Source of the DNA: a virus
Strand: one strand, 5' to 3'
IMG/VR virus record: IMGVR_UViG_3300037222_000038
Span: 4,897-68,896 of that record
DNA length: 64,000 nt
The position numbers and the translations under genes are program-made. The notes below the pieces were generated by a model, which worked only from the letters and a program-made list of their open reading frames with translations, did no database searches and had not been told where the DNA came from. Shown here piece by piece: positions 1-64,000 of the stretch (the stretch's first letter is position 1; every line of letters starts with the position of its first letter).

Positions 1-11
1 GGACGGGCGTC

Positions 12-527
12 GTGGTCGTACTCGACGACAATACGCGGCGCGACATCGCCACTATGAAATTCACGCTCACCCCCGAGATCGTCAAGCTGGCCGAAATCGA
101 GAAGTCGAAACAGCGGTTCAATCAACGCGACTTTCGGCGGCTCTTGCGGATCGACTTGGGAAACTGCCGCATGGATGACGTGCTGCTGAATTGGGTTTCG
201 AGCGTAAAGTTCAACACGTCGGCTTCTCAGGGCGGCGTCATCAAGCAGGGCAAGGAATCTCTCGGCTCCGACATCGACGACGCGGCAATCAGCGACCTCG
301 GGGAATGCCCTGAAGAAATCGGCTTGCAGGTTCGCGTGTTTGACGATCATCGCCTCAAGGACAAGTGCGGCGTGAAGTGCGCCGTCGAAGTGTTCCTGCG
401 CGAAGCTGAATTCACACTGACGCCTATGCCGCTGGAGATTCACACGGCGATCGAAATGGAACTGGATGTTGTGGCCGAAAAATTGCGGTCTGGCGTCAAG
501 GTTCCCGCGTTCCGAGGCCGTCCATAA
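12..527 (+). CDS. Phage protein, possibly DUF2303/YfdQ-like; probably truncated at the window edge
   Basis: Open frame from window start; 'FNQRDFRRLLRIDL' and C-terminal 'VPAFRGRP' resemble the family. Confidence 0.45.
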   Translation: MVVLDDNTRRDIATMKFTLTPEIVKLAEIEKSKQRFNQRDFRRLLRIDLGNCRMDDVLLNWVSSVKFNTSASQGGVIKQGKESLGSDIDDAAISDLGECPEEIGLQVRVFDDHRLKDKCGVKCAVEVFLREAEFTLTPMPLEIHTAIEMELDVVAEKLRSGVKVPAFRGRP

Positions 528-598
528 CCGTATTCGAGTCGTCCGAGACGTGTGTTCTCGGGTATCGCGGTGGATTAGTAACCCATCGCATCGAGACG

Positions 599-631
599 CC
601 CGCCGTCAGGAATAGCCCGGCGGCGGGTTTT
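599..631 (+). terminator. Intrinsic terminator
   Basis: cccgccgtcagg-aatag-cccggcggcggg stem followed by tttt. Confidence 0.7.
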
Positions 632-657
632 GAAACCACTGAACGGAATGGAATCCA

Positions 658-843
658 ATGCTCTGCTTAAAGCGTCGTCGCATGTCGCACACGTTCATCG
701 AAGTCCCGCCATCAGAGACACCGACGACCATTGAAATCGTCATCAACGAGTGCGGCTTATGGGGCGTCAAGCTGGGGATCATTGCTCCCCGTGAAGTCGA
801 GATTGCCCGAGAGGAAGCGATTAAGCAGGTGCCGTCATGCTGA
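658..843 (+). CDS. csrA: CsrA/RsmA-like RNA-binding regulator
   Basis: 61 aa; MLCLKRR start, IEIVI, VKLGIIAPREVEIAREE match the CsrA pattern. Confidence 0.8.
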   Translation: MLCLKRRRMSHTFIEVPPSETPTTIEIVINECGLWGVKLGIIAPREVEIAREEAIKQVPSC

Positions 844-904
844 TACTGATTGCTATTTCCGCTCTGTCGTTTGGGTTCATCGTGGCCGTCTGCTGGGGGG
901 AAAC

Positions 905-1219
905 ATGAGCGACAACTGGCTTGAAAACCTGAAGCCCGGCGATGAAGTCTGCGCTGATCGCAGCAGGATAGTCAAGATTGCCAAGGTGACGAAGCTCCAC
1001 GTCATCACAGAAGGCGGCTCGAAGTGGGGCAAGCGTGGTGGGTATCTGGTCGGTTCTACTGGATGGGACCGATCTTGGATTCGAGAACTCACACCTGAAC
1101 TTCGCGAGCAAATAAATGTCGATCTGGCACGCGAATCAATCGAGCGCATCAAATGGAAAGAGCAGCCGTGCGAATTGATTCTGGCCGTAGCAACGCTGAT
1201 AACGCGAGGCCGCAAGTGA
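905..1219 (+). CDS. Hypothetical protein
   Basis: ATG after G-rich RBS; WLENLKPGDEV start. Confidence 0.7.
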   Translation: MSDNWLENLKPGDEVCADRSRIVKIAKVTKLHVITEGGSKWGKRGGYLVGSTGWDRSWIRELTPELREQINVDLARESIERIKWKEQPCELILAVATLITRGRK

Positions 1220-1581
1220 CTGACAACGCTTGGGGCTGGCTGATCGTAGCAGGCTGTTTCATGGCACTCTGGCTCTGGCCTTGGAAGGAATCCGAGATGA
1301 ACGATGCCGAATCGAAGTCTGTTCGCAAGGGATTGAAGCGTGCCAACAAGGCCGTCGCCCGAATGCTGTTCAGGCAGTTCGGACGGCGCGGTTTGGCGAT
1401 TCCGTTCCGGGCGCGGTTCGACAATGCCGAAGACTTCGAGCCGTGGAATATCGAGATCGGAGGCTACACCTGGGAGTGCATCGACTACCACGGATCGACG
1501 CCGGAGGCAGCCGTGGAATCGTTTCGACGGCATGGAATGGGGCTTGTGAGCGTCAGGCTTATGCAGGGGGAGCGGTCGTGA
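1216..1581 (+). CDS. Hypothetical protein with N-terminal hydrophobic segment
   Basis: GTGA overlap with upstream stop; alternative start near 1298. Confidence 0.6.
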   Translation: MTDNAWGWLIVAGCFMALWLWPWKESEMNDAESKSVRKGLKRANKAVARMLFRQFGRRGLAIPFRARFDNAEDFEPWNIEIGGYTWECIDYHGSTPEAAVESFRRHGMGLVSVRLMQGERS

Positions 1582-1700
1582 CGATCTACGTCTGCTCTGC
1601 CTGCTGCGCAAAGCACCAATACGATCCACGAAAGCGTGAGGACAAGCCGGGATGTCAGCGCTGTGGGTCGAAGAAAATCAGGAAGGAGTCGGCGAAGTGA
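1578..1700 (+). CDS. Small zinc-ribbon protein
   Basis: CSAC...CQRC, coupled on both sides. Confidence 0.6.
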   Translation: MTIYVCSACCAKHQYDPRKREDKPGCQRCGSKKIRKESAK

Positions 1701-2035
1701 ACGGCAACTGCGGCGTGATAATCGAGGATGAAGACCGCGGAGTGATTTACACGCTCGACGTGAACTTTGACGCTCACGCGGAAGAACCCAAGACCCACGA
1801 ATATCCCGGCTACCCGGCGTACACGGAAATAAACACGGTGAAGTGCCGCAACATTGGAGTGATGAGCGGCGACATCGAGACGACGGCGCACATTCTGGAC
1901 GGCAACGAGATTGCGATCGGATCGTGGGCTATCGAAACGTATACGAAGGAAATCGAGCGACAAGTTGAAGAACACCTGTCGAAATTGGACGAACGCGAAC
2001 CCGAATACGATGAGGAAAGGAACTGGCCGAGATGA
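1697..2035 (+). CDS. Hypothetical acidic protein
   Basis: AAGGAG RBS, GTGA coupling. Confidence 0.65.
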   Translation: MNGNCGVIIEDEDRGVIYTLDVNFDAHAEEPKTHEYPGYPAYTEINTVKCRNIGVMSGDIETTAHILDGNEIAIGSWAIETYTKEIERQVEEHLSKLDEREPEYDEERNWPR

Positions 2036-2376
2036 ACGCCAAGACTTTTGAAATCCGCGACTCGATGACGTTCATTCCCGTGCTGGCCGTCAGGCTTTGC
2101 CCGGAAGACGAACGCGACCGCTATCTGTTCGCGCGTGCTGGATATGGGTTGCGACCAGAAGACCAAGAGCAATACGTCGGAATGGCGCGAATCGACGGCG
2201 GCATCGGCAAGTGGACATCGGACCCGTTTGAATGGTGCGACGGTTCGCGGACGCTCCAGGTTGCCCACCAATTCATTACCGACAACTGGAACACGCTGCG
2301 TTCTGGGGACGTTGTTGACGTGCAGTTTATCCTTGGCGAGACCACATCGCCAAAGGTTTCGGAATCGGAAGTTTGA
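2032..2376 (+). CDS. Hypothetical phage protein
   Basis: ATGA coupling, 114 aa. Confidence 0.75.
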   Translation: MNAKTFEIRDSMTFIPVLAVRLCPEDERDRYLFARAGYGLRPEDQEQYVGMARIDGGIGKWTSDPFEWCDGSRTLQVAHQFITDNWNTLRSGDVVDVQFILGETTSPKVSESEV

Positions 2377-2406
2377 CGCACTTCAGTACACCTAAAGGGG
2401 GACATT

Positions 2407-2988
2407 ATGCAGGTCGAAACATTTGAATGCCAAGAGACCGCCGCAGAACCGATCGAGGCCAGCGAAGAAGCCATTGCGATCATCCGCGCCATGGGACTCA
2501 AGGGCCAGGAACAACTCGTATCACCGTGTCAGCGATCTGGCCGCGAAACACGTTCTCCGTACCGACTGATGACGGCCGAAGAACGGTTCGTGTATCTCAC
2601 ACTCTGCCCCGAGCGCACGAAGATCGAGGATTACGCAGATGGACCGATTCCGCTGCGAATTCTCCAGATCGGTTCGCATGCGAAAGAGATCGGCGTCGGC
2701 GAGATGTTGCAGGTCTGGCACAGGTCCGTTCCGGCAGTCAAAGACCCCGTTCTGGTGGCGTCCGGCGAAACATACTTGTCGAGCTACATTAGCTCGTCAA
2801 CGAAGTTCTGGATTCTCGGGCGCTGGGGCGAGGAACTGGAAGCGTTCTCGACGCTCATCAATCGCGCCGTAGTCGTCGCCCGCGAGCGCCTGATTTACGA
2901 AGCGGCGCAGATGACGCACAAAGCCGAAAACATGACGTTCGGCGAAATGGTGAAGATCGGTCCCGGCATCAATATCGAGATGAAATAG
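2407..2988 (+). CDS. Hypothetical phage protein
   Basis: 193 aa, G-rich RBS. Confidence 0.75.
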   Translation: MQVETFECQETAAEPIEASEEAIAIIRAMGLKGQEQLVSPCQRSGRETRSPYRLMTAEERFVYLTLCPERTKIEDYADGPIPLRILQIGSHAKEIGVGEMLQVWHRSVPAVKDPVLVASGETYLSSYISSSTKFWILGRWGEELEAFSTLINRAVVVARERLIYEAAQMTHKAENMTFGEMVKIGPGINIEMK

Positions 2989-2990
2989 CC

Positions 2991-3935
2991 ATGAAACAGC
3001 CCACACTCTTGGACCCGCGCCCAGCGGAATACACGATCCCGGAAGAACCCGCGCCGACAGACACCGCTCTTTCTGTTGTCGAGACGCAGCCTCCCGCCCT
3101 GAAGGACTTCCGCCAGCAATTCTTGATGGCTCCGGTCGCCGTCATGCAGGCCGGTCTTGCCGAGTACAAGGAGCGCCGCGAATCGTTCCGCGAATGGCTC
3201 AAATCGCAACTAGTCGAGGGTGTGCATTATGGGTATCCGCCCGGATGTGAGCCAAAGTATTGCGACCAGAATGGCCGACCATGTCCCGAGTCGGAAGCCT
3301 GGGGAACCGTGGATAAAAAGAACAACGTATTGGCGCTTTCTACATGGACCCCCAAGCCGTCATTCTACAAAGCCGGTGCCGACTTCGTTTGCGATCTACT
3401 GTGGGCGCGTGACGAATACGAAGCCGACATGAACGCCTGGGAGCAACTCGGAAAGCCTGTCGGGACGTTCGTGTTCCGCTGCCGGCTGCTTTCGAGGGCT
3501 ACGAATGAAGTGCTCGGCGAAGGGCGCGGCTGTCGTCGCATCAGCACGAACCGCATGACCGAACAGGAAAACGGGGCCATTAAAATGGCCAAGAAATCTG
3601 CAAAGGTCGATGCCGTGCTGAACACCTGGGGACTCGCCGATTTGTTCACGCAGGATATCGAGGATGGCATGGGACCGGAGAAGCGCCCGAGTCCCGAAGC
3701 AGACCCGAACGCAGCCACCGCCCAGCCGCGCGGCGAGCGTGTCACCGCTGCCGAGATCGAGGCCATTGTTGACCGCTGGAAGAGGTGCGTTGAACCGGGG
3801 ACCGCAACGGCACCAAATTGGAAGTCGTATGTGCTGACGTGCTCGAAAAGGGAGTTCGATCCGCTGAAGGCACCGAACTGGTCAAAGGCTGACTTCGACG
3901 CGGTTGATGAGGCGTTGAAAGCGAGGGGGGCATGA
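2991..3935 (+). CDS. Putative single-strand annealing/recombination protein
   Basis: GEGRG...AIKMAKKSAKVDAVL...LFTQDIED resembles Rad52/Sak-type phage SSAP cores; lies near an exonuclease. Confidence 0.6.
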   Translation: MKQPTLLDPRPAEYTIPEEPAPTDTALSVVETQPPALKDFRQQFLMAPVAVMQAGLAEYKERRESFREWLKSQLVEGVHYGYPPGCEPKYCDQNGRPCPESEAWGTVDKKNNVLALSTWTPKPSFYKAGADFVCDLLWARDEYEADMNAWEQLGKPVGTFVFRCRLLSRATNEVLGEGRGCRRISTNRMTEQENGAIKMAKKSAKVDAVLNTWGLADLFTQDIEDGMGPEKRPSPEADPNAATAQPRGERVTAAEIEAIVDRWKRCVEPGTATAPNWKSYVLTCSKREFDPLKAPNWSKADFDAVDEALKARGA

Positions 3936-4177
3936 GCGTCGAATGCAGGTATTGCAATGGCAGCGGCAGGCTATGGACGGCGTGTTGCAATGGAGCCGAC
4001 GGATGCCCATGCGAAGGGCGGGAAATCGAACTTGGCGCATGCCGCGTTTGCGAGGGAATCGGACAACTCGATTCAGATCCGAATCTCAAATGGCAGGACA
4101 ACCCCAATCGAGCCGTGATTTTGTCGCACTGCCACGGCGCTGGATTCATCGGCAACCCATACGGAGTCTCACGATGA
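3932..4177 (+). CDS. Cys-rich zinc-finger protein (CxxCxGxG repeats)
   Basis: CRYCNGSG, CRVCEGIG, HCHGAG. Confidence 0.7.
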   Translation: MSVECRYCNGSGRLWTACCNGADGCPCEGREIELGACRVCEGIGQLDSDPNLKWQDNPNRAVILSHCHGAGFIGNPYGVSR

Positions 4178-4335
4178 GCGGACCCGAAGACAATCCCGCA
4201 GATGACGTTCAGCCCACGAAAGAGGAATACGAAGCGTGGGAGAGCGAATTGCCGCCGCTGACGGAACCACCGAAAAGGCGAGTTCGCATGACACGCCCAA
4301 CATCAGACGGAAAGCCACGGGAGGACGAACGATAA
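4174..4335 (+). CDS. Small hypothetical protein
   Basis: Coupled on both sides. Confidence 0.55.
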   Translation: MSGPEDNPADDVQPTKEEYEAWESELPPLTEPPKRRVRMTRPTSDGKPREDER

Positions 4336-4664
4336 TGCCGCATACACCGGAACCGTGGATCAACGATGACGGGCTTGTCGCCGGCCGTGAGAGCCGCGAG
4401 CGGTTCCAGCCCGGAGCGTCACACGACATTTTCGACGCCCACGAATGGCCAGATGAACTGCTCGATGAGGCTCTGGCGAATGCCGATCTTATCGCGGCCG
4501 CGCCCGATCTGCTGGCGGCAGTCGAAGCTGTGCTCGCGATTGGCGGCGGCGTGAATCGAACCGATCCTCCGAGAAAATTAGATGAGGCCATGACGTGGCG
4601 ACAACAAGAGGATCTTGTTGCAAAAATGTGTGCCGATGCTGCTGCGAAAGCGAGGGGACAATGA
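4335..4664 (+). CDS. Conserved phage hypothetical protein
   Basis: HTPEPW...ANADLIAAAPDLL pattern common in phages. Confidence 0.75.
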   Translation: MPHTPEPWINDDGLVAGRESRERFQPGASHDIFDAHEWPDELLDEALANADLIAAAPDLLAAVEAVLAIGGGVNRTDPPRKLDEAMTWRQQEDLVAKMCADAAAKARGQ

Positions 4665-5074
4665 AGCGTTTCGACTTAGTTGGCGGAATGATGCGAGAGG
4701 CTGCTGACGGAAACTACGTCCACTACGATGGCGGTGGCCAGTGGATGGACTGCACGGAATCTGAAATTAAGCGGCCTGAGTACCTGCTGTCTCATAATTC
4801 GCGCCCGCTCGCCGACTTCATTCAGGAATGGCTGGCGTCGAACTCGATTACGGACATCAGGACGATTTACCACAACCCGTTTCCGATCGGATTCGTGATG
4901 ACCTGTATTGACAGATACGAACGAGCCGAGCAGCTACTTCGAGAACTCAAACCCGAAAGGTTCGCGCCACACACGCACGTCGCAGGAGACGGCGACAAAA
5001 TCGACACCTGCAAGGCGTGCGGACATGACATCAGGAACGAGATCCATACACGTTTACGCAAGGCTATGCAATGA
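4661..5074 (+). CDS. Hypothetical protein
   Basis: ATGA coupling; C-terminal CKACG..H. Confidence 0.65.
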   Translation: MKRFDLVGGMMREAADGNYVHYDGGGQWMDCTESEIKRPEYLLSHNSRPLADFIQEWLASNSITDIRTIYHNPFPIGFVMTCIDRYERAEQLLRELKPERFAPHTHVAGDGDKIDTCKACGHDIRNEIHTRLRKAMQ

Positions 5075-6117
5075 CCGCTGAAATGTTCGTCGAGCCCGAT
5101 ACGCTCGCGCCCGTAGATCGCTCCACGCTCGAAACCTGCGCCGAATGCCCGCGACAGGCGAGGTTCATCGAAACCAAGGCGGTGCTCAACGTAAACGGCT
5201 TCATGTTCAGTGGCCAGGAATGCCATGACGCCATCGGCGAGGTCATCACCGATTACGTCGAATCCCGCGGTCAAACCGGATTCAAGGATACGCAGGAACT
5301 CTTGCTGCAACGACTGTCGGCGGCGCGCCCGGACGTGCAACCAGACGTTATCAAAGCCGTGGAGAGGTCGGCGTATTCGATTTCTAAGTACCTGCACGAA
5401 ATTCACTGGCAGAATATCCGCTGCTGGGACGGCGGGCGCGGGGAACATTCCAGCCAACTGGCGTATGACTTGGAAGAATTCGGGCTTACCGTGACTAGCG
5501 AGCTCGATTTGCTCCACGACTCGGAATCGTCGGAAGTTCTCACCGAAGTTGACTTCAAATCCGGATTTCAGTTGTGGCGGCACGGCGATGTGAAATCCGC
5601 GTTCCAATTCCAGCTTCACGCCCTGCTTGTCGCCGCGAAGTTCCCGACGATCAAAGCCCTTGAAGTTCGCATCTGGAACACCAGACTGAACTCACTGACG
5701 TACCCCGTGCTGTTCAAGCTCGACTCCGAGTCGCTGTATCCGATCAAGTATCGCGTGCGGAATGCGGCGTTGGCCTATTTCAAGACCCGCGACAAAGCCC
5801 CGAACGACTGCGAAGCGTGGGCGCTTGTCGAGAAATGCGAAGCCTGCCCTGCCGCTCATCTGTGCGATGCCAGCAAGTTCCCGTGCGACGAATCACCCGA
5901 GCAAGTCGTTGATAAGATCGTGGCCCTCGAAGCGCAGGCGAACGGGCTGCGGAAGGTCGCTCAGAAGTTCGTGAAGGACTCAAAACAAGAAATCGTAACT
6001 CCCAATGGAAATGCGTTCGGCCTGGACCGCCCGAAGCGCAAAACGTCACCAAAGTTCGAGGTCTATCAGTTGAAATCCAAGTCTGAAGAATCCCCAACCG
6101 AAGGAGAAACCGAATGA
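5071..6117 (+). CDS. PD-(D/E)XK exonuclease, Cas4/AddB-like
   Basis: N-terminal CP, ELDLL...VDFKSG, QLHA, C-terminal CEACPAAHLC. Confidence 0.75.
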   Translation: MTAEMFVEPDTLAPVDRSTLETCAECPRQARFIETKAVLNVNGFMFSGQECHDAIGEVITDYVESRGQTGFKDTQELLLQRLSAARPDVQPDVIKAVERSAYSISKYLHEIHWQNIRCWDGGRGEHSSQLAYDLEEFGLTVTSELDLLHDSESSEVLTEVDFKSGFQLWRHGDVKSAFQFQLHALLVAAKFPTIKALEVRIWNTRLNSLTYPVLFKLDSESLYPIKYRVRNAALAYFKTRDKAPNDCEAWALVEKCEACPAAHLCDASKFPCDESPEQVVDKIVALEAQANGLRKVAQKFVKDSKQEIVTPNGNAFGLDRPKRKTSPKFEVYQLKSKSEESPTEGETE

Positions 6118-6293
6118 GCGACAAGACTGAATCCAAACCGTCCACGATGCCGCCAGTCGCCAGCGTCGATGCCCAGGACACCGCCATGAAGCTCCGCAAG
6201 CTCACGCTCAAGAAGCTGAACGAACTCACGCCGGAACTGCGGTCGTGGGTCGTGGCCTGCCTCGCGGATGACATCGCGAAAGCGAACGGCTGA
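6114..6293 (+). CDS. Small hypothetical protein (59 aa, below ORF-track cutoff)
   Basis: AAGGAG RBS, ATGA coupling, MSDKTESK... Confidence 0.6.
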   Translation: MSDKTESKPSTMPPVASVDAQDTAMKLRKLTLKKLNELTPELRSWVVACLADDIAKANG

Positions 6294-6321
6294 TTTCCGA
6301 TACCGTCACGGAACCGACATC

Positions 6322-6645
6322 ATGCAACTCGCAATCAACTTCGACAGGCCCATACAGCCACGCGACCCGCACATTGACCCGCGAGACGTGCCGCGCGTGT
6401 CGAGGCAGTGCAGGCTGATCCTGGAGAGGCTGCGTGTGGGACCGGCGACTAATGCAGAGCTTGTCGGGATCGCCATGAACCTTACGGGGAGGATCAGCGA
6501 CCTGCGCGGCGCGGGGTACGTCATCGTCGGGAAGCGAATTGAGGGCGGTCTTTGGGAATATAGGCTGGGAGATGTACAGGAGAAGGGGAATTCATGCTTC
6601 ACATCCTCTTGTCCAGGCTGCATTCTGGAAAGACAACAAATGTGA
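6322..6645 (+). CDS. Winged helix-turn-helix protein
   Basis: ILERLRVGPATNAEL...LTGRISDLRGAGYVI...WEYRL. Confidence 0.7.
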   Translation: MQLAINFDRPIQPRDPHIDPRDVPRVSRQCRLILERLRVGPATNAELVGIAMNLTGRISDLRGAGYVIVGKRIEGGLWEYRLGDVQEKGNSCFTSSCPGCILERQQM

Positions 6646-6720
6646 GATTGTCACTCGAATTCACAAAGTCCCAATGGACCGCTTTGACCAAAAAGATAGT
6701 CTCTGAACTGAACGAAAGGG

Positions 6721-6742
6721 ACTGACATACTTGAAGCAGAAC
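6721..6742 (+). repeat. 22-bp cassette-flanking repeat, left copy 1
   Basis: actgacatacttgaagcagaac, identical to 12567-12588. Confidence 0.95.
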
Positions 6743-6762
6743 CCCAACAAGGAATTACGAGA

Positions 6763-6966
6763 ATGGCAATCACCTACCTGAACCACGAAGTTGTGTTGCA
6801 TGACATGGGAAACGGAGTGGGCATCAGCGTCAAAGGCGAAATGGTGGAAGGCGAACAACTGAACAGACTTGTGGAATGGATGAATAATTCGACTTCGTTT
6901 TGTCAGGGAAAAATCGACATTCGCAACGTCATAGCCCCAGAGCCCGCTCCGCGAGATTCAATGTAA
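6763..6966 (+). CDS. Hypothetical 67-aa protein between inverted repeats
   Basis: AAGGA RBS; stop abuts the right repeat. Confidence 0.65.
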   Translation: MAITYLNHEVVLHDMGNGVGISVKGEMVEGEQLNRLVEWMNNSTSFCQGKIDIRNVIAPEPAPRDSM

Positions 6967-6988
6967 GTTCTGCTTCAAGTATGTTAGT
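6967..6988 (-). repeat. 22-bp repeat, inverted right copy 1
   Basis: gttctgcttcaagtatgttagt, 1 mismatch to reverse complement of left copy. Confidence 0.95.
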
Positions 6989-7009
6989 GCCGAACGAAAA
7001 GTAGCACGG

Positions 7010-7873
7010 ATGGCGAATTACATCGAATGGTCCAAGGGGCTCGCGGATAAGCGCGAGACGGTCATTATGGCCGCTTCTCTGCGGATCGACAGGCACGAGG
7101 CCGCTGGTCGTCTGATGAAGTTTTGGGAGTGGTGCGATGAGAATGTGCCAGAAGAGGTCATCGACAAGGACACTGGGGATGCTGTCATTGTTTTGTCACC
7201 GAATCGCGGTGACACAGAAAAGTTCATAGATCAGGTTGCGTGCATAAAAGGGTTCTCGAAGGCAATGGAAAGTGTCGGCTGGATTGTTCACAAGAGGTCG
7301 GCAATCGTGCTTCCAAACTACGGCAGACACAACGGGTCAACTGCCAAGACTCGCAACAGAAACACGAGAAATCAAGCAAAAAGGCGAGTTCCGACTGTCA
7401 CTAATTTGTCACCGATTGACGGTGACAAAAATGCGACCAACGGAACGGAACATAACGTAACTAAACAAAAATGTACGAACGAACGTTCGTCAGAGAATAA
7501 TGGGAATGAAAAACGAGGTCCGTGGGAGTTCGAGATACCGTTCTTGTCGAACGTCGTGACAGACCATTTGAAGGACGATGCGGCCATTTGTTTCATTCAC
7601 AGGAATTGCACGTCACAAGTCCCAGCCGCTGTTTCTCCAGATGAGACTGGACTCACGAAAATGTTTGCGTGCGCAGTCATTGGGATTCGAGGAAAGACGA
7701 ATCCGTTAAACCTTTTCAAGTCGCTCGTCTCAAATCCATCCAGCACGACGATCGTCGCCGAAGACATGCGGCGCGCCGAATCTCGACTGAAAAAACACCG
7801 AACCTACATCCGCGAGAACCCTGGAATTTATGAATCGAAGTTTACTCCGCTTTGCGACGAGGTGCCGCAATGA
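7010..7873 (+). CDS. Putative replication initiation protein
   Basis: N-terminal 'GRLMKFWEWCD...GFSKAMESVGW...LPNYGRHNGSTAKTR' typical of phage initiators, followed by a low-complexity linker. Confidence 0.65.
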   Translation: MANYIEWSKGLADKRETVIMAASLRIDRHEAAGRLMKFWEWCDENVPEEVIDKDTGDAVIVLSPNRGDTEKFIDQVACIKGFSKAMESVGWIVHKRSAIVLPNYGRHNGSTAKTRNRNTRNQAKRRVPTVTNLSPIDGDKNATNGTEHNVTKQKCTNERSSENNGNEKRGPWEFEIPFLSNVVTDHLKDDAAICFIHRNCTSQVPAAVSPDETGLTKMFACAVIGIRGKTNPLNLFKSLVSNPSSTTIVAEDMRRAESRLKKHRTYIRENPGIYESKFTPLCDEVPQ

Positions 7874-8142
7874 CCCTCCGCGAAGAATACGAATCCGGTT
7901 GCACGATCCTGTGCCTCGCCATTCGCCACAAGACGCATCAGCGGGCGATTCAGGATGAACTCAAGCGTCAGGGCACTCGGATGCGCCCACGTAGCTATCC
8001 GCGTGACTGGAAGGCTGAAAACAACGATCAGATCCTGAGACTGGCCGAGCGCGGGCATACGAAACAGGAAATCGCGCACGCCATCGACTGCTCGGTGCAA
8101 CACGTCGGGCGCGTGCTTCGGAAGAACGGAGTGTTCGCATGA
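7870..8142 (+). CDS. HTH DNA-binding protein
   Basis: ILRLAERGHTKQEIAHAIDCSVQHVGRVL. Confidence 0.75.
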   Translation: MTLREEYESGCTILCLAIRHKTHQRAIQDELKRQGTRMRPRSYPRDWKAENNDQILRLAERGHTKQEIAHAIDCSVQHVGRVLRKNGVFA

Positions 8143-8396
8143 CCCAACAGCAAATCCTCGCCTTCCTGTCCTCCCAAAAGTCACCGCTGACCGACCGGCA
8201 GATTACGACACAGAACCGCCTGAACATCCTCGACGCCGCCGACTGCGAGGGTAGCCTGTTGACGATGCTTTACGCGGGATGGCTGTGTGAACCGAATGGA
8301 GAGTTCAACGGCTGGCTGATAACTGACGCGGGCCTCGAAGAGTTGAAGCGTTTGTCGAACGTGAAGCCGGAAAAGAAACAGGCGGCGCTGTTCTAA
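8139..8396 (+). CDS. Hypothetical protein, winged-helix-like
   Basis: Coupled; WLITDAGLEEL. Confidence 0.6.
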   Translation: MTQQQILAFLSSQKSPLTDRQITTQNRLNILDAADCEGSLLTMLYAGWLCEPNGEFNGWLITDAGLEELKRLSNVKPEKKQAALF

Positions 8397-8454
8397 CCAA
8401 CTCCCGCCGTCCACATATCACAGAGATCATCAAGGAACTCGGGGAGATCGTGAC

Positions 8455-8649
8455 GTGAGCAAGACATTCGATGACGTGATTCAATACCTGAAGCATCGCG
8501 CCGATTTACACGACAGCGATTGGGATAAAGAGCCCGATCTGGAAAAGGGCGTGATTCATCTTGCGTGCGAACGGGCCGTAAAGTCTTGCATTCGCGGATT
8601 GAAGGCTATGAAGAAGCGCGGCAAGATCGACAAGGACTCCGTATCGTGA
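8455..8649 (+). CDS. Hypothetical protein
   Basis: GGGGAG RBS, coupled downstream. Confidence 0.6.
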   Translation: MSKTFDDVIQYLKHRADLHDSDWDKEPDLEKGVIHLACERAVKSCIRGLKAMKKRGKIDKDSVS

Positions 8650-8936
8650 GCCAGAACTACCCGTTCCACTGCGGGACACAGTACATGGACTGGGAAGAGT
8701 CGAACTGCGGCCGGTGTCGCAAGGCGTCGTTCGGCGAAGGGCTGCCGACGTGTCCGCTGCAACTGGCATTGATGACGGCGTGTTTCGGCGACGGCAGCGT
8801 CTCGGATGATATCGCCGAACGTATCGGATTCACGGAGCACGAAGGCCATTACTGCTGGCCGTGCAAGGAACTGGACGACGCGACTAGGCCACAGACGATC
8901 AAGCCGTTGCTAAACCAGATCGAGATGTTTCAATGA
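8646..8936 (+). CDS. Cys-rich hypothetical protein
   Basis: GTQYMDWEESNCGRC...CPL. Confidence 0.65.
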   Translation: MSQNYPFHCGTQYMDWEESNCGRCRKASFGEGLPTCPLQLALMTACFGDGSVSDDIAERIGFTEHEGHYCWPCKELDDATRPQTIKPLLNQIEMFQ

Positions 8937-9247
8937 CTACGGGAGTTAATCGGATGACCACAACAGAAAAAATCGCGTTGATTCCTGAAGCGGATCTGCG
9001 GATGGCCACCGCAGAACTCATTGATGCCGTCAAGGCGCAGGGCTATTTGCCAAAGCTCGGGGGAGCGCCGATTTCAAAAGCACTCCGCGCATTCGAGCCG
9101 TCGCCGATCGACATTGGGAGGGATGCACTGAAGGCGGCGGGACTCGTGCGCGTAAATGGAACTAGGTTTCACAGTGACGGTTCAATTTGCTTTTCAACGT
9201 ATGGCACTAACTGCGAATTCTGGAATCTCCCGGAGTCAGCGACATGA
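8933..9247 (+). CDS. Hypothetical protein
   Basis: Coupled ORF. Confidence 0.6.
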   Translation: MTTGVNRMTTTEKIALIPEADLRMATAELIDAVKAQGYLPKLGGAPISKALRAFEPSPIDIGRDALKAAGLVRVNGTRFHSDGSICFSTYGTNCEFWNLPESAT

Positions 9248-9735
9248 AGCGCACTGCCTTCAAACAGACGCCACCCAAACGTCTGCCAGCCGCGGAAGCA
9301 TTCACGTATCACTGGTACGGCGAAGAATTCCCATACGATGAAATCGGCCGCTGGATGGGTTGTCGCGTGCGGGATGGAAAGTTTCGGATGTTCGCCGAGC
9401 GGCTGGATATTTATGGCAATCTGCAACGGCACCACATTGTCCGCGTGGGGCGCAGGAGACATCTTCGCAGCGTACTCATCGTAGTCACGGAAGAGAATCG
9501 CCACTGGGTGCAGTCGGTATGTCCGAACGAGGGGCTTGTGGCGTGCGTACTGTCGAAGCTCAGAAAAATGGAGTCGCTTGGCGATCCGGCGGAATTCGAT
9601 CTTGATGAGGTCGCTCTGGCGAACGGCGGCAAGTCGGTCAAGGCGGAAATCGAGGCGTTTGTGTTTGAAGAAGAGCGCTGGAGAACATGGCAAGAGGAAA
9701 CACTGGAACGGCTTGGAAAGTTGGTGACGACGTGA
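9244..9735 (+). CDS. Hypothetical protein, possible degenerate HNH
   Basis: MKRT start, QRHHI...H; no canonical CxxC pairs. Confidence 0.5.
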   Translation: MKRTAFKQTPPKRLPAAEAFTYHWYGEEFPYDEIGRWMGCRVRDGKFRMFAERLDIYGNLQRHHIVRVGRRRHLRSVLIVVTEENRHWVQSVCPNEGLVACVLSKLRKMESLGDPAEFDLDEVALANGGKSVKAEIEAFVFEEERWRTWQEETLERLGKLVTT

Positions 9736-10100
9736 ACACAGAACAGGCAACTGGCGTTACTCCAGACGACATGATCGCTGCCGGGTATGTGCGATACGAT
9801 CAGAGCGGACCTTGCCATAAGCACGCCGACTGCATTTATTCCACGACGGTTCGCGGCGAGGGCAAGAAACTGTATTTTCTGCACGCCTACTATTACGACC
9901 GCACCAAACGATCCGGAGACGAGGTATTCGACTGGCCGCATGGATGGGTTGTCGAGGCTTGCTTTTTCCTTGAGGACGGAACGTATTTCGATGTGGGCCA
10001 CAACAGCCTGAACGAACTCGGCATCAAGGAAATGGAACGCTTTTATGCCGAGATTTACGAAGTGTTGCATTGTGTTCCGGACATCCACAACAACGACTGA
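9732..10100 (+). CDS. Hypothetical protein
   Basis: GTGA coupling. Confidence 0.65.
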   Translation: MNTEQATGVTPDDMIAAGYVRYDQSGPCHKHADCIYSTTVRGEGKKLYFLHAYYYDRTKRSGDEVFDWPHGWVVEACFFLEDGTYFDVGHNSLNELGIKEMERFYAEIYEVLHCVPDIHNND

Positions 10101-10132
10101 GTGAAATCAAGGCGGGAAGGAGAATCGAAGCC

Positions 10133-10354
10133 ATGAAGAAACCCAAGACACCGAAGCCGATCAGGGGATGGTGCGTTGTCGGCAAATATTCAGGTATTCA
10201 CTGGAGCACGTTCGCATTAACGCGAAAGGAGTCAATCAGCGTCGGGGAACAAAACAACTGCGGCGTCTGGAGTAATATGCGCAAGAACGGATTTTCCGTC
10301 CAGCAATTCGATCTGGTCCCCGTCAAGGCTAAGAGAAAGGTGAAGCGATCGTGA
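10133..10354 (+). CDS. Hypothetical basic protein
   Basis: AAGGAG RBS. Confidence 0.6.
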   Translation: MKKPKTPKPIRGWCVVGKYSGIHWSTFALTRKESISVGEQNNCGVWSNMRKNGFSVQQFDLVPVKAKRKVKRS

Positions 10355-10530
10355 GCGATCAAGGCGTGTCGATCCCGTTTTTTTGTGCCGCAATCCGCGT
10401 TCTGGAAAGGGAGCACGGAAAGAAAATGGTTGGTGAAAATGCGGAAGAATTCAGGGCTGCTTTGGCTCGCGCCGAAGCAATCATGAAGGACTGGCCACCT
10501 GCCGAAAAGAAGCGAAAGGCTAAGAAATGA
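10351..10530 (+). CDS. Small hypothetical protein (59 aa)
   Basis: Coupled both sides, MSDQGVSIPFF... Confidence 0.55.
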   Translation: MSDQGVSIPFFCAAIRVLEREHGKKMVGENAEEFRAALARAEAIMKDWPPAEKKRKAKK

Positions 10531-10724
10531 GCGTCACAATCACACTGATCGAGAGGGACTACAAGCCGAAGCATATTGTTCTCGATCGAATTCCGTGCAT
10601 CCATGAGGACATCATTCTGGCCGGCATGGAGTATCACATTACGTCGGTGAGGCACATAGCCGACTTAATTCCGGCGAGTGCGGAAGTCCGTGTGACGCGG
10701 TTTGGGAAGGGGGAACCGGAATGA
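10527..10724 (+). CDS. Hypothetical protein
   Basis: ATGA coupling. Confidence 0.6.
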   Translation: MSVTITLIERDYKPKHIVLDRIPCIHEDIILAGMEYHITSVRHIADLIPASAEVRVTRFGKGEPE

Positions 10725-10817
10725 GCGAGCATCAACGCTGGTTCTGGCGCATGGATTCACGGCAGCGGCATTGCACGCAAGGCACGTATGCCGCGGACTA
10801 TTTCTGGAACGACTGAT

Positions 10818-11069
10818 ATGACCCAAACCCCCAACATACAAAAGCTGATAACGCACAAGATGGCGCTCATCATGTGCCCGGCAGACGCTGGAATCGGTGC
10901 CGCATTGAACTCACTGGCGAAGGCCGGAAACATCGGTGCCGTGTGTCGCGAGGCCACGGCATGGGTCGAGAGCGTGATAGCGTTGGTCAAAACAGCACCG
11001 GACAATCCGTACCAGAGTGACGACGAGATTGCCGGTGCGATACTCAAGGTACTTCAAGAGAGAAAGTAG
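10818..11069 (+). CDS. Hypothetical protein
   Basis: ORF in operon. Confidence 0.6.
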   Translation: MTQTPNIQKLITHKMALIMCPADAGIGAALNSLAKAGNIGAVCREATAWVESVIALVKTAPDNPYQSDDEIAGAILKVLQERK

Positions 11070-11078
11070 GAGCGAGCG

Positions 11079-11456
11079 GTGGCTTCAAGAAAGTTTCGTG
11101 TCAGTAAACAGTGCTTTCATCCCGGCTGCGATCATTCGGCAATCTGGGAATTCGATTCGAGAAAGGCGTACCTGAACTCGCATGAATTCAGGTTGTACGA
11201 GAAGGGCCACGCTCCCTACTTCTGCGCCAAACACTCTCGCGGAAACGGCGTGTTATCGGCATCGAATCTATTCGCTGAATGGATCTCGGAACCTTCACGG
11301 CCAATGGAGAAATATCCAGAGGATCCGTACCTCAGTTTTGGTTCGCAGGGAATCATCTTCGGTCCCGGATTCGCTGCTGAAGGGTGCGACTTCCCGACTG
11401 GAACGCGAATCAAGGTGACTGCCGAAGTGCTCTTGCCGGAGACCGATCATGTGTGA
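11079..11456 (+). CDS. Hypothetical Cys/His protein
   Basis: AGGAG RBS; CFHPGC...FCAKH. Confidence 0.65.
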   Translation: MASRKFRVSKQCFHPGCDHSAIWEFDSRKAYLNSHEFRLYEKGHAPYFCAKHSRGNGVLSASNLFAEWISEPSRPMEKYPEDPYLSFGSQGIIFGPGFAAEGCDFPTGTRIKVTAEVLLPETDHV

Positions 11457-11883
11457 ATGCGGCTGCGTCGGCAACGACAATAAATACCTATTCCCCGGAC
11501 CCGGCAATACGCACTACGTACTGACGCTTCACGGCGGCTGTATCGAATGCGAATCGCCTTCCGGGTTCACAATCGAGCGTGTCGATTCAACGAATGTGCT
11601 CTGGGAAGAGTTCAATCGCGGCGAGTTCTTGACTGGCAATCTGGCGTTCGCCAAGTGGCCCGACAGCGTGGGCGTGGCGTTCATCACCGGCATGTTGCGA
11701 CCCGAATTCATCGAGGCCACGAAGTCGCACCTGATCGGCATCGACTCGAAAGACTTCGCTAACGACGCCGACAAACGCAGCCGTGATATCGACGAATACG
11801 GAGCCGAGGCGATCCTTGAAGAGATGTACGAAGACGCACAGACGAAACCCCGATTAGTGGAGCCCAGCGATGGCACTATCTAG
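11449..11883 (+). CDS. Hypothetical protein
   Basis: GGAG RBS; MCECGC...CIEC. Confidence 0.65.
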   Translation: MCECGCVGNDNKYLFPGPGNTHYVLTLHGGCIECESPSGFTIERVDSTNVLWEEFNRGEFLTGNLAFAKWPDSVGVAFITGMLRPEFIEATKSHLIGIDSKDFANDADKRSRDIDEYGAEAILEEMYEDAQTKPRLVEPSDGTI

Positions 11884-11922
11884 AACAAATTGGTGGCCGA
11901 ACAAATCATGGGAGTGGTGGCA

Positions 11923-12180
11923 ATGACCATCGTCGAATCCCAGTCCGATTCCCTGATCCATCTGACTACACCAGGCTCGACAACAGCCCTGTGCGGCAAG
12001 ACATGGCATCGCCCGCTACCGCACATCCCGCTGCACCTGTTCGGCGTCGTCGAGCTGCTGGAAGACGGCACGCCAGACATGCCGTGGTGTCCAGCGTGCA
12101 CGCGGAAGCACAGGCCGAGCGGAAACGCTTTGTATCACAAGCACCTGAAGACGATGCGAGAAAAGGGAGTTGTGCAGTAA
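11923..12180 (+). CDS. Small zinc-binding hypothetical protein
   Basis: H...LCG...CPAC. Confidence 0.6.
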   Translation: MTIVESQSDSLIHLTTPGSTTALCGKTWHRPLPHIPLHLFGVVELLEDGTPDMPWCPACTRKHRPSGNALYHKHLKTMREKGVVQ

Positions 12181-12548
12181 TGCCCGGACGAATCGTGATG
12201 AAGGCCCGCTGGAAGAACGCCAGCCGCAAACGCGGGGAAATGAACAAGCTCGAATTAGCCTACAGCCAAGAGCTTGCGTATCGAAAACAGGCCGGGACCA
12301 TCGTTGATTGGCGTCACGAACTATTTAAGCTGCGGCTGGCGGACAACACGACATTGACGGTTGACTTCGTGGTGTTCACAAATGACGGGTTCATCGAGCT
12401 TCACGATTGCAAGGGGAGCTTTTTTCCTGAACACAATAAAATCAAATGGAAGGTCGCAATTGAGCAATGTCCGTGGTTCACGTTCGTGCTGGTGCGCCAG
12501 AGAGCCAAGAAAAACGGCGGCGGATTTGAGTATGAGAGGTTTGAATGA
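12180..12548 (+). CDS. DUF1064-like PD-(D/E)XK endonuclease
   Basis: MNKLELAY...VDFVV...ELHDCKG...IKWK. Confidence 0.75.
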   Translation: MPGRIVMKARWKNASRKRGEMNKLELAYSQELAYRKQAGTIVDWRHELFKLRLADNTTLTVDFVVFTNDGFIELHDCKGSFFPEHNKIKWKVAIEQCPWFTFVLVRQRAKKNGGGFEYERFE

Positions 12549-12566
12549 AGGATGCCATTTTTAGGC

Positions 12567-12588
12567 ACTGACATACTTGAAGCAGAAC
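12567..12588 (+). repeat. 22-bp repeat, left copy 2
   Basis: actgacatacttgaagcagaac, ends 10 nt before the MTase ATG. Confidence 0.95.
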
Positions 12589-12598
12589 ACGGAAAAAC

Positions 12599-13357
12599 AT
12601 GACGCAAAATGAAACACTAACCTTTGGATCACTGTTTGCAGGAATAGGAGGATTCGATCTTGGACTTGAACGCTCCGGGATGCGGTGCCGCTGGCAGGTC
12701 GAGATCGACCCGTTCGCGCAATCAGTCATCGCAAAGCACTGGCCAGACGTTGGACAATGGGACGACGTGCGCACCTTTCCGCCGCATCCCGCCTCCGATT
12801 GGGCCGTCGATGTCATTTGCGGCGGATTCCCGTGTACAGACATCAGCCAGGCCGGAGGTAAGTCAGGAATTGATGGAGAAATGTCAGGACTTTGGGCCGA
12901 GTATCGGAGAATCATTCTCGAGATTCGACCCAGAGTCGCGATTGTGGAAAACGTCTCAGCGATCACTTCTCGAGGATTGGATAGAGTTCTCGGGGATCTG
13001 GCCGAGATCGGGTTTGATGCGGTCTGGCACTGTATACCGGCTACGGCCGTTGGCGCGCCGATTGGAGGATGGGGACGAGATCGGATCTGGATTGTGGCCG
13101 TGCCCAACAGCGGAGGATGCAAGCGGCAGGGGCTATCACGGGGATTTGAATGGAAAGTATTACGCAGCTTTGCCGGGAGCGGTGGCGGTGTCGCTCGGCT
13201 ACCCGATTCAGCATCCGATCACTGGGAAAATGAACCCGACGTGGGTCGAGTGGCTGTTGGGGTTCCCGACAGAATGGACCGCATCAGGTGTCTCGGAAAC
13301 TCGGTAGTTCCACAAGTTGCGGAATGGATAGGACGCCGCATTTTGCAACACAAATGA
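12599..13357 (+). CDS. DNA (cytosine-5) methyltransferase, main polypeptide
   Basis: Motifs I FAGIGG, IV GFPC, VI ENV, VIII RDRIWIVA, X LGNSVVP; no motif IX in this frame. Confidence 0.93.
   Translation: MTQNETLTFGSLFAGIGGFDLGLERSGMRCRWQVEIDPFAQSVIAKHWPDVGQWDDVRTFPPHPASDWAVDVICGGFPCTDISQAGGKSGIDGEMSGLWAEYRRIILEIRPRVAIVENVSAITSRGLDRVLGDLAEIGFDAVWHCIPATAVGAPIGGWGRDRIWIVAVPNSGGCKRQGLSRGFEWKVLRSFAGSGGGVARLPDSASDHWENEPDVGRVAVGVPDRMDRIRCLGNSVVPQVAEWIGRRILQHK
12810..13307 (+). CDS. Overlapping-frame second polypeptide of the C5 MTase (motif IX carrier); start uncertain
   Basis: +1 frame open 12660-13307, ends MNPTWVEWLLGFPTEWT; possible ATGs at 12810 and 12873. Confidence 0.65.
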   Translation: MSFAADSRVQTSARPEVSQELMEKCQDFGPSIGESFSRFDPESRLWKTSQRSLLEDWIEFSGIWPRSGLMRSGTVYRLRPLARRLEDGDEIGSGLWPCPTAEDASGRGYHGDLNGKYYAALPGAVAVSLGYPIQHPITGKMNPTWVEWLLGFPTEWTASGVSETR

Positions 13358-13359
13358 AA

Positions 13360-13381
13360 GTTCTGGTTCAAGTATGTCAGT
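13360..13381 (-). repeat. 22-bp repeat, inverted right copy 2
   Basis: gttctggttcaagtatgtcagt, 1 mismatch; 2 nt after MTase stop. Confidence 0.95.
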
Positions 13382-13595
13382 ACCTTACGATGACATCAAG
13401 CAGGCGATTAGTGACGCGCCGCAAACATTCCTGCCTGCATTATTGGCAAATTGTGTCGAGGCGTGCATCGACAAGAAGGTATTTCGTGACAACTCGTCAA
13501 TTGAGAAATTCGTATCCAGTGTGATTCAAAAGACCGTATTAAATCGGCGAGCAAGTCGGTCTATCCAGACACTCGACGGCGATCCAGCCGGTTAA
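13374..13595 (+). CDS. Hypothetical protein
   Basis: ATG lies inside the right repeat. Confidence 0.5.
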   Translation: MSVPYDDIKQAISDAPQTFLPALLANCVEACIDKKVFRDNSSIEKFVSSVIQKTVLNRRASRSIQTLDGDPAG

Positions 13596-13620
13596 ACGCT
13601 AACTTATCCGGAGAGCGGAT

Positions 13621-13839
13621 ATGACTGAACGCGAAATGGTAGACATGATTCGCGGCGACAGAAAACAATTGGCAGAGGCCAAGCGGTTGCGAAATCGAAG
13701 GCTCTATAACGAAATTGCGGAACGAATCGCATTCAACAAGTCACTTTCGTGTGACGGCAAGCTAGACAAATCTCGCCATCGTGAATTACTCGAAGCGATG
13801 AAGTTTGATTACGCCACCCACGACAACCCACAGGAGTAA
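13621..13839 (+). CDS. Hypothetical protein
   Basis: GGAGA RBS. Confidence 0.6.
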   Translation: MTEREMVDMIRGDRKQLAEAKRLRNRRLYNEIAERIAFNKSLSCDGKLDKSRHRELLEAMKFDYATHDNPQE

Positions 13840-13842
13840 CCA

Positions 13843-15018
13843 ATGCCTACCGCGTTCCCGTCCGCCGATCGGCGAATACTCGACAAAAGCGATTCCGAAA
13901 AAGCGGCGGCGTGGAGCGATGTGTTCGATGCCATTGAAACTGCATCACCAGGTTGGTTTATGGCTGAACCGATCGCTAGCGGTAGAGACCGTGCCATCGA
14001 GTTCATTAAGCAGGCGTCCGCCGATCGGCAGGAAGTCGAGCGGCTACAAGGACAAATGATTGAACTCGCAAAGGATGGTGCGGAAGAACGGATGCGGCTG
14101 GGCATTGAGATCAAGCGGCTGCGTCAGGTCGCTGAGGAGTGTGAGGGGAAGATTAGGGAAATCGTTGACTGTTGGGCGATCTTTGAATCCGGAACACAGT
14201 CAAGATCGCTTCTCGCAATCTCCGACCGACTCGCAGCGGTGCAGCCTGCCGAGAGCCAGACCGAAACCCAAGAGATCAAGAATGATCCGGAAACAATGGC
14301 CGCATTGAAGCGGAGTGACGAAGACGTGGCCGCTGGTCGAGTCGTGCCGTTCGAGGAGGTCAAGAGGCAGCTTGGGATCATGCCATCCGCAGAACGACTC
14401 ACGGCGGTGCAGCCTGAATACCCTGTCGCTGACTTCATCGCACCGATTTCGATGGAGCGGCGGAATTCCAAGAGCGTGCCACGCGCTGCCGGAGAGACGC
14501 TGGCCGATGCGCTAGAGGCAGCCTACATAGAGGCTGAATCAAAGGGCGTTGTTTTTATCAGCACGTTGCGTCCGATTTTGGCGCGTCACCTCGCCGGCCT
14601 CGAACTCCCTCCAGCCGTTCCCGCGGTGCCAGTCTCATCGTGGGAGCCTGCGGCTGCGATATGCGAGGATGTAGCCTTGCGAACGTCTATCAATCCGAGA
14701 ACCCTCTTGCGAGAAGCCGCCGCGGAGATCCGCAAGCTGCCGGTCGCGGGCGGGAAGCGGAGCGAACAGCGTTGGGGAATCGTGCGAGACGGAAAATTCG
14801 TGTGCTTCAAGGGCATGGCGTGTAATGATCCGTCCGCATTGATAACGCTGTCGTGGGATGATCCCGCAGCCCCGGAGCCTGCGAAGGAGCCGTTCGACGT
14901 GAAGGCTGCGCGAACTCGTCTCGGCGACGAATACGAGCGCGGAAGCATTCAGGGAATGGCGGAAGTCTGCCAAGAGGCATTTGCTGAAATCGAGAGACTG
15001 AGATTGAATACCCCTTGA
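13843..15018 (+). CDS. Mosaic hypothetical protein with coiled-coil and antitoxin-like insert
   Basis: AGGAG RBS, 391 aa; internal direct repeats 14227-14248 and 14395-14416. Confidence 0.7.
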   Translation: MPTAFPSADRRILDKSDSEKAAAWSDVFDAIETASPGWFMAEPIASGRDRAIEFIKQASADRQEVERLQGQMIELAKDGAEERMRLGIEIKRLRQVAEECEGKIREIVDCWAIFESGTQSRSLLAISDRLAAVQPAESQTETQEIKNDPETMAALKRSDEDVAAGRVVPFEEVKRQLGIMPSAERLTAVQPEYPVADFIAPISMERRNSKSVPRAAGETLADALEAAYIEAESKGVVFISTLRPILARHLAGLELPPAVPAVPVSSWEPAAAICEDVALRTSINPRTLLREAAAEIRKLPVAGGKRSEQRWGIVRDGKFVCFKGMACNDPSALITLSWDDPAAPEPAKEPFDVKAARTRLGDEYERGSIQGMAEVCQEAFAEIERLRLNTP

Positions 15019-15267
15019 CCCGCGAGCAGGCTGTCCTAGGCCACCGCGCTCAATTAGGAATCCGTTGAATGACCGCCGAAGTCCCGGTTATCAGCCAGCG
15101 CAGCTTCATGCGGCGTGCGGAAATGGGCAGCGGGTTGAGGTTTTTTTAGACGACAATCGAGTCAGGGATGCACGAGTATCCGGCAGAGAAACATTGACTT
15201 TCGCTTCCCAAAGTGCGAAGCTAGCCGTCGATTCCAGAGTTATGACAGCTCTAAACAGGTGCCAACG

Positions 15268-15546
15268 ATGGCCCGAACACTCGCGCAATATCCCGATTCC
15301 GTCGATCCCGATGAGGACGACGACGACACGGACGTTGACGCTGCGCCCATCCAGAAGGTCTATCGCCAGACGTTTCAGGATGGCCAGAACGAGCGCGTAA
15401 CCGTCATGCGTCAGAGATACCGCAAGGGGCTGGACCTGTTTACCGGGAAGCCACTCGACGCCAAGGCGAAGTCCGAGTTGCGAGAAGTCAGAGCCAATCA
15501 TTGCGGCGGGAATGCGCCGCGAAACAAGCCGCAAAGGACTGCATGA
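15268..15546 (+). CDS. Hypothetical protein
   Basis: RVTVMRQRYRKGLDLF; first gene after intergenic gap. Confidence 0.6.
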   Translation: MARTLAQYPDSVDPDEDDDDTDVDAAPIQKVYRQTFQDGQNERVTVMRQRYRKGLDLFTGKPLDAKAKSELREVRANHCGGNAPRNKPQRTA

Positions 15547-15549
15547 ACC

Positions 15550-15828
15550 ATGCCGCAAGACTGGTTTCAGATGGTGATTACGGTCGGAGGGATCGTGGTC
15601 GCCGCCATCGTGCAATCATTCTGGATTGGCAAAAAATTCGGCGACTTACGGTCTGACATCCGATCGCTGGCAGAAGAGAACGAACATTGCAACAGGGATC
15701 GTCACTCGATTCGCGGGCATCAACAGGCAATCAGCAGCAAGGTTGAATTGCACTCGATCGAATTGGCGACACTGAAGGCGCAGGCGCCGACGTGGCGGTT
15801 GCACAAAGAAACCGGAGGCGGATCGTGA
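15550..15828 (+). CDS. Membrane-anchored coiled-coil protein, holin-like
   Basis: One N-terminal hydrophobic helix then heptad region. Confidence 0.5.
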   Translation: MPQDWFQMVITVGGIVVAAIVQSFWIGKKFGDLRSDIRSLAEENEHCNRDRHSIRGHQQAISSKVELHSIELATLKAQAPTWRLHKETGGGS

Positions 15829-16064
15829 GTCAGTGGTTCGATTTTGGCTACGGCCCGAAAGAGTTCAAGCGTGATGTTCACGTCGCTTGGGTCGTCGTGT
15901 CTGCCTACCTGATCGTCAGGTTGCCGCAGTGGCAATCGTTCACGCCCGAGAAGTTCAAACAGGATTGCATCGACCTCGCTGTCATCGCGGTCGTCGCCGT
16001 GCTCAAAAGCTGGTCGATGCGGACGCCGACCGATCAGCCGTCATCGAATGTTCCTCCGGGATAA
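15825..16064 (+). CDS. Small two-helix membrane protein, holin-like
   Basis: Two hydrophobic stretches; GGAGG RBS. Confidence 0.45.
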   Translation: MSQWFDFGYGPKEFKRDVHVAWVVVSAYLIVRLPQWQSFTPEKFKQDCIDLAVIAVVAVLKSWSMRTPTDQPSSNVPPG

Positions 16065-16069
16065 ATGCC

Positions 16070-17425
16070 ATGACCAAAACTGCTCCAGAAGTCGCATTGA
16101 TTATTGCAGGCATGATTTGCCTTCATGCTGGCGAGGAAATCTCGCTGAGTGAAATCAAAAAAAGACTACAGAAGATTGAGTATTCTGTAGTCGCAAGTGC
16201 GCATGTTCCGCTGGCTGCCGAGAAGATGCCCGCTCACGCCTGGGCGACTGCCCGCATGGAGAATGGCCCCTATTGGTGTTCAACGACGTCGATCAGCAAG
16301 GGACCGAAGTACGGCCTAGTGCTCGGCTGCGGCCATTGCGTTGACGGGCATGTCGGCGGCGTGTGCACGCTCAATCGGCCGGACGGGTCGAAGTGCAAAG
16401 CCGAACTGATCGACTTCCATCATCAGGCCACGGAAGACGACGCCGATTTGTCGTTGTTCAGGATTGCGGCGTCAGACGTGATTGCCTTCACGCAAGTCCC
16501 GGAAGAAATGCCCAAGGCAGCGCCGATTTCGTACGACGTTATCGGCTATCCGCGGGGGCAGGGGCCGATCTATTTGCCGCTCGATACGCCGGGCAGCTAT
16601 GGCAAAAAGATGTGGACGTTCCGCGTCAAGGGCGGGAAGGTGAATCACGGGAATTCAGGTTGCGGCGTGTTCGTCAACGGCATGTTGTGCGGCGTCACGC
16701 ATGGCGGGAACTCGGTTCCGATGAAGGCCGTGCCGCTGTCTGGTCAACTGATCGGCACGCACGTATTCTGCACGAACCACGAACAGATCAAGGTGTTTCT
16801 GAAGAAGAACCGGAAACACTTCGATGATTCGGGTAATCCGTTCTGCCCTGATGGGAAGTGCAATCCGCCGTCAGGATTCAACCCGACTCCGAATGTACCG
16901 CTGCCGCCCAAGCCGGAAGGAATTGACGATCCGCCAGCATTGGTTCCGGTGCCCGATCCGAAGTTCGCCGAAGTGCCGCCCCCGATTCCAGAGCCGCCCT
17001 ACAACGGCAAAGGCAAGCCGCCCCCCGATCTACGAACGCCCCGCGAACGCTCGGCAGCGATCGACCTGTTGCGCCACGAACAACTCGACGCCAGATTGAA
17101 GGCCGTGGAAGCGGCACTCGCCAAACTCCCGACCCATAGCGACCTCGCCTCGTTGCAGAGCCAGCTTGACCAGATCAAAGGACTGATTCCCGGTGGCTCC
17201 TCCGGTCCAGGCGATCGTGGTCCGCAGGGGCCGGCAGGGGCACCCGGTGCTCCGGGCATCGCTGGCAAGGATGGGGCACCCGGAAAAGATGTTGACCCGG
17301 CAGTGCTGGCAGCCATTCAGTCACGATTGACGGCGGTTGAAACCTTTCAGAAGAACCTCACGGGAGCACGACTTTCAGGCAACGTGCGAACCGTTCCGAA
17401 GCAGACCGCGGCGGTGTCGCCGTAG
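16070..17425 (+). CDS. Trypsin-like serine protease with Pro-rich linker and collagen-like repeat
   Basis: VLGCGHC, DLSL, GNSGCG triad; CPDGKC; Gly-X-Y run; hydrophobic N-terminus. Confidence 0.85.
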   Translation: MTKTAPEVALIIAGMICLHAGEEISLSEIKKRLQKIEYSVVASAHVPLAAEKMPAHAWATARMENGPYWCSTTSISKGPKYGLVLGCGHCVDGHVGGVCTLNRPDGSKCKAELIDFHHQATEDDADLSLFRIAASDVIAFTQVPEEMPKAAPISYDVIGYPRGQGPIYLPLDTPGSYGKKMWTFRVKGGKVNHGNSGCGVFVNGMLCGVTHGGNSVPMKAVPLSGQLIGTHVFCTNHEQIKVFLKKNRKHFDDSGNPFCPDGKCNPPSGFNPTPNVPLPPKPEGIDDPPALVPVPDPKFAEVPPPIPEPPYNGKGKPPPDLRTPRERSAAIDLLRHEQLDARLKAVEAALAKLPTHSDLASLQSQLDQIKGLIPGGSSGPGDRGPQGPAGAPGAPGIAGKDGAPGKDVDPAVLAAIQSRLTAVETFQKNLTGARLSGNVRTVPKQTAAVSP

Positions 17426-17455
17426 TATTTTTTCCTCGTAGTGGAGACCACGAAG

Positions 17456-17869
17456 ATGAAAGCCAAGTCGAAGTTGTTGTTTGTGTTGTCGTTATTGGTG
17501 GCGTTCTGTGCCGTGTGCCTTGTCACTGAAGACTATGGCAGTCTGGCGAACGTGCTGTGTGCCGCGCCCCTGATTGGTGCAACGATCGTCGATGACGTTG
17601 TTGCGGCACAGTTGAACTCGGCGATTGCCGCCGGAGTCAACACGAACATTTTGGGAGACGGACACGCTCGCGAACGCCTGCGAAGCTCGTTCGACCTGTT
17701 GAACCATTTCGCCAACGGAGCGATCGGCAACGTCATGTTGCAAGCCAGCCTGCCCACGCAGGACAGCGGCTTGAATGCGGCAATGCGGACGCCCGGCGAT
17801 GTCGGTCAGACCGGGAGCATTATCCCGACTGGAGCGGTTGCCGGCGGCGGTGTGGCGGCAAGCAAGTAA
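17456..17869 (+). CDS. Hypothetical protein with signal/TM segment
   Basis: MKAKSKLLFVLSLLVAF. Confidence 0.7.
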   Translation: MKAKSKLLFVLSLLVAFCAVCLVTEDYGSLANVLCAAPLIGATIVDDVVAAQLNSAIAAGVNTNILGDGHARERLRSSFDLLNHFANGAIGNVMLQASLPTQDSGLNAAMRTPGDVGQTGSIIPTGAVAGGGVAASK

Positions 17870-17900
17870 CCCCGTTTGAAAAGTAAGGGAGACCACGCCC

Positions 17901-18254
17901 ATGCCAACCCAAACGGATACGACAAACCCCACGAACGCCGACAGACTTGCCGGCGTCGTGGGTTCTTTACAGGGAATTGTAGCCCAGTTGCCGCAGTTCC
18001 GACCGACAGACCAAGCCGCTCAAAAAGTGTTCGATGCGATGTTCGCCGATTCGCTGACGCTGGTTTCGATGCTCTCGGCAGCGGCTGCCGTAGATCAGGC
18101 TCGGATCATCGCAGCGGAAGCGGTTGTACAGACTGCCAAGGATCAAGCGGCAGTCAATGCCGATGCCTTGGCAGCACGCTCGAAGCTCCGCGACCAGACT
18201 GACGCCGCCATGCTTCAGGCTTCGACAATCCCTTTCGGGAAGGGGGTGGCGTGA
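17901..18254 (+). CDS. Ala-rich helical hypothetical protein
   Basis: GGGGAG RBS. Confidence 0.7.
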   Translation: MPTQTDTTNPTNADRLAGVVGSLQGIVAQLPQFRPTDQAAQKVFDAMFADSLTLVSMLSAAAAVDQARIIAAEAVVQTAKDQAAVNADALAARSKLRDQTDAAMLQASTIPFGKGVA

Positions 18255-18739
18255 TGGCCAACGGACAAACAGCGCTGCCCCAAGCCGCCGTCGATGACTA
18301 CTGGGATGTGAGCGTTGGCGAATACGCGAAACGACAGGCGTTGTTCACGGCTGCGGTGGCACAGGCATACGGATTTCCGGCCTCGCCACCCGGAGGAATT
18401 ACCCGTAGCACGGTGACGAACCACAATTATGCCACGCCTGCACAGCCGGCCGCTGCGCCCACAACTCCGGCTGCCCCAAGTGAAACGACGCCGCCCTCAA
18501 GCACGTCACCTTCACCGGCAGCCGGGTTGTTATCGAGTCCTCTTGCCCAAGGGCTGCTGCTGGGCCTGGGCGGACCTGCACTGCTGGGGGCCGGTGCCCT
18601 CTTGCACAGTTCGGGGCTGTTCGGGAACAGCGGCACGCCAGCTACACCGCCGGTTGTGGCACCGATTCAACAGGCTGTTGACCTCGGGACGATTGGCCCC
18701 GATGGAAAATTTATCCCCCCCGCAGGAACCACGCCATGA
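18254..18739 (+). CDS. Pro/Thr-rich membrane protein
   Basis: Low-complexity linker then GLLLGLGGPALLGAGALL. Confidence 0.7.
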   Translation: MANGQTALPQAAVDDYWDVSVGEYAKRQALFTAAVAQAYGFPASPPGGITRSTVTNHNYATPAQPAAAPTTPAAPSETTPPSSTSPSPAAGLLSSPLAQGLLLGLGGPALLGAGALLHSSGLFGNSGTPATPPVVAPIQQAVDLGTIGPDGKFIPPAGTTP

Positions 18740-18912
18740 CCCCGAAACAATCCGAGCAAGCCCTCGCCAAGTCGATGGAACGGCTCGAAGCAGCACAGAT
18801 CAACCTTCCCAAAACCTGCAAGGCATACTCCGACGCCCTCGAAGAACTGGCGAGTGCCATGCTCGACGTGGAAGAGAAGCAAGCGGCATTGGTGGCCGCG
18901 AACAGCAAGTGA
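18736..18912 (+). CDS. Small coiled-coil protein (58 aa)
   Basis: ATGA coupling, AGGA RBS. Confidence 0.55.
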   Translation: MTPKQSEQALAKSMERLEAAQINLPKTCKAYSDALEELASAMLDVEEKQAALVAANSK

Positions 18913-18995
18913 GTACCCAGTCTGGAGCGCACGGACCCGCCAGTGAGCCATGCGGCAATCCGTGCAAGCCAGCGCATAACCCAAAAGGAAATTTC

Positions 18996-19385
18996 ATGCG
19001 CAAACTGACAAACCACAAAGTCAACGGACTGAATGAAGCCATCACGATCACGGTCATGGATGAGCCGGGACCGGGCGGTGCGAATCACATCTACGTTGTT
19101 CGGGCTGGCGTTAAGCCGCGAGTTCGAGACGGCAGTAGTTACTATGCCGACGAACAAACGATTCAATTTCAGAACGGACCGATCGGCGAAGTCGGCGTGA
19201 ACGGCATCAGCGGCGAGGCGCTCATGGCAATCCTCGAAGATCGGCTCAAATCATTCCAGGCCGGCCCCTACGCTTGCCGTGAGAATGCGCTGGCTCTGAC
19301 GCATCTTCAAGAGGCGATGCACTGGCTGCATCACAGGACTCGGGAGCGAATGCAACGAGGCGTCGAAGGAACAATGGCGAAGTAA
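18996..19385 (+). CDS. tad1: Tad1-like anti-defence nucleotide sponge
   Basis: EPGPGGANHIY, FQNGP, DRLKSFQAGPYACRENALALTHLQEAMHW..R..ER..RGVEGT closely follow Tad1 as I recall it. Confidence 0.8.
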   Translation: MRKLTNHKVNGLNEAITITVMDEPGPGGANHIYVVRAGVKPRVRDGSSYYADEQTIQFQNGPIGEVGVNGISGEALMAILEDRLKSFQAGPYACRENALALTHLQEAMHWLHHRTRERMQRGVEGTMAK

Positions 19386-19440
19386 ATCAGCGGCGTGAAT
19401 CGTGGCGAGCCAGCACAATAATCCGCATCGGAGACTTCAA

Positions 19441-19761
19441 ATGCAGCGATCGACCCTCTCTTTAATCGCCTTGTGCATGTTCATGATGCTCGTCGTGTCT
19501 CTGGTCATCGGTTCGGATTCGCACAGGTCATTCGATCCCCAAACCGGCGATGACGTGTTCTACATGCCGTCGAACCGCGAGAGCGACGTGGTGCCTGCCA
19601 AGGTTGTGGCAGCGACTCCCGACAGGATCAGGCTGGCCGTGTTCTTCAAGACGCGCGTGGAATTCATGTGGGTTGATCGAGAGGAGCGGCCAGGAGTTCG
19701 CGGGCATTGGCAGCGAAGTCCGCACTGGAAGGATGGGGCGTTCGAGAGGACTGGCAGATGA
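19441..19761 (+). CDS. Hypothetical protein with N-terminal TM/signal
   Basis: GGAG RBS; GDDVFY...VPAKVV...LAVF. Confidence 0.65.
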   Translation: MQRSTLSLIALCMFMMLVVSLVIGSDSHRSFDPQTGDDVFYMPSNRESDVVPAKVVAATPDRIRLAVFFKTRVEFMWVDREERPGVRGHWQRSPHWKDGAFERTGR

Positions 19762-19934
19762 TGGAAATCGCAATCGGAATCATCGGAGTCGGCTTGTGTC
19801 TCGCGCTCGCCGCGTGCATTGGATTTGCGATGGCCAAGATGTTGCTTGACCAGTGCTGGGATGACGACCCGAACGCGGCCGGGATGAGCGCGGAAGAGTG
19901 GGCTGAAATCAACGGTGAGGATAAGGATTGGTGA
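19758..19934 (+). CDS. Small membrane protein
   Basis: Hydrophobic N-terminus, acidic tail. Confidence 0.55.
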   Translation: MMEIAIGIIGVGLCLALAACIGFAMAKMLLDQCWDDDPNAAGMSAEEWAEINGEDKDW

Positions 19935-19938
19935 TGAA

Positions 19939-20148
19939 ATGCAACTCGAAACGATCAACAAGCTGTACTTGGAGCTGTCGCAGATTGCCACGGCGAAGAC
20001 GGCAAGACAGCTTGAACTTGAGGCCGAAATCGGGCAGGCGCATCACATACTCGACCTGATGAACGTGCCGCGAGAATGTGATGATTCGGATGGCGGCAAA
20101 TCGAAACTTACGCTTCTCGGAAGAATTTGTGAGCTACATCGGCCATGA
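19939..20148 (+). CDS. Hypothetical protein
   Basis: ETINKLYLELSQIATAKT. Confidence 0.65.
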   Translation: MQLETINKLYLELSQIATAKTARQLELEAEIGQAHHILDLMNVPRECDDSDGGKSKLTLLGRICELHRP

Positions 20149-20333
20149 ACCCCGCCATCGGCATCATCGACGGAGCCTGCAATAAGACAGAGCGGGTGTG
20201 CAGCAAGTGCGGCAAACTGTTCATGTCGGACGGCTTGCGGCGTTGCCCGGCGTGCCAGTTCGCGACGCGCGGGATGGCCAATGTGAATCTGCAATCGGGC
20301 GAGCGGAGACGGGGGAAGAGGGAGAACGAATAG
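20145..20333 (+). CDS. Small zinc-finger protein
   Basis: CSKC...CPAC. Confidence 0.6.
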   Translation: MNPAIGIIDGACNKTERVCSKCGKLFMSDGLRRCPACQFATRGMANVNLQSGERRRGKRENE

Positions 20334-20415
20334 GCACATGGTATCGACCGACCGGGGGAAATAACCGACAGGATGTACGGGGCTCCCCCGGCGGTTAAGC
20401 ACATTGAGGTGACGC

Positions 20416-20610
20416 ATGGACGAACACCTGAAGCTGCACGCACATGACTCCCGTAAATGCTGCAATCCGGGGTGTCCGAACTCATCTGAACCGGGATTGA
20501 TTGCCTGCCGGGCAGGTGGTAAGGTGCAGGGGTATTGCAGCATGGCGTGCTTGAGAAGCCATGCTGATTTAGTTGCCAGACACGCCCCCGATTTGAGGCC
20601 CGAGTCATGA
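20416..20610 (+). CDS. Small zinc-finger protein
   Basis: CCNPGC...YCSMAC. Confidence 0.55.
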   Translation: MDEHLKLHAHDSRKCCNPGCPNSSEPGLIACRAGGKVQGYCSMACLRSHADLVARHAPDLRPES

Positions 20611-20804
20611 AGACACAGATCATGGAGCACGTCGAACCGTGCCGTTGCAGGCGCGGGATCGTGCACGACGGCGAGTTATTCTGTTCGGCTTGCGTCGAGG
20701 ATGCCGCAAGAAGGACGCAGCGATTCGAGAGGGAATATGTTGATCCCGAGAAGTCGAAAACGATTGGCCCGGAACGGTATCTGACGACGAGAAAGGTGAC
20801 GTAG
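20607..20804 (+). CDS. Small Cys-rich protein
   Basis: CRC...FCSAC. Confidence 0.55.
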   Translation: MKTQIMEHVEPCRCRRGIVHDGELFCSACVEDAARRTQRFEREYVDPEKSKTIGPERYLTTRKVT

Positions 20805-20805
20805 C

Positions 20806-23010
20806 GTGGCTCTTATCTGGGCGAATAGGGTAAGGGAAAGCACAGTCTCGACTGGCACAGGCACCGTGTCGCTCGCCGGAGTTCCCAATACGACTTTCTT
20901 CCCCTTCAGCGGCATCGGCAACGGCAACACCTGCAAATACGAGATCGACGACGGCGCTGGCAACGTCGAGATGGGGCAGGGCACGTATTCGTCGAGCGGA
21001 AACACCCTCTCGCGGGATTCTGTAGAAACCAGCAGTAACTCGAATTCTCTGGTCAACTTCGGGGCTGGAACCAAGACTGTTAGGCTGGATGTTCCGGCGT
21101 CGATATTCAGTGCGGTTCCAACGTCCGTTGTGAATGATACCAACGTCACTGGATCGCTGTCGGGGAACGTGCTGACGCTCGGATGGACCGGCACTCTGGC
21201 TGCTGGTCGCGTCTCAACTCTCAACCAGAATACGACTGGATCGGCAGCGACACTGACGACGCCGCGAGCGATCTACGGCAACAACTTCGACGGGTCGGCG
21301 GCGCTGGCACAGATCATCACGTCCGTTTACGGCGGCACGGGCAACGGGTTCACGAAATTCAGCGGCCCGGCGTCCAGCGAAAAGACATTCACGCTTCCCA
21401 ACGCATCGGCCAATGTGCTTACGGATAATGCCGCGGTGACGGTCGCGCAGGGTGGTTCAGGCGCTGCCTCATTCACGGCCTATGCTGTCATCTGTGGAGG
21501 TACGACATCGACCGGAGCACTGCAAAACGTCTCGGGCGTCGGTACATCAGGGCAGTTGCTAACGTCTGGTGGGGCAGGTGCACTGCCGACATGGACAACG
21601 GTTTCGGCAGGAGCATCAGTCGGCAATCCGGGTGGCGGTGCACAGGTCAATCTGGTCGGAGCGAACGGTTCGGCAGCAACGGCGTTGCGAACCGATTGCG
21701 TGCTGATTCTAGACCAGACGATTGCCCCCAGCATGTCCGGGGCATGGACGTTTACCAACAAATCCGCCGTCACGATTACGCAGGCGGTGATTGCCACGGC
21801 ATCCCCCGCATCCGCCCTCACCGTCACCACAGGAACACACACAGCCTTAACTGCTGGTAGCAACTTCATCGCCGGTCTCTTCGACGCTCTGACGAATCAG
21901 CCACAGTTCGCAACAGGTGCACAATCCGTCTTTACGCCGTGGGTCTTCAAAGGCTCGAAGCCTAAGTACGTGGGTGCCACTACCTGTGCCGCATTCTCAA
22001 CCGTCGATATCAATAGCGCTGGGGATGCGACAGGGACGAATTGCACTGCAATCACGAACAACTACTTTCTGACTTGCGGTGGTGCGGCGAGTCCTGTGTT
22101 CAGCGTGAACAGCGTGGGTTCAGCTATAGTGGTAAGTGGTAGCAACGTGGCCAGCTTTGTTAGCACCGGAGTTTCATGCAGCAATACAGGTTCTGGAATT
22201 GCTAACGCATCCTTCGGTGTCGCAAGCCAAGGGACTGTTGCGGTTACTGCGGGTCACGGAAACCATACTATTACGGTCGGAATGGGAAGCATTTTTGGAG
22301 CACAATTAACAATCTACGGTTCTGGTATTACTGCAGCGCTCAGTGCGTTTTATTTAAAGGGCGGTGTATACATTGGCGGTACACCAGGTGATTGCATAAT
22401 TCAAGCTGGTAATCCGGCATCTGTTGCTAATACGAACGGAGCAAATCTTGTACTTGCTGGCGGCGTTGGCACTGGAACTGGCGGCGGTGGTGACATCAAT
22501 TTTCGGTATGCAGCAGTCGGCGTAAGTAGTTCGACGCCAAACACGCTCGCAACGTGCATGACTATTAGCGGGACGACTGGACTCGTCAGCAAGTACAACG
22601 CCGTCGCCACCGCAGGTCTTGGCGTCCCCGCAATCTACGGCCAAGGCCGTACGGTTGGTGCCACTGCTGCTGTCTCAAGCGTGGCATCCTACACGCTCCC
22701 GGCAACAGACGGAACTTATCGAGTATCGGCTAACGTGCTGGTCACAACGGCCACAACGCACGCATTTACCGTGACTGTGGCGTACACCAGCGAAGACAAT
22801 ACATCGCGTGTTCTGACGCTGCAATTCTCCAATCTGGCCGGCACTTTCATCACGTCTATCGCCAATGCGGCAGGCGCAGTACCATACGAAGGCGTGCCGT
22901 TACACATCCGCTGCAAAGCATCCACGGCCATTACAATCGCTTCCGCTGCGGGCGGTGTTTACACTGCGGTCGCGTACAACATCGAAGGAATAATCGAGCA
23001 GTTGGCTTGA
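20806..23010 (+). CDS. Tail fibre / receptor-binding protein
   Basis: ANRVRESTVSTGTGTV N-terminus; G/T/A/S-rich; GGTG fibre repeats. Confidence 0.8.
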   Translation: MALIWANRVRESTVSTGTGTVSLAGVPNTTFFPFSGIGNGNTCKYEIDDGAGNVEMGQGTYSSSGNTLSRDSVETSSNSNSLVNFGAGTKTVRLDVPASIFSAVPTSVVNDTNVTGSLSGNVLTLGWTGTLAAGRVSTLNQNTTGSAATLTTPRAIYGNNFDGSAALAQIITSVYGGTGNGFTKFSGPASSEKTFTLPNASANVLTDNAAVTVAQGGSGAASFTAYAVICGGTTSTGALQNVSGVGTSGQLLTSGGAGALPTWTTVSAGASVGNPGGGAQVNLVGANGSAATALRTDCVLILDQTIAPSMSGAWTFTNKSAVTITQAVIATASPASALTVTTGTHTALTAGSNFIAGLFDALTNQPQFATGAQSVFTPWVFKGSKPKYVGATTCAAFSTVDINSAGDATGTNCTAITNNYFLTCGGAASPVFSVNSVGSAIVVSGSNVASFVSTGVSCSNTGSGIANASFGVASQGTVAVTAGHGNHTITVGMGSIFGAQLTIYGSGITAALSAFYLKGGVYIGGTPGDCIIQAGNPASVANTNGANLVLAGGVGTGTGGGGDINFRYAAVGVSSSTPNTLATCMTISGTTGLVSKYNAVATAGLGVPAIYGQGRTVGATAAVSSVASYTLPATDGTYRVSANVLVTTATTHAFTVTVAYTSEDNTSRVLTLQFSNLAGTFITSIANAAGAVPYEGVPLHIRCKASTAITIASAAGGVYTAVAYNIEGIIEQLA

Positions 23011-23047
23011 TGGTTCAACAGTTTACATCCCCGCTTGGAAATAACTT

Positions 23048-23419
23048 ATGGCACTCGATCGACGTTCGTTCTTCGGTAAGTTCGCAGTGGCGTGCGGCTT
23101 ACCCTTCCTGCTCAAGCCAGACACGGAAACTCACGGATGGACATACAAAGGGACGAGACACCTATGCGTTGGTCCGGCTACAGTGACCAACACAGCAATG
23201 TTCACGGTTGGAGGAGCTGCAAAACCAGTCGTTTCGTACCAGAGCACAGACTACACTGTCGGAGTCGCTGGCGTTCGCGTGCCGTGGACGTTCAATCTGC
23301 AAGACGGCCGAAAGATCGAACTCGACGATGATTTTCGGTTACTCAGCGGCGACGACATGACGCCAGAGCAGTCGAAGGAAGTCATCCAATTGCTGATTAC
23401 CACGATTGTGAAAAGGTAG
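23048..23419 (+). CDS. Hypothetical protein with twin-arginine-like N-terminus
   Basis: DRRSFFGK followed by hydrophobic stretch. Confidence 0.6.
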   Translation: MALDRRSFFGKFAVACGLPFLLKPDTETHGWTYKGTRHLCVGPATVTNTAMFTVGGAAKPVVSYQSTDYTVGVAGVRVPWTFNLQDGRKIELDDDFRLLSGDDMTPEQSKEVIQLLITTIVKR

Positions 23420-23423
23420 GACT

Positions 23424-23849
23424 ATGGCAACATCAACAGCTACATTTACGATGGATTCGACTCTCTTCGGTCAACTCATCCAAGCCGCCTGTCGGCGAAA
23501 TGGGTTTGTAAGTGGCGGAAATCAACTCATCGTGCAAATGCCTCCGGCTTGGACGGCGATGATTCCTGATCCAGCATGGCAACCGCTTGTCAATGGTGAA
23601 CCAAATCCGACGCCACAAGGTCAAGTTGCCAACCCACAGACGCAGATTCAGTATGTCGAACAATGGCTGATCTACAGCGTGTTCGGCACGGTTATCGACG
23701 CCGATATTCATGCCGTTGGGGATGCCACTAAAATCGCTGCGGACGCCGCAGCAGAGGCGACGAACGAGGCGACGAGAGCGGCGAACGTGGCGGCTGCATT
23801 GGCTGCCAAGAATGCGTTGGTTCCGAGCGTCACAGTAGTAGTTCAATAG
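23424..23849 (+). CDS. Tail-associated hypothetical protein
   Basis: Downstream of fibre; IPDP..PNP..NPQT. Confidence 0.65.
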   Translation: MATSTATFTMDSTLFGQLIQAACRRNGFVSGGNQLIVQMPPAWTAMIPDPAWQPLVNGEPNPTPQGQVANPQTQIQYVEQWLIYSVFGTVIDADIHAVGDATKIAADAAAEATNEATRAANVAAALAAKNALVPSVTVVVQ

Positions 23850-23857
23850 GAGAAACG

Positions 23858-24175
23858 ATGCCGTTCGATTTATCACAGAAGATCGTGAACCGTGCCGGAC
23901 AAGAGGTCGTCTATCCCAAATACGGCCGGAACGTGCAGCATGACGTGCTCTCGCTCATCACGGAAGCACTCTGGGAAGCCGGAGGAAACGACCTGAAAAC
24001 AGCGGTCAAGATGGGCGTGTGTGCCGACAGATTGCAGCAGTCAGAGGATCGTGCTACCGTGGAATTGAGCGACGACGACATGTCTCTTGTGCGTCAGGCA
24101 TTGCAGATTGTGAAGTACCCACCCTATCTGGCCGTGTCGATTTCCGCAGCGATTCCCAAGCTGATTGAGGGCTGA
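23858..24175 (+). CDS. Putative tail fibre assembly protein
   Basis: Position; VELSDDDMSLVRQ. Confidence 0.45.
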   Translation: MPFDLSQKIVNRAGQEVVYPKYGRNVQHDVLSLITEALWEAGGNDLKTAVKMGVCADRLQQSEDRATVELSDDDMSLVRQALQIVKYPPYLAVSISAAIPKLIEG

Positions 24176-24177
24176 TT

Positions 24178-24318
24178 GTGCTCGGTTTTGCGTCCATCGG
24201 TGAAGTGGCGATCTGCGAGTTGCCGGCTACGGCAGCGCCGCCGGCACCACAAAAAGGCGTCACGTTTCAGGAGCCATCCATGCAAGGCGCTGTGTTCTTT
24301 AACCCGCAGATGAAGTGA
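24178..24318 (+). CDS. 46-aa microprotein
   Basis: GAGG RBS, GTG start; MLGFASIGEVAI...FQEPSMQGAVFFNPQMK. Confidence 0.6.
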   Translation: MLGFASIGEVAICELPATAAPPAPQKGVTFQEPSMQGAVFFNPQMK

Positions 24319-24322
24319 CATC

Positions 24323-24547
24323 ATGAGACTCTTCAGGTTTTTGTTCTCCGAATACATCGTGATTGCGGTCATTGTCGGGGCTGCCTCAGTGTACGGGTGG
24401 ATCATGCAGGTGCCTGATGTTGACCGCACGCCGATTACCGAGGATGGGCTTGCCGAGATAGCCGAGATGCAGATGCTCATCAAGCAGAATCCAGCGGCCT
24501 TCTCGCGTCAGGAAAAGGAGAAATGGTCCGTTTCCCCGACTGAATAA
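24323..24547 (+). CDS. Small membrane protein
   Basis: N-terminal TM. Confidence 0.55.
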   Translation: MRLFRFLFSEYIVIAVIVGAASVYGWIMQVPDVDRTPITEDGLAEIAEMQMLIKQNPAAFSRQEKEKWSVSPTE

Positions 24548-25131
24548 TGGCAACAACCACATACACTTCAGGTTCTGGTAACTTCACGGTTCCGGCTGGC
24601 GTTACGTCGGTTGTCGGTGAAGCGTGGGGCGATGGCGGCGGCGGCGGCGGTGGCGGCGGCGGCGGCGGTGGCGGTGGCGGTGGCGGGTACTGCAAAAAGA
24701 CGTTGACTGTCAGTCCAGGCGATACGATCGCATATTCTGTCGGGGCTGGCGGATCTGCCGGTTCTGGCGGTGCAATTGGTACGCCTGGTGGAAATGGCAC
24801 AGGCTCGACTTTTACGTACGCTGCTGTTGTCTATACGGGCGGCGGCGGCACTGGCGGCCATGCGGGCGGCGGGGGAGGCGGCGGAACAGGAGGTGGGGGT
24901 GGCACTGCCACGAATGGCGACACCAATACGATTGGCAGCACTGGCGGCAACGCATCTCTTGGAGTTGGCGGAACTGGCGGTGCCGGCGCTCCTCCGACTA
25001 TCGGTAATGGCGGCGGTAATGGCGGCCCCACAAACACTGGTGGTCAAGCAGGAGGTCCAGGTCAGGTCAGTTTTACTTACGTGGCGAATACCGCACACGG
25101 TCAGTCTCTTCTCTTGGTAGGGGCAGGATAA
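24547..25131 (+). CDS. Glycine-rich virion/tail protein
   Basis: YTSGSGNFTVPAGVTSV...WG, poly-Gly, VSPGDTIAYSVGAGG. Confidence 0.75.
   Translation: MATTTYTSGSGNFTVPAGVTSVVGEAWGDGGGGGGGGGGGGGGGGGGYCKKTLTVSPGDTIAYSVGAGGSAGSGGAIGTPGGNGTGSTFTYAAVVYTGGGGTGGHAGGGGGGGTGGGGGTATNGDTNTIGSTGGNASLGVGGTGGAGAPPTIGNGGGNGGPTNTGGQAGGPGQVSFTYVANTAHGQSLLLVGAG
24634..24687 (+). repeat. GGN trinucleotide run encoding 18 consecutive Gly
   Basis: Counted from sequence. Confidence 0.9.
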
Positions 25132-26151
25132 ATGGCCAATGACAGTCAAGCCAGCGCAGCGATCGGTGCCGGTGAAATCTTCAATACGACCGATCTGACG
25201 ACATTCACGGCGGTGTCTGTCGATGCCAAGCTGCCGGGGTGTATGTTGTTCGCCACGGGCGGATCAGGCACAAAACCGACGCCGCTGTATCTCGGATCGG
25301 CGCTCTCTGCGGCATCGCTGCCGATCGTCATTGCCAGCGATCAGGTGGCCGTAGCCGTCAAGCAATCCGGGACGTGGAACATCACGAACGTCAGCGGCAC
25401 GATCAGCCTGCCCACTGGGGCTTCGACATCCGCTAAACAACCCGCGCTGGGAACGGCAGGGACCGCCTCGACGGACGTTATCACGATCCAGGGTATCGCC
25501 AGCATGACGAAGCTGCTGGTGACTCCCGACGCTAACAGCGCCATCAACGTCGCGCAGATGAATGGCGTGGCTACCACGATGGGCAACGGCGTATCGGGCA
25601 CTGGAGTACAGCGCGTCACGATCGCCAGCGACTCGACAGGGCAGGTGGCCTTGGCTGCCGGGTCGGCGGTGATTGGGCATGTTATCGTCGATTCCGGGAC
25701 CGTCACGACTGTCTCGACAGTGGCCGCGGTTACAGCAATCACCAACGCTTTACCCGCTGGAACGAACACGCTCGGCGGCGTCACGAACGTCGGCACAGCG
25801 ACCGGCAGCGGCCTTACCCAAAAGACGTTCGTATCGGCCAATAGCGACAACGCGACGTGCCTGAAGGCGTCGGCTGGGCAGGTGTATTCGATTCAGGCAT
25901 TCAACCTGAACGCAGCACCCCGATACCTGAAGTTCCAGAACAAGGCTACCACGCCTACGATCGGTACTGACACGAACACAAAAGTGATTATGATCCCCGG
26001 CAACACGGCAGGGGCTGGCGTCGTCATCAACTTCCACACGCCGATTCCGTTCTCGACTGGCATCTCATACGGTCTTGTCACGGGCATCGCAAACAACGAT
26101 GATACGTCAGTTGGCGCTGGCGATTGCGTTGTGAATATCGACTACATTTGA
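25132..26151 (+). CDS. Virion structural/tail-associated protein
   Basis: T/G/A/S-rich; LPTGASTSAKQ, VIASDQ; beta-rich C-terminus. Confidence 0.7.
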   Translation: MANDSQASAAIGAGEIFNTTDLTTFTAVSVDAKLPGCMLFATGGSGTKPTPLYLGSALSAASLPIVIASDQVAVAVKQSGTWNITNVSGTISLPTGASTSAKQPALGTAGTASTDVITIQGIASMTKLLVTPDANSAINVAQMNGVATTMGNGVSGTGVQRVTIASDSTGQVALAAGSAVIGHVIVDSGTVTTVSTVAAVTAITNALPAGTNTLGGVTNVGTATGSGLTQKTFVSANSDNATCLKASAGQVYSIQAFNLNAAPRYLKFQNKATTPTIGTDTNTKVIMIPGNTAGAGVVINFHTPIPFSTGISYGLVTGIANNDDTSVGAGDCVVNIDYI

Positions 26152-26158
26152 GGCTGAA

Positions 26159-26284
26159 ATGACCACGATCCTGTACTTCTTCTGGCTGGGATTCAAGGGC
26201 AACGCCTCGGCTGCCGGTGCCGAGTTCGAGAACCCCACGATGCAAGGCCCGACGTTCTCGAATCCTCAAATGTCGGCGTACTAA
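26159..26284 (+). CDS. 41-aa microprotein
   Basis: GAGG RBS; MTTILYFFWLG...FENPTMQGPTFSNPQMSAY. Confidence 0.6.
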   Translation: MTTILYFFWLGFKGNASAAGAEFENPTMQGPTFSNPQMSAY

Positions 26285-26293
26285 GGTGCTTTA

Positions 26294-26701
26294 ATGGACG
26301 ATTTCCTCTCAGATAATCAACGGACGTGGCAGGATGGCGACACGCCCAATCTGACCGTCACGATTCTCGACGGCGCAAGCAATCCGATCCCGCTGTCGAA
26401 CGTCGTGACGCTGAAGCTCGATCAGTGGATTGCACAGGGGAAGGGCTTGCCGGGACTGAAGATCAACAACCGCAAGGGACAGAATGTCCTCAACGCGAAC
26501 AACGTCACGGTCGGGTCAACCAGCGGTCTTGTGACGTGGCAGTTACAGACGGCAGACACGGCCATGCAGGCGAACGATACGACCGTGCTGGAGGAAAAGC
26601 ACTGGTACGAATTCACGCTGACTTATACAGCAGCGGTCGGAACGCTTCAGAAGGCGTACCGGGATTACTACATTGTGCAGAGAAAGACGGTGGTGAAATA
26701 A
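26294..26701 (+). CDS. BppU-like/Ig-like tail protein
   Basis: QDGDTPNLTVTILD...GLVTWQLQTADT...YEFTLTY. Confidence 0.6.
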   Translation: MDDFLSDNQRTWQDGDTPNLTVTILDGASNPIPLSNVVTLKLDQWIAQGKGLPGLKINNRKGQNVLNANNVTVGSTSGLVTWQLQTADTAMQANDTTVLEEKHWYEFTLTYTAAVGTLQKAYRDYYIVQRKTVVK

Positions 26702-27081
26702 ACAGACGCACATTCTTCGGATCGCTTGTGGCGTTTTGTGCCGCGCCGTTCACTCACTGGAGACGAAAACTTCCGGTTAAAACTCCCATCTATGAGTGGG
26801 AAATTTACATTCCGGGATCAAATATTATCACCTATTTGCGAACCAGCGTAGACGAAATACAGCATATCGTCGTAGTCAGGAATGGCGTGGTGCAGAGATT
26901 TGATAAATCTGGATTTCGAGAGGACATACTCCTGATCGGCGGCAACGAAAACATATACCAGTCCAGCGGAAACGCTAGAGATATTGTAAGAATTAATGAG
27001 TGGGAAAAGATGGGTTCATTGCCGACCAAGCCGACCAAGAGATGCTACGACATTGTGCAGAGAAAGACGGCCGTGAAATGA
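26698..27081 (+). CDS. Cargo ORF with twin-arginine-like start; start codon ATA (possibly pseudogene)
   Basis: (I)NRRTFFGSLVAF; ends with duplicated IVQRKTAVK tail. Confidence 0.45.
   Translation: MNRRTFFGSLVAFCAAPFTHWRRKLPVKTPIYEWEIYIPGSNIITYLRTSVDEIQHIVVVRNGVVQRFDKSGFREDILLIGGNENIYQSSGNARDIVRINEWEKMGSLPTKPTKRCYDIVQRKTAVK
27050..27081 (+). repeat. Second copy of 3' end of gene 26294-26701
   Basis: 27050-27079 vs 26670-26699, 28 of 30 identical. Confidence 0.9.
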
Positions 27082-27362
27082 GGACGATCCCGGACATAGA
27101 AAATGCCGCCAAAGTGATGTTCAACATGGGCTTCGACAAGATCATCGGTGAGCATCGAGGCTGCATATTCGGGATTCTACGGAACCGCCGCGAATCCCCG
27201 GTCGAGTATTCCGTGTTCTTATATCAACCGAGCGACGAACACGATATAGATGACCCGGAACTGTTCAATTTTCACGTCGCCGATCATGGGTTCGACACAC
27301 TCTCACAATGCCTTCATTCGGTTTACAGATTCTGTATCGAGATGGGGGAGCGTGCGACGTGA
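27078..27362 (+). CDS. Hypothetical cargo protein
   Basis: ATGA coupled to repeat copy 2. Confidence 0.6.
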   Translation: MRTIPDIENAAKVMFNMGFDKIIGEHRGCIFGILRNRRESPVEYSVFLYQPSDEHDIDDPELFNFHVADHGFDTLSQCLHSVYRFCIEMGERAT

Positions 27363-27640
27363 TTGAATTTGTAGGAGGTCCACTAGACGGAGAGAAGCAC
27401 GAAGAACGGCACGTTGCTGGTCCCGGAGTATGCCAGAACATTCTATTTCCAAGAGATCGTGGCGTCGGAGTCGCGATGTATGAATACATCGAAGTGTGGC
27501 CTGACTCTGAACAACAGCCATCTAATTATTCCGGGAAAGTAAAGTTCATTGGATATTTCAACCAAAGAATGCAGAGGCTTCGCGCTAATGGAACAAAATA
27601 TCCACATCGCAGAAAATCGAGACGCAATCGCTCAAGATAG
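27359..27640 (+). CDS. Hypothetical cargo protein
   Basis: FVGGPLDG start motif common in phage ORFs. Confidence 0.65.
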   Translation: MIEFVGGPLDGEKHEERHVAGPGVCQNILFPRDRGVGVAMYEYIEVWPDSEQQPSNYSGKVKFIGYFNQRMQRLRANGTKYPHRRKSRRNRSR

Positions 27641-27712
27641 GCAGCGGTCGGGACGCTTTCAAAAAGCTACAGAGATTTCTATGTGGTCCAAAGAAAGACA
27701 GTTGTGAAATGA
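27641..27712 (+). pseudogene. 72-bp orphan 3' end homologous to gene 26294-26701
   Basis: AAVGTLSKSYRDFYVVQRKTVVK* vs AAVGTLQKAYRDYYIVQRKTVVK*. Confidence 0.85.
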
Positions 27713-27951
27713 ACGTTTTTCAGTACGACATGACCGACGAACAGAAGGACAAATTCAAGTCAGACCTGAAGCGTGCCGTTGCCAATCTGTCGCCAGAACA
27801 GCGCGAAGAGATGAGAAACCCGACTCCATTCGTCATCATGGGACATCGCGTCGATGCTCGTGTTGTCAAATTCGGAGACGGAAAGCCCTACGAAAAGACT
27901 CTCATTTTGACGACATCCCCGCAACCAATTCCCCCACCGACTGCGGAGTGA
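27709..27951 (+). CDS. Hypothetical cargo protein
   Basis: ATGA coupled to repeat copy 3; overlaps convergent gene end by 50 bp. Confidence 0.55.
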   Translation: MNVFQYDMTDEQKDKFKSDLKRAVANLSPEQREEMRNPTPFVIMGHRVDARVVKFGDGKPYEKTLILTTSPQPIPPPTAE

Positions 27952-30900
27952 CGCGCATTCCCTTCTTGGCATTCTCGGTGATAACGATCCTCGCCACATC
28001 GGCCGGCGTGTAGCCCAATCGCTTGAACTCCTGCGCCGCCCATTCCCGTTGCACTCGCGAGGCATCGAGTCGTTCCGGGAACTTGTCGGCTTGCTCCTTC
28101 GTGCGGATGCCCTTGGGGCTGGGATTCGACGTGATCGAATGGGCCAGTGAGAGCACGAACTTCTGACGCACTTCAGCGACTTCCTTGGGCACGTCTTTGT
28201 CGCTGTTCTTGAGGGGATTCGGGAAGCTCTGACGCTCTGGTTTTCCGAGGGCGTAATCGGCCATACCCACGGCGTAGGCTTCCAGTTTCAACTTGGCGTC
28301 GAAGCTCCCACCAGTCACGGCGCTCTTGCGGATCGCTGAAATCACGTCCTTGTAGCGGTCCATCTGGCGCAGGTGCTCGGCATCAATCTTCTCTTGATCG
28401 CCCAGCGGTGCCTTCGGCGGCCGAATATGCGTGGCCGTGGCCACCTTCCCCTCAATGTCGCGATGCTGATCGTAGAACTCACTCGTTGAACGCTGGTACA
28501 ACCCTTTGGTCATCTGGCGACGGATAATCGGGAACGTCTGGCGATCGAGATTTCCAGTCAATGCTTTCTCGCCAGTGCCTACGACATCGGAGTACATTGT
28601 GCCGCTCGCCTGATTGAGCAGGTATTCCGTTTTGGCAGGCGAGAGGCCCGCGTATTTCGTGAAGAAGTGGCTCAGGAACTTGCTGGATTCAAGCGTGAAT
28701 GGTCGCGTTCTGTGCTCTGGCGCAATGCCCTTTTCTACCTGCCAGCGGTCGTCAATTGGTCGGCCTGCCCAGTCTTGATTTTGGTGCAACTGGTACATCG
28801 TGCCGATCCCGGCCGACCAGTTTATGGGATTTGAAAAGCTCACCGGAGATAGTTCGCTGACTTCGATTCCCAGCTTTTCCATGACGTGCGGGTCGCGTCG
28901 ATCCACTACGGCATCGAGCAGCCCCTCGATCGCATTGATGAAGATTCCGTAGGCCCGCGGCTTGGCGATTTTGAAGTAGGGAATGCCGTCGTGCGAGAAC
29001 GTCCAGAAGCGATTAGCGATTGCCGGGTCCATGTCCTTGCGGTCGTCGTCATCGTGATTGAACCACCAGTACAAGGCTGCTGCCGTGGCGATAGAGGCCA
29101 ATCCCGCCAGCTTGGGACCGAAGTTCTGCACGTTGCTCGGCTTGCCGGTTATGGCTCGACCGATGCCGCCTCCGAGTTCTCCGACCGTGCTGACTTCCTT
29201 CATCAGACCGGCCATGCGAGCGGTAAAGAACGGCACGAACTTGCCGACTTCCGTAGCGACCGATCCCTTGGGTTTGTAGTTGGTGATGACTTCGTTGTTG
29301 TGCCGCAACATCCCGTTCAAGACAGGACCGGGCGGCGAATCAATCGGGATTCCCGCCGGTGTCAGCCAGCCATTCTTGCCCGCTTCGATGTCCGCAAACG
29401 AGGCATTCTTGTTGACGGTGTATCCTTTGGAGCGGGCATATCCGACCATTTCCGCCAAGCGCACGCCGGAGTCGAGAACCGCCATCCAATCGCGGTAGGC
29501 TTCCATCTTGGGGCCGAGAGATTCCCTGATCGACGTGTACCAGTTGGCCTGTTTCTGTTCGGGCATGAACAGTTTCTGCATGTTCTTGGCGGTCATTCGG
29601 CCAGACCCGAACAGCTTGTCGGAAGCGACAGTGCCAGCCTCTTGGCTTTGTGTGTGGCGCAGGATCATGCCCGCTTTAACTTCCCGTTTGACCAGCCGTT
29701 TGACCAGACCGGGCGTCACGGCACCGATGATGCTCTGTGCCCACTTCGGGGTGACGCCGTGGAAGTCTTCGTAGGCCATTGCCGCTGCCAGGCGGGCGAT
29801 ATTTCCCAGCGGGGCGTAGAACCGCTCGGCAGCGCCGGTGTAGTTGCTCTGAAGCAGGAATCCCATGTAGTCCATCGGGAATAATGCCGCGACGGCCGTG
29901 GGATTCATCCCCACGGTGATTGATTGCAGCGGCCCGGTGATCTTGTGCCGGAATCCATCGGCGATCGCCGTGTAGAGCATCGAGTAAATTTCGGCATCGC
30001 CCATGTTTCTCATGCCGCGCATGGCTCGCCACAACGAGTCATCTTTGATCTGGACCCAGATATCTTTACCGTCCAGATGTATGAACATAATGTGCTCTTT
30101 TTCGCTCGTTCCAAAGTCCGGTTTCCAGAACTGGATCGCTTCCCGCAGACTGCGCACGTCGTGAGTTGCGTGCTTCAAGGCAGTCTCGTCTCTAGTTCCG
30201 TAGAGGGCTTCGAGTCGCTTCAAGGCCGACTGGCTGATGCCGCCACGTCGAAGTTCTGCCACATCCTTGATAAGCTGCCCTTCGGCGGGGTCCATCAGGG
30301 GCTTGATTGTCTTGCCGTTCTTGTCCTTGTCGGTGGTCAACTGGTCGATGATCTTGCCGAGATTCGATTCGGTCATCTTCGACTTGGGATCGACTTGTGT
30401 AATGATGTCGCCCATGCCGTCGATGCCTCCCAGACTCGGAAGCAACCGGCGCAGGAACGACCAGGCCATTGTCGCCTTGACAGCCATGCGGTTTGAATCG
30501 GCAGTGGCTTTGACAATTGCCTCTTCGAGCGGCAGGTACTGGTCGGTCGATCCTTTTTCGCTCATGCGCTTGGCGGTGCCCTTGACGTTCAGGAACCCGG
30601 ATGGTCCACCCATGATCCGATTGACGACGTTATCGACGCCGTAGCTCTTGGTGCGGATGCGGGGCATGTAGTATTTGAGCGGCGACTTGACGATGCGGTC
30701 GTGCTCTGCCCAGTCCCTCACGCCGGCCGTGGTTTCCTTCTCTTGTAAGGCATGGAAATACTCGGTCATGTCGAGAGCAGCTTGCTCGAATCGTGCGAGT
30801 TTTGCCTTGTCTTTCCCGACTTCGGCGAGCAGGTCTTTGTACTCTTGCTCGGTGCGGCCAGGCGTGTATCCCGGCACACGGGCGATGCGATCAAGGCCGT

Positions 30901-33900
30901 CGAGTGCGTCGTAGGTGGCCTTGAATTCATCGACTTCATCGGGATTGATCGTCTTCCAGATTTCCTGCATCGACTTCGACAGTTTCTTGCCGTTGATCGT
31001 GTGCACCCCGTAGGCCAGATCGTGTTTGGTGTGGTTGTAATCGCTGCCCGTCAGGCGGTTCCAGAGGTTGTAGAACAGTTCGGGATCGACGCCTTTCTTG
31101 ATGTCGGCCGCTTTCACGACTTTGAGCATCCGGTCTTCGGCGTTGTGCATCTTTTCGAGATAATGCTGCGACCAAGTGTTCCACTTGTCTTTGACGGTAT
31201 CCCAGAATCCTTTGTCTTTCTCCAAGTCGATGATCGGCTGTGCCTGCAACTGCTGCGAGAGCACCACGTCGAGAGGATTTCGTTCCCGCAGCGTGTCGAT
31301 CATCTGGCGGGCGTCATCGACTTTCTTCTTCAGGTCGGCATCGCTGGCCAACAGCTTCTCAAATTCAGCAAGCGTTTCCTTTGCTTTGGTCGGCGCGTCG
31401 TCCAGCGTTAGGTAGTGCCGCATGAACTCAGCAAACCCTTCGTCGAGGCTCGCGCCCTTGGGGTCCAGTGCCAAGAGTTCCGTCATCGCAGCGACGTTGC
31501 TCGTGCCTGCAATCTTATTGATGATCTTGTGCGTGTGTTGGATCGCGTGGCCGATTTCGTGCGTCATCACGACGACGTTCGACCACAAATCGGAGGCCAG
31601 TCGAATCACCTTGTCGGCAGTGTTAAACTGGCCTGCGTGGCCGGGCTTGACGCGACCGCGAAATGTCGGAATCTCGAACAGTTTGCCGATGGAATCGACG
31701 ACTTCGCGTTCATTCAGGGGCGTTGATTGTGGGGCTGCCTTCTGTGCTGGCGCGAGCGGCGACGGCTTGCCTTTGAAGGGGTGAATCTTGCCGGGCGTCT
31801 CATCCGGCTTCGCGGATTCCGCTGCCTTAGTCGCTGTCGGTTTCGTCTCCATGACGACGGGCTTCGGTTCGGGAGTCTTTTCGGCAGGCGCAGGCTCGTA
31901 TTTCGCCAGTTCCTCTTGAACCTGCGGTCTTGTCAGTGAATCAACCTTTTCGGTGGCCTTGCGTTGACTGACTCCGCGAGACAGCATCTTTCTTCGGAGC
32001 TTCGCGCGTTCGTCGTTTTCCTCTGCGACAGCAGCGTTATCAATCTCAGGAGCCTTTGTTTCCGGTTCCTTTGGTGTCTCTTTCGTGGCTTCCTGTGGTA
32101 CGCTCTCGGCGACAGGCTGCCTGAATGGGTTTTGTGCCGTTGGGCCTTTTGGCGTAACAGGCTCCGGAGGATTCGCTTCGATGGGCTTAGGGGTTCTCGA
32201 CCAATCAGACACATCTCCTCGCACGGCCCGGATGATCCGTAGCTTCTCGTCGTGCGGCATGTCTAGCGGGATTTTTCCAGCAATCTCCACATCGCTGAAT
32301 CCTCTCCCGGCGAGTCTCACGATTGCTTCATATATCCCAATTTCCTCGGCTCGATTCACATCGGCCAACATCCCGGATTCTGTCGTATTCAGCGGCTGCT
32401 CGACGGGTGCGATTTGGGCCGCGCTCGGAATAATTCCGGCGCTTTCCGGGACTTTTTCCGAGGTCGCAACTGGTTTGTTTTCAGGTACTTGCGGATTATG
32501 GCTCGGAATAATTCCGGCGGAATTCTGATTTATTCCGGCGCTTTTTTCCGGCGCTGTCATTGGCCGAAACGTCTCCATCAGCTTGGGCGTGGGATTCTCC
32601 TTGAACCGCCATTCTCCCTGTTTGCCCGTCTTCTTTCCGCCAGCATCCTCGAACAACTGCTTCAGTCCGCTGGTTGCCCCGTTGACGTACCAGTAGGTCT
32701 GTTTCCCAGATTCCTTCGTGCGGATATTCAGGCCATTATCGGTCAGCCACTTCTGCTCGGCGACTTCCTTGTGAATCACGTCCTGCGGCAACGGACCTTC
32801 CTGCGCTACTGCCGGTTGTTGCCCTTGCGGTTCGGGCGTCGGAGCCGGGGGCGTGGCTTGGGCCTCTTGTGCAACAGGCTCTGGAGCAGCGTTCGGAGGC
32901 AGTGGCACCGTCGCATCATGCGTCTCCGGTGGAGTTTCAGGGGCTTGTTGGACTTCCGGGCGTGCGTTTGGCGCAGGTTCGGACGCTGCGGGCGGCTGTT
33001 CGGGCGTCTGGACGACTGCGTTCGCTGGTGGGGCTTGTGGAGCGTTTGGCTGGGGCTGGCCGCTGGGGTTCTGGGGGGTTATCAGTGTCGAACTCCGGCC
33101 ATCCCGGTTGTCGATGTCGGCCTGCCCCCTATTTACGTGTCGGACACCGGCGAGTTCAGCCTGCCTTTCCTCTGGCGTAAGTGCCTTGATTTGCTCGGGA
33201 GTAAGTCCGGATTGTGCCCAATCCTGCTTCTGTTGTTCTCGATTCTGGTTGTGGCTGTGAACCGCATTCGGTCCCGCAATTGCGCCGCCCGTCAATCCGC
33301 CAACGGCAGCCGCCTCAACCACCCCTTCGAGCAATTGGTTCCAGCCCTTGATGCCGTGCATAGCGGCATTGCCGTTCTGGATGATCTGGTTTATGCCTTC
33401 TTCGGCAGCTTCTTGACCGCCGTTGACGAGCATGTGCCAGAGGCCATTCTTGATCGCTTTTTTGACGGTTGTGGCCTCGGCGAGAGCGCCCCAACCCTTC
33501 TTCCACGGCACGAATTCTGTGAGCACTTCGGCAGCGGCATTGACCCCTGCGTATCCGTGTGCCTGCGCTCCCGTGATGCCGTGGTCAGCAGCCTCTTTCA
33601 GTCCATCGTCGTATCCCCGAAGTCCCATCGCGGTCATATACTTGATCGGCCCTAGCCCCTTGCCGATTGACATGATTTCCGAGAGTCCCTGAACTGTTCC
33701 GGAAACTAGCCTCTCGGCCAGCGGCGTTGCGTGTCCGAACTTCTTCTGATATTCGCGCTCCACGTCCTGATTGATCTGTGAAATCTCTCCGGAAACGTCG
33801 GTTCCCGTGGCCAAATTAAGTGGCATCGCGGCGATTTGTGCCATGCTTCCGCCAGCCTGTGCTAATCCACGAAACACCGGATTAGTTGCCAGCCAAGGAG

Positions 33901-34150
33901 GGGTCGGAGAGAACTGGAATTCGGCGGCGCGAGTCTGTTCGTTGAGTTGCGTCTGCCTCTGCGGGGTTACTCCGTATGGCTGCTGGCCGGTGATCGGCTG
34001 TTGCACCTTGACGCCCCGCGACTCAAGAATGGCGTCGATGTCAGCCGTGGGAGACTGCTGTTGTTGAGGCTGCGCGGGCTGATCGGGATTGACGCCGCGA
34101 GAGGCCAGAATCGAGTCGATATCGGCGACAGGAGAAAGCAGTTGAGACAT
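27902..34150 (-). CDS. Large polyvalent internal virion/ejection protein with zincin-like motif and LPD38-like C-terminus
   Basis: 2082 aa, last gene of structural operon; HEIGH...EGFAEF; NHDDDD...RFW...KIAKP. Confidence 0.7.
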   Translation of the reverse strand: MSQLLSPVADIDSILASRGVNPDQPAQPQQQQSPTADIDAILESRGVKVQQPITGQQPYGVTPQRQTQLNEQTRAAEFQFSPTPPWLATNPVFRGLAQAGGSMAQIAAMPLNLATGTDVSGEISQINQDVEREYQKKFGHATPLAERLVSGTVQGLSEIMSIGKGLGPIKYMTAMGLRGYDDGLKEAADHGITGAQAHGYAGVNAAAEVLTEFVPWKKGWGALAEATTVKKAIKNGLWHMLVNGGQEAAEEGINQIIQNGNAAMHGIKGWNQLLEGVVEAAAVGGLTGGAIAGPNAVHSHNQNREQQKQDWAQSGLTPEQIKALTPEERQAELAGVRHVNRGQADIDNRDGRSSTLITPQNPSGQPQPNAPQAPPANAVVQTPEQPPAASEPAPNARPEVQQAPETPPETHDATVPLPPNAAPEPVAQEAQATPPAPTPEPQGQQPAVAQEGPLPQDVIHKEVAEQKWLTDNGLNIRTKESGKQTYWYVNGATSGLKQLFEDAGGKKTGKQGEWRFKENPTPKLMETFRPMTAPEKSAGINQNSAGIIPSHNPQVPENKPVATSEKVPESAGIIPSAAQIAPVEQPLNTTESGMLADVNRAEEIGIYEAIVRLAGRGFSDVEIAGKIPLDMPHDEKLRIIRAVRGDVSDWSRTPKPIEANPPEPVTPKGPTAQNPFRQPVAESVPQEATKETPKEPETKAPEIDNAAVAEENDERAKLRRKMLSRGVSQRKATEKVDSLTRPQVQEELAKYEPAPAEKTPEPKPVVMETKPTATKAAESAKPDETPGKIHPFKGKPSPLAPAQKAAPQSTPLNEREVVDSIGKLFEIPTFRGRVKPGHAGQFNTADKVIRLASDLWSNVVVMTHEIGHAIQHTHKIINKIAGTSNVAAMTELLALDPKGASLDEGFAEFMRHYLTLDDAPTKAKETLAEFEKLLASDADLKKKVDDARQMIDTLRERNPLDVVLSQQLQAQPIIDLEKDKGFWDTVKDKWNTWSQHYLEKMHNAEDRMLKVVKAADIKKGVDPELFYNLWNRLTGSDYNHTKHDLAYGVHTINGKKLSKSMQEIWKTINPDEVDEFKATYDALDGLDRIARVPGYTPGRTEQEYKDLLAEVGKDKAKLARFEQAALDMTEYFHALQEKETTAGVRDWAEHDRIVKSPLKYYMPRIRTKSYGVDNVVNRIMGGPSGFLNVKGTAKRMSEKGSTDQYLPLEEAIVKATADSNRMAVKATMAWSFLRRLLPSLGGIDGMGDIITQVDPKSKMTESNLGKIIDQLTTDKDKNGKTIKPLMDPAEGQLIKDVAELRRGGISQSALKRLEALYGTRDETALKHATHDVRSLREAIQFWKPDFGTSEKEHIMFIHLDGKDIWVQIKDDSLWRAMRGMRNMGDAEIYSMLYTAIADGFRHKITGPLQSITVGMNPTAVAALFPMDYMGFLLQSNYTGAAERFYAPLGNIARLAAAMAYEDFHGVTPKWAQSIIGAVTPGLVKRLVKREVKAGMILRHTQSQEAGTVASDKLFGSGRMTAKNMQKLFMPEQKQANWYTSIRESLGPKMEAYRDWMAVLDSGVRLAEMVGYARSKGYTVNKNASFADIEAGKNGWLTPAGIPIDSPPGPVLNGMLRHNNEVITNYKPKGSVATEVGKFVPFFTARMAGLMKEVSTVGELGGGIGRAITGKPSNVQNFGPKLAGLASIATAAALYWWFNHDDDDRKDMDPAIANRFWTFSHDGIPYFKIAKPRAYGIFINAIEGLLDAVVDRRDPHVMEKLGIEVSELSPVSFSNPINWSAGIGTMYQLHQNQDWAGRPIDDRWQVEKGIAPEHRTRPFTLESSKFLSHFFTKYAGLSPAKTEYLLNQASGTMYSDVVGTGEKALTGNLDRQTFPIIRRQMTKGLYQRSTSEFYDQHRDIEGKVATATHIRPPKAPLGDQEKIDAEHLRQMDRYKDVISAIRKSAVTGGSFDAKLKLEAYAVGMADYALGKPERQSFPNPLKNSDKDVPKEVAEVRQKFVLSLAHSITSNPSPKGIRTKEQADKFPERLDASRVQREWAAQEFKRLGYTPADVARIVITENAKKGMRVTPQSVGELVAGMSSK

Positions 34151-34160
34151 GGGATTCCTG

Positions 34161-35669
34161 TTAGGAACTTGATCCCAGAATCATCCTTGCTTTCCTGAGT
34201 GCAAGCAGGTCTTCTGTGGACCATCGGTTGAGGTCGGGATGCTGCTGGGCGTGGTGCATAACCGCTTCTGCCCACGGCCTGTCACGATTCATATTGCTCT
34301 GGTCGTTGGGATTGGCGGCTGGTTGTGCCTGTTGCGGTTGTCCCTGCGGATTCTGGGGAGTGACTTGCGGCTGACCGTTGGCGACAGGTGCCTGCGGCGC
34401 TGGAGCGGGGATGCCTGCGGGAGGTGGCTGAGCGCCGCCAGCGGGAGCCGCTTGCGGTCCAACGCCACGTTGCGGGAGCTTGGCCTTATCCGCCTCAACC
34501 CTAGCCTTTCCGGCCGCTCTGTTTTGAGCATGTTCCTGCATCATTTCCTGAGAGACTTGCTGATACATCGCCTCTCGCCATCCGGGTTGATTCACGCTAT
34601 CATCTTTATCCATCAATCCGGCATGCCACCGGTTTTCAACCTCAGCTTTGATTTCCCTTGGACTCGGGGGAGCTTCCAGCGCAGTTGCCATCTTCTCGGC
34701 TTTGTAGCCAGCTTCAAGCACCTCCATGTCCTGTTTGGCTTCGTCATTCGCACGCGAACCACCACCAGCCACGTCGCCGGGCCTGATGATCTTGCTTTCC
34801 CACTGTTGAGTTTTCTTGTTTAATTGAACTGGAATCGCCCCGGCCGATGGTGTATCGGAATAGATTTGTGACGGTTCGGTCGCATTTGGCTGATACCAAA
34901 CAGTGCCCTGTGCAAACTGCTGCGAAGGGCTTACTGGAGGCGGCTTGCCGGGATTCGAATAGATATTCGATAGTGCCGTCATGGCCTGCTTGACGGCCGG
35001 CATGACCGATGCCGTCGTGGCCGTGCCAGCGCCTTCCGTTGGTCCAACTGCCGACTGCGCCGCCTGCAAAGTCTGTTGGTGCGTCTGGATTTGCTGTTGC
35101 TGGGCGTCGGTGTAGCTCGACCCGTCTTGTGTGGCTTGCTGCTGAATCTGCTGCAAGCGTTTCTGGTACGACCCGTCCTGAAACTGGCCCATCATCTGCT
35201 GGTCGCTGTTGAACTGCGCCATCTGCTGCTGGTTCGACAGTTGCCCCTGCTGCTGAAGCGTGATTTGTGCGGCCTGATTGTCGGCCTGTTGCTGGGCTTG
35301 CTGGGCAGACAACTGCTGCTGTTCGGCGGCGTCTTGCGTGCTCTGCTGGCTGCCGAGATAGGAACGCAGCATCTGCTGCTGGGCGTCAGCTTGCGTACCG
35401 AGTTGCGATTGAAAGGCTTGGTTCTGCTGCTGATACGCGGCCTGCACCGGCATCTGCTGCATCTGAAAGTTCTGCTGGTTTTGCTGCATCTGCGCGTCTT
35501 GCGCAGCCTGCGCCATGGCCATCAGCCGCGAGTTCTGAATCTGCGCGGCGGTTTGCCATTGTTGCGTCAGAAGCTGATTGGCGTTTTGGGCGTACTGCCC
35601 CTGTCCCGCAAGAAGCGAAGAACCGGCGACGAGGCCGGCGGCTGGCTGATAGCTGATATTTATGGGCAT
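34161..35669 (-). CDS. Gln-rich internal virion (ejection) protein
   Basis: Q/A-rich helical, position before largest ORF. Confidence 0.65.
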   Translation of the reverse strand: MPINISYQPAAGLVAGSSLLAGQGQYAQNANQLLTQQWQTAAQIQNSRLMAMAQAAQDAQMQQNQQNFQMQQMPVQAAYQQQNQAFQSQLGTQADAQQQMLRSYLGSQQSTQDAAEQQQLSAQQAQQQADNQAAQITLQQQGQLSNQQQMAQFNSDQQMMGQFQDGSYQKRLQQIQQQATQDGSSYTDAQQQQIQTHQQTLQAAQSAVGPTEGAGTATTASVMPAVKQAMTALSNIYSNPGKPPPVSPSQQFAQGTVWYQPNATEPSQIYSDTPSAGAIPVQLNKKTQQWESKIIRPGDVAGGGSRANDEAKQDMEVLEAGYKAEKMATALEAPPSPREIKAEVENRWHAGLMDKDDSVNQPGWREAMYQQVSQEMMQEHAQNRAAGKARVEADKAKLPQRGVGPQAAPAGGAQPPPAGIPAPAPQAPVANGQPQVTPQNPQGQPQQAQPAANPNDQSNMNRDRPWAEAVMHHAQQHPDLNRWSTEDLLALRKARMILGSSS

Positions 35670-35678
35670 CGACTTACC

Positions 35679-36782
35679 TTATCCTCGACGCATGTTATTC
35701 CACGCGGGATGTCGCATGGTGTTCGCGCCGAGCGCTCCCGGCACGGGAGTCGCCCCGCCATACGTGAGTCCGCTGTCCGTTGTGCCACCCATCGCCCCGC
35801 CGTATGTGAGTCCGCTGTCCGTTGTGCCACCCATCGCCCCGCCGTATGTGAGTCCGCTGTCCGTTGTGCCACCCATCGCCCCGCCGATCTGTGCCGCCGC
35901 TGGACCTGTCGGTGTCTGTGCCGTGTCCATTCCGGTCGGCGCAGCAGCCGGTGATCCCCCCTGCATCTGTGGTTGGTTCCACCAATTCGTGGGGTTCTGT
36001 GCCGTGCCGTTGGGGTTCGCGGCATTGAAGTTTTGCAGGTTCTGCTGCGACTGAAACGGGTTGCTGCTGGGCTGATTCTGGCCTGCGCCAGCTTGCGTTG
36101 GAGAGTATCCACCACTCCCGTTCGGAGTCATTCCGGCCGATGGATTACCCGTGGAACCGAACTGCGATCCTTGTGCCGCGGCATTGGTTCCCAAGCCGTT
36201 CGCACCCGTCCCGGCGAGGTTCTGCATGAACTGGTTGCGGGCATCGTTGGCAGCCTGCATGTTGGAATCGAACGGCGACGGGGGCGTCGAAGAACCGGGA
36301 GTTGACGCTGCCGGACTTGACGGAGACTGTGCCGTGTTCTGTGCGAGTGCTGGCGACGGTTGCGGTGTCGGGCTGGCGGGGGATGCCGTGGGACTTGCCG
36401 GTGATTGCGACGTGTTCTGCGCCAATGCTCCCATGCCGTTTGTCGGAGAGGGGGGGCTGCTCGGCGAAGGTGCCATGCCGCCCGGTCCTGCGGGACTCAT
36501 CTGACCGGGAGGCGAACCGAATCCAGCCGGCGTACCACCCGTGGATGAGTAGCCGCCCTGTCCGGGAAGCTGCGACATGCCGCCCCCGAACATGGCATTA
36601 CGTCCCATGGGAGGCATGGCCGTCGTCCAGCCGCCCCCATTCGGTGCCGTGTACGTCGGTGGCTGGCTTGGCTGCTGCTGCTGATAGGTGTAGTCGCCGG
36701 GCATTCCCGGCACGGGAGTCACCCCGCCGTATGTGAGTCCGCTGCCAGTCATACCGCCCATCGCTTGATTGAGAATCGACAT
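35679..36782 (-). CDS. G/P/S-rich low-complexity virion protein
   Basis: 367 aa with 14-aa tandem repeats. Confidence 0.65.
   Translation of the reverse strand: MSILNQAMGGMTGSGLTYGGVTPVPGMPGDYTYQQQQPSQPPTYTAPNGGGWTTAMPPMGRNAMFGGGMSQLPGQGGYSSTGGTPAGFGSPPGQMSPAGPGGMAPSPSSPPSPTNGMGALAQNTSQSPASPTASPASPTPQPSPALAQNTAQSPSSPAASTPGSSTPPSPFDSNMQAANDARNQFMQNLAGTGANGLGTNAAAQGSQFGSTGNPSAGMTPNGSGGYSPTQAGAGQNQPSSNPFQSQQNLQNFNAANPNGTAQNPTNWWNQPQMQGGSPAAAPTGMDTAQTPTGPAAAQIGGAMGGTTDSGLTYGGAMGGTTDSGLTYGGAMGGTTDSGLTYGGATPVPGALGANTMRHPAWNNMRRG
35752..35886 (-). repeat. 42-bp coding tandem repeat, about 3 copies (GGAMGGTTDSGLTY)
   Basis: cgccccgccgtatgtgagtccgctgtccgttgtgccacccat units. Confidence 0.9.
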
Positions 36783-36791
36783 GGTTGATCC

Positions 36792-39215
36792 TTACGCGGC
36801 CTGAGTTTGAAACTGTTGTGTACCAAGCGGTGTCGGCACTGCGGGAATCTGTCCGTATCCGGTCGTTGCCGGACCCTGAAGCTGACCGAGTGTACCAGAC
36901 GGAGCGACGCTCCCCAAACTCGCCGGCAGGTTGTTGTACCCGTTCACGCCGTATCCGGTTCCAGCCTGTCCGACCGCTTGCATCAACTGGGCGAGAGTCT
37001 GGTAATTCGGTCCAGTCTGGTTGATCGAGTTCAGGAATCCCAACTGACTGAGACCCAACTGGTTTTGGGTGTTGTTCGCGTTCTGACCGAAGTTGAGCGC
37101 CTGCCCTTGCAGGTTCGCCAGTCCGGTAGCGCCTTGGTACTGCTGGTTCAACGCATTCTGACCCAGCGCCGTGTTGGCCGCGACCCCCTGTTGAGCCATG
37201 CCGGTGACGTTGTTCAAGCCTTGCTGTTGGGCCTGAAGCTGTGCCCCCGTGGTGGTAGTCAACGCATTATTCACCATCTGCTGCGTGTTGCCTTCGTTCG
37301 CCAGATTTGCCATCAGGGCGTTCTGATTGATGCCGCTGTCCACGGAATTGCCGATGGTCGTGTTGCCGAGGCCACGGTTCACCAGTCCCTGATTTGCATT
37401 GGCCGTCTGGGTCTGGGCGTTCTGTGCGATCTGCTGGGCTTGCTGTTGCCCGTACAGATTCAGGTTGTTCATCACGGCATTCGTGACGTTGCCATAGCCC
37501 TGATTGATGCCTTGCTGGCCTTGAGACAACTGACTGACAAGGTTCGCGTAGTCTTGGTTCTGCGTGGACCCCAAGTTGTTGAAACCGGAGTTCACGTTGC
37601 TCGCGGCGTCGGCGAAGTTGTTCTGCTGCGTGCCGAACAATCCTGAGAGTCCGCCAAGAACATTGGCCGACTGGCTTGAGAGGTTGTTGTAGCCCTGCGT
37701 GATGCTGTTGGCCAGATTCGTGTTGGCCGCGTTCGACTGGTTCTGTGCGTTTTGGAAGCTCTGTGCCGTGTTCGCCAAGAGAGCGGAAGCACCGGCGTTG
37801 TTCCCTGGAGCAGGAGCCATCAGTCCCGGCATCAGGCTTTGCGGACTGAGATTTCCGCCGGGAATCATGCCGCCGGAACCGCCAGAGACACCGCCGCCGC
37901 CGGCCATATTGCCGTAGCCATTTCCGGGGCTGTTGCCGTTTGCCAGACTGTTAAAGGCATCGGAGTTCGCGCCTGCGATACCGGCAGAACCAGCGTTGTT
38001 CTGGGCTTGCTTGGCGAGGTACTGCTGTTGTGCAATCTGATCCGGAGTGAGTGCCCCGCCTGGAGATTGGCCAGTGCCTGGCGTCTGTTGGCCAGTGCCT
38101 TTTGATCCCGTTCCACCACCTCCCGAGCCAGTTCCACTACCTCCCGAGCCAGTTCCACCACCTCCCGAGCCAGTTCCACCGCCGCCGGTGCCGCCTGCTC
38201 CATTCGGGCCAAGACCGGGATTCGGAGTTCCGTTCGGGGACGCGGATGCCCCGTTCGGTCCTACGCTTTGTCCGTTGAAGCCAATACCGCCACCAGCGTT
38301 GGGAGCAACGCCAGTATTCGGGCCATTCGGTCCCACACCTCCGGGATTAGCTGGACCTGTCGATGCCGTCGAACCTCCCGGCGGCTGCGCTTCCGGATTG
38401 GTTGTGGCACCGCTGCTTTGAGACGATCCCTGATCCGGTACAGCCGATGTCTGTTCTCCGGGGCTTCCTGCCGATGGGCCACTTACCGGAGGCGGCGCAG
38501 GTGGTATTCCCCCCGGAGGCCCAATTGAATTCGGGTCCGGTGCCGTGTTCGTAGATGGATCAACCGGGGCACCCGCTCCCGGTCCCGGAACTGGACCGCC
38601 ATTGACGCCGGGAGTGTTCGGAGGAGGTTCGACGTGTGGCTGCCCTGTGGCCGGGTCAATTGAGGTCACGGAACCGTCTGGGTTTACTGTAGGAGATCCC
38701 GGTTGCGGTCCCATACCCGGAGGTGGAGTACCGGGAGTTCCAGAAACAGGTGGCGGCGCTTGCGGAACGCTATTGTTGTCTCCCAATCCCGGAATTTGAG
38801 GGCCAGATGGTCCCGCGCCATTGTTATCGGGGAGTCCTGGAATTTGCGGACCCATGTTTGGTCCGCCAGCGAACGAACCGCCGCCGCCACCAGGCGCTGG
38901 TGGTGGTGATTGTGATACTGGCGGTGGTGCAGCCGGAACACTTCCGCCTTGTGGGGAGGCCCCCGCAGAACCGGTTCCCATGCCAGCGCCGGACAGTCCG
39001 GGAATGGCATCTCCGGGATTGGGAACAGTTGCACCCGGAGGCCCGAAGATGCTTCCCAGCGGGTTGTTATCGTAGGTCGATTGAGCAGGGGCCGCATTGG
39101 GATCAGGTGGCATCGGCTGTCCACTCGATGCCCCGCCAGCCGCCAGCCATGCCTTAAAAGCCGGGTCTGTTCGTGCCGGAGCCTGCGCCATACCGCCAAC
39201 TGTAATATCCGCCAT
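36792..39215 (-). CDS. G/P/Q/N-rich internal virion (ejection/pilot-like) protein
   Basis: GGGAG RBS; C-half Q/N helical with NRGLGNTT. Confidence 0.65.
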   Translation of the reverse strand: MADITVGGMAQAPARTDPAFKAWLAAGGASSGQPMPPDPNAAPAQSTYDNNPLGSIFGPPGATVPNPGDAIPGLSGAGMGTGSAGASPQGGSVPAAPPPVSQSPPPAPGGGGGSFAGGPNMGPQIPGLPDNNGAGPSGPQIPGLGDNNSVPQAPPPVSGTPGTPPPGMGPQPGSPTVNPDGSVTSIDPATGQPHVEPPPNTPGVNGGPVPGPGAGAPVDPSTNTAPDPNSIGPPGGIPPAPPPVSGPSAGSPGEQTSAVPDQGSSQSSGATTNPEAQPPGGSTASTGPANPGGVGPNGPNTGVAPNAGGGIGFNGQSVGPNGASASPNGTPNPGLGPNGAGGTGGGGTGSGGGGTGSGGSGTGSGGGGTGSKGTGQQTPGTGQSPGGALTPDQIAQQQYLAKQAQNNAGSAGIAGANSDAFNSLANGNSPGNGYGNMAGGGGVSGGSGGMIPGGNLSPQSLMPGLMAPAPGNNAGASALLANTAQSFQNAQNQSNAANTNLANSITQGYNNLSSQSANVLGGLSGLFGTQQNNFADAASNVNSGFNNLGSTQNQDYANLVSQLSQGQQGINQGYGNVTNAVMNNLNLYGQQQAQQIAQNAQTQTANANQGLVNRGLGNTTIGNSVDSGINQNALMANLANEGNTQQMVNNALTTTTGAQLQAQQQGLNNVTGMAQQGVAANTALGQNALNQQYQGATGLANLQGQALNFGQNANNTQNQLGLSQLGFLNSINQTGPNYQTLAQLMQAVGQAGTGYGVNGYNNLPASLGSVAPSGTLGQLQGPATTGYGQIPAVPTPLGTQQFQTQAA
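38110..38180 (-). repeat. 21-bp coding tandem repeat (GTGSGGG-like)
   Basis: gttccaccacctcccgagcca about 3 copies. Confidence 0.85.
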
Positions 39216-39225
39216 CTGATGCTCC

Positions 39226-39750
39226 CTACAGCAGTGTAACCTGTGCGACAATTCCCGTAACGGTTGATGTTCCCGCCACTGGATTGTACGCCAGAACGAT
39301 GTAATCGCCAGCCGTCAACGACACGACGCCCGACAATAATACTTGGCCGGTTGTCAGATTGGATATGTACGACGCTTCGAGCAGTTTCGTAGCCCCTACA
39401 TTCTTCAACGCACGCATGTACACAATCCCGCCACCCGGAGCCGCAACATACAACGAAGCCGTCACCAGATACAGCCCCGTGGCAGTCACTGTGATATGCG
39501 ACGACGAAGCCGTGAACCACCCATCCGTGTCGTAAGTAGCAGCTCCCCACGCAATCGGATTGTCGGTTGCGTCGGTCGTCGTACACGATCCATTGTACAC
39601 CGAACAGCCGTGTGCTGAACCTGCCAGAATGTCGCTTTTTGTGGGCGCATTCAGGTTCGATGCCAGTCTCTGAATAGTGCGAGTCGCCGCACGTCGAGTC
39701 GAGGCTCTGGCCGTGTGCCTTTCCATTGCCGGAATCGGACCTGTGCTCAT
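39226..39750 (-). CDS. C1q/TNF-like beta-sandwich tail protein
   Basis: YDTDGWF...ITVTATGLYLVTA...LTAGDYI. Confidence 0.65.
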   Translation of the reverse strand: MSTGPIPAMERHTARASTRRAATRTIQRLASNLNAPTKSDILAGSAHGCSVYNGSCTTTDATDNPIAWGAATYDTDGWFTASSSHITVTATGLYLVTASLYVAAPGGGIVYMRALKNVGATKLLEASYISNLTTGQVLLSGVVSLTAGDYIVLAYNPVAGTSTVTGIVAQVTLL

Positions 39751-41327
39751 ACCAGTCTCCCAGCGGCGCGACCAGTTCCTTCAAGCCATGCCCAAATCGC
39801 CTCGAATTGCCACGACTCATTGAGCACGGAATTCGAGAGCTTCAGGTACATATTTTGTGCCACTGCACCCGACCGAATCGCCGGTGAACGTCCCGGATAA
39901 ATCGTCCGTGCGAAACGTGGTTCAGCCGACAGAAACGCATCTTCTGCCGAGTTCCCGGAGTAGAGTTCCAGTGTCACCGGGTCGCTGTTCATGCCGAGCA
40001 CTGTTCTCAATTCACGCAACCGCAGTTTGCCGCCAGCTGATCCCAACGGACCAATCAACACGTAGCTGTTGATCGCCGTGCCGTCGTCGCTTTCAGCAGT
40101 GTAATCCAACTGGCGAATGATCCCGTCTTGGCCACCCAGCAACACAACGCGGTCGTTCGGATTGTCGCCGTCCATCAGATGCACAGACGAGGGGTTGTGG
40201 TTCAGATTGCTGAAACTGTCCTGCCAGAACGCCTGATTGCGAATGTCGTAGCACCAGTTGATCGTGGCCGCTCCGTTCGTAGGCGTAATGAACAGCATGA
40301 CCGACTGAAATCTGTCGTCCCAGACCATGCGAATCACGTTGTTGGCGAGGTTCACATTCAGCAGGTTTTCGTCAACACGCATGGACGAAATACGTACCGG
40401 AACAGCCGTTCCGCCTGCGCTGGGATTCACCGAATACAGACCCCCGCGAGAGCCGAAGAAGTAGATCGTGCCGTAGCAGTCTTTGCACCACGGCGTACCG
40501 AAAGCCATGCCGACGACATCGCTGATTCGGTCGATCTGTCCCCCGGCAGCGGGGTCGCCGGTCATTTGCCAGAGAGATGAATCACCTCCAATCAGCATGA
40601 GGTCGTCGGAATACGGGACCATCGACGTAACAATGTCGGGCACCAGACCCGCTTCGCAGTTGTTTCCAGCCACGGCTTGCTGGCTGTTGGCGCTTGTCAC
40701 CACATTCGGGTTGTAGTCGTAATCGAGGGGATCAAACTGCCGTGACATGAACCAGTTTTGCGGGTCGCCGATGAGTCCCGACCAGACTAATCGGCCTCGC
40801 CAAGTGCAGATCAATCGCGGGGCACGGCCCGATCCGTCAACCGGAAGTGTGCCCGCATCGGCCACCATTGCCGTCACGGTATTCGTGCTGGAATTCCAAT
40901 AGTTCCAGCCGACTCCATCCGAGAAGTACACGTTCCCGAAGATGATCGCCGATCCGATGTACGGCGTTGATGCGTTCAGGGCAGATGTTCCGTTGGTTGC
41001 GGTGACGTAGCCGCCTGCTCGCGTGAACTGGGCGACTGTCCCGTTCGAGACAGCAATTCCAGTCAGCGTGCGAACACCGGTTCCGGCACTGGCCGAGATC
41101 GACACATGGTCGATGCACTGCACGGGCGACGTGGTGGACGCGACTTGACCCACACAATACTTCGAGAGGCCGGAGCGTTGTGCGCCACGCAATTGATTGG
41201 TCGTGGGGTCATACCCGCGGACGTTCATTGCGGAAACACAGGTGCCCGCATCCTGATGGGTGTAGCCGCTGTGTACGGACATTCCGCCGATTGGAAACCC
41301 GATTTCCGTCATAGTCGTTTTTGCCAT
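39747..41327 (-). CDS. Tail nozzle/stabilisation protein (P22 gp10 or T7 gp12-like beta-propeller)
   Basis: FPIGG...MNV start; WRGRLV...WFMS...DP; size and position. Confidence 0.7.
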   Translation of the reverse strand: MAKTTMTEIGFPIGGMSVHSGYTHQDAGTCVSAMNVRGYDPTTNQLRGAQRSGLSKYCVGQVASTTSPVQCIDHVSISASAGTGVRTLTGIAVSNGTVAQFTRAGGYVTATNGTSALNASTPYIGSAIIFGNVYFSDGVGWNYWNSSTNTVTAMVADAGTLPVDGSGRAPRLICTWRGRLVWSGLIGDPQNWFMSRQFDPLDYDYNPNVVTSANSQQAVAGNNCEAGLVPDIVTSMVPYSDDLMLIGGDSSLWQMTGDPAAGGQIDRISDVVGMAFGTPWCKDCYGTIYFFGSRGGLYSVNPSAGGTAVPVRISSMRVDENLLNVNLANNVIRMVWDDRFQSVMLFITPTNGAATINWCYDIRNQAFWQDSFSNLNHNPSSVHLMDGDNPNDRVVLLGGQDGIIRQLDYTAESDDGTAINSYVLIGPLGSAGGKLRLRELRTVLGMNSDPVTLELYSGNSAEDAFLSAEPRFARTIYPGRSPAIRSGAVAQNMYLKLSNSVLNESWQFEAIWAWLEGTGRAAGRLV

Positions 41328-41338
41328 GACGATGACTC

Positions 41339-41797
41339 CTACAGGACCAAACGGATGCCCACGGTGGCCGTCGCCGTGTTCAGGTTCTTGGCCTTGATCT
41401 TCTGGATTTTGGAGAGCGTGCCGCCCCCGAAACCGGCCGTGTAATTGGCGTAGGATGCGTTGGAGGCAAGCGGCAGAGGCATGTTGGCCAAGAGTGCCAT
41501 CGTGGCGTACTTGATCCCATAGACGTTACCCTCGTCCGTGGTCAGTTCCAGCATGACCCACCCGTTGACCGCATCGCCAGTGTCGCTCAATATCTCCAGA
41601 TACGTGAAGTCTGAAGGACCGACAGCGGCATCCCAAAGAGTACCCGTAGCATTTTGGGCCAGCGATAACGTGTTGCAGTATTCCTGCGCAGTCGAACTCG
41701 CCGGAATGATGAGCGGCACATCAAGGCTACCAGACCCGATCGTGCTTCCATCATTCGCGGTGAATTCAAAGGCACTCCACTTTGCAATCGAGGGCAT
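41339..41797 (-). CDS. Virion structural protein
   Basis: Beta-rich, in structural operon. Confidence 0.65.
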   Translation of the reverse strand: MPSIAKWSAFEFTANDGSTIGSGSLDVPLIIPASSTAQEYCNTLSLAQNATGTLWDAAVGPSDFTYLEILSDTGDAVNGWVMLELTTDEGNVYGIKYATMALLANMPLPLASNASYANYTAGFGGGTLSKIQKIKAKNLNTATATVGIRLVL

Positions 41798-41806
41798 TGG
41801 TTCTCA

Positions 41807-42682
41807 TTAGGCAGCGGCGATTACCGTACAAATTCTCTGCATCGTAAGGGTCGTCGCGGTGTTGAATGTGACCTGATATTTGACCGAGAAAAGGTGCGTC
41901 ACGACGCCCGATCCAGTCAGTGTCACACCAGTTCCGGCTGTGATCGTCATGTCGTTCGAGCCCGCGAGATTCACGACTTCCAGCACGTAGGTCGATCCCA
42001 CTTGTGCATTGGGGAAGTCGTTAATCATCAACGTGGCTGTGCGCGTGGCGATTGATCCGGGGGTCGCGGCCGTGCTGACGTAGGTCGTGTATCCGCCGCC
42101 GCCCAACTGACCAGCCGTAAATGTCGTGGTCGTGGTTCCCGTGGACCACGCAGACTCCAGCATCCCGCAACCGAAAATCGCCCACGTTCCGGCGACAATG
42201 CAGCGAAACTCGAGAGTGCTTCCAGCGGCCACCAGCATGGAAACCGTCGTACCGAGACTCTGAATCACGTCGCTGGCACCCAATGGATACACATCCATGT
42301 GGTTCGCCCCGGCGTTCTGTACCTGCACGGAAGCCCCGGCCAGTGCTGCCGGAAGGGCACAGGAGTCGTGCAAGGCAGCGACCGTGATGACTTTGTTCAG
42401 ACCGCTTTTGAGGGCTGTGGCACCGGATTGACCGCCGCCCGACAAGGCAACCAACGCCCCTTGAATCGAGCCGTTGACGACACCGCCGTTGGCAATCAGT
42501 GCGCCAGTCAGTGTGGTTACTCCGGTCACTGCCAGCGTCGTATCGCATGTCACGGCACCGGCGAATTCAGCCGCCCCGTCGATCTTGATGGGCAGGTTCA
42601 ATTCCAAGACATTGGTCGTCTTCGGAACGACTTTGACATCGGCCAAGTTGGCAATCTGACGAGAAAGATTTTCAACGGACAT
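41807..42682 (-). CDS. Virion structural/fibre-like protein
   Basis: AAGGAG RBS; TLAVTGVTTLTGAL, LPAALAG, GTGVTL. Confidence 0.7.
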   Translation of the reverse strand: MSVENLSRQIANLADVKVVPKTTNVLELNLPIKIDGAAEFAGAVTCDTTLAVTGVTTLTGALIANGGVVNGSIQGALVALSGGGQSGATALKSGLNKVITVAALHDSCALPAALAGASVQVQNAGANHMDVYPLGASDVIQSLGTTVSMLVAAGSTLEFRCIVAGTWAIFGCGMLESAWSTGTTTTTFTAGQLGGGGYTTYVSTAATPGSIATRTATLMINDFPNAQVGSTYVLEVVNLAGSNDMTITAGTGVTLTGSGVVTHLFSVKYQVTFNTATTLTMQRICTVIAAA

Positions 42683-42693
42683 GGTTTTTCTCC

Positions 42694-43005
42694 TTACGTG
42701 CTTGCTCGCAGATATTCAATGACTGTGACGTTGGTCGAATTGGTGCCGTTAAAAGTGACTGTCATCCCCGCAATGTCGGCCGCTTCCAGAATCAGCAGCG
42801 GAGGCGCTGACTGGCCATTCGGTAACACGATCGGGGCGTGAGACGATGAAGCAGACGCGATGTACATGGAGCTGGTTGCCGCACTGGCCTGAATTTGAGC
42901 CGATCGCGTGAGCTTGCTGAACGTAAAGGCCACGTCGGAACCCGTCTGGGGAACCTGCGTTACCTGAATGCAGAGATTCGTTGAAAGATCGACCGTGTTG
43001 GCCAT
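42694..43005 (-). CDS. Small structural protein
   Basis: In structural operon. Confidence 0.65.
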   Translation of the reverse strand: MANTVDLSTNLCIQVTQVPQTGSDVAFTFSKLTRSAQIQASAATSSMYIASASSSHAPIVLPNGQSAPPLLILEAADIAGMTVTFNGTNSTNVTVIEYLRAST

Positions 43006-43008
43006 TGC

Positions 43009-43818
43009 TTACCCGCTGTAGACGTTTCCGCCGTAGGTGATTGATCCGAAATTATCGAAGTATCCAGCACCGTCCGGACGCATCAAAGCACTGGCTTCTC
43101 CCATCCGTCCGTCCCCGCAATACCCCAGCGATTCCGGGGCGTGCATCTGGTTGTCGAGCACAATCGAGGTCCACAAACACGCCTTGAACTCGGCTGCGTG
43201 CGTCCCCGGCTGTCCTTCGATCTGGATTTCCGCTTGTGCCAGACACGATTCGAGGATTGTCTGGGAATGTTCGTTTCCGCCGTAAAAATACTCCTGCGTC
43301 CCGTTGGGGCCAAGAGGATGAATCCGCATGGTTCCCGCCAAGCTGTAGACTGCACTGGGGGCTGGCCAGAGCATGATCTTCCAGCGTGTGCTTTGCGTTC
43401 CGCCTTGCGAGACTGCCCGTTCGGCATACATCACCGGCCAGTTTGTCAGTGTGACTTGCATCTGCCGTTGCCAGAGGATTTTGGCAGCCGTCACTTTGGC
43501 AACCGACACCTTGATCTGATCTGGCGGATTGTGGTACAGCGGCCCGATGGCACCCCCGAAGTTGAACGGCATCACGTAGTCCTGAGTCCCGACTTCCGTG
43601 ATGAAACTGAAGTCCGAAATCAGGAACGACCAGTCATGTCGCAATTCGGCATCGACCTGTGCCGGGTAGTAAAACCGACGCAAGCCGTTGTTGATGAGAG
43701 CCAGCAGGTTTTCGTTTTCGTCGGGGCTGAGCGACTGAAGATTGCGTGTTCCGTAGGTGAACTGCGCGACCTGCTTTTGAAGCTCGTCGTAAGTGAGTGC
43801 CAAGGCTGTTTCAGGCAT
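43009..43818 (-). CDS. Head-tail adaptor / tail tubular protein A-like
   Basis: INNGLRRF...HDWSFL...GTQDYVMP...LWPAP. Confidence 0.7.
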   Translation of the reverse strand: MPETALALTYDELQKQVAQFTYGTRNLQSLSPDENENLLALINNGLRRFYYPAQVDAELRHDWSFLISDFSFITEVGTQDYVMPFNFGGAIGPLYHNPPDQIKVSVAKVTAAKILWQRQMQVTLTNWPVMYAERAVSQGGTQSTRWKIMLWPAPSAVYSLAGTMRIHPLGPNGTQEYFYGGNEHSQTILESCLAQAEIQIEGQPGTHAAEFKACLWTSIVLDNQMHAPESLGYCGDGRMGEASALMRPDGAGYFDNFGSITYGGNVYSG

Positions 43819-43829
43819 CGGGCTCCCTG

Positions 43830-44408
43830 TTATGCACGAGCCGCAGTCAGCTCGCCCTTAACCTTGCTCAAATCGACCAGCGGCGGACCCGCACTGAGAG
43901 GCCGCAACACTTCGGCCGCATTCACCTTCTGGGCACCCACGCGGGCATTCTTGTTCAGTTCCGAATCGAAGACCGCCGACTCATCCATTTCCAAGTGTTC
44001 GGACTTCACCACGAATACGTCGCCTTGGCAGTTGACGAGGTGCATTCCCAACGGAGCGGGATGCCAGTAGCGCCCCGAACGATTGAGGGTCTTGACGAGC
44101 ACCGTCGAACCGGGAATGTACGGCAGATTGGTCTGATGCCGCATCGTGGGCAACAGCGTGTGTGTCTGCACGATGATGTTGGCCAGAGACTCGAAACCCC
44201 ACGAATGATCGGTGAACTGTCTGGCGTATGCCTTGTGCAGCGCCAGCATGATCCACAACGCTTCCGGCAATTCCTCATCGTAATCGAGGCCGATCATGGT
44301 CCGCAGGTTGCGAATCACGTCGATGTCGATGACGAATTTCTTCCACAATTCCAGCTTGGGTTTTGCGGGAGGAGCTTCCGGTTCGGGAGTCTTTTCGGCT
44401 TCAGCCAT
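43830..44408 (-). CDS. Hypothetical protein
   Basis: Coupled in operon. Confidence 0.65.
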   Translation of the reverse strand: MAEAEKTPEPEAPPAKPKLELWKKFVIDIDVIRNLRTMIGLDYDEELPEALWIMLALHKAYARQFTDHSWGFESLANIIVQTHTLLPTMRHQTNLPYIPGSTVLVKTLNRSGRYWHPAPLGMHLVNCQGDVFVVKSEHLEMDESAVFDSELNKNARVGAQKVNAAEVLRPLSAGPPLVDLSKVKGELTAARA

Positions 44409-44665
44409 CAGTCGTAATCTTCCATTTCTTCGGTGCCACTGCCGGAGTTCTCTTCGTTGCCGGAGTTAAACGAGGACGCTTCGTCGGCAGCCCGTTGTGC
44501 CATGCTGATCGAATTGTCCTTCTCGCAGCCGGGCATCGTGTACCCGCCTGCGCCGGACCCTTCCTCTTCGCCGCCGATCGGACCTTTGCCGGCCGACGCC
44601 GCACGGGTTTCGATCTCGCGCTCTTCGTCGCGAATCGCGTTGCTGTCACCTGATTTCTTCGCCAT
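44408..44665 (-). CDS. Small acidic protein
   Basis: GGGGAG RBS. Confidence 0.65.
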   Translation of the reverse strand: MAKKSGDSNAIRDEEREIETRAASAGKGPIGGEEEGSGAGGYTMPGCEKDNSISMAQRAADEASSFNSGNEENSGSGTEEMEDYD

Positions 44666-44694
44666 GATCTATCTCCCCAAAAAGGGACCGTGAA

Positions 44695-45525
44695 TTACTG
44701 ATCGTCGATGGTTTGAGCGAACCGCCACCAGTCAACTTCCAGTTTGGTGGCAACCGATCCGCCGGCTTCCTTGGCAGCGAACATGGCAGCCATCTGCACT
44801 GCATTCGGGAAGTTCGCAGCCGTGACGGCCACTCCCAAAGTCCCGGCCGTGTTGGCCACTTCCTGTCCGTTGATGTAGAAGCGAACCTTGTTGCCTTGGG
44901 TGCTGCCGAAGTAGTGCCAGCCGAACTTGACCCACGTGTTCACAACGAGGGTCGTGGCACCGGCCACATACACCGTTTCGGTCGAGGCCGTGTTGTACAC
45001 GATATCCATTTTCGTGGGAGTCGCCGCCAGATTGGCCAGCCCCACGTAATCCGCCGACGCTCGCACAAACGACGTGCTGGTCAGGAACGCGCTGGCCATG
45101 TCGGACGGCCGGGTCAGACCAAGGAAGTATCCCGACGCATTCGTGATGTCCTGCACGCGGAATCGCGTCTCGAACCACATCTGATTGCGGGTATCTTTCT
45201 TGAACTGGGCGTGCGATCCCACCGCCGATCCGAAGCACAAATAGGATTCGTTCGCGGCCGACGTGCTGGTCGCCATTTGCATGACGCCGCCGTCATCCGT
45301 GGCCAGCAATGCCGCCGTGCCGTTGGTGCCGACGACCTTGTAGCCGGGAACCTGCGCATTGGCACCCGTGTTGTACTCAAACAGGAAGTCGTCGAAGAAC
45401 TGGCATCCGCTGGCAACCGCCGAGTCACCCGCGAAGATTTCCAGCCACGGGCAACTGTTCCAGATCGCGTCAGACGGATTCCGGCGCGTGTCCAATTGGT
45501 TGACGCCGATGTTTGATTTGGCCAT
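44695..45525 (-). CDS. Putative capsid decoration protein, lectin-like fold
   Basis: Directly after capsid gene; FFDDF, WFETRF, FYING, VDW. Confidence 0.6.
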   Translation of the reverse strand: MAKSNIGVNQLDTRRNPSDAIWNSCPWLEIFAGDSAVASGCQFFDDFLFEYNTGANAQVPGYKVVGTNGTAALLATDDGGVMQMATSTSAANESYLCFGSAVGSHAQFKKDTRNQMWFETRFRVQDITNASGYFLGLTRPSDMASAFLTSTSFVRASADYVGLANLAATPTKMDIVYNTASTETVYVAGATTLVVNTWVKFGWHYFGSTQGNKVRFYINGQEVANTAGTLGVAVTAANFPNAVQMAAMFAAKEAGGSVATKLEVDWWRFAQTIDDQ

Positions 45526-45562
45526 CGCTTATTCTCCTTGAGTCAGAATCCGCCAACCGAAA

Positions 45563-46648
45563 TTACTTGCTGAAGACTGCGTTGCGACGACGATCGACGC
45601 AGAGATAGTTGTACGACAGGTCGATGAAGATACGGAACACGTTGTGCTGCGTCGGAGCCCGCAAAACCGGACTCTCGCGCAGGTAGTCGCCGGCCAGACA
45701 GACCGGATAGAACGTGCTGTGGTCAATGAAGTACACGGGGTTCGTGGCCGCAGTGAAGACAGCCGTGTCGTCCATCTGCGGAATCCAGCGAATCGGATGA
45801 CGCCGGAACGTCAACGTGGCTTCGACGTACTTCACGTCGTCCGCGCCGCCGTAGGCACCGAGGTCGCGGCCGAGATTCTCGTTCTGCGATTCCCCGACCG
45901 TCTCAAAGGCCCGCAATGTGGCTTCGTCCGTGTAGCACTGGAGATCTCCGTACTCACCCTTGCGGTAGTCGGAGACGTTGACCGGACTGTGCCAGAAGAT
46001 CCGGCGATGCCCGGCCCGCATCGAGTTGATGAGGTCGGCCTTGCTGACGCTTGTGTACGTGCAGCAGTAATTCTGGAAGTTCGGGGCTTGCGTCAGGTTG
46101 ATGCCCGCCAGCGTCGAGTATCCCGAAGGATAACCACCGACGAATGCACCAGGCGCGGCAGCACCCGAAGCGGTATACACGATCCAGTACGGCAGACCGT
46201 AGGGCAGCGTCGTGTCCCCCACGGGAGCCAGCGTCCACGCCTTGTTTTCGAGTTCGGCCGCAATCGAGATCATGCAGTCGGTGCGCCGGGGCTGGATGAC
46301 GTTGAAGATCAACGCCTTGCCGCGGTTCACCAGAATTTCCTGATATGCAAAGGCCCAGGCGTTCTGCATGTGACGCCAGTTGATCGACAACTGCGCCATC
46401 AGGCTGGGAATGTCGGCCGTATCGGTCGTCATGACTCCCGTGTGCCGGGCCTGGTTCGACAGCGTAATCATCAGATTCCGCTGGATACCCAGACCTTCGT
46501 CGAACTGCACCTTGTTCTTGCGGAACCACCGTGAAATCACGGGATACTGCTGCAAGGGCTGTGCGATCTGCTGGAATCGGTTGCGACCGAGTTCCTTCAG
46601 GGTGCCCAACAGCAGGTCATTGATTTGTTCGAGGGCAAGTTCGGCCAT
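45563..46648 (-). CDS. Major capsid protein
   Basis: 361 aa after scaffold, AAGGAG RBS; ELENKAW...PYGL; C-terminal CVDRRRN. Confidence 0.8.
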   Translation of the reverse strand: MAELALEQINDLLLGTLKELGRNRFQQIAQPLQQYPVISRWFRKNKVQFDEGLGIQRNLMITLSNQARHTGVMTTDTADIPSLMAQLSINWRHMQNAWAFAYQEILVNRGKALIFNVIQPRRTDCMISIAAELENKAWTLAPVGDTTLPYGLPYWIVYTASGAAAPGAFVGGYPSGYSTLAGINLTQAPNFQNYCCTYTSVSKADLINSMRAGHRRIFWHSPVNVSDYRKGEYGDLQCYTDEATLRAFETVGESQNENLGRDLGAYGGADDVKYVEATLTFRRHPIRWIPQMDDTAVFTAATNPVYFIDHSTFYPVCLAGDYLRESPVLRAPTQHNVFRIFIDLSYNYLCVDRRRNAVFSK

Positions 46649-46680
46649 GACGAGTCTCCTTCTTGGAACCTATACGTGAG

Positions 46681-47772
46681 CTAAACTTCCACGCCGCTGC
46701 TGTCAGACGGCATTCCGATTTGTCGATAGAAATTTTCGAGATACGCGGCGGCACGATCGACGCCGAGAGGCAATTCTGCCTTGGAGCCGCCCGATGCGGA
46801 CGAGGGACGAGTGGTGGCACGAGCCCGGTGCGTCTTGACTTCTTCGCGCACGGTTTCTGTCGCCGTCTGCTGAATCTTCTCGCCCAGTGCGGCGTACATG
46901 GCCGTCTTGAAGGCGACGGAATTGGGCGGCAACTGCTGTCCGGTTTGGGCCATGCCGACCAGCAGCATGTTGGCCGTTTGCATGATTTGCGCACGGGCTT
47001 CGGGAGTGTTCACCAGCTTCTGAACGGATTCGGAAAGCCCTGATTTGAACGACTCGTAATCGCGGTCGATGAGTTCCCGCTGATGCTGCGCCTGCAACGC
47101 CTGAAACTGCTGCGTCTGACCGTGCATGTACTGCTGGGTCTTGGCGTTGTAGTCGTCCTGCGCCCGCATCCTCGCGACCATCAGATTGTAATTCTGGGTG
47201 GCGAATTGATGGCTGACGAGGTTCTGCGCATGACCCTGTTTGGCCGTTCCCACAATGGCTTCGACCAGACTGGGATCGAAGTTCTTTTGGGCCAGATCCA
47301 ACCGCATCGCGTTCTCGTCGAACACAGGTGCTGCGGGCGGCGGCGGCAGTTGCAGAGTCTGCTGAACGGGGGCTGCGACCGGGGCGGGGGCTTGCTGCTG
47401 GCGCGCGACATTGTAGGCTTGGAAGGCCACGTTCTCGGCAGTCCGCACGACGGCTTCGAGTTGAATCGGGTCTTTGAACGTCGCGATGACTTCCGGGGTG
47501 TACCCAATCTGCGCGGCACGTTGCATGAGCGCATCGGAAATCACGGGGGCGGCGGGAGCAACGGCCGCAGCTTCGGGGCTTGCGGCCGGTGCGGCTCCCG
47601 CGACAGGAGGTGGATCGTTTTCGCCCGGAGGACCAAAGTCGTACTGGTCTTCGAGCGGTGTCGAAGCGGGAGCGGAGGCAGGAGACGGGGGAGCGTCGGA
47701 TGTTGCCGGAATCGACGTGTCTACGGCATCGGCAACCGGATTTGTGTCTGGTCCGTCTTCGAGATCAACCAT
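46681..47772 (-). CDS. Capsid scaffolding protein
   Basis: Acidic P/A-rich N-terminus, helical core, immediately upstream of capsid. Confidence 0.7.
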   Translation of the reverse strand: MVDLEDGPDTNPVADAVDTSIPATSDAPPSPASAPASTPLEDQYDFGPPGENDPPPVAGAAPAASPEAAAVAPAAPVISDALMQRAAQIGYTPEVIATFKDPIQLEAVVRTAENVAFQAYNVARQQQAPAPVAAPVQQTLQLPPPPAAPVFDENAMRLDLAQKNFDPSLVEAIVGTAKQGHAQNLVSHQFATQNYNLMVARMRAQDDYNAKTQQYMHGQTQQFQALQAQHQRELIDRDYESFKSGLSESVQKLVNTPEARAQIMQTANMLLVGMAQTGQQLPPNSVAFKTAMYAALGEKIQQTATETVREEVKTHRARATTRPSSASGGSKAELPLGVDRAAAYLENFYRQIGMPSDSSGVEV

Positions 47773-47795
47773 TCCGCGTTCCTGAAACGAAAAGA

Positions 47796-47910
47796 GGTCA
47801 ACAGCGACTGCTGCGGACCTTCTCGAAAAGGAACGCTGTGTTCGAGCACGCCGGGGGCATGACTCCCGGTTGCATCCTGTCTCAAAAATCAACAGCAATC
47901 GCTGTTGACC
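47796..47910 (-). promoter_or_regulatory. Leader with alternative pairings upstream of scaffold/capsid genes
   Basis: 47796-47813 vs 47893-47910 inverted, 17 of 18; local hairpin 47889-47908. Confidence 0.5.
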
Positions 47911-47920
47911 CCGTTAATCT

Positions 47921-48076
47921 TTAACGTTTACCCGACTTCAATTGATTCTTCGGCGGCTTGCCAGTTTTCAATGCCTCGCCCGTGACGGCCTGTGCGATCT
48001 TGGCAGCGGACTCTTCCGAGTGCCCCTGTGCCTTGAGATTGGCGAAGGTCTTGTGGACGTGGCTGTTTTTTGGCAT
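47921..48076 (-). CDS. 51-aa basic protein (not in ORF track)
   Basis: MPKNSHVHKTFANLKAQGHSEESAAKIAQAVTGEALKTGKPPKNQLKSGKR. Confidence 0.6.
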   Translation of the reverse strand: MPKNSHVHKTFANLKAQGHSEESAAKIAQAVTGEALKTGKPPKNQLKSGKR

Positions 48077-48290
48077 TCAAACCCCAAGAGCGGACGTTCG
48101 GACTTGCACCGAAATCTCCAGTTGGCACTCATCGGTTCAGTTCGTGATCGGCCGTGTCACGATCCTTTGGACTCGAACCTCCGACAACCAACCAGCGGCG
48201 TTCTAATTCCCCCACATCCGCATTATTAACAACTCGTTTCGCGATTATGGATAAATATCCATTCCGGTGTCAAGTGGGAATTCTCGGATT

Positions 48291-48581
48291 TCAGTTCTCG
48301 ACAACGGCAATCACGTCGGATTCTCGGATGACAACGATGCCATCTTCGACTTCCATTGCGGTGTAATCGTTGAACAAAATCTCGTTCCCCTTGCGTACTT
48401 GCATGGAGATTCTATTGTCGCCGCCAAGAGAATCACATTGCCGTCCAGGTCCACTGGCGATTACAAGACCGCGAGTGCATTTCTCGCGAGTTCCGTCAGG
48501 CAGAACGATACCTCCCTTGGTGACTTTGTTCGCTTCAATAAGTTCGACAACGAGATGGTCTTCTGTCGGCTTCAGCTTCAT
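48291..48581 (-). CDS. groES: Co-chaperonin GroES/Cpn10
   Basis: MKLKPTEDHLVV, TKGGIVLPD, GPG, IRESDVIAVVE. Confidence 0.93.
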   Translation of the reverse strand: MKLKPTEDHLVVELIEANKVTKGGIVLPDGTREKCTRGLVIASGPGRQCDSLGGDNRISMQVRKGNEILFNDYTAMEVEDGIVVIRESDVIAVVEN

Positions 48582-48604
48582 CTGCCTCTCCTTGGGTGAA
48601 ATGA

Positions 48605-49132
48605 TTAATATGGCAACTGATCTTCCGTGGTGAGTCCCGGTATGTACATCGGCTGTTCTTCTTCGTAGGAAATCTGCGGTAGACCGCGAATATCTCGCTC
48701 CCGCGCATCGAGTTTCTGGGGGTCGCTGTAGCTTCCGCCTTTGCCGTGGCAGGAGTAGAAGCCGTGTGATTCGGCGTAGCGCTTGTACTGACCTTTCGAT
48801 CGGAACACGGCCCGTCCCGCCTCATCGTATTCGATCGGGCATCCCAGTTCGGCATCGGCTTTCATGTGCTTCACTCGGTCGTCGGGGTTGATTCCGAGTT
48901 CGTCCGATTTCATCACGAACACGCCCGTCCCGTGGGTGGCACCAGTCTTGCCGATCTTCAGCAACGTCTCGGTGTGCTTACTGCCGTCGAGCCTGGACTC
49001 GAACGTGAACTTGTCGCCCGGCTTGATCGGCCCGCGTTTCTTCTTACGGCGCGAGAGCAACAGGTCGCAGTCGATCTTGAGCGTGTATTCGCTGCCGGTG
49101 TCGTCTCGTTTCATGCGGAACTGCTGGATCAT
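48605..49132 (-). CDS. Hypothetical protein
   Basis: ATGA overlap with portal stop. Confidence 0.65.
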   Translation of the reverse strand: MIQQFRMKRDDTGSEYTLKIDCDLLLSRRKKKRGPIKPGDKFTFESRLDGSKHTETLLKIGKTGATHGTGVFVMKSDELGINPDDRVKHMKADAELGCPIEYDEAGRAVFRSKGQYKRYAESHGFYSCHGKGGSYSDPQKLDARERDIRGLPQISYEEEQPMYIPGLTTEDQLPY

Positions 49133-51066
49133 GCAACACCCGGTTTCGTGTTTGTTGAACCCATGTTTGATACCAATTCGGCCGTACTTTCCTTCCCGGT
49201 TTTCGGCTTCACGACTCGATCGTACTGGCGAGTTGTGTTTTGTTTGCCCGGTGACGTGTTCGCCATCTGTTGATCCGGGTCGGGCAACTGCTGGTTGAAC
49301 TTGATGATGTCCCGCAACTGCTTTACGCCGCTCAACTCTTCCTTGGCCTGCATCCACGCCTGCGCGTCCACGGTGACGCCCTGCTGTTGCAGGAACGGCA
49401 ACAGTGGAATGAGCTGCTGCACCGTGCCGTCAATCGCCGCAAGCTGCTGACTGGGGGTCATGTCGATCAGCGAATACGGAACCACGGTGAAGTTCAGATC
49501 GTTGAACTCGCCCTGCCGCAGATCGTGCTCCTGCCCGAACATATCCGTCTCTTTCGGCCACTGGATTTCATACTCCACGTCGGTATCCGGGAGATTGTCC
49601 ATCACCGAAACCTTGACGAGCGGGTCATTCCAGAGATACCAGGCGATCGCCGTGATGACGCTCTTGGTGACGTTGATGATCTCCTGTTGCATCATCTGAA
49701 TGCGGCCCGATGCCGACTGCTGAAGGATCTGCTCTTGACCGAGCGTGTCAGCGCCGGTTGCAGTGCCACCCATCGTATCGAGGTTTCCGGCCTCTTCCGA
49801 AGCGCGATGAGCCACGACTTGTTCCGTGGTCATTAAGCCTTGGTCGGCACCCCCGAACTTCATGAACTTGATCGCGTCGGGATGCGTAACAGCGATAACT
49901 TCACCGTCGCCGGCTCGCACGACTTTCTCGGCATCTTTGAACGCCGCCATCGACGCAAACCCCACGTCTTTCTGGCGACTGGCCTGCTGTCCCATCTTCT
50001 CGAACAGCCTGTTGTCGAGGTCCGACAGCGGCGCAATGTCGATCGCCGGGGGCTTGGGCATGATCTGATTGAGCACCAGCTTGTAGCGCCCGATCCGGTA
50101 CGGTCCTTCAGGATGCCCGGTCCACGCCTCGACCCGCAACGGCTTATCGCCTGCCACGGGATACGTGACGATCAGTTTCTTGCGCGGCAGGTAAATATCC
50201 CAGAGCCACACATCATCGCTCTCTTCGGTGTCCAGCGCAGCCTGCTTGTTGCCACCCATGTCGCTGGCTGATTCCTGCCCGGTCGCTTGATCGAAGGCCG
50301 TCATCTGGCCTTGCAGATTCTGCGCGACTTCCCGGTCGTTGCGGCCATCGGCGATGATCGACTTGCGGGAGGCTTTGTATTTATCCCCCATGAACTTGCA
50401 TTCGGCCAGCCGCGAGACTGAAGTGTCGTACACGAAGTCCTCGAACCACACGGCATCGCAGAACGGCATGGCCGATGCGTCGAACGGGTAGTTCCGTTGC
50501 GTGTACTGCGGGTCTTCCACGCCGACTTTCATTACCATCATGCTGAACAACGATTCGAGAACCCCCATGCGCAGGGATTCTTTCAGGTTGATCTGAGTCA
50601 GAATGTGGTTCAGAGCCAGTTGGAAGTAGCGACAACCGGCCTTGAGCACCAGCTTGTTCGTGAGGATCAGGCACTGCGGGTTTCCGCTGATGAGCTTCTG
50701 CATGTAGACTTCAACCATGCGATCCAGCAGGTTGACGACGCAGGCGTGCGCTCCCTGTCCATCGCCAGCCGTTCCCAGCGAGTTGCCGACGTACTGCTTC
50801 AGGGTCCGCAAACGATTCGTGCGTTGCGGCTGCATGTTCTGATAGCTCTTGCTCACCTTGTCCTTGAGCTTCAGGAACTCTTCGTCAGTCAGCAGCGGCT
50901 TGGCGACTTGACCGGCCGCTATCGACTGCACCTGTTGCAAGTGCGGATCGACCGGAGGCGGCGGGGGGGTCGGTTGTGGAGGCTGAGGCGGCTGCTGTTG
51001 CGGCATCCCTTGGGGCGGCATGGGCGGTCGGGGCATCGGCTGAGGCGGCTGCATTATTGACATCAT
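49129..51066 (-). CDS. Portal protein
   Basis: 645 aa directly after TerL; T7/P22-like pattern; Pro/Gln-rich N-terminal extension. Confidence 0.8.
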   Translation of the reverse strand: MMSIMQPPQPMPRPPMPPQGMPQQQPPQPPQPTPPPPPVDPHLQQVQSIAAGQVAKPLLTDEEFLKLKDKVSKSYQNMQPQRTNRLRTLKQYVGNSLGTAGDGQGAHACVVNLLDRMVEVYMQKLISGNPQCLILTNKLVLKAGCRYFQLALNHILTQINLKESLRMGVLESLFSMMVMKVGVEDPQYTQRNYPFDASAMPFCDAVWFEDFVYDTSVSRLAECKFMGDKYKASRKSIIADGRNDREVAQNLQGQMTAFDQATGQESASDMGGNKQAALDTEESDDVWLWDIYLPRKKLIVTYPVAGDKPLRVEAWTGHPEGPYRIGRYKLVLNQIMPKPPAIDIAPLSDLDNRLFEKMGQQASRQKDVGFASMAAFKDAEKVVRAGDGEVIAVTHPDAIKFMKFGGADQGLMTTEQVVAHRASEEAGNLDTMGGTATGADTLGQEQILQQSASGRIQMMQQEIINVTKSVITAIAWYLWNDPLVKVSVMDNLPDTDVEYEIQWPKETDMFGQEHDLRQGEFNDLNFTVVPYSLIDMTPSQQLAAIDGTVQQLIPLLPFLQQQGVTVDAQAWMQAKEELSGVKQLRDIIKFNQQLPDPDQQMANTSPGKQNTTRQYDRVVKPKTGKESTAELVSNMGSTNTKPGVA

Positions 51067-51071
51067 GTCTC

Positions 51072-53030
51072 CTAAACTTCCACGATTTCTTCGTGTTTAC
51101 GCTGCTGCGACTCAAGCGGATCCCAATACCGCAACGTCTCTGTCCGCTGTCCCAGATATTGTTGCCGACGCCACTCGAAACCGCCATACGGAGCTTCTTC
51201 TTCCGGTGTTTTGGAGGACACAAACTCCGGTTCGCTGTGAATTGCAAACCACGCGGCCCCCATCGCAATGGCGCAGTCACCGTGCGACTTTTCCGGCGCA
51301 TCAGCACGCCCGGCACCGACCAGAGGGTGCTTCAAGTCGCCATTCGAGTTGATGTAGTACCGTTCGCACTCGGCAATCGCCCGTTTCGATCGCGGCGTGA
51401 ACTTGTCGCGCGATATTCCGTGCTGCAACTCCCCTAAAAGCTGTTGTCCACCGTCTTTATTGTCGTATCCGACCCGGTGACCCATCATTTGCCGCACGTC
51501 GTCGCGCGAGGCGGGTCGATTCCAGAGATTCGGGTACTGCAATTCGAGGATTTTGGCCAGAAACCGACTCCCGACACCAGTAATTTCAGGCAGCATGATC
51601 GCCCGGTTGAAAACACGACCGATTTGCGAGCAAAACACCGCAAAATCTTCCGGTTCGATGCGATTGTAGGCGTATTCCGCGACTTGGCGACTCATGCGAC
51701 GGTCGATTATCGAAAAACTGGAGCAGGATGAGTACGATCCCCCCTTTCCGCCGGCGATATCGACGCCCATCGAGTACATTCGCCCCTCCGGAACCAGCAA
51801 AATGCCGTGTTCGTCGATCTTCAACTCCGATCCCGGCTCGATCCACACGTCAATCGGGTTGTCGCGGTCTGTTCTACGCAGTTCTGCGATCCATTCCCGG
51901 CTGATTTTCGTCAATTCGAGGCGTTCCGTGGGCTCTTTGCAGAGTGCCTGAGCCTTGAAGATGCACGACGAATGAAAGAATCGCGACGTGGCACCCCCGA
52001 AGTTCATCCCCAACTCGGCGGCGATCGACTGTTCGGTCGCTCCGGCCCGCTTGCACTCATAGTCGTAGTAGGGGGAACGTGTCTGACCATCGCGCACGAA
52101 CTTGTAATTGGCCGGAAACTGGTATTCCTTGTCCACAATCTCGATGGAGTTGCCATCCGAGCGGTAGAGGCCGGCCGCTTTGTCTTTGTCGAGCCACCAC
52201 GGCCACTCGAATCGCACAATGTCGGAGTTCTGGTCCTCGCACACGTCGTAGAACATGCCCGCCTGGCCGCGGTCGCGGTTCGGTGTCGAGATCAGAATGC
52301 GGCAGTGCGTGATGTGCTGCAATGAGTCCATCGCCGCATTGTCAGAGATCGGAGGCCATGCGTGCGCTTCGTCGCCGAAGAACGCTTTCTTGCGGCCACC
52401 GCGAGCCATGTTTCCTGTGCAGGCATACCCGGTGATCGACGATCCGTTGTCACGGTTCAGAATCGTGTGGTGCGTCCTGTTGCGGTCGCGCTGCGGGCGC
52501 AGGAACTCCGGCAGATGGTCGTCGATGAAGTCCATCTTGGCTAAGAGGGAGTCGGGATCGTCTGGGCTGTCAACGGAGTCTTCGTCTTTCGACACGACGC
52601 CAAAGTGCGAGTGCGCGTGAAACCGCCAATCCCAGTCGAACAGGTACAGCACCATCCACGTGGCACCCATTTCACGGGACTTCTTAGCCACCATATCCTT
52701 CTTGCCAAGGTTTTTCTGCATCGTCAGGAAGGCTTCTTCCTGATAATCACGCGGCAGGAAAGGAATCTCTTTGGCTGATCCGAAGTTGCGGGTATCCTGC
52801 CATTGGGCGGTATTACGCGGTTCGAGAAGCCACCCAAAAACGGAGATGTAGAACAGCAGATCCCGCGAGCAGATGATCCACAACTCTTCGGCAATCTCTG
52901 GATCGGACCACGCTTTGTCGAGGCACCACTTGCGGAACTCGACGTTTTCCCACGGGTCTTTAGGAACCAGAGTTCTATAAAACCAGTCCGTAGGTCCGAG
53001 CGGGCAGTGATGGCGGTCAAGCAGTTTCAA
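51072..53030 (-). CDS. terL: Terminase large subunit
   Basis: KSREMGATW, RGG, FFGDEA, ISTPN, MGVDIAGG, HGD. Confidence 0.92.
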   Translation of the reverse strand: MKLLDRHHCPLGPTDWFYRTLVPKDPWENVEFRKWCLDKAWSDPEIAEELWIICSRDLLFYISVFGWLLEPRNTAQWQDTRNFGSAKEIPFLPRDYQEEAFLTMQKNLGKKDMVAKKSREMGATWMVLYLFDWDWRFHAHSHFGVVSKDEDSVDSPDDPDSLLAKMDFIDDHLPEFLRPQRDRNRTHHTILNRDNGSSITGYACTGNMARGGRKKAFFGDEAHAWPPISDNAAMDSLQHITHCRILISTPNRDRGQAGMFYDVCEDQNSDIVRFEWPWWLDKDKAAGLYRSDGNSIEIVDKEYQFPANYKFVRDGQTRSPYYDYECKRAGATEQSIAAELGMNFGGATSRFFHSSCIFKAQALCKEPTERLELTKISREWIAELRRTDRDNPIDVWIEPGSELKIDEHGILLVPEGRMYSMGVDIAGGKGGSYSSCSSFSIIDRRMSRQVAEYAYNRIEPEDFAVFCSQIGRVFNRAIMLPEITGVGSRFLAKILELQYPNLWNRPASRDDVRQMMGHRVGYDNKDGGQQLLGELQHGISRDKFTPRSKRAIAECERYYINSNGDLKHPLVGAGRADAPEKSHGDCAIAMGAAWFAIHSEPEFVSSKTPEEEAPYGGFEWRRQQYLGQRTETLRYWDPLESQQRKHEEIVEV

Positions 53031-53442
53031 CGGGCGGCTCCGTGAGTCTGACCAGCGTGTACAGCGGCTTCACGCCCATTGGCAGATAGCCCACAATGTC
53101 CACGAACGGAATCTGAGAACCGTCGTCCTTCAACTTCTGGATTCGCTGCCGGATGTTCTCCTTCACGGCGTCTCGGGCTTCGTCGCGGGTCTTGCCGACT
53201 CCGGCCTTGATGCCTTCCAGGTCCTTCGACCATGCCTCGAATCCGTTCTCGTTCGGGACGATAATCACTCGGCAGACGTAGCCCTTATACTCTTCGCGCC
53301 ACCCGGTATCTTTCTTGAATTTCTCTTTATGAGACTGCGACGAGGGCGGACTCTGGCGGGACGTTTGCGGCAACCTCGCAGCTTCCGACAACGACGGACT
53401 CGGTGTCGATCGCAACATCTGCATTTCTCGGGAATTGCTCAT
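53017..53442 (-). CDS. HicB-like antitoxin-domain protein
   Basis: VIIVPNENGFEAWSKDLEG...GKTRDEARDAVKENI...GSQIP; GGAG RBS. Confidence 0.6.
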   Translation of the reverse strand: MSNSREMQMLRSTPSPSLSEAARLPQTSRQSPPSSQSHKEKFKKDTGWREEYKGYVCRVIIVPNENGFEAWSKDLEGIKAGVGKTRDEARDAVKENIRQRIQKLKDDGSQIPFVDIVGYLPMGVKPLYTLVRLTEPPVETA

Positions 53443-53755
53443 TCAGTAGCTCCGGTTTCTCTGCTTCAAGCAGGTCGAAAAGGCGCATGAACTTTCGGTT
53501 GTCATCGCTCATCGTCTTGCCGATTTCGGGCGGCTTCTCTTTCCGCACGACTACGGCGTAGACCGACTTCATGAAATCGCTCTTGGATTTCTCGTCCACG
53601 GAAGCGATCTTGTACATTTCCCAAGCGGCCGGCGACGGGGCCAATTTCTGGTCGGGATTGGCCGACAGGTTCGACATCACCCACCGCACGTCAAGCTCGT
53701 TCGAGCCTGCCGGGGCATCCACCTGATTCGTTGTCTTCTTGCGGGGGCGTCCCAT
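53327..53755 (-). CDS. Putative terminase small subunit
   Basis: First gene of packaging operon, MGRPRK start; positional only. Confidence 0.4.
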   Translation of the reverse strand: MGRPRKKTTNQVDAPAGSNELDVRWVMSNLSANPDQKLAPSPAAWEMYKIASVDEKSKSDFMKSVYAVVVRKEKPPEIGKTMSDDNRKFMRLFDLLEAEKPELLNEQFPRNADVAIDTESVVVGSCEVAANVPPESALVAVS

Positions 53756-53835
53756 TGATATTTACCAGAAATTATAGACGTTTCCGATATTTATACACTA
53801 CTGGTTCTTGGGATGGTAGCCCAATGTGACTACTG

Positions 53836-53864
53836 TTGACAATAGGGTCTGGTCATGTTAGGTT
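53836..53864 (+). promoter_or_regulatory. Possible sigma70-type promoter in divergent intergenic region
   Basis: TTGACA-17-TAGGTT. Confidence 0.4.
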
Positions 53865-53933
53865 GGTGACTGGCACCAAATACGTCGTTGCCGACGTATT
53901 TGACTCCGACTCCAGTCCCGCGAAAGGAACCCG

Positions 53934-54632
53934 ATGCACATTCTACCGTTGATTCTGTCCGTGTTTTCCTACAAGCAGCACATGACCGACCGCTATTTGC
54001 GGAGCCTGTCGTCAGTCGCTCCCAGGCGGTTCGCCAACGTAGAGATTCCCAAGCTGGCCGTCTCGTCGTCCGGGGAATTGAGGGTCATCGCCGGCGAGAC
54101 CGGTCTGATGGCACCGGATGAAGTCGAGGCCATTCGGAGCCGACCGCGAGATATGTCGGCGGGTCCGCCGCGACCGGCAACGCGCGTGAATCCCGTCACA
54201 AAGGAAGTCGAGGAAACCAACGAGATCATCGGCTCGTACTTCGCCAGCAACGAGATCACGCACAACGGCACAGACGCATGGAACAGCCTGCTGGCGCGTC
54301 TCGGGGAGAACGGCATCGTCATCGACGAGGATCGCGTGGCGGAACTCTCGGCTGGCTTCTACGCCGAACGCAAGATGCAGGAGATTCTCGGTCGCTCCGA
54401 CAAGCAGCGGCTCCGGGACGAACTCTCTGGCGACCTGCTGAACGATGAGGGCGGAATGCTCTACAACGCCCACTGGGTCCGGGAACTGGAGTCGCACCCA
54501 GACGCCGAGAACATCGCCCAAGAGTGCTACGACAATCTGCACAAGAACTTCCCGCGAGCACTGGGTTCCGACGTGGCGGCTGTCGGGAAGTCCATCACGT
54601 TTGACAAGAACACGATCGAGGTGGAATCTTGA
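53934..54632 (+). CDS. Hypothetical protein
   Basis: AAGGA RBS, 232 aa. Confidence 0.7.
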   Translation: MHILPLILSVFSYKQHMTDRYLRSLSSVAPRRFANVEIPKLAVSSSGELRVIAGETGLMAPDEVEAIRSRPRDMSAGPPRPATRVNPVTKEVEETNEIIGSYFASNEITHNGTDAWNSLLARLGENGIVIDEDRVAELSAGFYAERKMQEILGRSDKQRLRDELSGDLLNDEGGMLYNAHWVRELESHPDAENIAQECYDNLHKNFPRALGSDVAAVGKSITFDKNTIEVES

Positions 54633-55102
54633 CATACCGCGATCTGATTAAGGTGGCGATGGACTGGCAGCGGATTCTGGATTCAAATGATCTGGATTCA
54701 CTTTCAATAGGACGCAGGAAGCCGTCGCCACTGACATTCATTCTCGGAAGAGTCATGAGGATGATTCCGGAAGAGTTGCGTGGAACTTCGATCGAAGATT
54801 TCGAGAGCAATTGTCGCACACTTTTTGCCGTCGATGCCGCCAACAAAGTTTACGATGCCCTCGGAAGGGGGACAGCCGAAAGACAGCCCTTGGACGCGAC
54901 TCGATTATGGTCTTCTGAAACCTACCCCGGTCGCATTTGCGCTGTTCGCATTCAGATTGATTCAAAGGGAGTCGATCCTCTCCGCGAACAACTCCTTAAA
55001 CCCATCAGCCACGGCCACGTCTACCACATCCTCGCCGCACTGTATCCCAAGTTCCCGGAGTTCTGCGACAAGAAATTCCCTCTGGAGTCCCCGCACGTAT
55101 AA
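54629..55102 (+). CDS. Hypothetical protein
   Basis: Coupled both sides. Confidence 0.6.
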   Translation: MTYRDLIKVAMDWQRILDSNDLDSLSIGRRKPSPLTFILGRVMRMIPEELRGTSIEDFESNCRTLFAVDAANKVYDALGRGTAERQPLDATRLWSSETYPGRICAVRIQIDSKGVDPLREQLLKPISHGHVYHILAALYPKFPEFCDKKFPLESPHV

Positions 55103-55782
55103 TGAAATTCACCGCCCTGTACGTCCGGGTCTCGACCTTTGAGCAGAACGAGGCCAGCCAGATCGCCGTCATCGAGAAGTGGCTGGAAGGCAACGGCATC
55201 CTGCCCGAGTCCTTGCGCTGGTACATCGACAAAGGCAGGAGCGGCGACAACCTGGTTCGTCCGGAATTCGACCGCCTGACCGGGGACATTTTCCTTGGCC
55301 AGATCGAGACGGTCGTGACCTACAAACTCGACCGTGTGTCCCGCAACCTGCGCGATGGAGTCAACACGATCTGCGATTGGTGCGACCGCGGCTTACGAAT
55401 CGTGTCCGTCACCCAGCAGATCGACTTCAACGGCATCGTCGGCAAGATGCTCGCCGCCATTCTGTTCGCCATTGCCGAGAGCGAACAGGATACCCGTAGA
55501 GACCGACAAGCGGCCGGGATCGCCGTCGCCAAGGCCAATGGAAAGTACAAGGGCCGCGCGAAAGGCTGGCGAAAAGGGAACCCGGAACGGGCCAAACAAC
55601 TCAAGGCTATGGGACTCAGTTACCACGAAATCGCCGTGATTCTCGGCGTGTCCCGAGCAGCAGCCATTAACTATGTCACCGATTACGCCAAAAAGAGAGC
55701 ACAAAAATGTTTGCCCCAGAATGCGAGCCAAGTTCCCCTGGAAACTCCCCCGGAGCCGACTACAAACTCCGCGCCAGCGTGA
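55102..55782 (+). CDS. Small serine recombinase (resolvase/invertase family)
   Basis: YVRVST..Q, RPEF, KLDRVSRN, GIAVAKANGKYKGR, C-terminal HTH. Confidence 0.93.
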   Translation: MKFTALYVRVSTFEQNEASQIAVIEKWLEGNGILPESLRWYIDKGRSGDNLVRPEFDRLTGDIFLGQIETVVTYKLDRVSRNLRDGVNTICDWCDRGLRIVSVTQQIDFNGIVGKMLAAILFAIAESEQDTRRDRQAAGIAVAKANGKYKGRAKGWRKGNPERAKQLKAMGLSYHEIAVILGVSRAAAINYVTDYAKKRAQKCLPQNASQVPLETPPEPTTNSAPA

Positions 55783-55946
55783 AAGAATCGTCGATGCAGA
55801 CGGCCGCAACGATCGCCGCCATTCAGACGATCCTTGTGAAGAAAAAGCTCACGACGGTCAAGGAAATCGAGGCACTCACCGCGGCTGCGTTGGCCGATAT
55901 GGACCGGCAGGCACTGGACCTTGAAGACAAGGAGACGACGGAATGA
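55779..55946 (+). CDS. Small hypothetical protein
   Basis: Coupled. Confidence 0.5.
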   Translation: MKESSMQTAATIAAIQTILVKKKLTTVKEIEALTAAALADMDRQALDLEDKETTE

Positions 55947-56131
55947 ACGAACACGAACGAATCCTGAAAGAATTGCGTGCGATTTTCTCCGGTGAATCGC
56001 AGAACGAATCGGCCAACCTGTGCACTCTTCAAGAGGCAGCGGCCGTCTTGGCACCCATGCAGAACCAGCTTGACGAACTGAGGATTGCGTTCTACGACGC
56101 GATGACTAAAGTAATCGGGGAACTCCCATGA
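55943..56131 (+). CDS. Small hypothetical protein
   Basis: AAGGAG RBS, coupled. Confidence 0.6.
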   Translation: MNEHERILKELRAIFSGESQNESANLCTLQEAAAVLAPMQNQLDELRIAFYDAMTKVIGELP

Positions 56132-56412
56132 CCGCCCTACCTATTATCCGCCTTGAAGTTGACCGAATGAAGTACGCGATAACTGCGTGTCTGACCGAGC
56201 ACGCCGCACAGATGGACAAGGATTTGCGTGAAACTGTTGAGAAATTCTTTCTGACAAACCAGCCCGCCATAATCATCCGGGAGACTGCCATCGCTACCAT
56301 CAAGAAGGTCATGGAGGAGGAAGTAAAGCACTTCTTTCTGTACGGTGATGGACGCCGGGCACTGAAGAAGGCGATTCAGGAAGAGATGGAAAAGGATGGG
56401 TGGGGAACATGA
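56128..56412 (+). CDS. Hypothetical phage protein
   Basis: PIIRLEVDRMK. Confidence 0.7.
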   Translation: MTALPIIRLEVDRMKYAITACLTEHAAQMDKDLRETVEKFFLTNQPAIIIRETAIATIKKVMEEEVKHFFLYGDGRRALKKAIQEEMEKDGWGT

Positions 56413-57008
56413 CCGCCATTTTCATCGCCGCCGTCTTCTGTGCCGATCCCGGCCGCTATAATTCCGTTGTCAAACTGAACAGCGCGACCAGCCAATCAAG
56501 CGGGGCCGTTATCCAGCAGCGACAGACTGACATGCTCATCCTGACCTGCGCCCACGGCAAGAAGCTCAACCAGTACCACACGGTGACGGTCGGGGGTCAC
56601 GCGGAACTCAAAGGCTGGGTCGTGTGCATCGACGAGAAACGCGATCTGGCCATCATCTCGTCCGAACTGACCAGAGTCAGAGTCAATTCCATCCCGCGGC
56701 CCCGCGCGCAGCCTCCGGCGCTGGGCGATATTGTTCGGATCAAAGGCTACGGTTTCGGCCACTACACCGAACGCCAAACCACCGTCGTCGGAGTCAACAA
56801 CGTGACGGCGGGAGGCAACGTCCGGGACCGCCTGCGGGTCAAGGGCGAGACCAAACCCGGTGACTCCGGGGGCGTTCTCATCAACGACTGGGGCCAACTA
56901 ATCGGCATCTCGAATTCCTACTCGACTGGCCAGAAAGACGTGGACGGATTCTTCGTGACGCTCGAAGACATCCGGGACTTCCTTGACGAAAACGGGGTGC
57001 AACTGTGA
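56409..57008 (+). CDS. Trypsin-like serine protease
   Basis: ILTCAH, DLAII, GDSGG; short hydrophobic N-terminus. Confidence 0.88.
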   Translation: MTAIFIAAVFCADPGRYNSVVKLNSATSQSSGAVIQQRQTDMLILTCAHGKKLNQYHTVTVGGHAELKGWVVCIDEKRDLAIISSELTRVRVNSIPRPRAQPPALGDIVRIKGYGFGHYTERQTTVVGVNNVTAGGNVRDRLRVKGETKPGDSGGVLINDWGQLIGISNSYSTGQKDVDGFFVTLEDIRDFLDENGVQL

Positions 57009-57220
57009 CGGATTGGATCGAAGACGCAGCCGACAGAATCGAAGACGTACGGAAATTCGACAGCGATATTGGATTCGACAGGGTAAACAAGGAGCGCGTG
57101 GCCCGGATCATCCGCGAGGCGTACCAGAAGCACCAGCAATCTCAACTGGCCAGCGCCGCCCCGGATAACACACGCTGCCTCAAGTACATTCCCGGAGGTC
57201 TGACTGTCAGAAACGCGTAA
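57005..57220 (+). CDS. Hypothetical protein
   Basis: Coupled. Confidence 0.55.
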   Translation: MTDWIEDAADRIEDVRKFDSDIGFDRVNKERVARIIREAYQKHQQSQLASAAPDNTRCLKYIPGGLTVRNA

Positions 57221-57603
57221 TGCCCACGATCAAACAGGCAGTCGCCGACCGAATCCGGCAAGTCGAACAGAACCTGAAAATTCACATGGCGATGATGCAC
57301 CTCGCCGCAGGACGAACGACCCCAGAAGCCATCGCCGAATACGAGTCCCAGATGAAGAAGAAGCGCCAAGCCGAAGAGGCCCGCCTCGCCGCCATCGAAG
57401 CCGCCAAGACACCGGCACAACGCCTCAAGGAGAAGCAGGCCGCTTGCGACCACGAGTTCAGAGACGGCAACGCGCGATCCGTCTGCCACATCTGCAAACT
57501 GAGCGTGCCAAAGATATTTGCGGCCGGATACAACATGGGACACAATGTCGGCTACGACGCCGGCTATCAGGAACGCGGTCAACACGACTCTGACGAGGAA
57601 TAA
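57220..57603 (+). CDS. Hypothetical protein
   Basis: Coiled-coil, CDH...CHIC, GYDAGY. Confidence 0.65.
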   Translation: MPTIKQAVADRIRQVEQNLKIHMAMMHLAAGRTTPEAIAEYESQMKKKRQAEEARLAAIEAAKTPAQRLKEKQAACDHEFRDGNARSVCHICKLSVPKIFAAGYNMGHNVGYDAGYQERGQHDSDEE

Positions 57604-57677
57604 GCCATGCCCATCGGCGTGCCCTCTGGCGGGCTATACTGGGGACGCCGCAAGTTCGAATCCTGCCGGGATTGCTC

Positions 57678-57706
57678 TTGACACACGACGGGCGGGACTC
57701 AATAAT
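57678..57706 (+). promoter_or_regulatory. Sigma70-type promoter
   Basis: TTGACA-17-AATAAT. Confidence 0.6.
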
Positions 57707-57711
57707 TCGAC

Positions 57712-57835
57712 TGGCGAGACAGTCAGTTGATAAGGATAGAAGCCCCGTAGGGGGCGATGGAGTGTCGAAAGACACACGGCTCTGAATCAACTGACTGGCC
57801 GTCGCCACCGTCGATCCCTACGGGGTTTCTACTTT
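57712..57835 (+). ncRNA. Putative structured RNA or attenuator leader
   Basis: 12-bp and 16-bp interleaved stems, GAAA tetraloop hairpin. Confidence 0.5.
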
Positions 57836-58341
57836 GAACGGAGTCACTGCCTCCCAGAACGCAAGATGCGTCCCGCCCCCGGCAATCCATGCTTTCGCCG
57901 GCCACAGCCCATGTCAGGCACACCTCAAAGCAGCATGGAGTAACCCTCGCAGGAGAAACCCCTGTTGGCCTCGGGCGATTGAAACAACATCGCCGACAAG
58001 CCGTGACGACTCGGTAGCCACCCCATGTCACAGCGACCGCCAGGCACGCGAGAACGCTGGTAGCGACGTGCCCCATCTCGCCAATGGATCAGTGCCCCGC
58101 CGGGTAATATCCACCCAGCACCATGCAGCAACAAACGACCGTCGTGAGGAATCTGACAGAGACTGCGAACGACGCTAAACAACTCGCGGGGAGAGTCACG
58201 TTTCAAGATCGCGCTTCGTCACACAAGCCACAGTACGTCGTCTTCATGATCGTCGTAAATCAGGTCCAGTAACCACCATTTCACCACAAAAACCCCGTAC
58301 GGTCAGTCCGACATTCTACAGCCAGAAAGCGAGAATTCCCC

Positions 58342-58656
58342 ATGAAATTCGCCGTCCGCGTCATCGAACCACACGAGACATACACCAACCTCGGCCGTGA
58401 TCTTCCGCACTTTAGCGGACCCACAAGCCACGCCACGGTTTACGTCGAGGCTGACATCATCAAGATTGGAACAAACAGCATGGCCGGGGCCGGATGCCTC
58501 ATCCTAATCAAAGCCAAACAGGGGAGCCACGAAGAGCAGACCGTCGCTGTATTCTCTCCGGGTTTTTGGTGCTACTGGACCATCGTGGAGCAACCACACA
58601 TGCCGGAAGATCGAAGTAAAGCCAAATCTCACAAGAATCAAGAGCGGGTCCAGTAA
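58342..58656 (+). CDS. Hypothetical protein
   Basis: VAVFSPGFW pattern. Confidence 0.6.
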   Translation: MKFAVRVIEPHETYTNLGRDLPHFSGPTSHATVYVEADIIKIGTNSMAGAGCLILIKAKQGSHEEQTVAVFSPGFWCYWTIVEQPHMPEDRSKAKSHKNQERVQ

Positions 58657-58746
58657 CCTTTAAAGCGTGCAAAGACCCCCCTGGGGTCCGTCCGAATTCC
58701 TGGCAGGGAAAAGAATGCTTTCCCCTCGAGAATCTTGGAGCTCCCC

Positions 58747-58776
58747 TTGACACGCTGCACGATTTCGGCCTAAAAT
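58747..58776 (+). promoter_or_regulatory. Sigma70-type promoter
   Basis: TTGACA-18-TAAAAT. Confidence 0.5.
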
Positions 58777-58965
58777 GCACGAGTTCGACCTACGAGCACA
58801 AGTCTACTTTGGGGTTTGGTCTAAACTGGACCTGAACTCGCCAAAACATGGCAAAAACAGGCCAAAAACAGGCTTGAAACGCTGGTCAAACAAGCCCGGA
58901 AATGGCAGGTCCGGCAAGTCATTCCTGCAATCTTTACCAGGTTAGTGATGATTGATTGTGCCGTC

Positions 58966-59310
58966 ATGGCGCATCCCGCTACTGGCAAGCCACGCTACGG
59001 TACTCGCAGACGACACCGCAATCGTCGCGCTTGGGACGTACCGCGTTCCGTGGAAGCTCCTGTTGCCGGCAAGCGTGTCGATACACGGCTTACGTGGTCG
59101 CTCTACAAGCTGGCCTACACCGCTGCCAAAGCCAACGGATTGACCGTGCAGGGATTGATCAGGAGGCTACTGTGGGAGTACGTGCAGCCCCTCGTTCTGT
59201 CTCAACAAGCCTCTGAAGCGCTCGAGACGTCACCCGCTCCTGCCGGTCAAGAGAATGCTGTTGTGGAGGGGGCTGGATCCATGCCTGTAATCGAGCCTGA
59301 ATCGACCTAA
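58966..59310 (+). CDS. Ribbon-helix-helix-like DNA-binding protein
   Basis: KRVDTRL..SLYKLAYTAAKANGLTVQGLIRRLLWEYV. Confidence 0.55.
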   Translation: MAHPATGKPRYGTRRRHRNRRAWDVPRSVEAPVAGKRVDTRLTWSLYKLAYTAAKANGLTVQGLIRRLLWEYVQPLVLSQQASEALETSPAPAGQENAVVEGAGSMPVIEPEST

Positions 59311-59660
59311 TCCACTGGTCAAACTCATTGGGTAATTGGCCTGGTTTGGCAACTTTTTTGCCAATAAAGACTTACGTCAATTTTGGTTGGTTTTGTGCCA
59401 AATTCCGATGATTTTTGGAATCGTCGCAAGTCTTGATTCTGTCTGGATTTAACAATCTTGACCAAAATTGTGATGAATACCAGACGAATTGTCTTTGGCA
59501 CGATTTTCTTACCTTAAGGCTTATGTAGGGACGAAAAAATCGCCCTGCCGACAACCACTCGACGACCACGTTTCCCGTACACAGATCCAGCTTTCTCTCC
59601 CTAGCCTTGCTTCGTGGTTGTCGCAAGCTAGGGATGAGAGACTGGGCTTAGGAGCACAAC

Positions 59661-59861
59661 ATGAAGACTCCCACCTTTGACCGCACGTATCTGTTTGACC
59701 GATTCATCCGTGGAATTGAGTTGGAACTCCCCATCGGATGCGGTGTACCGTGCGGCTTTATCCGCTCGATCGAACGTGAAGACGGTAGCGGAAACTGCTG
59801 GAACGTGACCATTCGGCACGCTTCGGGTTCGCTCCATACCGTGTTCATCCGCACCGTCTAA
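59661..59861 (+). CDS. Small early protein
   Basis: AGGAG RBS; IEREDGSGNCWNVT. Confidence 0.7.
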   Translation: MKTPTFDRTYLFDRFIRGIELELPIGCGVPCGFIRSIEREDGSGNCWNVTIRHASGSLHTVFIRTV

Positions 59862-59919
59862 CCACGTGTGCGGCCGGTGTCGGATACCGTCAATACGACC
59901 TACCACAAGGAGAAACGCA

Positions 59920-60243
59920 ATGATCCATAAGCCGCTTACCATATCAGAAACTAACCCGCTTCAGGGGCCATTCTTGCTCGAAGTGTTCCTAACCCGCGGC
60001 AAGTACGCTGGCGATATTCAGCGGGAATGGGTAGCGCTTGTGTCGGTTTCCACGGCGCAGATCGGCCTATACGTCGCCAGCCAGATGGCCACTTGCTACC
60101 AGTATCGGCTGTACCTGGGTCCAGCCGATGGCTACCTGTATCTCGACTGGCGCGACGATGGCGACGGGCTATTCTCGCCGTACTGGAGCGACGATGGCGA
60201 CGGGCTATTCGTGGCTGGCAGGGGTGGCTGTTTACGTGACTAA
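59920..60243 (+). CDS. Early protein, paralogue of 62008-62301 with rearranged 3' end
   Basis: Shared PFLL, TRG.YAGDI, MATCYQYRL, DDGDGLFSPYWSD. Confidence 0.75.
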   Translation: MIHKPLTISETNPLQGPFLLEVFLTRGKYAGDIQREWVALVSVSTAQIGLYVASQMATCYQYRLYLGPADGYLYLDWRDDGDGLFSPYWSDDGDGLFVAGRGGCLRD

Positions 60244-60277
60244 TCCAGCTATTTCACTATTTGACGCGACAATCAGT

Positions 60278-60316
60278 CGCAACTAGCTCCCTGAGTGGTG
60301 GGAGGGGATGGAGAAA
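60278..60316 (+). repeat. 39-bp hairpin+RBS leader, copy A
   Basis: Identical to 60964-61002. Confidence 0.95.
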
Positions 60317-60320
60317 CGAA

Positions 60321-60554
60321 ATGATCGCAATTGCAAAGATGTACAATGAGGGTTGCTCCGGTCCGCGTGGTCAGTTTGAAACGACTTTGCAAAAGGCTTT
60401 TCAGGATTCGGTCGATTGGTCGGAAGGCCAGATCGGACACCCGTGGGATGGGATATTGGTGAATGTATATGAAAACGAGGAAGCCACTTTCCGAGGGAAC
60501 CCGGTCGAAACGCTCGACATCAGGATGGTTGATGGTGCGTGGGAAGTCGTCTAA
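60321..60554 (+). CDS. Small early protein
   Basis: Follows leader A. Confidence 0.7.
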   Translation: MIAIAKMYNEGCSGPRGQFETTLQKAFQDSVDWSEGQIGHPWDGILVNVYENEEATFRGNPVETLDIRMVDGAWEVV

Positions 60555-60609
60555 TTCATTGGTACTGACGGCGCGTAAAATAGAGACATGACGCGGCGAA
60601 CAAACGAGC

Positions 60610-60650
60610 CGCGAGTAGCTCGGATGACTGGTTCCGAGGGGATGGAGAAA
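60610..60650 (+). repeat. Variant leader copy with different stem
   Basis: tag-ctcgga-tgactggt-tccgag-gggatggagaaa. Confidence 0.85.
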
Positions 60651-60654
60651 AGTC

Positions 60655-60927
60655 ATGACAACGAACAAATTTATCACAATTTCGACCGATCCGACCGCGT
60701 GGGGAGATACTGAAGCCTCGCCAGACTTCAGCGTCGCCGATGAGGCCAATCGGATCAGGGTCGCTGCCGAATCGGCCGGAATCGTGGTTCGCGGCGACAA
60801 TGATCCGCGAGAATTTTATGCGGCCGACGGTGGTGACATGGAGCCGATCGACTGGTGGTCTACCTGGTGCCACGTCGGGCACGAGTGGAGCAATGAGCAG
60901 TGGCGGGAATTTTTTGCAGACTGCTAG
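60655..60927 (+). CDS. Small acidic early protein
   Basis: Follows variant leader. Confidence 0.7.
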   Translation: MTTNKFITISTDPTAWGDTEASPDFSVADEANRIRVAAESAGIVVRGDNDPREFYAADGGDMEPIDWWSTWCHVGHEWSNEQWREFFADC

Positions 60928-60963
60928 ATTCACACACCCCCAACGCCAGCGGCAGGCGATTGC

Positions 60964-61002
60964 CGCAACTAGCTCCCTGAGTGGTGGGAGGGGATGGAGA
61001 AA
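60964..61002 (+). repeat. 39-bp leader, copy B
   Basis: Identical to copy A. Confidence 0.95.
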
Positions 61003-61007
61003 AGATT

Positions 61008-61313
61008 ATGGCGAATTACTCAGTTGACGAAAATGGCCGAACCTACGGATTCACGGTGCAGGACGACGAGTCGGAAGCGGGCAGCTTCGGGTGCAATCTG
61101 GAGGTCGGCCAGGAAGTGGACCTGACCGATGGCGGGACTGGCACAGTCGAGCGTGTGTACAGCCGCATCCAGACCGGCAATCCCGATAGCGGTGCCAGTA
61201 ACTATGTCGCTGTCGATATCGAGACAGAGGATGCCGACTGTCCTGAGTGCGGACACCCGAAGGACGGATCGTCCGGGCACGGGCACTGCGAACATCCCTG
61301 CCATACGGCCTAG
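61008..61313 (+). CDS. Small acidic early protein with Cys/His tail
   Basis: Follows leader B; CPECGH...CEHPCH. Confidence 0.7.
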   Translation: MANYSVDENGRTYGFTVQDDESEAGSFGCNLEVGQEVDLTDGGTGTVERVYSRIQTGNPDSGASNYVAVDIETEDADCPECGHPKDGSSGHGHCEHPCHTA

Positions 61314-61403
61314 TCGATTCTCCCCTGCGTCCGGCAGGTTCCGCGCCAACCGGACATTGATTGGCGCGGCCCCATTACAACAGTCTCTAACGAAAGATAA
61401 ATC

Positions 61404-61589
61404 ATGCTGACAGTCGTCTCTACACACGGCAAAGCACACAAAAGCAGTGGCATGTGGCGGATTCAGGTAACGCTCTCCGACGACAGTAAGGTTTTCATGT
61501 ATGCACAGCGGCGTAGCGTTCTCCGCACGCGGCTGAAGGAACGCGGCTTGACAGTCGAACAAATTGACGCCTGCGTTCCCCGAAACTAG
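61404..61589 (+). CDS. Small early protein
   Basis: 61-aa ORF. Confidence 0.55.
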   Translation: MLTVVSTHGKAHKSSGMWRIQVTLSDDSKVFMYAQRRSVLRTRLKERGLTVEQIDACVPRN

Positions 61590-61640
61590 GACCGAACCAT
61601 GCGTTTCCGATTTCCTAACCCCAACACGAAAGGCAGAATC

Positions 61641-61883
61641 ATGACGACCGCGACAAAAACAAAAACAGAAACCGAAATCATCCGCGAATTCCTCAGACTC
61701 CCCCGAGAGATGCTGCCGTCCGCGACCTGGGCCAATCGTGACTGCGACGATCAGGGATCCTGCTGGCCGTGGCTGCGTAGTGCGATCAGTACCGACGGCC
61801 AGCTCAATCACGTCGGTGACAGGATATTGCTGCACGCGGATTGCGACGGCTGGCGAGACGGTGTCGTGGTATCCGCCGGCTGA
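61641..61883 (+). CDS. Small early protein
   Basis: GAAAGG RBS. Confidence 0.6.
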   Translation: MTTATKTKTETEIIREFLRLPREMLPSATWANRDCDDQGSCWPWLRSAISTDGQLNHVGDRILLHADCDGWRDGVVVSAG

Positions 61884-62007
61884 TCCCCATTACCTGGTCG
61901 GCAAACCGCCGGCCCGGACATAGTGACCAGTTAAACCTAAGGCGCGGAACGGCGTACACTCGAACGACTTATCAAGGCCAAAGACCTCTGTGTTGTAAGG
62001 ATTCCCA

Positions 62008-62301
62008 ATGACGACAACCGTAACTGATTTGCAAGGCGCACAACCCCCGTTTCTGCTGTACGTCCTGATGACTCGCGGCCATTACGCCGGCGACATCGAG
62101 CGCCATTGGGTGCTAGTTCGGTCCGTCGCCAGCCTGGACGAAGGATTGCAGGTCGCGTCGAACATGGCGACGTGTTACCAGTATCGCCTGCACCTCGGCG
62201 AGACTTTCGGGTATGTGTATCTCGACTGGAGCGACGATGGCGACGGGCTATTCTCGCCGTACTGGAGCGACGAACCACGGGATACCAGCAAGGCAGTGTA
62301 A
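62008..62301 (+). CDS. Early protein, paralogue of 59920-60243
   Basis: AAGGA RBS; shared motifs. Confidence 0.75.
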   Translation: MTTTVTDLQGAQPPFLLYVLMTRGHYAGDIERHWVLVRSVASLDEGLQVASNMATCYQYRLHLGETFGYVYLDWSDDGDGLFSPYWSDEPRDTSKAV

Positions 62302-62384
62302 ATCTCCTGCCCTCCCAGTCACCTATTCGTGGCTGGCAGGGGTGGCTGTTTACCATCCGTTTACCTACCGATGGAGACACGACA

Positions 62385-62564
62385 ATGGACACCAGATTCG
62401 TTACCCCTCAATGGTGCCGACACTGCCGGCGGGAGGCCATGCGATGCGCTTGGCGCTACCGCGAACTCGGCGAGATTGCGCTCATGCGCTGTGCGATTCG
62501 GATTGCTCGGGAATGGAACCGGGAATACGTGCGGCTCACGCGGAAGGGCAGGGTATTCGCTTGA
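62385..62564 (+). CDS. Small basic protein
   Basis: GGAG RBS, coupled to ATPase. Confidence 0.55.
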   Translation: MDTRFVTPQWCRHCRREAMRCAWRYRELGEIALMRCAIRIAREWNREYVRLTRKGRVFA

Positions 62565-63199
62565 ATCTACCCGAACAATACCGACCGAAAGCATGGAACG
62601 AAGTCATCGGACAGGACAAAGTGATAGCGACAATCGACCGGCTTAGGCCGCGTGGCTTGACGGGTCGCGCCTACTTCCTGTCTGGAGCAAGCGGGACCGG
62701 CAAAACGTCGATTGCCTTGCTTCTGGCGCAGGAAGTCGCAAGCCCCATTTGCATCGAAGAGTACGACGCTGGCGAACTTACTGGACCGATGATCCGCGAG
62801 ATTGAACGCCGCTTGGCGGTCAAAGGCTTCTCGCCTGGTGGCCGTGCAGTCATCGTGAATGAGGCGCATGGCCTCAAACCGGAAGTGATTCGGGCGCTTT
62901 TGGTGGCGCTCGAGCGGATCCCGTCTCATGCTGTTTGGCTGTTCACGACTACCGCAGACGGCAAGCAAAACATGTTCGAGAAAGAGGATGCGAGCCCCCT
63001 GTTGTCCCGCTGTTTGTCCCTTGAATTGTCCCGCCGTGGCCTTGCTGAACCGTTCGCGGCTCGGGCTTTGGAAATCGCACGGCGCGAGGGAATGGACGGC
63101 CAGCCGATTGAGAAGTACATCAGTCTGATGAAGGAATGCAGGAACAATCTCAGGGCCGCGCTTCAAGCAATCGAGGCCGGAGTGATGATTCCTAATTGA
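62561..63199 (+). CDS. Clamp-loader-clade AAA+ ATPase (DnaX/RFC-like), short
   Basis: YRPKAWNEVIGQ, GASGTGKT, IVNEAH, LLSRC, NNLRAALQ; TTG start. Confidence 0.85.
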   Translation: MNLPEQYRPKAWNEVIGQDKVIATIDRLRPRGLTGRAYFLSGASGTGKTSIALLLAQEVASPICIEEYDAGELTGPMIREIERRLAVKGFSPGGRAVIVNEAHGLKPEVIRALLVALERIPSHAVWLFTTTADGKQNMFEKEDASPLLSRCLSLELSRRGLAEPFAARALEIARREGMDGQPIEKYISLMKECRNNLRAALQAIEAGVMIPN

Positions 63200-63202
63200 C
63201 CC

Positions 63203-63230
63203 TTGACAACCTATTGTGACCTGCTACAAT
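63203..63230 (+). promoter_or_regulatory. Sigma70-type promoter with extended -10
   Basis: TTGACA-16-TACAAT preceded by TGn. Confidence 0.65.
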
Positions 63231-63351
63231 GCCCGAAGCTACCACGATTTTCTACCACCCCCATTCACGTATTCCCGCCCCCCTCACGTTGCGTTGTCAG
63301 TGTGGTAGCTGCTGCGCTCGAGGGGCAAGCGGGGATCTTTGGAGACCTACC

Positions 63352-63786
63352 ATGAAACACGCATTCCTAGCAATGAAGGTGCTGTCAGCCGATACGCCGG
63401 AAGCGGCCGGCGCGCGGTGTATAATCAAGCGCACACTCCGCCAGATGGCGTTGCCAGTTGGCGAACCAGCCGAATACGTGGCGTGGTTCGTGGCACATCC
63501 GTGGGCTTGCACGACAGGAATTGAACGGGCATTGCAGCAGTCGGTACGCGCTTACGAACGAAACGACACGGTACGCGAAAATCGCTATGCCAATCAGGTC
63601 GTCGTGTTGATGGGCGCTCTCGGCTTCCGGCTCGACTGGCCCGGCCTCTATCCGACGTTCATTTACAACAGTCCGAAACCAGAGAACCTGCCGGGCGGTC
63701 GCTGGGGTGGCGGTGAATGCTACCAATTGTCGCACGTCTGGACGCTGCTCGAAGACATCCGCAAAGCGGAGAATCAACCCGAATAG
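63352..63786 (+). CDS. Hypothetical early protein
   Basis: GGAG RBS; DWPGLYPT. Confidence 0.65.
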   Translation: MKHAFLAMKVLSADTPEAAGARCIIKRTLRQMALPVGEPAEYVAWFVAHPWACTTGIERALQQSVRAYERNDTVRENRYANQVVVLMGALGFRLDWPGLYPTFIYNSPKPENLPGGRWGGGECYQLSHVWTLLEDIRKAENQPE

Positions 63787-63868
63787 CGCCCCACATGGCC
63801 GTCCTCCCCGCAAGGCGAGGCCGGCGACGTTGGACGTTACGCCCACTTTTTTTATAGGAGACCTACAC

Positions 63869-64000
63869 ATGGCAAACCCAAAGGCAGCAGCAGAGAGACC
63901 AGTAATCGTTTGCACCGTGCACAAAGGCGTGTTCTTCGGGTACGCTGGCGACACTCGCGGCACAATCATCGACCTGAAGCGGGCACGCATGGCGATCTAC
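63869..64000 (+). CDS. Phage protein, DUF6948-like, runs off window
   Basis: AGGAG RBS; VIVCTVHKGVFFGY...LKRARM. Confidence 0.55.
   Translation, partial: MANPKAAAERPVIVCTVHKGVFFGYAGDTRGTIIDLKRARMAIY

What the first reader, a model, noticed from the sequence alone, without database searches (positions are those of the whole stretch)
6721..13381. Two unrelated genes each bracketed by the same 22-bp inverted repeat: candidate single-gene cassette system
Seen: actgacatacttgaagcagaac at 6721-6742 and 12567-12588 (identical), and its reverse complement at 6967-6988 and 13360-13381 (one mismatch each; 6967-6991 matches 12564-12588 over 25 bp). Each inverted pair encloses one gene locus: a 67-aa ORF whose stop touches the right repeat, and the C5 methyltransferase (10 nt before ATG, 2 nt after stop). 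No transposase lies inside, I see no clear target-site duplication, and the site is not itself palindromic. Inference: these are ends of non-autonomous gene-sized cassettes moved or flipped by a trans-acting recombinase. I cannot match them to IS ends, attC, dif or hix sites.
Basis: partly seen in the sequence, partly recalled or inferred. Interest (0 to 1): 0.88.

Follow-up and report, generated by a model that had tools for sequence, protein, structure and literature searches.

The report
IS1595-derived transposase-less cassettes in a phage
The repeated 22-bp motif is the end sequence of a known kind of jumping gene (an IS1595-family insertion sequence), and the two bracketed genes sit in transposase-less derivatives of it, an ordinary class of mobile element seen here inside a phage.

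Summary
In detail: four copies form two inverted pairs, with 0 expected by chance. The arms are actually 25 bp and start with GG.

The same arms (25/25 and 22/25) bound a 1,926-bp element in an unrelated provirus. That element has its own 8-bp duplication and an IS1595-family transposase inside. Among 42 related transposase loci, 25 have GG-tipped 25-bp arms plus a perfect 8-bp duplication, against 1 of 42 in a control. Each window arm matches 13 of 14 conserved arm positions.

So these are a 274-bp MITE-like element and an 821-bp "mobile insertion cassette" carrying a C5 methyltransferase. Both lack a transposase and a promoter.

The second cassette has no target duplication. The 67-aa ORF is an orphan. 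No empty, excised or inverted forms were seen (contigs only). The flipping idea is not supported.

Verdict: a new member of a known kind, of modest interest.

The parts
6710..6717 (.). Left copy of the 8-bp target-site duplication (GAACGAAA) of element A
   Evidence: identical to 6992-6999 and directly abutting the arm.
6718..6742 (+). Left 25-bp terminal inverted repeat of element A (GG tip outward)
   Evidence: I13; agrees at 13 of 14 strongly conserved positions of the IS1595-lineage arm consensus.
6763..6966 (+). 67-aa ORF that fills the interior of element A; an orphan, so its coding status is uncertain
   Evidence: One search lists the ORF; apart from itself, one weak hit (E = 5.4e-4) among 1.84 billion representatives; no Pfam or PHROG family. 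GC1/2/3 of 0.54/0.34/0.57 is compatible with coding.
6967..6991 (-). Right 25-bp terminal inverted repeat of element A
6992..6999 (.). Right copy of the 8-bp target-site duplication (GAACGAAA) of element A
12564..12588 (+). Left 25-bp terminal inverted repeat of element B
12599..13357 (+). Passenger gene of element B: a short (252 aa) C5 cytosine DNA methyltransferase
   Evidence: PF00145, E = 7.9e-37; phrog_363, E = 1.9e-68, covering residues 2-250; relatives in 80 viral loci, most aligning over nearly the whole protein at 37-59% identity.
13360..13384 (-). Right 25-bp terminal inverted repeat of element B; the flanks show no matching 8-bp duplication

Best explanation
The 22-mer is the core of the 25-bp terminal inverted repeat of an IS1595-family insertion sequence. 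The phage carries two transposase-less derivatives of that IS.

Element A (6718-6991, 274 bp) is MITE-like. It inserted by transposition into the short spacer between a winged-helix gene and the replication-initiator gene, and it duplicated 8 bp of target (GAACGAAA).

Element B (12564-13384, 821 bp) is a mobile insertion cassette. The space between the IS ends is filled by a C5 DNA methyltransferase gene instead of a transposase.

Inferred, not shown: an IS1595-type DDE transposase supplied in trans, from the host or a co-resident element, binds the arms and moves the unit, making 8-bp AT-rich duplications. Neither cassette has its own promoter, and both cargo ORFs point the same way as the phage operon, so any expression would come from read-through. 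B's missing duplication is best explained by later recombination between two copies or by an adjacent rearrangement. The methyltransferase probably protects phage DNA from host restriction.
For: 1. Same arms around a transposase elsewhere. In provirus G001 (locus L007), arms at 73-97 and 1974-1998 match the 25-mer search pattern (third base free) with 3 and 0 mismatches. They are flanked by a perfect 8-bp repeat, TTCGGAAT. They enclose an ORF with PF12760 and PF12762 domains (P0001).

2. Family-wide signature. 25 of 42 related transposase loci have 25-bp arms plus a perfect 8-bp duplication, against 1 of 42 in a reverse-not-complement control. 22 of the 23 distinct elements have GG at both tips. 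Each of the four window arms agrees at 13 of 14 strongly conserved consensus positions, while random window 25-mers average 3.4 with a maximum of 10.

3. Element A has a perfect 8-bp duplication abutting both arms.

4. Target duplications average 75% AT in loci that average 43% AT. Passages in PMC7835479 report experimental 8-bp AT-rich duplications for an IS1595-family element. [quoted passage not shown]

5. No PF12762 domain occurs in the 68.9-kb virus record.

6. The window and the three G001 loci share no tblastx similarity at 1e-5. The near-identical arms therefore sit in unrelated backgrounds.

7. None of the 80 methyltransferase relatives in viral contigs has such arms.

8. Relatives with a transposase carry varied passenger ORFs and measure 1.6-2.8 kb.
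Against: Element B has no target duplication (flanks CATTTTTA and TTACGATG), so its arrival by simple transposition is not shown.

The only transposase found with near-identical arms (G001) has lost about 39 residues, including the nearly invariant Y-T-D block, and is probably dead. The closest intact relative's arms (L033) differ at 4-5 of the 25 positions from the window's four arms.

No empty-site, excised or alternative-cargo allele of this phage was found. Four runs show one arrangement (contigs only), and no phage relatives were retrievable.

Each element is single-copy in the record.

The 67-aa ORF has no relatives, so 'gene cassette' may not apply to A.

One of the 80 methyltransferase loci (L115) has a RusA-like gene directly upstream, as here. 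This is a weak hint that the methyltransferase could be resident at this position.
Confidence: 0.86

Rival explanations
1. These are invertible (phase-variable) segments. A site-specific recombinase, for example the phage's small serine recombinase at 55102-55782, flips each gene between the inverted sites and so switches it on or off.
For: The sites are in inverted orientation around promoter-less genes. The record encodes a small serine recombinase (PF00239, E = 1.3e-28).
Against: The arm has no dyad symmetry: 4 of 25 positions. That serine-invertase crossover sites need such symmetry is my recollection, not a result of any call. The recombinase lies about 42 kb away, and no copy of the motif lies near it. 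No inverted junction appears in the 4 runs laid (contigs only, so this is weak). The 8-bp duplication at A and the homology of the arms to IS1595 ends are not expected of inversion sites. No tyrosine recombinase is present.
Confidence: 0.03
2. The pairing matters at the RNA level. In the read-through transcript the two 25-nt arms form a long-range duplex that encloses each cargo ORF, giving an RNase III-type processing or translation-control stem. On this reading the IS origin is incidental, or the ends have been co-opted.
For: The minimum-free-energy fold of 6710-7000 pairs the two arms end to end (-93.2 kcal/mol). The arms lie 10-20 nt from the start codons and 0-2 nt from the stops.
Against: Any inverted repeat pairs when it is transcribed. 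No covariation can be tested, because only four arms exist and they are near-identical. The duplication and the transposase association already explain why the arms are there. No RNA run holds this sequence (0 rows on record as RNA).
Confidence: 0.06
3. These are operator or iteron sites for a phage DNA-binding protein, either the winged-helix protein at 6268-6645 or the replication initiator at 7010-7873. The sites bracket genes by looping.
For: The sites lie in intergenic spacers of the replication module, next to a wHTH gene and a replication-initiator gene.
Against: The same arms occur in an unrelated provirus with no shared proteins. There they bound a transposase-bearing element that has its own 8-bp duplication. 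The arms also fit the consensus of 44 IS arms.
Confidence: 0.03

Closest known systems
Mobile insertion cassettes (MIC/mic), e.g. MIC231 of Bacillus cereus and the mic elements carrying qnrS2 or qnrD
   Same: A passenger gene is bracketed by two IS-type inverted repeats with no transposase inside, and mobilisation in trans by a cognate IS transposase is presumed. The definition comes from passages read in PMC3913671. PMC3129680 also mentions MICs. Element B fits: 25-bp arms, one passenger gene and no transposase.
   Different: The parent here is the IS1595 family, not IS231. The location is a phage genome and the cargo is a DNA methyltransferase. B lacks the target duplication that the definition calls 'usually observed'. 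Mobilisation has not been shown.
MITEs (miniature inverted-repeat transposable elements) derived from bacterial ISs
   Same: Element A is 274 bp, has terminal inverted repeats identical in type to those of a transposase-bearing IS, has a perfect target duplication of the family's length (8 bp), and has no transposase.
   Different: It is single-copy in the record, whereas MITEs are usually multi-copy in a host genome. Its interior is one 67-codon ORF rather than obviously non-coding DNA, and it shares no internal sequence with the full-length relatives beyond the arms.
IS1595-family insertion sequences and 'transporter ISs' (tIS) with passenger genes. The source is Siguier, Gagnevin and Chandler 2009, seen only as a citation in PMC3129680 and PMC8101967; I did not read the paper itself.
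   Same: The arms have GG tips, are 25 bp long, come with an 8-bp AT-rich target duplication, and are associated with a Zn-finger plus DDE_Tnp_IS1595 transposase. The relatives in viral contigs measure 1.6-2.8 kb and carry extra ORFs, as a tIS does.
   Different: The window elements have no transposase at all, so they are derivatives rather than ISs.

Membership tests
IS1595-family-derived non-autonomous element (MITE/MIC) | Terminal inverted repeats homologous to those of transposase-bearing IS1595-family members | tested here: met
   G001 arms match the 25-mer pattern with 0 and 3 mismatches; the window arms agree at 13 of 14 conserved positions of a consensus built from 44 arms; random 25-mers reach at most 10.
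IS1595-family-derived non-autonomous element (MITE/MIC) | 8-bp target-site duplication directly abutting the arms | tested here: met
   Met for element A: GAACGAAA on both sides. Not met for element B: CATTTTTA against TTACGATG. The family norm of 8 bp comes from PMC8101967 (passages) and from 25 of 42 loci.
IS1595-family-derived non-autonomous element (MITE/MIC) | No transposase gene between the arms | tested here: met
   the interiors hold only the 67-aa ORF or the methyltransferase; no PF12762 anywhere in the 68.9-kb record.
IS1595-family-derived non-autonomous element (MITE/MIC) | A cognate transposase exists that is associated with the same arms | tested here: inconclusive
   The G001 element has the arms and a PF12760/PF12762 ORF, but that ORF has lost about 39 residues, including the Y-T-D block. 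Intact relatives such as L033 have arms that differ at 4-5 of 25 positions. No intact copy with identical arms was found.
IS1595-family-derived non-autonomous element (MITE/MIC) | Mobilisation in trans by the transposase | not testable with these tools
   This needs a transposition assay. Contig-level read laying showed no alternative junctions.
Mobile insertion cassette (MIC) | Carries a passenger gene unrelated to transposition | tested here: met
   Element B carries a C5 methyltransferase: PF00145, E = 7.9e-37 and phrog_363, E = 1.9e-68. For element A this is inconclusive, because the ORF is an orphan.
Serine-invertase (Hin/Gin-type) invertible segment | Crossover sites with dyad symmetry, a recombinase gene adjacent, and both orientations present in the population | tested here: not met
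   Dyad symmetry is 4 of 25. The recombinase lies about 42 kb away. The 4 runs laid show one orientation only (contigs only). The defining features themselves are recalled, not taken from a call.
Integron gene cassettes (attC) | A single imperfectly palindromic attC at the 3' end of each cassette, plus an IntI tyrosine recombinase | tested here: not met
   No PF00589 domain occurs in the record. The sites come as inverted pairs, not as one site per cassette. The defining features themselves are recalled.

The most novel reading that the evidence does not exclude
Promoter-less, IS1595-derived single-gene cassettes act as a working shuttle for phage accessory genes, here an anti-restriction methyltransferase. 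Host-encoded IS1595 transposases move them between unrelated phages and proviruses. The 25-bp arm duplex in the transcript additionally sets cargo expression.
Probability: 0.12. Interest if true: 0.55.

Novelty: new member of a known kind. Interest (0 to 1): 0.27.

Why it matters
This turns an apparent new "single-gene cassette system" into a documented class: IS-derived MITE and MIC elements of the IS1595 family. What remains notable is modest. Transposase-less IS derivatives are found inside a phage replication module, and one carries a DNA methyltransferase. That suggests IS ends can ferry anti-restriction genes into phage genomes. Near-identical arms in two unrelated viral backgrounds also point to recent horizontal spread of this IS lineage. 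For annotation, such arms plus an 8-bp duplication should be labelled as IS remnants, not as regulatory sites.

Tried and rejected
Empty-site search. The search for related loci with the replication initiator found nothing in viral contigs. tblastn with six window proteins (the 67-aa ORF, the methyltransferase, wHTH, Rep, RusA-like and orf73) against loci L005-L108 gave no hit at 1e-2. No close relative of this phage was therefore available.

Exact-motif scans. The strict pattern gave 1 viral locus (G001), 0 genome contigs and 1 metagenome contig. The metagenome hit (L006) lies inside a 663-aa ORF, has no GG tip and has no partner arm, so I take it as chance.

The looser pattern gave 19 viral loci. 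Two of these are the two ends of the G001 element. The other 17 are single copies without a partner: 15 share one conserved flank, and 2 share another. The 2 genome hits are also single.

A third pattern gave 6 loci: G001, the L033 contig twice, and 3 single hits.

Read laying. Four runs, all kept as contigs, show no joints. Three of them may be the source sample. The fourth, independent run (X6) bridges only the right junctions of A and B. Contigs cannot show rare variants, so this is no evidence against excision or inversion.

Cargo origin. None of the passenger ORFs of 22 related elements resembles the window cargo. Of the 10 larger passengers scanned against Pfam, 2 are PAPS-reductase-like, 2 have sub-threshold hits and 6 have none.

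Composite-transposon reading (6718-13384 as one unit). Rejected because the outer flanks, GAACGAAA and TTACGATG, do not match.

The contigs of the closest full-length transposases (P0002-P0011) could therefore not be inspected, and I used viral contigs instead.

In some searches, 42 of the 80 loci were examined. I dropped the other 38 beforehand because their matches were truncated or partial, or because identity was about 48% or lower.

Paper supplements were closed and I did not ask for them. The 2009 paper that founded the IS1595 family was not readable here and is cited only through other papers' text. That no phage-borne IS1595 MIC is in print rests only, which returned 2 unrelated papers.
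Full report
OBSERVATION.

The 22-mer occurs four times in the window: at 6721(+), 6967(-), 12567(+) and 13360(-), with 0, 1, 0 and 1 mismatches. None of 100 dinucleotide-preserving shuffles gave any match. The window is bases 4897-68896 of a 68,896-bp IMG/VR virus record (G000, estimated 76% complete). The whole record holds only these four copies.

Reading the sequence and the repeat finder (I13, I3, I7) shows that the arms are 25 bp and start with GG. They lie at 6718-6742 / 6967-6991 (element A, 274 bp) and 12564-12588 / 13360-13384 (element B, 821 bp).

One thing was missed. Element A is flanked by a perfect 8-bp direct repeat, GAACGAAA, at 6710-6717 and 6992-6999, directly abutting the arms. 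Element B has no such repeat (CATTTTTA against TTACGATG).

CONTEXT.

The region is a phage replication and recombination module on the + strand:
- a PD-(D/E)XK nuclease, 5071-6117;
- a weak winged-helix hit, 6268-6645;
- a replication initiator, 7010-7873 (phrog_2509, E = 2e-24);
- a Holliday-junction-resolvase-like protein, 11991-12548 (phrog_190);
- the C5 methyltransferase, 12599-13357 (PF00145, E = 7.9e-37; phrog_363, E = 1.9e-68).

Without element A and one copy of the duplication, the spacer before the replication gene would be about 82 bp.

WHAT THE ARMS ARE.

A scan of viral contigs with the motif found one other record, provirus G001. There, arms at L007:73-97 and 1974-1998 match the 25-mer pattern (third base free) with 3 and 0 mismatches. 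They are flanked by a perfect 8-bp repeat, TTCGGAAT, at 65-72 and 1999-2006.

Between those arms lie small ORFs and a 290-aa ORF that carries the IS1595 transposase domains. PF12762 scores E = 1.8e-13 on its C-terminus. Two PF12762 pieces sit in one open frame. The precomputed domains for the identical protein P0001 are PF12760 plus PF12762.

This protein belongs to a very large family: 7,991 of the 8,000 scored candidates have E <= 0.001, and members are typically 313-325 aa. One source names a member 'IS1595 family transposase [Planctomycetes bacterium]'. In an alignment of 16 members, the G001 copy has lost about 39 columns, including the nearly invariant Y-T-D block, so it is probably inactive.

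FAMILY-WIDE TEST.

The search for related loci with that alignment returned 80 viral loci (128 of 151 candidate stretches encode a relative). I examined 42 of them, those with near-full-length matches. I asked for a perfect 8-bp direct repeat abutting 25-bp arms that are at least 15/25 complementary.

- 25 of 42 loci pass, against 1 of 42 in a control where the right arm is reversed but not complemented.
- After removing two duplicates, there are 23 distinct elements. 22 of them have GG at both tips.
- They measure 1.6-2.8 kb.
- Their duplications average 75% AT, in loci that average 43% AT.
- The consensus of the 44 arms is GGtAatnAtatACTTGACtCAncAn. Each of the four window arms agrees at 13 of its 14 strongly conserved positions. 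20,000 random window 25-mers average 3.4 and never exceed 10.
- The nearest intact relative (L033) has arms that differ from the window's four arms at 4-5 of 25 positions.

[quoted passage not shown] They also match the experimental 8-bp AT-rich duplications made by an IS1595-family element in PMC7835479.

WHAT THE TWO WINDOW ELEMENTS ARE.

Neither holds a transposase, and the record has no PF12762 domain at all. A and B share only their arms, plus about 7 nt inside the right arm.

Element A fits a MITE-like deletion derivative that inserted by transposition. Its 67-aa ORF has only one other hit (E = 5.4e-4) among 1.84 billion representatives, and no Pfam or PHROG family. Whether it is a gene is therefore open.

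[quoted passage not shown] It also cites the IS1595 family paper for 'transporter ISs' with passenger genes.

The transposase-bearing relatives here do carry varied extra ORFs. Two of the 10 scanned are PAPS-reductase-like.

None of the 80 relatives of the methyltransferase in viral contigs has such arms. The best is a single 19/25 match, while the window's own arms score 23-25/25 as a positive control. The bracketing is therefore specific to this phage.

The window and three G001 loci share no tblastx similarity at 1e-5, and they differ in G+C (57% against 62-64%). Near-identical arms therefore sit in unrelated backgrounds, as expected of a mobile element.

EXPRESSION.

No promoter-like site precedes either cargo. 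In 6200-13900 there are 2 weak sites, against 3.7 expected. The G001 element, by contrast, has a near-consensus TTGACG-16-TATAAT (11 of 12) just inside its left arm. Both cargo ORFs point the same way as the phage genes, so any expression would be by read-through. This is inference.

WEAK POINTS.

- B has no duplication, so transposition of B as a unit is inferred. Recombination between two copies, or an adjacent rearrangement, are the usual explanations, but neither is shown here.
- One of the 80 methyltransferase loci (L115) has a RusA-like gene directly upstream, as in the window. This is a weak hint that such methyltransferases are commonly resident in this module.
- No intact transposase with identical arms was found.
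- No empty-site, excised or inverted form was found. Four runs show one arrangement, but they are contigs, and three may be the source sample.

RIVALS.

Inversion by a site-specific recombinase. It lies about 42 kb away. The arm has no dyad symmetry (4 of 25). There is no tyrosine recombinase. An 8-bp duplication plus homology to IS ends is not what inversion sites look like.

RNA duplex. The arms do pair in the predicted fold of the transcript, as any inverted repeat would. A processing or control role is possible as a side effect but is untested.

Operator or iteron sites. This does not fit arms that also bound a transposase element in an unrelated provirus.

VERDICT.

The elements are IS1595-family derivatives: a MITE-like element and a mobile insertion cassette carrying a C5 methyltransferase, inside a phage from peat and permafrost metagenomes. 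This is a new member of a known kind, of modest interest.

Noticed in passing
window 13374-13595: The ORF downstream of element B (73 aa) starts at an ATG that lies inside the right arm (13374-13376). No in-frame start codon lies in the few bases between the arm and the ORF body. The insertion may have supplied or replaced this gene's start.
   Followed up: partly
window 55102-55782: A small serine recombinase (PF00239, E = 1.3e-28; 226 aa), with no large-integrase C-terminal domain. No motif copy or obvious strong inverted repeat lies nearby. Its target is unknown.
   Followed up: partly
window 18429-19385: A 318-aa protein has a hit to the Acb2/Tad1 hairpin domain (PF24729, E = 6.5e-6, 26.7 bits against a cut-off of 27), just below threshold. 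It is a possible anti-defence nucleotide sponge.
   Followed up: no
L007 124-160 (provirus G001): Just inside the left arm, a second partial copy of the arm core overlaps a near-consensus promoter, TTGACG-16-TATAAT, with TG before the second hexamer. This is probably the element's inward promoter and a subterminal transposase-binding site.
   Followed up: partly
L007 922-1794 (provirus G001): This IS1595-type transposase has an in-frame loss of about 39 residues that removes the nearly invariant Y-T-D block. Even the only transposase-bearing copy with these arms looks non-autonomous.
   Followed up: yes
L029-L105 (viral contigs with IS1595-type transposases): These elements measure 1.6-2.8 kb and carry varied passenger ORFs. 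Two (L051, L056) carry PAPS-reductase-domain proteins of about 300 aa. At least seven of the 22 have a small lysine-rich ORF of about 45-60 aa just after the transposase gene (count made by eye).
   Followed up: partly
window 49129-51066 (- strand): This 645-aa protein has a sub-threshold hit to the SU10 portal family (PF23899, E = 6.3e-6, 25.3 bits against a cut-off of 30). That fits a tailed-phage structural module on the minus strand.
   Followed up: no
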